In this document: positions 1-35,936 of the stretch, in pieces
Numbering within the stretch: position 1 is the stretch's first letter
Layout of the letters: every line of letters starts with the position of its first letter
Made by a program: the position numbers and the translations under genes
Origin: a virus
Taxonomy: Duplodnaviria > Caudoviricetes
Strand: one strand, 5' to 3'
Length of the DNA: 35,936 nucleotides
IMG/VR virus record: IMGVR_UViG_3300032212_000089
Span: 1-35,936 of that record
Notes under the pieces: model-generated
The model's database searches: none
Seen by the model: only the letters and a program-made list of their open reading frames with translations
Told to the model about the DNA's origin: nothing

Positions 1-50
1 ATCGTTTTATGTTTGAAAACTTTACAGATTCAATTTAGCGGGTTCAGGAT

Positions 51-2168
51 TTGGCGACGGTTCAGGAAAAACGAGGGAAGCGGGCAAGGGATATCAGGAA
101 GAGTAACGCCCGATGGCAGCGGCGTTCGTTCCTTGTCGAGAATGATTTAAAGGGCAAGATTCCCCCGCCTTCCAGTCGTTACAAGGTCAAAAAGTATAAG
201 ACTCGACTTTTGGACTTCCTTGTCGAGTGCTTTCCGGGAACCACTGGAAAGAAGACCTTTTCCAAGGAACAAAAGGACGCTATCGAAATGCTTGAATTCT
301 GCATTATGCAGGGCGGGCGGATTGCCGAAGCGTTCCCGAGGGGGTTTGCGAAGACTGCAATTTTGATGCGGTCTTGTATGTGGGCGATGATTTATCGCTA
401 TCGACGCATGATTATGCTGTATTCGAAATCGATGGATTCTTCGACGGAGCTAAACGAAGGCGTCCAAACGGAGTTTACCGGTAATTCTATCCTTCGCGAT
501 CTATACCCAAAGATTTGTTACCCGTTCAAAGCCTTGGGCGGCTCGAGCCATCGGGCAAGCCATCAAACGTTTGGCGGGGAACTGACTAGGATTAATCTAA
601 AGTCGGGCGTTATTCGCCTGGCTAACATTCCTGGGGAACCGGCTTCCGGGTCGATGTTCATATCCAAGCCGATGTCCGCGGCGCGTGGTCAACAAAAGAC
701 TATCGAGATTGAAGGGGAAACAATTGTCCTTCGACCGGACTTTGTAGCGATCGACGACCCGAGCGACGAAGAGATTAGCGCAAGCCAACAGCAGACGAAG
801 AAGCTTGTTTCGTTGATTAAGAAGGGCATTTTGCGGGGCGGCGGCCACTCGAAGACCTTGGCGGCGGCAATGGCGGTAACGGTAATCGAGCCGAAAGACT
901 GCGCGGACCAATTCTTAAAAGATCCGTCTTGGCAGTCGTTACGAATCCCAATGATGAAAAGGTTACCGTCGAACCTTGAATTGTGGCAAAAGTATAAGGA
1001 TATTCGACACGGATTTGATCAGTCCGTCCCCGGTTCACAGATACGGGCGCGGTTGGATTGCCTGGAGTTCTATAAGGAAAACCGGGAAGAGATGGATAAG
1101 GACGCCGAACCGACTTGGGAATGGGCGTTCGAATTCGAAGACGATCCACAAACAGAGATAAGCGCCGTTCAACACGCAATGAATATCCTTCTTGATGAAG
1201 GACCAAGCGTTTTCAATTGTGAATGCCAAAACAATCCGGACGGTGACGAAGAATCAAAAGCCGTTCTAAAGCCCGAATCGTTAATGGTGAAGACTCACGC
1301 CCAAAAGCGTCACGTCGTACCGCGAAACGGGGAAAAGGTTGTCGCGCACGTCGACTTAGGCTTGGGGTGCTTCTGGTATGCCGTCGGGGCGTTCTCGATG
1401 GGCTACGAAGGATTCTTGATAGATCGCGAGACGTACCCAAAGCAGGGTCGGCGGTTGTTTGCCAAGTCAAGCCTTCCGCATCGCCTGGCGGATATGGAGC
1501 GATACAAGGGGATAACGGACCAAGACGCCCTGATTTACTCGGCATTAATGGATTTATTGCCGCTAATGTTGGAAACAAAATACAAGCGTGACGGCGACAA
1601 TTCAACGGCGAAGATAGACCGAATCGGCGTAGACTGCGGAAAATGGACTCAAGTTGTCTACGATGCACTTAATGACCTGGACGATAACCGGCTAATCCCG
1701 ACGAAAGGTTACGGATCCGGAAAGACGAAAGCCCCAATTGCCCACCGTCGCGCGAAAGAAGGGGAACGTAAAGGCGCGGGATTTCTTTACAAGTTGGCCG
1801 AGGATGGGAACCCGCGGCAAATGGAAATCGACACGAACGAAAGAAAGTCTTTCCTTACCAAGAGACTAGTCGAACCGCTAAAGTCCCCGACGTCGTTTTC
1901 TTTCTACCACCACGAAACGGCGGAGCACCACGAACTTTTGGCCGATCATTGTTGTTCGGAGTATTCAACGGAACTCGATACCAAATGGGGCGACTTGTCT
2001 CAATGGATGCACAAACACGGAAGGCCGGATAACGATTGGTGGGATAACCTTGTCGGAGTCATGGCGTTAGCGTCATTCGAAGGATGCGAAAAGGTTGGAA
2101 GTCGATCAGGGAAGGACGGAAAGCCGAAACCGCCGGAAATAGACTTAGGGGGTTGGGTGAATGGCTAA
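51..2168 (+). CDS. terL: Terminase large subunit (lambda GpA-like)
   Basis: 705 aa. Walker A-like FPRGFAKT, Walker B-like VAIDD, nuclease motifs AHVDLG / IGVDCG / DNDWWD. Upstream of the portal. TTG start is uncertain. Confidence 0.88.
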   Translation: MATVQEKRGKRARDIRKSNARWQRRSFLVENDLKGKIPPPSSRYKVKKYKTRLLDFLVECFPGTTGKKTFSKEQKDAIEMLEFCIMQGGRIAEAFPRGFAKTAILMRSCMWAMIYRYRRMIMLYSKSMDSSTELNEGVQTEFTGNSILRDLYPKICYPFKALGGSSHRASHQTFGGELTRINLKSGVIRLANIPGEPASGSMFISKPMSAARGQQKTIEIEGETIVLRPDFVAIDDPSDEEISASQQQTKKLVSLIKKGILRGGGHSKTLAAAMAVTVIEPKDCADQFLKDPSWQSLRIPMMKRLPSNLELWQKYKDIRHGFDQSVPGSQIRARLDCLEFYKENREEMDKDAEPTWEWAFEFEDDPQTEISAVQHAMNILLDEGPSVFNCECQNNPDGDEESKAVLKPESLMVKTHAQKRHVVPRNGEKVVAHVDLGLGCFWYAVGAFSMGYEGFLIDRETYPKQGRRLFAKSSLPHRLADMERYKGITDQDALIYSALMDLLPLMLETKYKRDGDNSTAKIDRIGVDCGKWTQVVYDALNDLDDNRLIPTKGYGSGKTKAPIAHRRAKEGERKGAGFLYKLAEDGNPRQMEIDTNERKSFLTKRLVEPLKSPTSFSFYHHETAEHHELLADHCCSEYSTELDTKWGDLSQWMHKHGRPDNDWWDNLVGVMALASFEGCEKVGSRSGKDGKPKPPEIDLGGWVNG

Positions 2169-2391
2169 GAATCCAGAACAAGACGCCCCGGAAATAAGCC
2201 TAGGCGAATGGCTGGCGACCAATACGAAATCCGAATCGGCCCAACAATGCACGAATTGCGGCTGCCGGCGTAACACCGTTAGAAGGACGACCCAAGACAC
2301 GAAGCGGAATCTTACCTATCGTGAAAGAGTTTGCGACTATTGCGGCCATAAGTTCGCTACCACGGAAGAAAACAAGGGGCAAACTCCGTAA
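2161..2391 (+). CDS. Small zinc-ribbon protein (NrdR-N/Ogr-Delta-like), possible transcription regulator
   Basis: CTNC...YRERVCDYCGHKFATTE pattern; overlaps the terL stop. Confidence 0.6.
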   Translation: MAKNPEQDAPEISLGEWLATNTKSESAQQCTNCGCRRNTVRRTTQDTKRNLTYRERVCDYCGHKFATTEENKGQTP

Positions 2392-2406
2392 AAAGGTCGC
2401 TACAGG

Positions 2407-2422
2407 GTGGCTTTAAAGCCAC
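2407..2422. repeat. 16-bp perfect palindrome GTGGCTTTAAAGCCAC, copy 1 of 9
   Basis: Read directly; intergenic. Confidence 0.95.
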
Positions 2423-2546
2423 TTGCCCCGCTTATGGGGGTGGCGGGCAGGCAGTTGCCTTGGTTCAGCCGGTCAAAATTATGCAACATAAGGGGAGTAG
2501 TCGTATTGCCCCCTGTCTCCCTATCCCCATTGCGATCGACCCTCGG

Positions 2547-2562
2547 GTGGCTTTAAAGCCAC
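2547..2562. repeat. 16-bp palindrome, copy 2
   Basis: Read directly; 140 bp from copy 1. Confidence 0.95.
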
Positions 2563-2674
2563 TTTGGGCGGTTATTTCTTTTCTGCTGTTGCATTTAGCA
2601 AGTCGTTTGTTGATTAAGTCGGCGTATCTCGTCATTATTCTAGGCGTAAGCGTGTTTAATTCAGTGGGTAAGCA

Positions 2675-2887
2675 ATGCCGATCGACCCGGAAAACTTGGA
2701 CGAAAGAGCCGTTAAGACCTATAGGGCAGGTGAAGAATCCATAACGTTCCGAAGTGCCGACGATATGGAAAAGATGAACCAGTTGGAAGCCACGAAGGCG
2801 GTCGGTTGCGATCCTACGAAAGTTTACAACTTTTTCCAGAATATGACTCTTAACGTTAAGTCTCAAAACTTCCCGGAATATGAGTAA
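2675..2887 (+). CDS. Putative head-tail joining protein (gpW-like)
   Basis: 70 aa immediately before a lambda-type portal; GEESITFRS resembles the gpW pattern. Confidence 0.55.
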   Translation: MPIDPENLDERAVKTYRAGEESITFRSADDMEKMNQLEATKAVGCDPTKVYNFFQNMTLNVKSQNFPEYE

Positions 2888-4394
2888 GAAAACCGCAAGT
2901 CCAAAGGTTTCTAACGTGTTGGTGGCTGAAAACGGCGCCCCGCTAGAAATCCCTAAAACGCACGAAGAAGATGCGAAGGAATGGGCGTTAAATGCGGCGT
3001 ATGATGTTTATTACCGGTATCAAAACGAAGACCATTTCAAATACGCAACGAATCAGAGTTCCGAAGCCATCGACACGCGGGAAGTTCGGCACGCTATTGC
3101 TAAGCTTGTCCGATACGAATTCCGGAACAATCCAACGTTCAAGGCTTTTATTGAAAAGCTAATCCATTCGGTCATAAGAACCGGACCGACTTTAGACGTA
3201 ACGCCTGACAATTCGACCGAAAAGAGCGAACGGGCGGCCAAAGACTTTGAAAGAAATTGGGGCGAGTACGCCGAAGAAATTAGACTCACTCGTAAACTCG
3301 AGATGTTTCTACGGGAAAGGAAGCTTGCTGGCGAAGGGTTTGGAGTTTTCGAGAGAAACCCACGTAATTCATACGGAATTGATTTGGTTCCTTATGAAAT
3401 GGAGCAATTCCAAGACCCTCACAGCGAAGCACTTGGAATTCGGTATGGTGCGCGTTTTGAATCAGCTTATCCACCGGCGGACGGGATATTTTACGACCGG
3501 TTCGGTAATCCGGAACTTTACCACCGTTTGAAGTATCATCCTGGCGGAACATCTACGGGGGCTTGGGTCGGAACTTATTCAACCGTTCAGATTCGATCGC
3601 ATAGGGTTGTCCACTGGTTTAAGAGGGAACGCCCAACGACGCGGCGCGGAATGTCGGAAGGCGCCGATTGCATTGAAACACTGGCGAAGCTTCGACGCCT
3701 GGACGAATCAGTCCTAAATACGCTCGAAAAGGAATCTAAAATCCTTGCGAGTATGGAAACAAACTTGCCTATCGGGCAATGTACGACGATTAATTCCCCG
3801 CGGATGTCTTGGGATTGGGCAGGGGCGCAGGTTACGAGTACACCACAAGGCTGGCGGATGACGCCTTGGAACACCGGAAGCGGCCGAGTTCAGAGTTACC
3901 GAGAAGTCAAAGACGAATTAAAGCGGGAAATTGCCGCGCGTTTCCTTTTGCCTTGGAACGTGGCGACGTCTTCCGAAGACTTTAACTTTGCATCGGCCCG
4001 AATCGATACGATTATTTGGAACCAAGTAATTGAGATCATCCGGGACGAAATCGAATCAGAAATCCTAACGCCGTTCTATAAGTGGTGGCTTGAATTCGCT
4101 TTTTATAAGGGGGTGATTCCGGCGGACCTGGGCGCGTTTAAGTTCCGATGGTTTTGGCCTGAGAAAGAAGCTCTCGACCAAGTTAAACAGGCGAACGCGG
4201 ACAAGATTTATAACGGTTTCGGTCAATTTGACGAAATCGAGCACTGGAAGAACAAGGGGCGGAACGCTTCGGACGTCTTTGAAGAGCGGGTAAAGCTTGC
4301 CAAGCAGAAAAGGGAAATCTTGGCACGTCACGGAATGACGGTGGAAGAAGTCGAGCAAACCGAAGAAGAAAGGGCGAAAAGTGCTGTTAGTTGA
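2880..4394 (+). CDS. Portal protein, lambda family
   Basis: 504 aa; GEGF, GIFYDRFGNP, VVHWFKRERP..RRG and NFASAR motifs; position. Confidence 0.88.
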   Translation: MSKKTASPKVSNVLVAENGAPLEIPKTHEEDAKEWALNAAYDVYYRYQNEDHFKYATNQSSEAIDTREVRHAIAKLVRYEFRNNPTFKAFIEKLIHSVIRTGPTLDVTPDNSTEKSERAAKDFERNWGEYAEEIRLTRKLEMFLRERKLAGEGFGVFERNPRNSYGIDLVPYEMEQFQDPHSEALGIRYGARFESAYPPADGIFYDRFGNPELYHRLKYHPGGTSTGAWVGTYSTVQIRSHRVVHWFKRERPTTRRGMSEGADCIETLAKLRRLDESVLNTLEKESKILASMETNLPIGQCTTINSPRMSWDWAGAQVTSTPQGWRMTPWNTGSGRVQSYREVKDELKREIAARFLLPWNVATSSEDFNFASARIDTIIWNQVIEIIRDEIESEILTPFYKWWLEFAFYKGVIPADLGAFKFRWFWPEKEALDQVKQANADKIYNGFGQFDEIEHWKNKGRNASDVFEERVKLAKQKREILARHGMTVEEVEQTEEERAKSAVS

Positions 4395-6573
4395 ATCAGA
4401 AAAGGCGTCGGTAATTCTTAAAGCTGGCGAGAAAAACCCAACGTATCAAGCTATGGCTTATAGCGGCGGAAAGCTTCGGGTTAAGCAGTTTTCCGAACCG
4501 GTTGTTTATGACCTGTCGACGATATCCGGGAACGAAGTTGAAAACTACTTGCAACACGATCAGGCGATGCTTGCCGGACACGGAAAAATAACCGTCCACC
4601 CTACGCATATCGATGCGGAAGGCGCCTTGGATGTCGACGGAATGGCAAAGGCTGAAATCGTTGGAGCAAAGAAAGCCGGGAAGAAATGGGAAGTTTCAAT
4701 CGGCGTTTTGACAGCCAGCGACGAAAACGGAACGTTCAAAACTGAATTGGTTCCGGATGGCGAAAGACGAATCATTAACGGGCGGACGCACGTTGGCCCG
4801 TTTTACCATGCCCGCGGTGGGCAAATTAACGAAGTTAGTTTCGTGGATCAGGGGGGTGATTTAGATAATCACGTTTCTTTGGCAGCGGAACGCAAACAGA
4901 AGGAAGGCGTTCCTATGGAATTGGCCCTAATTGAATTCGGGAAGTCGTTGGGGATTCCAGACCCTACGAAGTTGGACGAAGCGGGGGTCGTAGCACTCAC
5001 CGCGGCGTATGAAGCACCACCCAAAAAGAAAGAGGCGGAAGGCGGTAACGATATCGTTGCTTTACGCGCGGAAATCGCCGAAGACGTCAAAAGCCTGAAA
5101 GAAGAACGGGTAGCGTTTAGGGCGGAAGTCAAGCGGACCGAAGATATCCGCGTTCTTTGCGCGTCTTTCGGTCACCCTAACGTCGAAATCGAAAAGGATG
5201 GCGAGAAGCGGACCGTTTCTTTGTTCGATCATGCCGTCCAAAACGGATTGTCAAACGACGAAGTAGCTTTGAAGGCCAAGCTTTGGAAGCTCGAGCAAGA
5301 AGACAAGTCGGGAACGACTCAAAACCAATACGCGGGTTATTCCATGACAGCGGAAGCGAACGAAGTTCTTTCGGCGGCCGTTCTTCTTCACTCGAATCCG
5401 GAAAAGGAAGTCGGGCAAGCTTTCAACGCTTCAATCCGCGAAAAGGTTATGAACGAAGCCACAAGCGGGCGTTTTCGTGACCTGGGATTGAATGACATTT
5501 GCCGGATGTCCTTGCAAGCAATGGGACGCCCATTCAACGGATTCGGAAACGGCCAAGAGTTTGCGCAGCACGTTCTAAGCGAACATCGGCGGCAGGCTTT
5601 GACCGCGGCGGGCGTTTCTTCCGTTTCGTTGGTCAATGTCCTTGAAAACGTTATGAACAAGTCGTTAATGATGTCCTTTACCCGGACTCAGTCGACTTGG
5701 GCGCAAGTTGCGAAGACCTATTCGGCTTCCGATTACAAGCAACAAAGCTTTTATCGTTTGACCGGAAAGGGCGGTTTTCTCCCAATCGGATCCGGCGGAC
5801 AAGTTGAACATGCGGAAATTTCGGATTCGAAGTTGACCGCAAGCGTTGAAGATTTCGGCGTTATGCTGACTCTGACAACCAAAATGATTGTCAATGATGA
5901 CATTAACGCGTTGTCTGGAATCGGAAACGGTCTTGGATCAATGGCCGGCCGAGCGATCGACGAAAAGCTTTACGAATTGCTTTTGACTTGGTCGACAAGT
6001 GGTTCGAATGCGATTACCGAAATTGCTTCGACTCCGTTGTCTTACGGCGCCTTACAGACAATTGACGACCACTTTAACGACTTGGTCGACGCGGACAATA
6101 AACCAATCGATGTCCTTTGGGATACTTTGGTTACCGGTAACGGAATCAACCGTTTGGCTTCAAAACTCTCAATGGAAGAAAGCTTGGCGGGAATCGCGCA
6201 GAATTCCTCGGCTTCGGCGGATGTCAAAGACAACGCTATCGGATCTAACGAATTTGCTGGCAAGTTCAAAGCGGTTCATTCTCGGTGGATTTCTGAAAAG
6301 AAAGCCAGCGGAAGCGACCCAACGAACACCAAAGGAAAGAAACTAACAACGCCGGCAAACGGCAATCAGATTTATTTCGCTTTGGCTGGTCCTAATTGTC
6401 CTTGCGACGTTGAGCCGGTTCGCGTTGGCTTCCTTAACGGACAGCAAACTCCCCGCGTTTCAAGTGGATCGCTTGCGTTTGATGTCGAAGGAATTGGCTA
6501 TAAAGCCTTGTTCGATTTCGGCGTAGATAAAGGCGACGCGGAAGGCATTGTCCGAATCAAAAGCAACGCCTAA
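4381..6573 (+). CDS. Fused prohead protease/scaffold + major capsid protein (Mu gpT-like C-terminal domain)
   Basis: N-terminal AYSGG/LQHD/EVSIG/EVSFV protease-like motifs; C-terminal FLNGQQTP...FDVEG...FDFGV typical of gpT-like capsids. Confidence 0.8.
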   Translation: MLLVESEKASVILKAGEKNPTYQAMAYSGGKLRVKQFSEPVVYDLSTISGNEVENYLQHDQAMLAGHGKITVHPTHIDAEGALDVDGMAKAEIVGAKKAGKKWEVSIGVLTASDENGTFKTELVPDGERRIINGRTHVGPFYHARGGQINEVSFVDQGGDLDNHVSLAAERKQKEGVPMELALIEFGKSLGIPDPTKLDEAGVVALTAAYEAPPKKKEAEGGNDIVALRAEIAEDVKSLKEERVAFRAEVKRTEDIRVLCASFGHPNVEIEKDGEKRTVSLFDHAVQNGLSNDEVALKAKLWKLEQEDKSGTTQNQYAGYSMTAEANEVLSAAVLLHSNPEKEVGQAFNASIREKVMNEATSGRFRDLGLNDICRMSLQAMGRPFNGFGNGQEFAQHVLSEHRRQALTAAGVSSVSLVNVLENVMNKSLMMSFTRTQSTWAQVAKTYSASDYKQQSFYRLTGKGGFLPIGSGGQVEHAEISDSKLTASVEDFGVMLTLTTKMIVNDDINALSGIGNGLGSMAGRAIDEKLYELLLTWSTSGSNAITEIASTPLSYGALQTIDDHFNDLVDADNKPIDVLWDTLVTGNGINRLASKLSMEESLAGIAQNSSASADVKDNAIGSNEFAGKFKAVHSRWISEKKASGSDPTNTKGKKLTTPANGNQIYFALAGPNCPCDVEPVRVGFLNGQQTPRVSSGSLAFDVEGIGYKALFDFGVDKGDAEGIVRIKSNA

Positions 6574-6595
6574 ACCGACTTTTTGAATTGAACCG

Positions 6596-6620
6596 GGACG
6601 CCTTGCGGGGCGTCCTTTTT
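6596..6620 (+). terminator. Intrinsic terminator after the capsid gene
   Basis: GGACGCC-TTGCGG-GGCGTCC followed by TTTTT. Confidence 0.7.
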
Positions 6621-6640
6621 GCAAATAACGAAACCGGAAT

Positions 6641-6970
6641 TTGAAAATGCTTATCAGGTCAACAAATACGAAAACGCTAGTTGGAGACGGAACCACTGAT
6701 ATCGATATTAGCCAATTCGCTAACGTATCGTCGGACGGTTCGGTCGACTTTGGCGCGTTAACGCCTGGGGCGACGAAAGTAATGGTTTCAAACGGCGGAC
6801 AGACTTTACAAGATTGTCCGGACGAAAATAACGTAGCGGTTCCGGCGGTCACGCCACCGAATGGAAAGTTCTTTATTCCCCCGACGGCGTTTTGTTTTTC
6901 GCGTGTGGTAATTCGAACAACTAACGCCGTAACCGCTGCACAATTTGTTTACATTTCCCTAAGAGGATAA
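6641..6970 (+). CDS. Hypothetical virion protein
   Basis: Collinear ORF in the head module; start could be ATG 6647. Confidence 0.5.
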   Translation: MKMLIRSTNTKTLVGDGTTDIDISQFANVSSDGSVDFGALTPGATKVMVSNGGQTLQDCPDENNVAVPAVTPPNGKFFIPPTAFCFSRVVIRTTNAVTAAQFVYISLRG

Positions 6971-6976
6971 AAGAAA

Positions 6977-7348
6977 ATGTCTATCAAGCTTGTTAAGGCT
7001 GGCGCCGGCGCGGTAATGATTCCAAACAGTGGAACCGAAGCGGTTGGCGAAGTCAAAGTTATCAATACGGTCAACTGTATTCAGGGGATCGACGACAAGA
7101 GCGGGAAAGCTCGGCGGAACGCCTACTATCCCAACGAAACCACCGTCTTTCAGGCGACCAAGGCGTTAGCCACGGACCTAAGCACCGACGACGACGAAAT
7201 CTTTTACGATTCGGCTTCTGGTTTGGCTACGGCCGGCCCCGCTTCCGGAACCGTGTTTAAGGTTGGTCGGAAGATGCCTGGCGACGTTGCGGACGTTGGC
7301 GGGACCACTTCGGACGAGTTTGTCCAGTTTATCCACGGAACCCGATAA
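6977..7348 (+). CDS. Putative capsid cement/decoration protein (DUF2190-like)
   Basis: Good RBS (AGAGGA), size, IFYDSASGLAT...VGR pattern, position after a gpT-like capsid. Confidence 0.5.
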   Translation: MSIKLVKAGAGAVMIPNSGTEAVGEVKVINTVNCIQGIDDKSGKARRNAYYPNETTVFQATKALATDLSTDDDEIFYDSASGLATAGPASGTVFKVGRKMPGDVADVGGTTSDEFVQFIHGTR

Positions 7349-7357
7349 GCCGGAAAA

Positions 7358-7717
7358 ATGGGTAAAGAAATCCTTGGAATTGGAGCAAAGGCGCTGTCGG
7401 GTATCCGCGGCGCCATTCGTTTTTTTGAAGTCACTTTGGACCAAACCGGAGAGACTCAATTAACGGGCGTCCAATGTTCAAGGGTAAAGAAGGACGACGA
7501 CTTAGAAGCGGAAATTTCCATATTGGAAACGAAGCGAATGGACCTGATTTTTAAAGCGTCGGATATCCCTTACACGATCAACGAAAAGGATTTCAAGATT
7601 ACCTGGGCGGATGGTTCAATATGGCGGCCCTTCGCGGAGTTGGGAACGCCCGCAATTAACGAACAAGGCGTAACCGGTGAATCGATTGTTTTACATTGTC
7701 ATAAGGTGCCGGAATGA
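7358..7717 (+). CDS. Putative head-closure/head-tail adaptor
   Basis: Synteny and size only. Confidence 0.45.
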   Translation: MGKEILGIGAKALSGIRGAIRFFEVTLDQTGETQLTGVQCSRVKKDDDLEAEISILETKRMDLIFKASDIPYTINEKDFKITWADGSIWRPFAELGTPAINEQGVTGESIVLHCHKVPE

Positions 7718-8190
7718 TTGAATTCACAGTTTGCGAAGAAATGGCGACGGCGATTAATGGCGGAACGTACACGGCGCCCTATGCGGGATTTAGTACGGCG
7801 GAAGCTGCTTACGTTTACGACGTTAAAAAGGAATCACTTCCAGCAGCGGCGGCACCGAAAGTTTATTCGACGCCTATGCGGTTAAACAACGCTTTTAGTC
7901 AGCAATCAGGGCTTCACGATCGATCGACGTTTGGTGACACCTGGGGTTTGGCGGTTGTGTTGGATTGCGGCGGAATCAGCCTTGCGGATAACGCAACAAT
8001 CAAAAACTTAATGCGGTTCGTTAGCGAAATGCAAATACGAATCGCGTCATACGATACAAGCCCTGGCTTTTCCATGCAATGGACCGGGGTTATTCAGAAC
8101 GACCCGATTTTTAACCGGGAATTACTCAAAACGGAACAACGTTTCCATAACGTTACAGAGTTCCAATTTTTCCACGAAAGAACGTTTTAG
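7714..8190 (+). CDS. Putative tail terminator
   Basis: Synteny (before the tail tube); ATGA overlap. Confidence 0.45.
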   Translation: MIEFTVCEEMATAINGGTYTAPYAGFSTAEAAYVYDVKKESLPAAAAPKVYSTPMRLNNAFSQQSGLHDRSTFGDTWGLAVVLDCGGISLADNATIKNLMRFVSEMQIRIASYDTSPGFSMQWTGVIQNDPIFNRELLKTEQRFHNVTEFQFFHERTF

Positions 8191-8201
8191 GAGTTAATTA
8201 A

Positions 8202-8684
8202 ATGGCCAAAAAAGGAACAATCGGTAAAGAATGGTTTCTTTTCTATAACTCGTTGGCGGATTTTCAGACCGTCGAAGCGTCTTACGATACTCCGACTTGG
8301 CTTGAAGTTCCAAACGCCCAAGATATCACTGTAAACGCGGCGAAAGAAGTTATCGAAATGCTTCGACGGGGCGCCAAGGTCAAAGAAAGCGTCGTCGGCT
8401 TTGGCGAATTCTCAATCGATTTCAATATTGATTATGTCCGGGACTCGGCTTTTGTTGTGGCTTTAGCGGCTCACTTCGACGCTCACGACACGTCATGGAT
8501 GCACTTCATGGTATTGGACGGAACGAATACCACCGGAAGCAAGGGGTTTATCATGCCCGCCGTTGCCAGTACGGCGAACAAGGAAGCGCCAATCCTCGGA
8601 AAGTCAAACGTTCCAATAACACTTCTTCCAACTTATCAGGTTGTTGGAAGCGGTAAGGAATGGACAACAACGACAATCGCCTAA
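8202..8684 (+). CDS. Major tail tube protein
   Basis: Strong RBS (AGGAG); TPTWLEV..AQDITV pattern; precedes the chaperone and tape measure. Confidence 0.7.
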   Translation: MAKKGTIGKEWFLFYNSLADFQTVEASYDTPTWLEVPNAQDITVNAAKEVIEMLRRGAKVKESVVGFGEFSIDFNIDYVRDSAFVVALAAHFDAHDTSWMHFMVLDGTNTTGSKGFIMPAVASTANKEAPILGKSNVPITLLPTYQVVGSGKEWTTTTIA

Positions 8685-8707
8685 CGGTTGTTTAGAAAGG
8701 TTTGTAA

Positions 8708-9118
8708 ATGTCAACGATCTTCAAAGATGAAAAGGGCGACGCCTGGGATTTGGCTTTAAATATCGGCGTAGCTCGAGGGTTGAAAGAATCCTACGACTTC
8801 GACGTTTTTTCGCTGTCGGAAGAAGCGGTTTTATCTGCTTTCGTGGATCCGGCAGCACTTGCGGACGCGATTAAGTTTATTTTGCAAGATCAGATCGACC
8901 GGAAAGACCTTTCGGACTTGGATTTCTTTCGAAGGCTCACGGGTGACGTTATCGACGCTGCCGGTGAGGCATTGTTGCGGGCAATCGTAAATTTTTCCCC
9001 GAAGATGCAAAGGAAGGCAGCGGCGACTCTGTTGGACCGGGCGAATCTGAAAGCGGCGGACCAAGCGACGAAAGCGGAAGCGATGGCGGCGAAAATCTCA
9101 CTGGATGGGGGAGCATAG
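8708..9118 (+). CDS. Tail assembly chaperone (G)
   Basis: Between the tail tube and tape measure; followed by an overlapping -1 frame ORF. Confidence 0.65.
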   Translation: MSTIFKDEKGDAWDLALNIGVARGLKESYDFDVFSLSEEAVLSAFVDPAALADAIKFILQDQIDRKDLSDLDFFRRLTGDVIDAAGEALLRAIVNFSPKMQRKAAATLLDRANLKAADQATKAEAMAAKISLDGGA

Positions 9119-9156
9119 ACGAAGCTACGGCAATCATCGGTTTCGACTCGGACCGA

Positions 9157-9411
9157 ATGACTTACCGAAGGCTTTTAAACGTCGCCAAAATCAAGGTCGA
9201 ACTTGAAGTTAGGAACTCGGACGCGATAAGCCAAAGGACGGCGGAAGTAATCGCAGCAATCCACAACTATTCCGGGTTCGGTTCGCCTAAGCCGATAACA
9301 GCAAACCAAATACTAGGGAAGGAAACGTCCAGCAGCGGAAGCGGGGGAGTTGAAAAGATAAGTCCGGACGAAGTCGGGGATTTAATAGACGAAATCGAAG
9401 GGAATAGCTAA
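9157..9411 (+). CDS. Tail assembly chaperone T part (probably expressed as a G-T frameshift fusion)
   Basis: The -1 frame relative to G is open from 8968 to 9411. Confidence 0.55.
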   Translation: MTYRRLLNVAKIKVELEVRNSDAISQRTAEVIAAIHNYSGFGSPKPITANQILGKETSSSGSGGVEKISPDEVGDLIDEIEGNS

Positions 9412-9864
9412 ATGATCAGTCCTAAATTAAGCGTTTCCTTTTCTTTTAACACCGATAAGCTCATTAAGAAGATTGAAGGCGGAAAACGTCGGGCTTTGAT
9501 GAAAGCCGGGGCGAAGCAACGCGGGATTATGAAAAGAATGATTCCGTTTCGAAAGAAGAAGAAGTCGGAACCTGGAAAGCCGCCAAACGCCCACACAAGA
9601 TCGAACGAATTCGGTTTGAAAATGATCTTGTACTCCTATGACCAAATGACGGAAAGCGTAATCGTTGGTCCGGTAGGACGAAGGAACGGAACGGCGCCGG
9701 TTCCTGGAATCCTTGATAAAGGCGGGGCTACGCAAATAGTCGTTAAAGATCGTCGGGGGAATCGACGGTTGAAGACTGTCTACGTTAAAGCTAGGCCGTT
9801 TACGAAGCCTTCGCTTGATATTTACAAAGACAAGTATCCGGAAGAATACAAGGGGCTTTTATAG
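9412..9864 (+). CDS. Putative tail completion protein (HK97 gp10-like)
   Basis: Basic protein with SEPGKPP, VIVGP and C-terminal ARPFTKP motifs. Confidence 0.6.
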   Translation: MISPKLSVSFSFNTDKLIKKIEGGKRRALMKAGAKQRGIMKRMIPFRKKKKSEPGKPPNAHTRSNEFGLKMILYSYDQMTESVIVGPVGRRNGTAPVPGILDKGGATQIVVKDRRGNRRLKTVYVKARPFTKPSLDIYKDKYPEEYKGLL

Positions 9865-11480
9865 TGGTCGGTTCGCAAGGAATAGAAGCCGGAAAAGCGT
9901 TTATCCGTCTTGGCCTAGAGGATGAAACCAAGAAGGCTTTGGCTGGCGTTCGTGGTCGACTCCAAAAGTTCGCGCGGGGTGTCGGTAAGATTGCCGATTC
10001 CGTTATGAAAATGGGGGCTTCGATTGCGGCGCCGTTGGCATTGGCTACACGGTCGTTTATGAAGCAAGGTGACCAGATAGACAAGATTTCGAAGCGGACG
10101 AAGTTGTCTACGGATGCGGTCCAAAGTTTGGGGTTTGCATTTGAGCAAAGCGGCGCCGATGCGAACGCAATGGAAGCGGCGGTCCGGGGATTAAATCGGA
10201 ACCTAGTCGACTTGGACCGAGGATTATCTACGGCAAAGGATAATTTCGACGACTTAGGGCTTTCCGCGGATGATTTCGCCGGCCTGGATACCGAAGCCAG
10301 ATTCAAGCTAATTGTTAAACGATTGGGCGGGATATCTGACGAAGGCCGTAAGGCGGGTATTGCAATGAAGATTTTCGGACGCTCGGGAACTTCGATTCTT
10401 CCTTTGATTGGTCATATCGATTCATTGCAAAGCGAATTTGAAAGACTTGGGGTCAAGCTGGATGGCGACACGGTCAAAAATGCGGCGGATGTTACGGACG
10501 AATTTAACCGTTTACGTCTATCGTTTATGAAGATGGCGGCGGAAATTGGCAACGCCTTATCTGGCGATTTACAAGAGTTTTCGGCGTGGGTCCGGGATTC
10601 GATTATAAAGGGCGCTAAATGGGTGAAAGCAAATAAGGATTGGATTATCACGGTTGCCAAGGTGGCGGCGGGTTTATTGGCCGTTGGCGTCGCTTTGAAG
10701 GGTGTTTCTTTGGCGGCGGCCGGTATCTCGGCATTGTTTACGCCTTGGGGAGTCTTCGCGGTTAAAGTGGCGGCGGTTGTTGCTGCATTGAAAGCCGGAA
10801 TCGTTGTTGGGAATCAGCTTAATAAAGTCCTTGGCAACACGTATGAGAATTGGACCAAGGTTGGCGGCGCGTTTGGCCCGTCGGAAAAAGACACGATCGG
10901 CGACAAGGGGACCGGAAGCGATAAGGGAACGGCGGCGGCAGTAAAGCGAATCAATGAAAAGCTTCGCAAGGATATCCAAAAGCAGATCGACGCAGGGGTT
11001 AACGTTGAATCCAATACGAAAGCTTTGGCGAACCTGAACGGGGCGAAGTCTTTCAAAGATCAACAGAAGGCCAAAGAAGACGAAGAAGCCAAGGCAAACG
11101 CCAAAATGGAGCGGGGAAAGTTGGGAAAGGGTATCCCGGAAGCGGTCGGAAAGACTGTTAAGAAAGGACTTAACGATTTCCTAATCAATCCGCTTCGGGA
11201 ATTCAAAAACACTGTAATGATCGACGTTGCCGAATTGCGGAAGGCCGGAATTGAGAAGGCAAGAGAAAACCGAAAAGAACGGGAACGGAAGCGGTTAGTC
11301 GAAGGGGCTAAACAATTCGAACAAGAGTTGACGGCGCGGGCTTCCAGTCAAATGGCATTCGGGACAAGTGCTTTGGCTTTGCAGTCTGGCGGACCTGGGC
11401 GGGAAGTCTTTATCCAAGAAAGCATGTTGGAAGCTTTGCGTAGTATCGACGGAAAAATGGATGGGGGTGGAATTCAATGA
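9864..11480 (+). CDS. Tape measure protein
   Basis: 538 aa, Ala/Gly-rich and helical; AGKAFIRL start, AMKIFGRSG motif, central hydrophobic stretch. Confidence 0.85.
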   Translation: MVGSQGIEAGKAFIRLGLEDETKKALAGVRGRLQKFARGVGKIADSVMKMGASIAAPLALATRSFMKQGDQIDKISKRTKLSTDAVQSLGFAFEQSGADANAMEAAVRGLNRNLVDLDRGLSTAKDNFDDLGLSADDFAGLDTEARFKLIVKRLGGISDEGRKAGIAMKIFGRSGTSILPLIGHIDSLQSEFERLGVKLDGDTVKNAADVTDEFNRLRLSFMKMAAEIGNALSGDLQEFSAWVRDSIIKGAKWVKANKDWIITVAKVAAGLLAVGVALKGVSLAAAGISALFTPWGVFAVKVAAVVAALKAGIVVGNQLNKVLGNTYENWTKVGGAFGPSEKDTIGDKGTGSDKGTAAAVKRINEKLRKDIQKQIDAGVNVESNTKALANLNGAKSFKDQQKAKEDEEAKANAKMERGKLGKGIPEAVGKTVKKGLNDFLINPLREFKNTVMIDVAELRKAGIEKARENRKERERKRLVEGAKQFEQELTARASSQMAFGTSALALQSGGPGREVFIQESMLEALRSIDGKMDGGGIQ

Positions 11481-12346
11481 GTTTTATAGAACAAGGTTCG
11501 TCGGGTCGCGCGGTTAGATCCGGTAAGAATTCGACGTTTGAGTTAAAGTTCTTTTTGAAGGACTATTCAACAACTTCGCTTGCATTGTTGGCGATGACGT
11601 CCGCCGGAACTGGCACAATTCCCGCAAGCGTTATTGTCGATGGATTCACGCTTTCAAACCGGGAATATTCGGTAGAACCCCAAGGCGCTGGCGATAAGTA
11701 CCATAAAGGGACCGTCCGTTATTCTCACAAGGAAAGCACGAAAAACACTTCGCAAAATACGGTACTCCAAGACACCGGCGACATTGAAAGCACTATCGAT
11801 TTCACGCTTGGAAAGAAGTTTATAAAGCGGGCTTCCACAACAACAATAAAAGGGACAACGGCGCCGGATCCTAACAAGTTTATTGGCTGGAATCATATAA
11901 CCGGACAAACCAAAGGGGCCAACGTGGACGGGCCTCAAGGGATGCTTAATTATACCTTGATGGTTACCGCGGCCACGGCAACCGACGCTTATATCCAAAC
12001 CCGACTAGATATGCTTGGCGGCGTGAATGATGCCACTTTCAAAGGCAAAGACGCCGGGACTTGCCGCCTTGCTCGAATGCAGCTTAGGCAGCGATCGAAA
12101 GACGGTGACGTCCATATAACCTACGGAATCCAGTATCAGCCAAAGGATGTTTTAGACCTGGCGACGCTTGATATTGGAGAAACGGGAAACATGGATATTT
12201 ACCCGTTCAGGCTTTACGAACTTATCGAAGAAGAGGAACCAACAACTTCGGGCGGACGAACGTTTATGACTCCGAAAGCTCTAGGTTTTTACGAACATCA
12301 ATTGGCCGAGGTCCCGGAAGTCGATTTTACTAACTTGGGGGTTTGA
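11477..12346 (+). CDS. Putative distal tail/tail tip protein
   Basis: Directly follows the tape measure (ATGA overlap). Confidence 0.55.
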   Translation: MSFIEQGSSGRAVRSGKNSTFELKFFLKDYSTTSLALLAMTSAGTGTIPASVIVDGFTLSNREYSVEPQGAGDKYHKGTVRYSHKESTKNTSQNTVLQDTGDIESTIDFTLGKKFIKRASTTTIKGTTAPDPNKFIGWNHITGQTKGANVDGPQGMLNYTLMVTAATATDAYIQTRLDMLGGVNDATFKGKDAGTCRLARMQLRQRSKDGDVHITYGIQYQPKDVLDLATLDIGETGNMDIYPFRLYELIEEEEPTTSGGRTFMTPKALGFYEHQLAEVPEVDFTNLGV

Positions 12347-13557
12347 TGTTTAACAACACGAAGAAAGTAATAAACGGCGACCCGTCAAAGATCGATCGGG
12401 ATTTCTACAACGCTTCGTTTGATGCCGGCGTTTTGGCGAAGCTCGGGAACGATGGGATTCTGCAGGACGGTTCGGTCGACTATGACACGAATACCAATAT
12501 TATTTCTTTCCAGAACAAAACAGGCGTAGACCTGGGGAAGTTCGATATTGTTGGGATTGGTTCGGCGGTTATTCCCGTTGCTCAAACTGGCTTCCAGACT
12601 CGCCAAGTGTTCCAAGCGGTCGCACCAACGGAAGGCGCGGAATTCGCGATTATGCAAAAGGCCGGCGGTACTGATTCGGTTCGTCCGGCGGCTTTGGGTG
12701 GTCTTAGCGTCGTAAAGATCAATGTTGGAAGCTCGAACCATGAATGGGCATATTGCACGACTTCACTAACTGAATTGACGTCCGGTAATTCCGGCAACGT
12801 TCGAATATTGAACAATCTAAGCGGGACCGGTTCCCAATGGTGCCTAGTTCGATTCCAGAAACATACGGCGCCACGGAAGATAGGCGTTTTTACTTTTGAT
12901 TTCGACCCGTTGGATTTATCTACGACGGGAACCGCTAATCATACGATCGTAGGAAGCGTTTCAAATGACGGAAGCGCGGGCGTTGGCATGTCTTCGCCTA
13001 CGTCTGGAATCCATCTTAGTAAAGGCGGAACGTATAAATTCCATTTTCCCTATCAGTACATAGCTTTGGATTGTTCGGTTTCGGCTGGCGGCGGTTCAGC
13101 GGTAATCGATGATACTGGCGGGACGTCTCAATATTTTAGGTTCTACGTCCCTGGAAAGCTCAAAGCGGAAGTTTACGTCTACGACGACGCGGGGGCGATT
13201 ACGGACGGAGTTATCGTAGATCGTCACGTAATGGAAACAAATCGAATGTGCGGATTCCATACGACAAGCGGAAGCGGTCCAGTTATTGAGTTTCGGCGTG
13301 AATTTGCCCGGTCACTAACAAACGTCTTTTCTATTGATCAAAGCACGATCGACGGGTTAACCGGAAATTGCCAAATAGCAATCTATCTAACGTTCGAAAG
13401 GGCGGAAGGAACGGGAACCGTAACCGGAGAATTTAGAAGCAATCCGGACGATATCGCGACAAACGACGACGGCGCCTATTCGAATCAAATTTGGTGGTAC
13501 GACGACCCGGAACTAGCAACGAAAATAACACCGGGAGCGGCCACCCCGCCACCGTAA
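12343..13557 (+). CDS. Putative tail tip/baseplate protein
   Basis: Synteny; Gly/Thr/Ser-rich, beta-type composition. Confidence 0.5.
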   Translation: MMFNNTKKVINGDPSKIDRDFYNASFDAGVLAKLGNDGILQDGSVDYDTNTNIISFQNKTGVDLGKFDIVGIGSAVIPVAQTGFQTRQVFQAVAPTEGAEFAIMQKAGGTDSVRPAALGGLSVVKINVGSSNHEWAYCTTSLTELTSGNSGNVRILNNLSGTGSQWCLVRFQKHTAPRKIGVFTFDFDPLDLSTTGTANHTIVGSVSNDGSAGVGMSSPTSGIHLSKGGTYKFHFPYQYIALDCSVSAGGGSAVIDDTGGTSQYFRFYVPGKLKAEVYVYDDAGAITDGVIVDRHVMETNRMCGFHTTSGSGPVIEFRREFARSLTNVFSIDQSTIDGLTGNCQIAIYLTFERAEGTGTVTGEFRSNPDDIATNDDGAYSNQIWWYDDPELATKITPGAATPPP

Positions 13558-13576
13558 GACCCAACTTAGAAAAAGA

Positions 13577-13597
13577 TACCACACACCACACGGAAGG
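13577..13597 (+). promoter_or_regulatory. Leader motif TACCACACACCA-C-ACGGAAGG overlapping the RBS
   Basis: Ends 7 nt before ATG 13605; complementary to 22964-22983 with a 1-nt bulge. Confidence 0.75.
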
Positions 13598-13604
13598 CTT
13601 TAAA

Positions 13605-15650
13605 ATGTCCTTATTCAAGCGAAACCGACTTTTCCGAAATGCAAAGGCGGACGATACCTTTTTGGATTCCGTCTTATGGATGGCTCCGGTCGACGGTGAA
13701 TTGACCGCTTTGGCCGTTGGCGATGATACCGACGCTTCGGTTGGCGGTTCGCCTGCTTATCAAGACGGCGCGGTAACGGCGGAAGGGACAATCGGAATGA
13801 TCCGTAACGGTTCGTCTCATGTTTACTTTCCGAATGCTGGCGGACCATTCGAAGATATTTCTAAGTCGTTTTGGATTGCCGGTTCTTTCAGGCTCACGGC
13901 GGCCGGTTCTTATGAGTGTCTTTGCGGAAACGGCGCGGCGTCTGCGGCGCAACCTGGATTCCGTGTTCGCGTTGCTGGCGGGTCGACGGCGCGTATTGCG
14001 ATTGATATAGCAGACGGAACAACGAAGGTAACCAAAAGCTTCGACCACCGAAGGGCGTTTCCGGTCGGCACAACCGAATCCGATATTGTCAGTTTTGTTA
14101 TCGAATTCAAAATGGTGGCGGGCGTTCCAACGGTTCGCGTAACGATCGAAGACTATGGGATCTACGGTTCTACGGCTTCGGAAGCGACATTTACCGGTCT
14201 GGATATGTCGGTAGCCGGGGAACCGCATTTAAAAGGCTTGGTCGTTGGGAGTTATAACGAATCTTCGACCAATGCTTTCGGTGGCGATATTGTTCTGCAA
14301 GCTGGCGAACTTAAAAGCGAAGATTTCCTAACGGATAAAAACCGCCACGTCTTAGGGAATTATAACCGTTCTCGATTGTACGCAGACGCGAAAGCGGGCG
14401 GTCGCGATAAGGTTAAATATTGCCATTGGTTCCACAAGGATGGCGGCGCCGGGTTCGAATTCAAAGTCCGTAGCGACGAATCGATAAACGTCAAAGTCTA
14501 CGACGTCGCAACGAAAACCCTTCAAGGTTCAAGCGGGTTACAATCTTCCACAAATGGATTTGTCTCGGCAACGGTTAGCAGTTTGACGGCAGACCAAGAA
14601 GTCGAAATCCGATTCGAAGACGCTTCGGGAACGGTTCAGCACGTCGAACTAAGGGGTAGGGTTCTTCCAGCGGCGGATAGCGACCTACACGTAGCGACAA
14701 TCGGTTGTGCCAACTATGAAGACGATACGAACTTGGGGACGCATTCTTCGACTTTTTCGCTTATTCGGAACACGTCCACGAAGCCCGATCTTTTGATAAT
14801 CACGGAAGATTTTGGTTATGTGGATCCAACGACGATCGTTTTGGCGGATTACGTCGCGCGTTGGGATACGATAATGGCGGACCCCAAAGCAAGATATCTA
14901 ACGGACCACGTTCCGCATATTTGGGGCTTTGGAGACCATAACTTCGAAGACGATGGCGATTCAACTTCTGTTTATGTCTCAGTTGTCCAGCAATTCGCAC
15001 GCCTGGCCCTTCCTACGGCTTTGGCGGCGTTCAGGGACGCAACGAACGGCGTCGACTACAAAGTCCAGTTAAACGGCGATTATCGAATCCTTTGCATGGA
15101 TACGGTAACAGGGAAGACTGATTCCGTAATGATGTCGGCAGCGGCGGAAACGTGGTGGAAAGCCCAACTAGCGGCGGCCAATACGGCGGAAGAGATCGTA
15201 CTGAATAATTGGTGCAAAATCATCGACTTTACCGGGTCGGTCAACTCTCAAAAATGGAAGTGGTACGATACCACGTTCTCGAGCGGCGCCCGCGACCAAC
15301 TTAATGATCTGTTTGACGAAATCGAAACCGTCTTCGGCGCTGTTGAAAACCACTTCGTTTCTCTATCTGGCGACGTCCACCTAAGCGGAATCGACGACGG
15401 AACAAATCACGGCGGATACGATACCGGCGCGGACTTGAACAGTATCCCGACGATTCATTCTTCAAGGTGGGTTCATAGTGTCGGCGAAAATGTCGCCAAT
15501 ACGGCATTCACGAACGCCGAAAGGAATCAACAAGGAAACTTTGGTTACCTTGAATTAATCGATTCGGATACGACGGTTGCCCTGGCGGCCAAACAATTCG
15601 AGAATACGACCCAACAGGGAACAACGCTTAACGTAACGCTAACAAAATGA
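13605..15650 (+). CDS. LamG/concanavalin-like domain + PhoD-like metallophosphoesterase domain protein
   Basis: C-terminal half has ATIGCANY, ITEDFGYVD, GDHNF, CMDT and LSGDVH, the PhoD motif order, partly divergent. ATG 13605 has a GGAAGG RBS. Confidence 0.65.
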   Translation: MSLFKRNRLFRNAKADDTFLDSVLWMAPVDGELTALAVGDDTDASVGGSPAYQDGAVTAEGTIGMIRNGSSHVYFPNAGGPFEDISKSFWIAGSFRLTAAGSYECLCGNGAASAAQPGFRVRVAGGSTARIAIDIADGTTKVTKSFDHRRAFPVGTTESDIVSFVIEFKMVAGVPTVRVTIEDYGIYGSTASEATFTGLDMSVAGEPHLKGLVVGSYNESSTNAFGGDIVLQAGELKSEDFLTDKNRHVLGNYNRSRLYADAKAGGRDKVKYCHWFHKDGGAGFEFKVRSDESINVKVYDVATKTLQGSSGLQSSTNGFVSATVSSLTADQEVEIRFEDASGTVQHVELRGRVLPAADSDLHVATIGCANYEDDTNLGTHSSTFSLIRNTSTKPDLLIITEDFGYVDPTTIVLADYVARWDTIMADPKARYLTDHVPHIWGFGDHNFEDDGDSTSVYVSVVQQFARLALPTALAAFRDATNGVDYKVQLNGDYRILCMDTVTGKTDSVMMSAAAETWWKAQLAAANTAEEIVLNNWCKIIDFTGSVNSQKWKWYDTTFSSGARDQLNDLFDEIETVFGAVENHFVSLSGDVHLSGIDDGTNHGGYDTGADLNSIPTIHSSRWVHSVGENVANTAFTNAERNQQGNFGYLELIDSDTTVALAAKQFENTTQQGTTLNVTLTK

Positions 15651-16021
15651 TCGATAATATCGTAATTGCATCTTGGAACATCGGCGTTATATCGCTTTTG
15701 TTCGCTTCAACTCACGTTGATTTGTCGGTAAGGGATACCGTTTTATTGGCGGTTGTCATTAGCGTTATCGGTGGCGTTGCGGCAGCGTGTCGAGAAATTG
15801 CCCATTCGGAAAACAAGTGGTTACACGTCGTTAAATACGCATTGAATACGGGAGTCATGGGGGCGTCGATCGCTTTCATTTTTGCCGAACAGGAATTAGT
15901 TTCTCGGGTGGTTATCCTGGGCGTCGTCGGTGTCTTGTCCCTTGGCGGACTTGGGGCGGTCGATGCGGTTATTAAGTCGGTCAAACGAAAAGCGAAGTTG
16001 GAAGATGAGCAAGACGAATAA
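15647..16021 (+). CDS. Putative holin (multi-pass membrane protein)
   Basis: 3-4 hydrophobic segments, charged C-terminus, located after the tail genes. Confidence 0.5.
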   Translation: MIDNIVIASWNIGVISLLFASTHVDLSVRDTVLLAVVISVIGGVAAACREIAHSENKWLHVVKYALNTGVMGASIAFIFAEQELVSRVVILGVVGVLSLGGLGAVDAVIKSVKRKAKLEDEQDE

Positions 16022-16472
16022 AACATTCCCCGCGGTCGTTAATATTGTGGCGGCTTTGGCCATCCTGTCTTTGATTATCTATGTTGCAATGATCGGGCAG
16101 AAAAACGCTGCTATGATTGTCGGCGGGAACGATGAACTTTACGAAATGCTTTCGGATTTCTCGTCGTATCCGGTGATTATCACGGACGATATGGGAAAAG
16201 TTACCCATGCAAACGAAGAAGCGGAAAAGGTTTTCGGCCAATTGGTCGGCAGAAATACCGTTGATTTGATGCCACAAAAAGAGGCGAACTACCATAGGGA
16301 CCACGTCTTCGGGAAAGATATGGAATCAGGTTTCCACCAAATAAAAGAAAAGGAAGCGGAGATTATGGTCCGGGGAACTCTTCGAGGGTGCAACGTAAAA
16401 GGATGGCGGACGCCGGCGGGTGGTAACGTAATCCGGATCAGGATATTTGACACGAAGAAAGAAGCGGGTTAG
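16005..16472 (+). CDS. Membrane-anchored PAS-domain protein
   Basis: N-terminal TM, then PVIITDDMGKVTHANEEAEKVFG..LVGRNTVDLMP (PAS signature). Confidence 0.7.
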   Translation: MSKTNKTFPAVVNIVAALAILSLIIYVAMIGQKNAAMIVGGNDELYEMLSDFSSYPVIITDDMGKVTHANEEAEKVFGQLVGRNTVDLMPQKEANYHRDHVFGKDMESGFHQIKEKEAEIMVRGTLRGCNVKGWRTPAGGNVIRIRIFDTKKEAG

Positions 16473-16532
16473 TATTCGCTGGGCGCTATGCGTCGGCCTT
16501 CGGGCTAAAAAATGAAAGTCAGGCTAACGCCG

Positions 16533-16559
16533 ACCCGGTCTCGTAGATCGGGTTTTTTT
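16533..16559 (+). terminator. Intrinsic terminator
   Basis: ACCCGGTCT-CGT-AGATCGGGT followed by a T run. Confidence 0.7.
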
Positions 16560-16802
16560 ATGCGCTGTCGGCTTTCCGCCTTTAGGCGTTAACTTCTTCT
16601 TCTTGGCGTATACTAGAAAAGCCGAATCGGCTTTACGCTGAATCGGCTTTAAAGTCCCGTTGTGCAAGGGAGAGACGAATTCTAAACGAATGACCCGCAA
16701 AGATTCCGTTTAAAGTCGCCTGAATCCCGTTTTCAAGGGAAGACGTTATATCGTTCCCCCAAATTGATAATCGGGAATTACCCTAAAAGAAGGGCGTTTA
16801 AA

Positions 16803-16940
16803 ATGGAAATAGAAGCGGAAATCAAAAGACTTCGGAAGAAGTGCGCAAAGCTTGAAAAGGAATCGAGACAAAATAAAATGACCTTTTGGATAATCAGCGC
16901 TTTGCTGGTTGTTTCTAGAGTTCTCGAAATGGTGCTTTGA
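16803..16940 (+). CDS. Small coiled-coil/TM protein (45 aa, not in the ORF track)
   Basis: MEIEAEIKRLRKKCAKLEKESRQNKMTFWIISALLVVSRVLEMVL; GAAGGG RBS; TGATG coupling to the next ORF. Confidence 0.6.
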   Translation: MEIEAEIKRLRKKCAKLEKESRQNKMTFWIISALLVVSRVLEMVL

Positions 16941-17149
16941 TGGATACCGTAACGAAGTTTTGCCAAGCAATAGTTTTCTTTGGGTTTGGAATGCTGCTAG
17001 TCTTCCACTTTCATTGCTTTAAAGTTGACACCGGAACCCAAAAGCCAAAGAATGGTTATTGGATAGAGGCGGACGAATCGACAAGGGATTCGACGCAGAT
17101 TTACGCGACGACTTTAGAAAGAGAAAAAAGGAAATTCGATGGCGTGTGA
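16940..17149 (+). CDS. Small membrane protein
   Basis: N-terminal hydrophobic helix; translationally coupled. Confidence 0.5.
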   Translation: MDTVTKFCQAIVFFGFGMLLVFHFHCFKVDTGTQKPKNGYWIEADESTRDSTQIYATTLEREKRKFDGV

Positions 17150-17366
17150 AGCGGAAAAAGCAGTAATCGACACGAAGAAGGCGGAATACGTGGCGGCGGT
17201 TGAAGCGGCGGCGGCGGCGTGTGAAGCGGACCCTTTTAGTCCCTCGGCCTATCTGGCGGCAGCTAACGCGATGCACCAAAAGGCGGGGGAAGTGTCGGCG
17301 GCGGTCGCGGCTTACGAAGCTTGTTTGAACAATTCCGGCGGCGGTAGTGGATCCCCCGGAAGTTGA
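17139..17366 (+). CDS. Ala-rich hypothetical protein
   Basis: AAGGA RBS; overlaps the previous stop. Confidence 0.55.
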   Translation: MACEAEKAVIDTKKAEYVAAVEAAAAACEADPFSPSAYLAAANAMHQKAGEVSAAVAAYEACLNNSGGGSGSPGS

Positions 17367-17400
17367 AATCCCTTATTCGGCGGCTGGAATCAGGCCGCCT

Positions 17401-17658
17401 TTATCGTTTCTTGGCTTCGTTAACGATCTTTCGGCGGAAATCAGGGTCCGAAACGAAAAGCTTTATTAGCTCTAGGATGGCGGCGTTTGCGGAAATCCCG
17501 AAATCACTGGAAAAGCGTTTTAAGTCTTCCCGAAGTTCCTTTGGTAGTCTCGCTATAAGTTGGACTTTATCCAATTTGAAGTCCCCGCGTTTAAATCGGT
17601 GGAAAATGTAATTAAGGGCTAGCGTAACACTAGAATAGACGCATTGGAATGATATCAT
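17401..17658 (-). CDS. Arc-like ribbon-helix-helix DNA-binding protein
   Basis: VQLIARLPKELREDLKRFSSDFGISANAAILELI; true start is probably internal. Confidence 0.65.
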   Translation of the reverse strand: MISFQCVYSSVTLALNYIFHRFKRGDFKLDKVQLIARLPKELREDLKRFSSDFGISANAAILELIKLFVSDPDFRRKIVNEAKKR

Positions 17659-17754
17659 TAGAACGTTGATTTTATTCGTTCGCGCAAAGCCCGACGGTAG
17701 GAACGCCGAAAAGAATTAAGACGATTCCGGGCAAGCGTGCTAAGAGGGTTGAAA

Positions 17755-18414
17755 ATGCTTGATTCCAACGTATTGCACCGGGCGGCGATAGATTGCCGAG
17801 ACGTTTACACGGACGACCGGCCCTTCTTCTTCTACGTCAACGACGAATGGTATTTCGACGAATTCGAAGACGTTACCGAAATCACAATCCGGGGAAGCGA
17901 TCGGCCAACGAGTTCCGACGGGTTTTTGGATTGGTTAAAGAACCTGGACACGAAAGTAGTTGACTTCTTCAATTATCGGGTAGCTCGAGGATTCAGGCCG
18001 AATACGTTAATCGATGGGATGGAAGAACGTGGAAACGAGTTAAGGCGGGACAAGCCAGTCCGAATCAAAGGCCATTCGAGGGGCGGCGCTTTGGGGCAAA
18101 CCCTAGCGATCCACTTGGACCAACGTGGCTTTAAAATCGATTCGGTCATAACGTTTGGTTCTCCAAGGATTTCGCGGGAAACGATAAAGACCGAATGGCC
18201 CGTTTGGCAATTCAAAGCCTTCGGGGATCCGGTTTGGCGTGTTCCGTTCCTTCCGCCATTCACCTGGCGGCATTCGGGGGAGACGTTCAAGGTTGGAAAC
18301 TGGCGGACCTTTGAAAACCTACGGTCAAAGTTTGGGTTTTGGACTTACTCTAGGACGGCGATTAGTTCGCATTTAATGCCGAATTACATCAATTTATTAA
18401 AGGTTCCGGAATGA
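17755..18414 (+). CDS. Lipase class 3 (alpha/beta hydrolase)
   Basis: IRGS, GHSRGG nucleophile elbow, ITFGSPR, DPVWRVP, C-terminal His (SHLMPNY). Confidence 0.85.
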   Translation: MLDSNVLHRAAIDCRDVYTDDRPFFFYVNDEWYFDEFEDVTEITIRGSDRPTSSDGFLDWLKNLDTKVVDFFNYRVARGFRPNTLIDGMEERGNELRRDKPVRIKGHSRGGALGQTLAIHLDQRGFKIDSVITFGSPRISRETIKTEWPVWQFKAFGDPVWRVPFLPPFTWRHSGETFKVGNWRTFENLRSKFGFWTYSRTAISSHLMPNYINLLKVPE

Positions 18415-18641
18415 TTCTAGGATTCTTCCCCGGTCCGCTTAACTGGCTGTTTGATGGTTATCTGATTCTTTGCGTTTGGCCGTTGGCGGTCTGCGCTCTT
18501 GTCCTGGCGGGGGTTGTCCTAGTCGGGATTGTTCAAATAGCAAAACGACTTTGCGTTTATCTGAAAGGGACTTTTTCGAACCTGTATTGGAGTATTAAGA
18601 AATGTTGTTTGCGAAACTGGAAGACGTCGAAACGTCTTTGA
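18411..18641 (+). CDS. Small membrane protein
   Basis: Hydrophobic segment; ATGA overlap. Confidence 0.45.
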   Translation: MILGFFPGPLNWLFDGYLILCVWPLAVCALVLAGVVLVGIVQIAKRLCVYLKGTFSNLYWSIKKCCLRNWKTSKRL

Positions 18642-18961
18642 TGGCTCAAATAAACTTGGCTTGCGAAGGTTGCGATTGCGACCGCGAAGCCGAAGAACTT
18701 TTGGAAGATTTGCGGGAAGTTGCGATCCACGAACGGGATTTTTCGCTTGTCCGGAAATTGAGACGGTTGCGATTTCAACCGCTTCGCCGTTCAAAGTTGG
18801 TTGATCAAATAAACGAACGGGCGAAGTTGGACCTTGCCAATTCTGGAAGGGTGGGGGAATTCGGGGACGGTCAATTCGCTAAGTGGCTTATCGAATGGTT
18901 TTCGGACGAAGGTTGGAAAATCATTATTTCATTCATCAAGGCCATTGTTGCGATCTTCTAA
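18602..18961 (+). CDS. Hypothetical protein with amphipathic C-terminus
   Basis: GGAG RBS; collinear. Confidence 0.55.
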   Translation: MLFAKLEDVETSLMAQINLACEGCDCDREAEELLEDLREVAIHERDFSLVRKLRRLRFQPLRRSKLVDQINERAKLDLANSGRVGEFGDGQFAKWLIEWFSDEGWKIIISFIKAIVAIF

Positions 18962-18981
18962 GTTGAATTGGGGCTAAAGAC

Positions 18982-19170
18982 GTGAAAGTAGAAAAACCTA
19001 GCTGGTTGTTGTTTGTTGTTTCTTTGCTTGCTGTCTTGGCCCCTATGTTTTTGATGGCGGGAACCGTTGATAGTGACGAATTCGCCAAGTCTGGATTGGG
19101 ACTCGCAACGGTTGCGGGCGTCGTAACGGTCGTCAAGACCTGGGATTGGATGACGGGGAAAGTAAAATGA
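18982..19170 (+). CDS. Two-TM protein (holin-like)
   Basis: Two hydrophobic helices in 62 aa. Confidence 0.5.
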   Translation: MKVEKPSWLLFVVSLLAVLAPMFLMAGTVDSDEFAKSGLGLATVAGVVTVVKTWDWMTGKVK

Positions 19171-19922
19171 AAAGAACGTTTTTAGTTTTGTTTCTGCTAA
19201 CGGTTGGCTTCGGGTTTGCATCCCCGACAAGTCCGCCGAAAGTGGCTTTAAAGCCACTGATTCAAGTTGAATCGCCAAGAGTCACGGCGCCGGATAGCGT
19301 CGAAGTTGGGGACGCGGTTGTCTTGGCATTGTCTGAAATCAAAGAAGCTCGGGTCGTTTGGATTGCGGACGGGGTTAACTTCGTTGTTACCGATCGGCAT
19401 CGAGAAATCATCGACACAGATGGCGATACAATCGAATTTAAATCGGTTCCGGCTAGTTCCTTGATCTTTAAAGCGGAAAAGCCGGGGGTTTTTACGTTTA
19501 CTTGTTTGGTCATCCCGCACGATATCAAGCAAGTAATAAAGCAAACTCGACACGTCGTAGCCGTAAAAGGAAAGATTCCGGACGAAGGCGGAAGCGACGA
19601 CGGGAAGAAGAAAGACCCGGAAGAAGACCCGAAACCAAACGCGGACGTTGGCGCCGTAGTGGTTATCGAGCAAAGAAGCGTACTCAATGAAGCGTCGCGA
19701 AATATCCGAATGTCGGAAACATGGCGGAAGATGTCGCAGACAAAAGAGATTGTCCAGAAGGCTAGTTGGTATGATGTTGATAACCCGGAAGCGGCGGATT
19801 TTGTCCCCGCGGCCAAGTCTGTAGGTTTGCCGGCTGTCTTGTTATTTGATAAGTCGGGAACCTTTCTAAAGGCTTACCCGTTACCGAAAACCGAAAAAGC
19901 CCTTTTGGAGTTGGTCCAATGA
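19167..19922 (+). CDS. Secreted protein, Ig-like N-terminus and thioredoxin-fold-like C-terminus
   Basis: Signal peptide MKRTFLVLFLLTVGFGFA; GLPAVLLFDKSG motif. Confidence 0.55.
   Translation: MKRTFLVLFLLTVGFGFASPTSPPKVALKPLIQVESPRVTAPDSVEVGDAVVLALSEIKEARVVWIADGVNFVVTDRHREIIDTDGDTIEFKSVPASSLIFKAEKPGVFTFTCLVIPHDIKQVIKQTRHVVAVKGKIPDEGGSDDGKKKDPEEDPKPNADVGAVVVIEQRSVLNEASRNIRMSETWRKMSQTKEIVQKASWYDVDNPEAADFVPAAKSVGLPAVLLFDKSGTFLKAYPLPKTEKALLELVQ
19242..19257. repeat. 16-bp palindrome, copy 3 (within CDS, encodes VALKP)
   Basis: Read directly. Confidence 0.95.
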
Positions 19923-20761
19923 TGGAAACGGAAACCGGAAGAATAGTTGGAACATTGGCCGAAGCTCGAAAGCTTGGGAAGCGAGTAAAGTCTACGTCTG
20001 TACTTCCAAATTGGACTTGGGAAGAAGCGATCGAAGCCTATAAGAATTCGCCAAAGTGGAAGCGGAAGGATTGGTTTCCAATCGACGTTTTCCAGAAGAA
20101 CCAAGGCGGGCGCGGAAGTTGTAATTTCTATATGCAGGGCGGTATTTCCGAACGGGTGATAATGCAGAACTTTGGGTTCTATATCAAGCTTTCCCCGGAA
20201 TACGGTTACGCCCAAGCGGTCGACGGTAACGATATGGGCAGCTTGCTTTCGGAGTCCTTGAAATTCGGGCAAACGAAAGGGCTGCCGCCATATCTCGCAA
20301 GGCATTACGAAAAGATTCGAAAAAGGGATTTCAACGCATCAGACCGCGAAAACGCCTTGTTCTTTTGTGGTTTCGAATGGGAACCAATCAACAACTATAA
20401 GGAAGCTTGGATTGCTTCGGTCTTGGGGTATCCCGTAGCAACGGCAATTCATGCAGGCCGGAACTATGAACAGTTGCAAACGTCCGGGAAGTTCAAGGGG
20501 TTTTGCGGAGTAAGCAACGGCGGCGGGAATCATGCCGTTCTATGCGATCGTCCAATAATCAAGAACGATATTCCTGGACTCGAGCAACCGGGTAGTTGGG
20601 GCGTTAATATCCATCGGGACGGAATCGCGACATTGCACGAAGGACACTTCAAGCAAACGATTAACAATCATCAATTTTGGATTGCCACCGGAATGAAGAT
20701 CAATCGTCCAAAAGTTGAAACCAAATTCAAGAAGCATATCGTTTATCACTTTGCGGCATAG
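19919..20761 (+). CDS. Papain-like (C1) cysteine peptidase
   Basis: NQGGRGSC (catalytic Cys), LSPEYGY, GNHAV (His), GSWG. Confidence 0.8.
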   Translation: MMETETGRIVGTLAEARKLGKRVKSTSVLPNWTWEEAIEAYKNSPKWKRKDWFPIDVFQKNQGGRGSCNFYMQGGISERVIMQNFGFYIKLSPEYGYAQAVDGNDMGSLLSESLKFGQTKGLPPYLARHYEKIRKRDFNASDRENALFFCGFEWEPINNYKEAWIASVLGYPVATAIHAGRNYEQLQTSGKFKGFCGVSNGGGNHAVLCDRPIIKNDIPGLEQPGSWGVNIHRDGIATLHEGHFKQTINNHQFWIATGMKINRPKVETKFKKHIVYHFAA

Positions 20762-20770
20762 GAGAATATT

Positions 20771-21337
20771 ATGCGCGGACTGTTTTTAATTGCGTTTTTG
20801 TTGCTGTCGACTACGGCAAACGCTACCGATTTGATCCTTAAAATGCCAAAGTTGAGCATGGAAAAGGAAGTCGACACGAAGGAACCGGAATTCCTGGCGG
20901 GAACGTTCCCCCGAATCCAAGACGGTATCGAATGCGATCCAGTAACGGGGTTGTGAAGGAGTACGAAGCCCGCGGTAGTTATCGCGCAGGATCCCCCAAA
21001 GGCATCTTTAAAGGCTTCCGATTGCACTTGCGAAAATTGCAGTTGTGGAGTTAGGGCGGCTGAGCCGGTGAAAGTTGCCGAACCGGTTGTAGTGTCGGAA
21101 ATGGTTTCTTCACCCGTCTGTCCTGATTGCGGAAGAACCGATTGCCAAAATTCTGGCGGTCTTTCGTCCTCGGGGAATGCGTTCGTTACGAATAGTTCCG
21201 GACAACTTCCCGCAACGGTGGGCGTAAGTCGCTTCCGGACGCTTAGAGGAAGCCCACGGTTAACGCGGGATTCATCCGGGACGGTTTATCGTGTCGCAAG
21301 GGTCCGGACGTTCTGGCGTCGCCTATGGGGCTTGTAA
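20771..21337 (+). other. Secreted Cys-rich protein interrupted by a single in-frame TGA (20954-20956)
   Basis: ORFs 20771-20956 and 21068-21337 are in the same frame with no other stop between them; AGGAG RBS; signal peptide. Confidence 0.6.
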
Positions 21338-21383
21338 TCGGCTAGAATAGATTAACAACCCGGCCGATAGTATCCGCCGGCCT

Positions 21384-21414
21384 AACGCCCCGTAAAAGGG
21401 GCGTTTCTGTTTCT
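21384..21414 (+). terminator. Probable intrinsic terminator
   Basis: AACGCCCC-GTAAAA-GGGGCGTT followed by TCTGTTTCT. Confidence 0.55.
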
Positions 21415-21453
21415 TGGTTGAAAGACGTCCTTTTTGCTGATATCTTCTTTTGA

Positions 21454-21473
21454 GTTACCACACCCCCACGGAA
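21454..21473 (+). promoter_or_regulatory. Leader motif GTTACCACAC-CCCC-ACGGAA
   Basis: Upstream of ATG 21495; 18/20 complementary to the attP-trailer element. Confidence 0.7.
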
Positions 21474-21494
21474 AAAACCTTTTAGGGGGGCGTT

Positions 21495-21887
21495 ATGTCT
21501 ACCAAGATTGACGACAAGATCGCGGAAATCGACGCGAAAATAGAACGATTGAAGATTGAAAAGGGCGTATGGCAGGAAGCGAAAAGCGTAGTTCCTGGAA
21601 TAGTCGAAAACCCGCAAGTGGCTTTAAAGCCACCCGAGAAACCAAAAAGGAAGCGGGCGCCAAGGAAAGACGCAACAAAACTAACCCTTCAATACTTCTT
21701 AGATCGGGACAATAAACAAGCTTCCAAGCGGGATATTTCCGAAGAAATCGGCGTTCAGTCCGGAAGCGTCCAAAACGTTCTAAAGCTGGCGAAGAACGGT
21801 TACGAACAAATCAAGGTCGGAGACCGGAACGTCGAATGGAAACTAAAGAATTCGGTTTATCAGAAAGCCAAGAAGGCCCAACAGTAA
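21495..21887 (+). CDS. Coiled-coil + winged-HTH DNA-binding protein
   Basis: ASKRDISEEIGVQSGSVQNVLK HTH; C-terminal wing (EWKL). Confidence 0.6.
   Translation: MSTKIDDKIAEIDAKIERLKIEKGVWQEAKSVVPGIVENPQVALKPPEKPKRKRAPRKDATKLTLQYFLDRDNKQASKRDISEEIGVQSGSVQNVLKLAKNGYEQIKVGDRNVEWKLKNSVYQKAKKAQQ
21618..21633. repeat. 16-bp palindrome, copy 4 (within CDS linker, encodes VALKP)
   Basis: Read directly. Confidence 0.95.
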
Positions 21888-22055
21888 CCCGACGAAAACA
21901 CCGGAATAGAAACCGGGCGAATGGATCTTCCTTGCCCGGTATCCGTGTTTTTTAGCGTCTTCTATGTAAGCGTCCCTTGGGTCATCAAAGGAACGAATAA
22001 TCGTCTTTTGGTCATCCTTCGCCAATTCGACGCGTAATTGATTGGTTGATCGCAT
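21843..22055 (-). CDS. Hypothetical protein with C-terminal TM
   Basis: 70 aa with hydrophobic tail, downstream of the integrase. Confidence 0.45.
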   Translation of the reverse strand: MRSTNQLRVELAKDDQKTIIRSFDDPRDAYIEDAKKHGYRARKIHSPGFYSGVFVGLLLGLLGFLINRIL

Positions 22056-22144
22056 TTATATAACCGGTCAATCCTTCCACGGCGCGGTTGAAAGCTTTCG
22101 AGCCGCGGCCCAATTCCAAAGCTTTAAACCCCGCCGATTCTGCC

Positions 22145-22690
22145 CTATCTTTCGCGGATTTTAATCCAGTCCCAACGAATGCGCAGGAGATCGGCCCGGC
22201 GTAATCCGGTATCCCAAGCGGCCATTAAGAGCGATTGAGCGTAATACTTCTTCCGAATCTGTGTTGATTGAAAGCGACCACGTAGAGAATCGCAAGCTTC
22301 AATTAATCGGCGGACTTCTTCCGGCGTCCAAACGTCCTTCGGGGTGTCGTGGCACCTGGGCGACTTTATCCGCATCTTTCGATAACGAGTTACCCGCAAG
22401 TCGAAAGCGTCCGCCAAGATGGCCAGAATGGCCGCCTTCCTTGATTTGACCGTATACGGTGAAACGTTCTTCGAATACTCCGAAAGCCAACGATTGATTA
22501 TCAAATCGCCATTCTGTCTACCGGTTTCTTTGTCGATGGTCTTTTCCAATTCCGCGAAACGAACTTCACCGCCATGATACTTTTCAAAGACGTTAAGCGC
22601 GTTCCGATACGAAAGAATGGTCGGAATCGCTAAATCGTTTTCTTCGGTGTATTGGGTCAAGAACTGACGAACTGTTTTTAGCTTTTGCAT
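22145..22690 (-). pseudogene. int: Tyrosine integrase, C-terminally truncated
   Basis: Core-binding domain, WTPEEVRRLI and DTGLRRADLL (first catalytic Arg), then a stop; no HxxR or catalytic Tyr region. Likely start is ATG at 22690. Confidence 0.8.
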
Positions 22691-22884
22691 CGTGGTGGTA
22701 ATTCCCGATTGAATATTAAACCGGGCGTCCGTGCGCGTTAACGCAATCCGTTTATTGCCTAATAGATTGTAAATCGGGAAAACGCAGTTAACAAACGTTA
22801 AGAAATTCGAAAAAGCCTGAAATAGAGAAAAAGCCTTTAAAACGCGGGTTATTTCGGCGTTACACACAAGATTTTAGGGATTGA

Positions 22885-22937
22885 ATTTAGGATCCAGTGG
22901 GAGAAATCCCGTGCAGGTTCGATTCCTGTTTCGCCCA
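22885..22937 (+). other. attP core: 3' half of tRNA-Leu(TAG)
   Basis: Anticodon loop TTTAGGA, stem strand TCCAG, variable arm GGGA-GAAA-TCCC, T arm GCAGG-TTCGATT-CCTGT, acceptor strand TTCGCCC-A. No 5' half. Next to the integrase. Confidence 0.9.
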
Positions 22938-22939
22938 TT

Positions 22940-23003
22940 CGAACCGGGGTTATTTACGGAAGTCCTTCCGTTGGTGTGTGGTAACCCCATTAACCCCGGT
23001 TCG
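22940..23003 (+). ncRNA. Candidate tRNA-trailer antisense sRNA
   Basis: 13-bp perfect outer stem CGAACCGGGGTTA/TAACCCCGGTTCG enclosing an ACGGAA-GTCC-TTCCGT hairpin and unpaired TGGTGTGTGGTAAC; complementary to multiple phage gene leaders. Confidence 0.6.
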
Positions 23004-23062
23004 TCCTTTCATTGTCACCGAATTACGCTAGAATTTCGCATTATTACGGAGAAAGTTACCCA

Positions 23063-23275
23063 ATGATTGAAGCATTTATTAAATTGCTCGAGAGGGAAAT
23101 CGAAAAGACGAGCAAGAGGAAAGTTGCCAAGAAGGCCAATATCGGCCGAAGGACGTTAGACGGATACGTTGCTCGGGAAATGTCCCCCAACATTTCAAAG
23201 ATAGAAGAGATTTTGGAAAATCTTGGCTATTCCGGAACAATGAAGTTCAAGCGATCGACGAAAAAGGTCGCTTAG
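23063..23275 (+). CDS. XRE/Cro-type HTH regulator
   Basis: SKRKVAKKANIGRRTLDGYVAREMSPNISKIEEILENLG; GGAG RBS before ATG 23063. Confidence 0.8.
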   Translation: MIEAFIKLLEREIEKTSKRKVAKKANIGRRTLDGYVAREMSPNISKIEEILENLGYSGTMKFKRSTKKVA

Positions 23276-23307
23276 CGGTCTGTTTGAAAAATAATTTAAG
23301 AAAAATT

Positions 23308-23332
23308 ACCCCGCTTTTTGTCGGGGTTTTTT
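23308..23332 (+). terminator. Probable intrinsic terminator after the HTH gene
   Basis: ACCCCG...CGGGGT followed by TTTTT. Confidence 0.55.
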
Positions 23333-23440
23333 AATGCGCAGATTACTTTTTTGGAAATAATTATGAGATAGGGGTGGCGTTGCTGACTGCGCCACCATAA
23401 GATTCGACCAAAGCAATAAACGGGGTGTAAAAACTCCAGT

Positions 23441-23483
23441 GTTACCACACACCAAACCCCCGAGTACCACACTCACGGAAGGA
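23441..23483 (+). promoter_or_regulatory. Tandem leader motifs GTTACCACACACCAA and TACCACAC-TC-ACGGAAGGA
   Basis: Upstream of ATG 23490; the first is a 15/15 complement of 22971-22985. Confidence 0.75.
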
Positions 23484-23489
23484 TTTCTT

Positions 23490-23888
23490 ATGGGCTTCGA
23501 TTATTACGATCGCCTATTGTCGCAAGTGGCGGCCGACGAAGCGGCGGAAGGTTTTTACGATACCCGCCTTCGTTGTTGCGAGTGTCAATCTTTTGAATTC
23601 CCTTTGGATTCTCCCAACGATTCTTCGGACTTATTTTGTCCTGAATGCCTGGAAAACGTCGAAGCCGAATTAGCTTTGGAGTTCTTGCCTTGCCCTTCGC
23701 CTTCGTCGTTAGTTGCTGATTTTATCAGATCGCAACGGGATGAATTATTAAAGGCGATTGGCTTACCGTTCTATCTTCTAACGACTCCTAACCGAATGGC
23801 TTGGGAAACGGCGAAGTTAAACACGAAGATAAGAAGAATCGAATTTAAAGCCGAAGCAAGTAAGAACGGGCTTTTTCTGAGTCCGTAA
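23490..23888 (+). CDS. Hypothetical zinc-binding protein
   Basis: CCEC...FCPEC; GGAAGGA RBS. Confidence 0.55.
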   Translation: MGFDYYDRLLSQVAADEAAEGFYDTRLRCCECQSFEFPLDSPNDSSDLFCPECLENVEAELALEFLPCPSPSSLVADFIRSQRDELLKAIGLPFYLLTTPNRMAWETAKLNTKIRRIEFKAEASKNGLFLSP

Positions 23889-24043
23889 ACGGTAGGCTTT
23901 CGCCTTCCCGAATCCGCAAACGATTAAGTTCGTTCTTACTTGTTTATTACCACACGAAAAGGAATGTTATGTCTAGCGAAAGTAGGCAGCGAGTGAAGCC
24001 ATCGGGGGAGGAATCCAGTGAGTGAACGAAAGGAAAGTTTGAA

Positions 24044-24232
24044 ATGCTTGTAATGTCACGGAAGCGAGACGAAGTAGTCGTAATCAGCGCCTACGACGCA
24101 AAGGGTAATCCAATTCAGGTAAAGGTGATGGTCGTTGATATCCGGGGCGATAAGGCCCGTTTGGGGTTTGATGCTCCGAAGGATATTTCGTGCCATCGTT
24201 TGGAAATTCAACAGAAGATCGAAGGGGTTTAG
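24044..24232 (+). CDS. csrA: Carbon storage regulator CsrA homologue 1
   Basis: MLVMSRKRDE...VVDIRGDKARLGFDAPKDISCHRLEI. Confidence 0.9.
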   Translation: MLVMSRKRDEVVVISAYDAKGNPIQVKVMVVDIRGDKARLGFDAPKDISCHRLEIQQKIEGV

Positions 24233-24234
24233 TT

Positions 24235-24423
24235 GTGGTTAAAGATGAAAAAGTGATTCGTGACAAGATAATACAAATCCAATGCGTCCCGGTTCCTAAT
24301 AATCACCGGACTCAATGCACCTTTTTTATTTATGCGTTGGATGAAACAGGGCGAATTTGGTCGAAGCGTGGCGACACCGACGACCGTTTCCGAGAAGAAA
24401 GTTTAAATTTTGTAGACGCTTAG
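24235..24423 (+). CDS. Hypothetical protein
   Basis: ORF between the csrA copies; start uncertain. Confidence 0.45.
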   Translation: MVKDEKVIRDKIIQIQCVPVPNNHRTQCTFFIYALDETGRIWSKRGDTDDRFREESLNFVDA

Positions 24424-24439
24424 GTGGCTTTAAAGCCAC
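24424..24439. repeat. 16-bp palindrome, copy 5 (abuts a stop codon)
   Basis: Read directly. Confidence 0.95.
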
Positions 24440-24522
24440 TTTGGTAATTGAATGGCGGGATTGCCTTCGGGTTAATCTCGGCTCTGAATTACCACCACAC
24501 CAAAAGAAGAAGGGAATTTCTA

Positions 24523-24723
24523 ATGCTTGTTCTATCAAGGAAAAAGGGCCAGACAATCGATATAGCTGGCGGCGCGAAAGACGGGGGAGTAACGATAACC
24601 GTTCTTTCCATTGGCGGAAGCGTTCGAATTGGGACGGAAGCCCATAGGGACGTATCTATCGTTCGTGGGGAACTTCGGAAGCGTGACGAAATGAAGCAAT
24701 CGGTTTCGTCAAATGAAGAATAG
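24523..24723 (+). CDS. csrA: Carbon storage regulator CsrA homologue 2
   Basis: MLVLSRKKGQTIDI...ITVLSIGGSVRIGTEAHRDVSIVRGEL. Confidence 0.85.
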   Translation: MLVLSRKKGQTIDIAGGAKDGGVTITVLSIGGSVRIGTEAHRDVSIVRGELRKRDEMKQSVSSNEE

Positions 24724-24834
24724 GGATTCCGTAGCCTTCGTTGTGATGGTTTGCGCCTTTGCGTTTACCGTCGGTTGCGGGGTTTTGATCGGTCTGAATT
24801 TACTAATTGAATCTTTTAACTTTTAGGGTGTAAA

Positions 24835-25401
24835 TTGAATAAATCTGAATCTATAAGTCAACTTGCGGCAGCCTTGTTTAAGGCCCAATCCGAATTCGAA
24901 GGCGTTGAAAAGAGTACCGAAAACACTTTTCTAAAGTCCAAGTATGCCGATTTGGCGGCGTGCCTGGATGCTTCCCGGAAGCCTTTGGCGTCTAACGGTC
25001 TTTCCGTTGTCCAGTTGCCAAGCTTTTCGGAAGGAATGGTAAAGGTCGAAAGCGTACTTTTGCACGATTCTGGGGAATGGATTAGTTCCGAATTGGCAAT
25101 GAAGCCGGTTAAGGACGACCCGCAAGGGATTGGATCGACTATCACTTACGCTAGGCGGTATCTGTTGGCGTCAATGCTTGGGTTGGCTCAAAAGGACGAC
25201 GACGCCGAAGCCCGATTGAACAAGGGCGAAAAAATCAAGGTTACCCAAGCGGCGACAATCCGGAAGGCTTTGGGCGACATTGAAATGACGGAAGAAGACT
25301 TCCAAAAGAAAGTAAGGGTTAAGTCGATCGAGGAAATGGGAATCGACCGTTACCCGAATTGTGTTGAATGGTTAATCGAACAAGGGGCGGAAATTGAATA
25401 A
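24835..25401 (+). CDS. erf: ERF-family single-strand annealing protein
   Basis: KSKYADL, LLHDSGEWI, PQGIGSTITYARRY, DDDA. Confidence 0.9.
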   Translation: MNKSESISQLAAALFKAQSEFEGVEKSTENTFLKSKYADLAACLDASRKPLASNGLSVVQLPSFSEGMVKVESVLLHDSGEWISSELAMKPVKDDPQGIGSTITYARRYLLASMLGLAQKDDDAEARLNKGEKIKVTQAATIRKALGDIEMTEEDFQKKVRVKSIEEMGIDRYPNCVEWLIEQGAEIE

Positions 25402-26272
25402 CTTCCAGAATAACGAAGAATGGCACGAAGCCAGAAAAGGAAAGATAACGGCGTCTCGCGTTCCTGGAATCCTTGGGAATTCATCTTTTACGGATAGAGA
25501 TGGCGTAATGCGGGAAATGGTCCGCCAGCACTTTGGCGCGGAAAAGGAATTCTTAGGGAACGTTGCCACGGAAATCGGCAACGAATACGAAGACGACGCA
25601 TTGGCTGCGGTCGAAAGGAAGTTGGAAGGCATTATCGAATCGGTCGGCCTGATTGTTTCCGATAAGTTCGCCTGGGCGTCTTGCTCGCCGGATGGAAGGA
25701 TTTCAAAGGAAACGGGCGTAGAAGTCAAAGTCCCGTATCGGAAAGAGATTTCGGAAGTCGTTAAGGATCCCGGATACGCGGACCAATGCTTTTGGTCGAT
25801 GTTTGTAACCGGTTCTTCGTTTTGGTGGCTTGCGGCCTATGATCGGAATAGCGGCGCCGTCGATATGGTGAAGTTTGATAAGGCCGGGCTTGCTGAATGG
25901 GAAGCTAACAACTTCGAAACAATCGTTTCATTCCGGGAAGAGTACGAAGCAATCATCGAAGATCCGCAAAAGGCGGAACCGTACTTGGAACCGTTGGTCG
26001 TTGATCAGTCCGGAAGGGAATGGCTCGAGGCGGCCGGGATTTATCTGGAAGCTAAGGCGGAAGAAGCCCAAGCGAAAGCAAGGGCAGAAACCGCGAAGAA
26101 TCTTTTAACTGAATTGAGCGGCGGAAAGAAAAGCAAGGGCGGCGGCGTCCTGCTTATTCCTGGGCGTCGAAAGACAACGGACTATTCCCGAATCGTTAAG
26201 GAATTGGGCGTTAATGTGGAAGACTACCAAAAAGAAGGAAACGTCTTCTTTACGGTGAAGGCTTCAAAATGA
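25394..26272 (+). CDS. YqaJ/lambda-exonuclease family protein
   Basis: EWHEARKGKITAS, GNEYE, SCSPDG, EVKVP. Confidence 0.88.
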   Translation: MNNFQNNEEWHEARKGKITASRVPGILGNSSFTDRDGVMREMVRQHFGAEKEFLGNVATEIGNEYEDDALAAVERKLEGIIESVGLIVSDKFAWASCSPDGRISKETGVEVKVPYRKEISEVVKDPGYADQCFWSMFVTGSSFWWLAAYDRNSGAVDMVKFDKAGLAEWEANNFETIVSFREEYEAIIEDPQKAEPYLEPLVVDQSGREWLEAAGIYLEAKAEEAQAKARAETAKNLLTELSGGKKSKGGGVLLIPGRRKTTDYSRIVKELGVNVEDYQKEGNVFFTVKASK

Positions 26273-26383
26273 GATATAGCCCACAGGAATTCGAACGCCG
26301 AATCGAGGAAATAACCGGCGCTCGGGTTTCCCTGGGGTTCGATGTAAAGGACGGAAAAGTCGAATCGATAACGGTGGAAGACG

Positions 26384-26644
26384 ATGGACCAAAAGACGAT
26401 AAAAGGAACGATCGGAAGTGCGATCTTTAGGGACGAAGCGGTCCACTTTGTTTATATAACGCCGAAGCGGGTTTCGACCCGTTTGGTAATGCCTTATCGG
26501 TGGCGTTCGGTGAATAGCTTTATCGGCCTGGACTTTGGGCGGGATGACTTACGGGAGTTTGTAACAACGAAAATAAGCCGTATTCGGATGATTCGGGCAA
26601 ACGAAGTATTCCCACCGTTTTTTATGCTTGAAGTTGACTTTTGA
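26384..26644 (+). CDS. Stand-alone WYL-like domain protein
   Basis: FVY...STRLVMPY...FIGLDFGRDDLREFVTTKISRI follows the WYL pattern. Confidence 0.55.
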   Translation: MDQKTIKGTIGSAIFRDEAVHFVYITPKRVSTRLVMPYRWRSVNSFIGLDFGRDDLREFVTTKISRIRMIRANEVFPPFFMLEVDF

Positions 26645-26678
26645 CAAATGAACCTAAACCGAAAATGGAAGGCTCCCA

Positions 26679-26909
26679 ATGAGTGAAATAGGCGAAATGT
26701 ACAAACAGTTAAAGCAGCATCGCAAGAAACAATCGTCAAGCAGGCGTGATGATGCAATGAGTGAATTTGACGACGCAAGACGACTTGGTGCAGAATGGGG
26801 CATCTATGGGTTCACTGGTGGCGTTCTGTCATTTGAAGAATGTAAGCGTCTTCGAGACTGCCTAAACAATATGTTTGAAAGCGGGCTGTGTAAAAAGGCT
26901 ATCCAATGA
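26679..26909 (+). CDS. Hypothetical protein
   Basis: GGAAGG RBS. Confidence 0.5.
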   Translation: MSEIGEMYKQLKQHRKKQSSSRRDDAMSEFDDARRLGAEWGIYGFTGGVLSFEECKRLRDCLNNMFESGLCKKAIQ

Positions 26910-27058
26910 CTTTGTGGGAATTTTGCCGATCCAATTTGCAAGCATAAGCACTTGCACAAACATTATTGCATTCGATGCGCAAGGCGAATCAACGAAGCGA
27001 ACGGCGAGGAATTGATTCCAGTGCCAACTATGGCAGATTTGAAAAAGCGGAGAGGGCT

Positions 27059-27610
27059 ATGACTGAACCAAAACCAGACCTTGAACTAACGATAGTCAAA
27101 AACCATGACGGCAAAATGGTTGTGATGGATGGGGGTGACTGGAAACGGCTTTCGTTCGAAAGTATGGAAGACATACCAAAAGGTGCAACACCCCCATCTT
27201 TAATCGATATCGACGCAGAACTGCTTTTCAGCGGGTGGGAGGGGCCAATATTTGATGGCTACAAAGAGGCGATGAAACCTGATTTGGACAAAAGAACTTG
27301 GGTTCCTATTAACCTTCAAGACATCATCAACCGCCTATTCAAAATCATCGACGGTTCACCCGCTACGTTTCGATTGTGGGCAGGTGAGAACGTAGAGCGA
27401 ATTGTAGATAGTGTCGAAACGGTTATGTATTTCGAACTTATAGAAGCTCACAAGAGACGCCCCAACGTCCACATAGGCACAACACCCGAACACGAATCCA
27501 AACTTGATAGTATCCGCCATTTGTGCGGAGGAACCTTTACGAGGAAAAGAAATGCCGAAGCTAAAAAAGAGATAAACGAAATGTTAGATCAAAATATTGA
27601 TCCCAGTTGA
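27059..27610 (+). CDS. Hypothetical protein
   Basis: ATG 27059 preceded by GGAGAGG. Confidence 0.5.
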   Translation: MTEPKPDLELTIVKNHDGKMVVMDGGDWKRLSFESMEDIPKGATPPSLIDIDAELLFSGWEGPIFDGYKEAMKPDLDKRTWVPINLQDIINRLFKIIDGSPATFRLWAGENVERIVDSVETVMYFELIEAHKRRPNVHIGTTPEHESKLDSIRHLCGGTFTRKRNAEAKKEINEMLDQNIDPS

Positions 27611-27859
27611 TTGTTGCACTGATGAACAATTGGAAGAAATCGGGAAAGCGTGGACAAGGAATTTGGTTGATCATGCAAGTAGAAAACGAGAATTTCGGAA
27701 GAAACAGAAAAGGAATGAATGATGGTTACAGACGGATCAATACACCCAAACGACGAAATAACAGGCAAAAGTAATTTGCCCACTGAATAAAACACACTTG
27801 GCGGGCGTCGCTTAAACTCTCTTGTTTATTGCCTTGGCGGCGCCCGTCTACTTTCTAAA

Positions 27860-27883
27860 TACCACACACCAACAACGGAAGGA
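27860..27883 (+). promoter_or_regulatory. Leader motif TACCACACACCAAC-AAC-GGAAGGA overlapping the RBS
   Basis: Ends 6 nt before GTG 27890; 21 complementary positions with a 3-nt bulge. Preceded by a 12-bp GC stem (27800-27848). Confidence 0.75.
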
Positions 27884-27889
27884 TTTTTC

Positions 27890-28741
27890 GTGACAACGGA
27901 AAAGCTACGAGTTAACGAAATTGACATTAACAACAGCCCCCAAACGCGAATCAAATTAGACGCGGAAACAATAGAAACCTACGGGGAACTTTGGGACGAT
28001 ACCGACAATTGGCCATTCAGGGAAAAGATTGTCCTTTTCAATGTCGGAGAAAACGAAGACGGATCCAGACGTTTAATTTGCTCGGATGGCTTCCATAGAT
28101 ACTTTGCCGCCGTTAGTCGGGATAAGTCGGTTTTGGCTAACGTTCGAAACGGGACGATGCAAGAGGCTATCGACTACGCCTTGAAAGCAAACCACGAACA
28201 CGGTTTAAAGCGTTCAAGGATGGACAAGCGGAACGCCGTAGATATGGCGTTGAAAATGGAATGCCATAAGGATTTGTCCAATAGGGAATTGGCGAACCTT
28301 TGCGGCGTCTCGAAAGACCTGGTTGCAGACGTCAAGCGTTGCGCGGAACTGGACAAGGAAGCCCGGAAGGAAAAGAAGAAGAAACCGGAAAACAAGCCCG
28401 TTGAAGCGGAAAAGGAACCGGAAGTCGAAAAGCCAGAGTTTCCACCGGTAGACGATACGCCCGTCCCGAATCTAGTTTCCGGTCAAGAGTTGCCAGAAGA
28501 CCAAAGGAAAGAACGGGTCGAAATCTTACGGAAGAAGATAACTTCCCGGTTTGGCGAAATCATCCGCTTAGGAATGGAAGTTACCCGGACATTCAAAGGC
28601 GCGGACGAACTCTTCGCAACGGATTCCTACGATGAGAATCAAGCGAAGATCACGGAATATATGCAGCCGGTCTTCGGCGTTTTTAATGAACTTTGCGACG
28701 GGAAAGAGATAACCCCGTTGAAGATCGAAAAGGTGGGATAA
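27890..28741 (+). CDS. ParB N-terminal-domain + HTH protein
   Basis: PQTR, SDGFHRYFAA, ANHEHG, then SNRELANLCGVSKDLVADVKR (HTH). Confidence 0.75.
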   Translation: MTTEKLRVNEIDINNSPQTRIKLDAETIETYGELWDDTDNWPFREKIVLFNVGENEDGSRRLICSDGFHRYFAAVSRDKSVLANVRNGTMQEAIDYALKANHEHGLKRSRMDKRNAVDMALKMECHKDLSNRELANLCGVSKDLVADVKRCAELDKEARKEKKKKPENKPVEAEKEPEVEKPEFPPVDDTPVPNLVSGQELPEDQRKERVEILRKKITSRFGEIIRLGMEVTRTFKGADELFATDSYDENQAKITEYMQPVFGVFNELCDGKEITPLKIEKVG

Positions 28742-30279
28742 TGGACGCCTGGCCCCACCAAACAAGAGCATTGAAAGGGATAGAAGATTCTATCAAAGAA
28801 GGGGTTAACGATATCCTTATTTCGTCGCCTACCGGTGCCGGCAAGACTTTTGTGTCAATTCGACGAATGCAGACAAGCGGACGAAAAACCGTTTTCTATA
28901 CGAATCGACGAATGCTTTTCGAACAGACTTCCAAGAAGTTCCACGAAGTCGAGTTAAACCACGGATTCAGGGCGGCGGGACACGTTCCGAATGTGGAAGA
29001 ACCGGTCCAATTGGCAATGATTCAATCGGAAGCTCGAGCGTTAGAGCGGGGCGGGGAACTTCACGAAGCGGACGAAGTGTTGGTCGACGAAGCCCATAAC
29101 AACGCGGGCGAAAGTTGCCAGCGGATTTTCGCGGAACACAAGCGAATAAACCCCAATTGCTCGATTGTCGGCTTTAGTGCGACGCCTTTAGGAGTTTCGC
29201 ACGTCTATAAGCGTTTGATTCAGGCGGGGACGAATAGCGAACTAAGGGAATGCGGAAGTCATGTTAAGCTTGGCGCCAAGTATTTTGCCCCCGATGAACC
29301 GGACGAAAAGTTAGTCGGAAGGATTGAAACCGGCGGCGGGGAAACGGCGATACCGAACCGAAAGCGGATGAAGTACACCCAACAGGTCTTCGGGCGAGTT
29401 GTGGAGCATTACTACAAGCTGAATAAGGAACGGCGGCCGGCGGTCTTGTTTGCACCTGGCGTCGAAGAATCCAAGTGGTTCGCCCAACAACTTGAAAGGA
29501 AAGGGATAACGGCGGCCCATATCGATTCTGATTATTGCATGATCGGGGATGAGATTTACCCGAGTACGCAAGCCCTAAAGGACGAAATCGAAAAGCAAGT
29601 TAAAGACGGGAAGATCAACGTAGTTTGCAACCGGTTTGTTCTTCGCGAAGGGATTGATTGGCCGTTTCTTTACCACGGGATTTTTGCCACTGTTTTCGGG
29701 TCGCTTACGTCTTACATTCAGGCCGGCGGACGCTTGCTTCGTAATGATTCAACGATGGATCACGTTTTGATTCAGGACCACGGCGGGAATTACTGGCGTC
29801 ACGGTTCTTTGAACTCGGACCGAGTTTGGCAGTTGGATTCTAACGACCGAATAGAAGCGGCAAAACATCGAGAAAGATGCCGGGACGGAATCGAAAAGCC
29901 CGCCGTCGTTTGTCCAAAGTGTTCACAAGTTCGCAAGGGTTTGCGGTGTCAACATTGCGGGGATTCTTGGATAGGTCGAACTCGATTAGTTCTTCAAACG
30001 GACGGAACCTTAAAGGAATTGACCAATAAAGCTTTTCAGAAAAGGCGAACGGCGAAGAAGTCCGCAAGCCTGGAAAAGAAGTGGATAGGTCGGGTTTTGG
30101 GGGTTTTGGGATCGAAAAAGAAAACGGTCGTAAATATGACCTTTTCGCAGTTGTTTAACAATTTCGCGCGGGATAACTATTGGACGTATCCGCCTAAAGA
30201 TTTGGCAATGATGCCGACCGCGGAGATGGATTGGTTCAGGCCAATTCGGACCGTTCCAAAGGAAAGGCTGATTAAATGA
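28741..30279 (+). CDS. SF2 DEAH-box helicase with C-terminal zinc ribbon (YejH/RadD-like)
   Basis: SPTGAGKT, DEAH, SATP, EGIDWP, QAGGRLLR, CPKC..CQHC. Confidence 0.9.
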   Translation: MDAWPHQTRALKGIEDSIKEGVNDILISSPTGAGKTFVSIRRMQTSGRKTVFYTNRRMLFEQTSKKFHEVELNHGFRAAGHVPNVEEPVQLAMIQSEARALERGGELHEADEVLVDEAHNNAGESCQRIFAEHKRINPNCSIVGFSATPLGVSHVYKRLIQAGTNSELRECGSHVKLGAKYFAPDEPDEKLVGRIETGGGETAIPNRKRMKYTQQVFGRVVEHYYKLNKERRPAVLFAPGVEESKWFAQQLERKGITAAHIDSDYCMIGDEIYPSTQALKDEIEKQVKDGKINVVCNRFVLREGIDWPFLYHGIFATVFGSLTSYIQAGGRLLRNDSTMDHVLIQDHGGNYWRHGSLNSDRVWQLDSNDRIEAAKHRERCRDGIEKPAVVCPKCSQVRKGLRCQHCGDSWIGRTRLVLQTDGTLKELTNKAFQKRRTAKKSASLEKKWIGRVLGVLGSKKKTVVNMTFSQLFNNFARDNYWTYPPKDLAMMPTAEMDWFRPIRTVPKERLIK

Positions 30280-30626
30280 GTCAGAAAATGAGCGCGGAAG
30301 ACGCCTTCCGGGAAAGCGTCGAAATACTACGGGACGCCTTCGAGCCGGCTTTAAGGCAACTAGAGACGGTTTCGAAAGCCTTGATTCTCCAAAGGACGAT
30401 CGACCTGGAAAGGAAACTAACGTCGGTTGAATCGGAAATAGTTCTTTTGAAGTCCGAAAACGAGCAAATGAAACAGGGAATGCGGACGTTAAGCGAAAGC
30501 CGGAAGCAAGCTAATACAAGGATTGCCAAGATTGAAAACAAAGGGAAAGAACTTTCGGGCGGTCAAGTCGAGAACCTGGGCGAAGAACGCCAAGCGTTCC
30601 AAGAATCGGAAGCGGGGGCGGTATGA
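30276..30626 (+). CDS. Coiled-coil hypothetical protein
   Basis: ATGA overlaps at both ends. Confidence 0.55.
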   Translation: MSQKMSAEDAFRESVEILRDAFEPALRQLETVSKALILQRTIDLERKLTSVESEIVLLKSENEQMKQGMRTLSESRKQANTRIAKIENKGKELSGGQVENLGEERQAFQESEAGAV

Positions 30627-30871
30627 CGTTTGGAAGTTTGTTTTCTGGAATTGGCGGGATTGACCTTGGTTTAGAAAGGGCTGGATTAACTTGTCGTTGG
30701 CAGGTTGAAAACAATGAGTTTTGCAAGCGGGTACTTAAAAAGCATTTTCCAAGCGTCGAAAGGTTTAACGACGTTAGGGAATTTGCCGTTGAAAAGGAAG
30801 AAGATTTAATAGTCGACGGAATTGCTGGCGGGTTTCCTTGTCAAGGCGTTTCGAATGGCGGAAAGCGATAG
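30623..30871 (+). pseudogene. DNA cytosine-C5 methyltransferase, N-terminal fragment
   Basis: Motif I SLFSGIGG to motif IV GGFPCQ, then a stop at 82 aa; ENV/QxRxR motifs not seen downstream. Confidence 0.8.
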
Positions 30872-30887
30872 GAAAAAGGGTTTTGTT

Positions 30888-31427
30888 ATGCCAATGACAC
30901 CGGAAGAAAGAATCGAAAGCGAAGTCCAAAGGACAATCGAGAAATTCAAAGAATATCGGCAGCAAACCGCCTACAAGAAGCTTTTAGAGTCGGTCCAGAA
31001 GTTGGCCGTTTACGGAAGGGCAAACGATAAAGGGCTAGTAGATTGCATAACCTGCGGGACCACTTACCTTTATCGAGACCGCGCTATACAAGGCGGACAC
31101 TTTTCCAAGAGGAACATAAAACAAACTTGCCACCTATTGGAAAATGTCTTCCCGCAATGCTGGGGTTGCAATGGTCCTCGGGGCAAAGGGGAACCGGAAA
31201 AGTTCGCCGAGTATTTAGGGCCAAGTCGGCTTTTTGTGCTTGAAATGCTGAAAGCTGGCGAAATCCCATTCGAAACGGCTGGCGTCTTCGACCTGGAAAA
31301 GCTTGTTCGTTACCTTGTTTGCGAAATACGGCCGGCCTTGCGTTTCCATACCAAGCGATTGAAGGCGATAGAGGCGGCAGCGGAAAAAGAAGAAGAAAAG
31401 ACGATAACTCACGCCCAAACTATTTAG
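30888..31427 (+). CDS. NinG/HNH-like nuclease
   Basis: CITCG...QGGHF...NVFPQCWGCN; start 30855 or 30888. Confidence 0.7.
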   Translation: MPMTPEERIESEVQRTIEKFKEYRQQTAYKKLLESVQKLAVYGRANDKGLVDCITCGTTYLYRDRAIQGGHFSKRNIKQTCHLLENVFPQCWGCNGPRGKGEPEKFAEYLGPSRLFVLEMLKAGEIPFETAGVFDLEKLVRYLVCEIRPALRFHTKRLKAIEAAAEKEEEKTITHAQTI

Positions 31428-31431
31428 GAAA

Positions 31432-31447
31432 GTGGCTTTAAAGCCAC
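31432..31447. repeat. 16-bp palindrome, copy 6
   Basis: Read directly; 4 nt after a stop codon. Confidence 0.95.
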
Positions 31448-31462
31448 CGAAAGGAAAGACAA

Positions 31463-31582
31463 ATGAAAGATTCGGACAAAATGCCATTTGGGAAGCACAA
31501 AGGCGAACGAATGGAAGATGTTCTTGCCTATATTCAGAAAAACAGGGATGAAATCACGAAAGAATTGAAATGTTTGGATTAG
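31463..31582 (+). CDS. Short MPFGKHKG-motif (DUF3820-like) ORF, 39 aa, possibly internally deleted
   Basis: MKDSDKMPFGKHKGERMEDVLAYIQKNRDEITKELKCLD; AAGGA RBS; not in the ORF track. Confidence 0.55.
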   Translation: MKDSDKMPFGKHKGERMEDVLAYIQKNRDEITKELKCLD

Positions 31583-31676
31583 TTCTTTATTTGGAATACC
31601 GGGAAAGATTCCTTGCGGAAATGGATACGAATTGGAAGCTTTTGTTAATTGATTTGGTCGAAGTCGACGGAATGGG

Positions 31677-32009
31677 GTGGATATGAGACCCGAAGTTTAC
31701 GCCCGAAGCGACTACGCCGGGATGGAAACGAATAACGCGAAGTTCTATTACGGATATGAAAGGATTTGGTGTCCGAAACACGGATTCCAACGGGATTCTG
31801 AACCGGCCGAGGGATGCGGCGAAGATTGCGATTCGGATAATCTTGAATGGGTTTTCAGGGCAGAAATCCAAACCGGCGAGGAACCAAAGGTAATCGAAGT
31901 CCCATTTTCCAAGCTAAACGCCCCCGGAAACAATCGCTTTAACTGTGAAGCGGCTTTATCTATGGGGATCGCTTGGGTTTTGACGAAATACGGAATAAAG
32001 GTGGAATGA
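31677..32009 (+). CDS. Hypothetical protein
   Basis: Collinear ORF; start may be ATG 31683. Confidence 0.5.
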   Translation: MDMRPEVYARSDYAGMETNNAKFYYGYERIWCPKHGFQRDSEPAEGCGEDCDSDNLEWVFRAEIQTGEEPKVIEVPFSKLNAPGNNRFNCEAALSMGIAWVLTKYGIKVE

Positions 32010-32200
32010 TGGAAGCCACAAAGAAGGTAATAAAACGAGACAAATCAGGTATGGTTCACATTTGGAATCACGCGAATCGTGACACTAGATGCTGGTTGTT
32101 TCAGAAAGGGAGCGATCGAAGAGAATACAAGTTTGAATCTGACCCGTTGGTGACAATGAAAATGGGGAAATGTGCCAATTGTTCGAATCGAAAACGGTAG
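32006..32200 (+). CDS. Small Cys/His-containing hypothetical protein
   Basis: ATGA overlap; VHIW...CWLF...CANC. Confidence 0.45.
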   Translation: MMEATKKVIKRDKSGMVHIWNHANRDTRCWLFQKGSDRREYKFESDPLVTMKMGKCANCSNRKR

Positions 32201-32482
32201 GCGCAAAAGAAACGCCGTTCAGGCTTTACGGGGCCTATAAACGGCGTGGATTGAATCGCGATTCGAATAAGTATATAACACTAGGACCGCGGCGTAAAGT
32301 TCGCGGAAATTTACGAATAATTTACGGGCGTAATCTAACGATTTCCCCAACTACAATTTGAAACTTTCAGAATCGGTCGGAGGCGTGGTGCTTTGGATCG
32401 GGGCAAATGGGCGAAGATTTCATGGGAGCGGCAACGCTTACGGATCAACGCCAAAAACCGCATTGAGCGGCGTCGTATGGTC

Positions 32483-32522
32483 TCCTACTTAGGTGTCCTT
32501 CTTAGGCAATGTCCTAATTAGG
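32483..32522. repeat. Three tandem imperfect palindromes TCCTWMTTAGG
   Basis: TCCTACTTAGG, TGTCCTTCTTAGG, TGTCCTAATTAGG in a long non-coding gap. Confidence 0.7.
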
Positions 32523-32728
32523 CATGAAAGCCCCACGGAGACAGGTTAGGACGGTGGGAGGGGCCTTCGCTGGCTGATTGGTTACCACGTTAAAAACACG
32601 GAGCGGGAGGGGGGTTTTGCGCTTCGAGAAATGAACTGGAAGAAAAGTTAAAGTAAATGTTCGTTTTCGCGGGATGCAATGGAGCGTCGATTAGCTGTCG
32701 CGATTTCTTTAGAAAGTGAAGTGCTGAA

Positions 32729-33151
32729 ATGGTTGGTTCGGGTGAAGCGGAAAGGTCGGTCGACGCGGATTCGTGTAAGGATCGCTGGACTTGTACGCTA
32801 TGCGGGAAACGGTGCAAGCGTGGAAAGCCGAAGTGTAAGGCTTGCTATCGTGGAAGGCGCGCGAAGGGTAGTCGGCGTTCTACTGGCTTGAAGGGACTTA
32901 AAAGGAAGGTTGACAAGGCGAAATCGTCACCGAAAAGGGCGATTCCGAAGCGTCGAACGAATCATCTTCGAAAGGTTGTGAATCGTAAGGGAAGCGGTTG
33001 TGTTCATGTTTTCTTTGAGGATTTGAACGATACGGGTTGTTTTATGTTCGGGAAGGGGAGCGATCGAACGAAGTTTATGTTTGTCGATGGGATTTTGAGC
33101 AATTCAAGGTGCGAAACCTGCTATCGGCGAAGTTACATTGAATCTAAGTGA
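32729..33151 (+). CDS. Basic Cys-rich hypothetical protein
   Basis: CTLC..CKAC; VHVF...CFMF...CETC. Confidence 0.5.
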   Translation: MVGSGEAERSVDADSCKDRWTCTLCGKRCKRGKPKCKACYRGRRAKGSRRSTGLKGLKRKVDKAKSSPKRAIPKRRTNHLRKVVNRKGSGCVHVFFEDLNDTGCFMFGKGSDRTKFMFVDGILSNSRCETCYRRSYIESK

Positions 33152-33152
33152 A

Positions 33153-33168
33153 GTGGCTTTAAAGCCAC
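33153..33168. repeat. 16-bp palindrome, copy 7
   Basis: Read directly; 1 nt after a stop codon. Confidence 0.95.
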
Positions 33169-33182
33169 CCTGAGGGGTAGAA

Positions 33183-33443
33183 ATGGAAGCAACGAAGGCC
33201 AAGAAATGCAAAAATTGCGGTTCGGACGTAATCGGAAGACGCCCGCAAGCCCTTTATTGTTCGGATAAATGCGCGAAGGGCGCCTACTATCATCGACACA
33301 AGACGCCGTCGATCAATCGGAAGAAGTGCAAGGGATGCGGAAAAGGGTTGGAACATCGAAGAAAAGACGCGGTTTGGTGTTCGAACAATTGCCACGTTAT
33401 GACTAATTACCACAAAAAGAGGGGTGGCTTTAAAGCCACTTGA
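33183..33443 (+). CDS. Tandem zinc-finger protein (CxxC...CSxxC x2)
   Basis: CKNCG...YCSDKC and CKGCG...WCSNNC; GAGGGG RBS. Confidence 0.65.
   Translation: MEATKAKKCKNCGSDVIGRRPQALYCSDKCAKGAYYHRHKTPSINRKKCKGCGKGLEHRRKDAVWCSNNCHVMTNYHKKRGGFKAT
33424..33439. repeat. 16-bp palindrome, copy 8 (last codons of a CDS)
   Basis: Read directly. Confidence 0.95.
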
Positions 33444-33455
33444 AAGGAAAAGAAA

Positions 33456-33668
33456 ATGAAAGTTTGGGAATTAATGGCCGAATTGGCAAAGGTTCCGGCC
33501 GGACTAGAAGTAAAAGTTAGCGTTTGTTCGACTTTGGAAGTCGAGATCGAAGAAGTGGACGTCGATGACGAAAGGGTCCATCTTCAGGGTGGGGACGTCG
33601 AATTGGTAAATACAAGCGGCGATATAATGGGTTATCTATCGGAGTTGAGCGACGCAGAAAACGAATAG
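33456..33668 (+). CDS. Acidic hypothetical protein
   Basis: AAGGA RBS. Confidence 0.55.
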   Translation: MKVWELMAELAKVPAGLEVKVSVCSTLEVEIEEVDVDDERVHLQGGDVELVNTSGDIMGYLSELSDAENE

Positions 33669-33683
33669 TGGCTTTAAAGCCAC
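33668..33683. repeat. 16-bp palindrome, copy 9 (overlaps a stop codon)
   Basis: Read directly. Confidence 0.95.
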
Positions 33684-33831
33684 TTTGAATCGCCAAGGCG
33701 GGGGACGTCGTAGCCAGACGCCCCCGTTATTTCTATTGAATTTTACGCGCTGAAAATAAAACACTGGATTGGAAAGGCGGAAAGCGGTAAATTACCGATA
33801 CCAAATTACCACACCAACACGAAGGCGCATT

Positions 33832-34242
33832 ATGATCGTCAAGACCGCTAAGTCGGTATCTATTAACTCCGGTTCCCCGTCTTTGGGAATGGAAACGGAA
33901 ACCAAAGGAAAAAGCCCCCAAGAATTCTTCGACCTTATGGCGATGTCCAAAAAGTTCGTCAAAGGCTATTTGCTCCAAGGAAACGACCCGCCAGACCAAA
34001 AGACGATCGACGGCGTAGACCGCTTTGAGATCGTCGGCCCGTTCAAGCTCGGCAAATTTGCCTACGATTCGGGGACGAAGAAAGTAACGTTTAAAGCGTC
34101 ATTCGATCTTGGAAACTTGGAATTGAACGACCTGGAAGACGTAACGGAATCGTCCTTCTTCTTCGATATTCGAGATGTTACGGACACGCTAATCGAGCCG
34201 GCAACGCTTACGGACGGCGAAAATGGACAATCAGCCGAATGA
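33832..34242 (+). CDS. Hypothetical protein
   Basis: ATG 33832 preceded by the leader motif TTACCACACCAACACGAAGG (33806-33825). Confidence 0.55.
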   Translation: MIVKTAKSVSINSGSPSLGMETETKGKSPQEFFDLMAMSKKFVKGYLLQGNDPPDQKTIDGVDRFEIVGPFKLGKFAYDSGTKKVTFKASFDLGNLELNDLEDVTESSFFFDIRDVTDTLIEPATLTDGENGQSAE

Positions 34243-34417
34243 CCCGATAGCGATGGTAACTCGCATCGACGGACACGTTTACGCCTACACGTTCACAAGG
34301 GATAACGTTGGAGCGGTATCGGAAGCCATAACCAAGCAAGTAGTCGACAAACGGCTAAATATGAACAAGAACGCAGCCGATCGGCTGATAACTCAAATGT
34401 TAAAGGTAACGGAATGA
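34223..34417 (+). CDS. Hypothetical protein
   Basis: Collinear and overlapping. Confidence 0.5.
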   Translation: MDNQPNDPIAMVTRIDGHVYAYTFTRDNVGAVSEAITKQVVDKRLNMNKNAADRLITQMLKVTE

Positions 34418-34605
34418 AATTTAAAGCTTTTGTAGAAACCGAAGAACTTCCAGTCGGAACGCATGACGCCGAGCAAGTTGGTCGCGTCGTTTGTTGGGAA
34501 TTCGAAGGAAAGACTTTTAGCGTCTTCCTGGAAGAAGGAATCGGCGGAAAGCGGCCCGTAAAGATTACGGTAAGCGAGTCCGGCGATATCGAATTGGATG
34601 GTTAA
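34414..34605 (+). CDS. Hypothetical protein
   Basis: ATGA overlap. Confidence 0.5.
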   Translation: MKFKAFVETEELPVGTHDAEQVGRVVCWEFEGKTFSVFLEEGIGGKRPVKITVSESGDIELDG

Positions 34606-34951
34606 CCTAAAAGCCGGGAAAGATCCGTTAAGGGATTTCAATAAAAAGATACCGGAATTTATCGAAAGGATTAATGAGTTGGCAAAGTTGGCGAAAAAGA
34701 TGAAGTCCCATTCAGGCGAAAAGTACCTGAAAACGCCCAAAGGATTGAAAGGCGGAAAGTTAGACGTTTATTCGGTAATTGAGACTTTCGGGGTTGAATG
34801 TCCCGCCATTCAGCACGCCCTAAAAAAGTTGCTGTTTCCTGGGAAACGCGGGAAGAACGAAACGTTAGCGGATTTGGACGAAGCCCGAGACGCGATAAAT
34901 CGGGCGGTCGAACTCGAGGAAGGAAGGGGGAGAATTGGAGGGTTCGGGTGA
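34598..34951 (+). CDS. Conserved phage protein (DUF3310-related)
   Basis: DVYSVIETFGVECPAIQHALKKLL.PGKRG...DLDEARDAINRA. Confidence 0.6.
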   Translation: MVNLKAGKDPLRDFNKKIPEFIERINELAKLAKKMKSHSGEKYLKTPKGLKGGKLDVYSVIETFGVECPAIQHALKKLLFPGKRGKNETLADLDEARDAINRAVELEEGRGRIGGFG

Positions 34952-35095
34952 TGGCAGCACGCAACACGTAGTTTCGGATGAAAGTGTATTCCTTGTCAAA
35001 TGCCCGTCAAAGGGTCTTCATTTAACACACGGTCCGGTTGTCTTCGGGAAAGATCAAAAATTCATCGTTGTTAGAAAGTAGGCAATTCCAAGGTT

Positions 35096-35488
35096 ATGTC
35101 GGCGAAACTTGCTTTTGCAACTGGCGGTTTCGATACGAATTATTTGGACTTTTCAAGAAGGATTTTCAACGGGGAAAGGATTCTAAAACACGGTTATTCG
35201 TATTGTCTAGAAAGTGGGGAGCCTGGCGACGAAGAAAGCAAAGTCCCAGCGTTTGCTGATTTGCCAAGGGATAGCGAACCACTGGAATCGGAAGAGCTAA
35301 AAGAAGCCGAGGCGAATAACGCCAAACTTTGGAAAAGCAACGAAGCTTTGAAAGAAAAAATTAAGGAATTGGATGAAGCAATTTTGAACGCAAAGGAACT
35401 CGGGCGACTTGAAGCGGAAATCGAGTTCCAACGGAAACGCGGCGACGAATTCAAGGAAATGCTTCTATCTCAAATTGCAATCAAATGA
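35096..35488 (+). CDS. Coiled-coil hypothetical protein
   Basis: Collinear ORF. Confidence 0.5.
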   Translation: MSAKLAFATGGFDTNYLDFSRRIFNGERILKHGYSYCLESGEPGDEESKVPAFADLPRDSEPLESEELKEAEANNAKLWKSNEALKEKIKELDEAILNAKELGRLEAEIEFQRKRGDEFKEMLLSQIAIK

Positions 35489-35510
35489 CACCCCAACGAA
35501 AGAAATCCAA

Positions 35511-35807
35511 ATGGGAAAATTCACAACAGCAATCGCCGTTTCAATCCTAATCATATCGGCGTTATCAGGTTCGATCGGTTGGACTATCGGACAAATAGGA
35601 AGTTCAAGCAGTAAGGCCGCAAAGGAAGAAGCGGACAAAAGAGCAAGGAAAGCGGAAAACGAGTTAGACCAGACAAAGAAGCGTCGGTCGTTGTTTGTTC
35701 GGTCGGGTATGGAATTCCCCGAGATCGCCACACAAGACGCCCTGATCCGTTGGAACCTGGAAGGCGTCGAAAACCCAAAGGAATGGAAGGAAGTAAAGGT
35801 CCAGTGA
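35511..35807 (+). CDS. TM + coiled-coil hypothetical protein
   Basis: MGKFTTAIAVSILIISALSG N-terminal helix. Confidence 0.5.
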   Translation: MGKFTTAIAVSILIISALSGSIGWTIGQIGSSSSKAAKEEADKRARKAENELDQTKKRRSLFVRSGMEFPEIATQDALIRWNLEGVENPKEWKEVKVQ

Positions 35808-35936
35808 AGGAAAACCCCTACGAATTCAAAGCCAAGGACTTTGTCGGTTCGATAATCGAAAGTTTGGACAAGAATGGCGACGATTGGGAATCGATAAACA
35901 ATGATTACGTTTGCTTAACTAACCCAAAAGTAGGAA

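Follow-up and report, generated by a model that had tools for sequence, protein, structure and literature searches.

A tRNA-Leu trailer hairpin beside a phage integrase gene as a candidate antisense RNA against phage leaders

Closest described systems

The RNAs closest to the one considered here are P4 CI (PMC4825925) and the C4 RNA of P1 and P7 (PMC5499578). They are short, processed stem-loop RNAs that pair with a temperate phage's own transcripts in the lysogen, and both are RNase P substrates; P4 CI, which has two targets, brings about termination and is excised from the transcript under its control. In mycobacteriophage BPs, the repressor gene contains attP, and the protein loses a degradation tag upon integration (PMC4557955). 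The 3'ETS-leuZ RNA of E. coli is a host-encoded tRNA-Leu trailer that is cut by RNase E, bound by Hfq, and acts by base pairing as a sponge for sRNAs (PMC6191717). The start-associated repeats (SAS) of Cluster K phages have a role stated as unknown (PMC3203893, PMC11373665). They are asymmetric and phage-specific, lie over the ribosome-binding region, are nearly all in sense orientation and rare in the host, and mostly precede genes with an intergenic gap, while K1 phages carry one opposite copy.

The locus analyzed here displays a complement to its own phage's transcripts in a hairpin loop, as P4 CI and P1 C4 do, the pairing being predicted. It matched no Rfam model of these RNAs and thus is no member of either family; moreover, the candidate would be the 3' trailer of a tRNA, directed at the ribosome-binding sites of eight scattered targets. 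As in BPs, integration itself would switch on a repressing element, but attP lies outside genes here, and an RNA would be switched on by capture of a promoter. In contrast to 3'ETS-leuZ, the candidate is phage-encoded with mRNA targets, and Hfq, which Hfq-dependent sRNAs would need in the host, was found in none of five planctomycete genomes of the likely host type; for the same reason, the comparison with GcvB drawn in the first-pass annotation is a poor one. The leader motif shares with SAS its asymmetric, sense, start-proximal, and phage-specific character with rare opposite copies (10 sense and 2 opposite). However, it does not meet the 13-bp SAS consensus, being another sequence in another host phylum, and consists of 10 variable sites instead of the 11-19 near-identical 13-mers of Cluster K; the opposite copy there lies close to the end of the genome rather than at attP.

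A literature search of partial coverage found no antisense RNA from an attP trailer. Compared with P4 CI, P1 C4, BPs, and 3'ETS-leuZ, a candidate RNA from an attP-tRNA trailer with eight scattered leader targets is likely new.

Phage genome and probable host

The analyzed stretch of DNA (the window) is the entire virus record of 35,936 bases, in which no terminal repeat was found. It encodes a lambda-like terminase, portal, capsid, tape measure, ERF/YqaJ, helicase, two CsrA genes, an HTH gene, and a tyrosine integrase. The tRNA core, CsrA genes, and integrase relatives point to a planctomycete as the probable host; the host organism itself was not found. One sequencing run (X1, labelled as a microbial mat) contained DNA of the window and is its possible source, while none of the runs listed was an RNA data set containing it.

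The product of gene 27890-28741, located ahead of the helicase gene, was called ParB-like (PHROG E 3e-5, Atlas 0.97). A perfect 16-bp palindrome is present in nine exact copies (at 2407, 2547, 19242, 21618, 24424, 31432, 33153, 33424, and 33668), compared to none in 100 shuffles; several copies are at gene ends and some are intragenic. Together with the ParB-like gene, it is reminiscent of parS or KorB-type sites. Copies of this palindrome in other viral contigs turned out to belong to unrelated elements. An 82-aa fragment of a cytosine methyltransferase is encoded at 30623-30871. Gene 13605-15650 has two divergent alleles in run X1 (13883-14795), unlike the other long pieces from this run listed for positions 1-20000, which show 0-1 differences.

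Attachment-type core and integrase

The following features define the attachment region:

22885..22937, plus strand: attP-type core, the 3' half of tRNA-Leu(UAG), with the anticodon at 22888-22890 and the discriminator at 22937, without CCA
22145..22690, minus strand: tyrosine integrase gene (int), truncated to 181 aa compared with 307-310 aa in relatives
23063..23275, plus strand: HTH_3 gene (70 aa) directly 3' of the trailer, outside the top 14 predicted targets and a possible repressor

The core is intergenic. CCA was likewise encoded in none of 35 planctomycete-titled tRNA-Leu(UAG) loci, picked among the first 80 of 122 listed. A tRNA 3' half next to a tyrosine integrase gene is a layout common to relatives: within the integrase family, 15 of 18 viral and 13 of 52 genomic loci have a T-arm that is located upstream of int and on the other strand. 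In three of seven genomes examined, a matching complete tRNA-Leu was located 37-48 kb away; a fourth case is doubtful. Three closer integrase homologs are known, with 59-87% identity; integrases with 68% and 59% identity are encoded on contigs of 22 and 32 kb, respectively.

The second half of int is absent from the window. In run X1, the window's truncated allele has a depth of about 10 and a second deletion allele a depth of 4, while a contig with a depth of 5.8 continues into the missing half, as read by hand against relatives, and represents a minority allele. The gene is polymorphic in this run at positions 22104-22218 and 22159 of the window. One contig of the run spans attP unbroken, so no integrated form was seen. 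An intact integrase together with an observed attL/attR junction, expected of a tRNA-targeting temperate phage, was not found.

Structure of the trailer

Downstream of the core, the following elements were recognized:

22938..23003, plus strand: tRNA trailer, a 2-nt linker and a perfect 13-bp stem enclosing a 38-nt interior; candidate small RNA
22956..22971, plus strand: inner 6-bp hairpin masking the anti-Shine-Dalgarno part, with a 5' arm identical to the targets' ACGGAA
22972..22985, plus strand: G/U-rich seed, weakly folded, with the apical loop GUGGUA

The perfect stem proposed in the first-pass annotation was confirmed with exact coordinates: its arms (22940-22952 and 22991-23003) form a 13-bp inverted repeat beginning 2 nt past the discriminator, and its fold has a z-score of -4.4, with none of 200 shuffles as good. 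The same annotation described an exposed seed beside an anti-Shine-Dalgarno (anti-SD) hairpin. The inner hairpin holds, while the seed is not fully open, forming a weak hairpin that costs 3.5-4.4 kcal/mol to open. The identity of the 5' arm with ACGGAA would fit a toehold design with a masked anti-SD. The suggested comparison with Rfam gave no family at gathering score in the window, and the only match in the searched region 21300-24700 was a tRNA-like one over the core (E 4.5).

No plus-strand promoter-like site of at least 7/12 was detected in 22700-22885, between int and the core, which fits integration dependence but is a weak test. In related phages, a hairpin with a U-run occupies the equivalent position, so transcription of the trailer stretch is expected. 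Such ordinary terminator-like hairpins of relatives, devoid of leader complement, and the fact that the feature is known from one genome only would agree with the stem being a phage-supplied terminator or processing signal for the rebuilt tRNA, whose loop captured an inverted piece of a leader without regulatory use. We regard this as improbable. A structured 38-nt loop with a poor U-tract is unlike a terminator, and the terminator scan made no call. The trailer sequence resembles a consensus of several different leaders, not a copy of one; besides, any abundant RNA with perfect complements of 14-15 nt would be expected to pair anyway.

The minus strand folds as well as the plus strand (-31.6 vs. 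-31.8; minus-strand z-score -3.4) and has GGAC at a hairpin tip, which resembles CsrA sites. A leftward promoter-like site (7/12) extends to 23011, 8 nt short of the stem, and two csrA genes are within 1.8 kb. A short leftward RNA showing UUACCACAC and the GGAC-loop hairpin could thus be a decoy for a CsrA-like or other leader-binding protein, lost or rewired on integration. This is the least credible of the readings considered and quite improbable: 7/12 sites are common (9% background), every SD resembles a CsrA site, int has promoter-like sites of its own that are closer, and only one GGA loop is present, in contrast to known CsrA sponges with many. The complement spans an SD, but the first ATG on the minus strand follows only after about 25 nt and starts a frame of 29 codons that runs antisense to the tRNA; no minus-strand frame fitting this SD was found.

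Leader motif and its distribution

The trailer complement is present at the following sites, listed with predicted pairing energies in kcal/mol:

27860..27883, plus strand: leader site of the ParB-like gene 27890-28741, the strongest predicted target, -23.0
13577..13597, plus strand: leader site of gene 13605-15650 (weak PhoD-like match), -21.9
23441..23483, plus strand: two tandem leader sites of gene 23490-23888, -18.9
21454..21473, plus strand: leader site of gene 21495-21887 (weak DNA-binding-domain match), just behind a promoter-like site, -11.0
33806..33814, plus strand: seed-only leader site of gene 33832-34242, -9.5
23947..23955, plus strand: seed-only site ahead of an 18-codon frame (23969) upstream of csrA1, -8.6
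24489..24498, plus strand: seed-only site ahead of csrA2 (24523), -7.3
22692..22701, minus strand: seed-only site immediately before the int start codon, -8.6
33407..33414, plus strand: tenth and weaker sense site, 48 nt upstream of gene 33456, -4.7

The nine sites originally listed, in front of eight reading frames, were all recovered where expected and in sense orientation, with TACCAC 10-47 nt upstream of the start codon, although the length of pairing is uneven. The whole 23-nt complement is found only in the leaders of 27890, 23490, and 13605, and partly in that of 21495, while the other four contain an 8-11 nt seed. The site at 23947 is followed by the frame at 23969, which has 18 codons and precedes csrA1. 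The two CsrA-like genes (24044-24232 and 24523-24723) are each behind a motif site, one of them via this short frame. A coupling of two layers of translation control is possible.

The word TACCACAC occurs nine times, compared to 0.19 expected and 0 of 100 shuffles reaching this number. Seven copies are in leaders, one is in the trailer, and one, absent from the original list, is at 6903-6910; the probability of seven of nine falling in leaders is about 1e-8, with starts chosen by hand. A longer pattern with ACGGA is present in four sense copies and once in the trailer. In 401 Planctomycetia genomes, it is at background level, at most five per genome, which indicates that the leader motif is phage-specific and rules out a host-wide leader signal. 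The motif was also compared with a backwards sigma-70 promoter (extended -10, TANNNT on the opposite strand); the last T is present in 2 of 10 sites, as read by hand, and this candidate was rejected. The sense copies are unstructured in their own mRNA strand (z-scores from -0.9 to +1.3). The spacing between core and SD differs among leaders through insertions and deletions, which RNA bulges would tolerate, and thus suits RNA pairing.

Protein-binding site as an alternative

As the main competing reading, the same motif could be bound by a protein, serving as a directional operator in DNA or as a site in the mRNA recognized by a translation factor of the phage, much like the start-associated repeats or stoperators of mycobacteriophages. 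In that case, the trailer would carry an additional site, located on the attP arm or within a leftward transcript running towards int. A matrix built from the sense sites found 10 sense copies, one of them new, and two opposite copies scoring 19.2 and 17.4 bits, among the best. Three of the 10 sense sites are 9-13 nt behind promoter-like hexamers (9% background), a typical operator position. An HTH protein, a ParB-like protein, and two CsrA proteins are among the phage products, and a degenerate copy was seen by eye on the left att arm near 22859.

The second opposite copy is in a late gene that is probably real:

6884..6931, plus strand: second motif complement in late gene 6647-6970, a hairpin with the GUGGUA loop as in the trailer

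Its hairpin is less distinct (z-score -1.9; 11 of 200 shuffles as good), but the complement near 6903 likewise ranks the same eight leaders first. An equally good complement inside a coding gene is possible for an orientation-free DNA site; it may also be due to chance or represent a late second seed. Together with the promoter-like hexamers, this copy keeps the protein-site explanation alive. Nevertheless, we consider a protein site rather unlikely. All 10 start-proximal copies are in sense orientation with variable spacing, and the further 13 nt of the trailer copy through the SD, the perfect stem, and the masking of the SD part would be left unexplained. The integrase family (about 308 aa) also appears to have the size of recombinases without an arm-binding domain.

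Cluster K is both a lead and partly a counter-example. Anaya has 16 sense SAS and one opposite copy in the 35 kb examined. This lone opposite SAS forms the loop of a hairpin in a structured, mostly unannotated gap (JF704106, about 59825-59927; L377:33826-33928). Conservation of the gap was seen in 150 of 50,697 phage records. Compensatory changes affect 9 of 40 predicted pairs (covariation term -0.14), and the gap matches no Rfam family at gathering score. The region may be regarded as a candidate anti-SAS RNA of K1 phages. On the other hand, the anti-SAS loop is intact in four of nine aligned Cluster K phages, Pixie lacks an opposite copy in the 35 kb examined, and Ekdilam and Marshawn retain unchanged SAS in the last 13.5 kb with no intact complement there. 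The persistence of SAS without an intact looped complement favors a protein site.

Predicted pairing of the trailer with leaders

With opening costs included, the eight named leaders rank 1-8 of 62 (median 0), which agrees with the expectation that they would top a genome-wide leader ranking, although the scored segments and start codons were chosen with the motif known, and the ranks are therefore partly circular. By raw duplex energy, the top six of 62 leaders are those of 27890, 23490, 13605, 21495, 24523, and 33832, while 23969 and int rank 30 and 26. The mean of the top five duplexes is -38.0 compared with -26.5 +/- 1.6 for shuffled loops, none of 300 reaching it. Complements of 12 nt in three leaders were found for 13 of 35,900 windows of 38 nt on both strands, with the trailer being first. 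Counts of 7-8 nt matches did not single out the trailer; matches of 10-12 nt do discriminate. Plain co-folding gave net binding for three of the eight leaders, but binding inside a closed loop is beyond its modelling. According to these energies, three predicted targets are strong (-19 to -23 kcal/mol, across the SD) and five, including int, are weak and seed-only. As a target, int has the predicted site, but it is among the weakest, and the gene is truncated.

Search for relatives

No relative carrying this trailer was found in any collection searched. Integrase queries returned no loci, one distant locus, the own record only (metagenomes), and 18 distant loci, respectively; the ParB-like query returned nothing and the capsid query one fragment, with three further weak phage records. 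A T-arm plus seed pattern gave 63 loci in viral contigs, with the window's arrangement absent among the matches listed, and the leader pattern gave 13 loci, all with single chance-like matches. DNA of 22860-23300 matched 74 of 401 genomes, in all cases only in the tRNA part. A T-arm followed by GTGTGGTA was found 23 times in 401 Planctomycetota genomes, compared to 16 for the control, in no case with the arrangement of the window.

For 19 trailers of distant relatives, the best matches to their own elements had P of 2e-4 and 1e-3 compared with 8e-12 for the window. None of the 19 showed a comparable trailer-leader match; 17 were retested on leaders after two near-duplicates were dropped. Since integrase identity to these relatives is only 25-36% and many of the loci are incomplete, this result mainly narrows the range of the feature and is less of a test of it.

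A word similar to CCCTAGT or CCCTAAT, frequently located in a hairpin loop, is found within 40 nt of the tRNA end in many distant relatives (L064, L294-L310, G337, G348). It was rejected as a case of co-variation, its complements showing no clear enrichment in leaders, and is perhaps an att-arm site. In G962, a palindrome of the same half-site as the leader motif is located just before the SD of an unrelated integrase gene behind tRNA-Arg, in two copies 48 kb apart (L353:11223-11250 and L352:8478-8505). This position would be consistent with a protein-binding site.

Proposed mechanism and implications

The stem, the complement, and the enrichment, orientation, and position of the motif are real and far beyond chance. 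RNA pairing is favored by the sense-only leader copies, the complement extending through the SD where no ribosome needs it, the masked anti-SD, and the placement of the stem at the tRNA end. We assign a probability of about 0.5 to the 66-nt trailer hairpin being an Hfq-independent antisense RNA against the leaders of eight phage frames. The same RNA gated by integration is a more tentative proposal. The first-pass annotation had suggested a multi-target antisense RNA tied to integration, and this is partly supported: judged from the anatomy in a single genome, such an RNA suits the locus better than any rival, whereas int is broken, the minus strand folds equally well, and the distant relatives lack the feature.

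For this antisense RNA, the following sequence of events may be envisaged. Integration would rebuild the tRNA and convert phage DNA into its 3' trailer, so that the host tRNA promoter would read into the hairpin, probably in the lysogen. The RNA could be supplied by a cut near the tRNA end, by RNase E/G rather than RNase Z, or persist as a stable precursor. RNase E/G was encoded in all five planctomycete genomes of the likely host type, while RNase Z exceeded the cut-off in none of them; release of the trailer by an RNase is plausible. The closed stem would shield both RNA ends. First contact would be made between the GUGGUA loop and UACCAC; at the three best leaders, pairing would then displace the inner hairpin and cover the SD, while masking would keep the anti-SD off host mRNAs without the seed. 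As the expected outcome, three genes would be strongly silenced and five, including int, damped to a lesser degree, perhaps alongside the HTH protein encoded just downstream.

Integration into tRNA genes is common in phages, and the replaced downstream DNA is usually read as a terminator. If such a trailer can be a regulatory RNA, integration alone could establish immunity, with no need for an additional promoter or protein. It is conceivable, though more doubtful than not, that integration is itself the switch that places a prophage-only, toehold-type RNA on a host tRNA, where it would be produced at tRNA levels and simultaneously silence the first genes of several modules, and that start-associated repeats elsewhere, including those of Cluster K, are landing sites for RNAs of this kind. 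Since Anaya combines many sense copies with one looped complement, a direct test of the purpose of start-associated repeats is offered.
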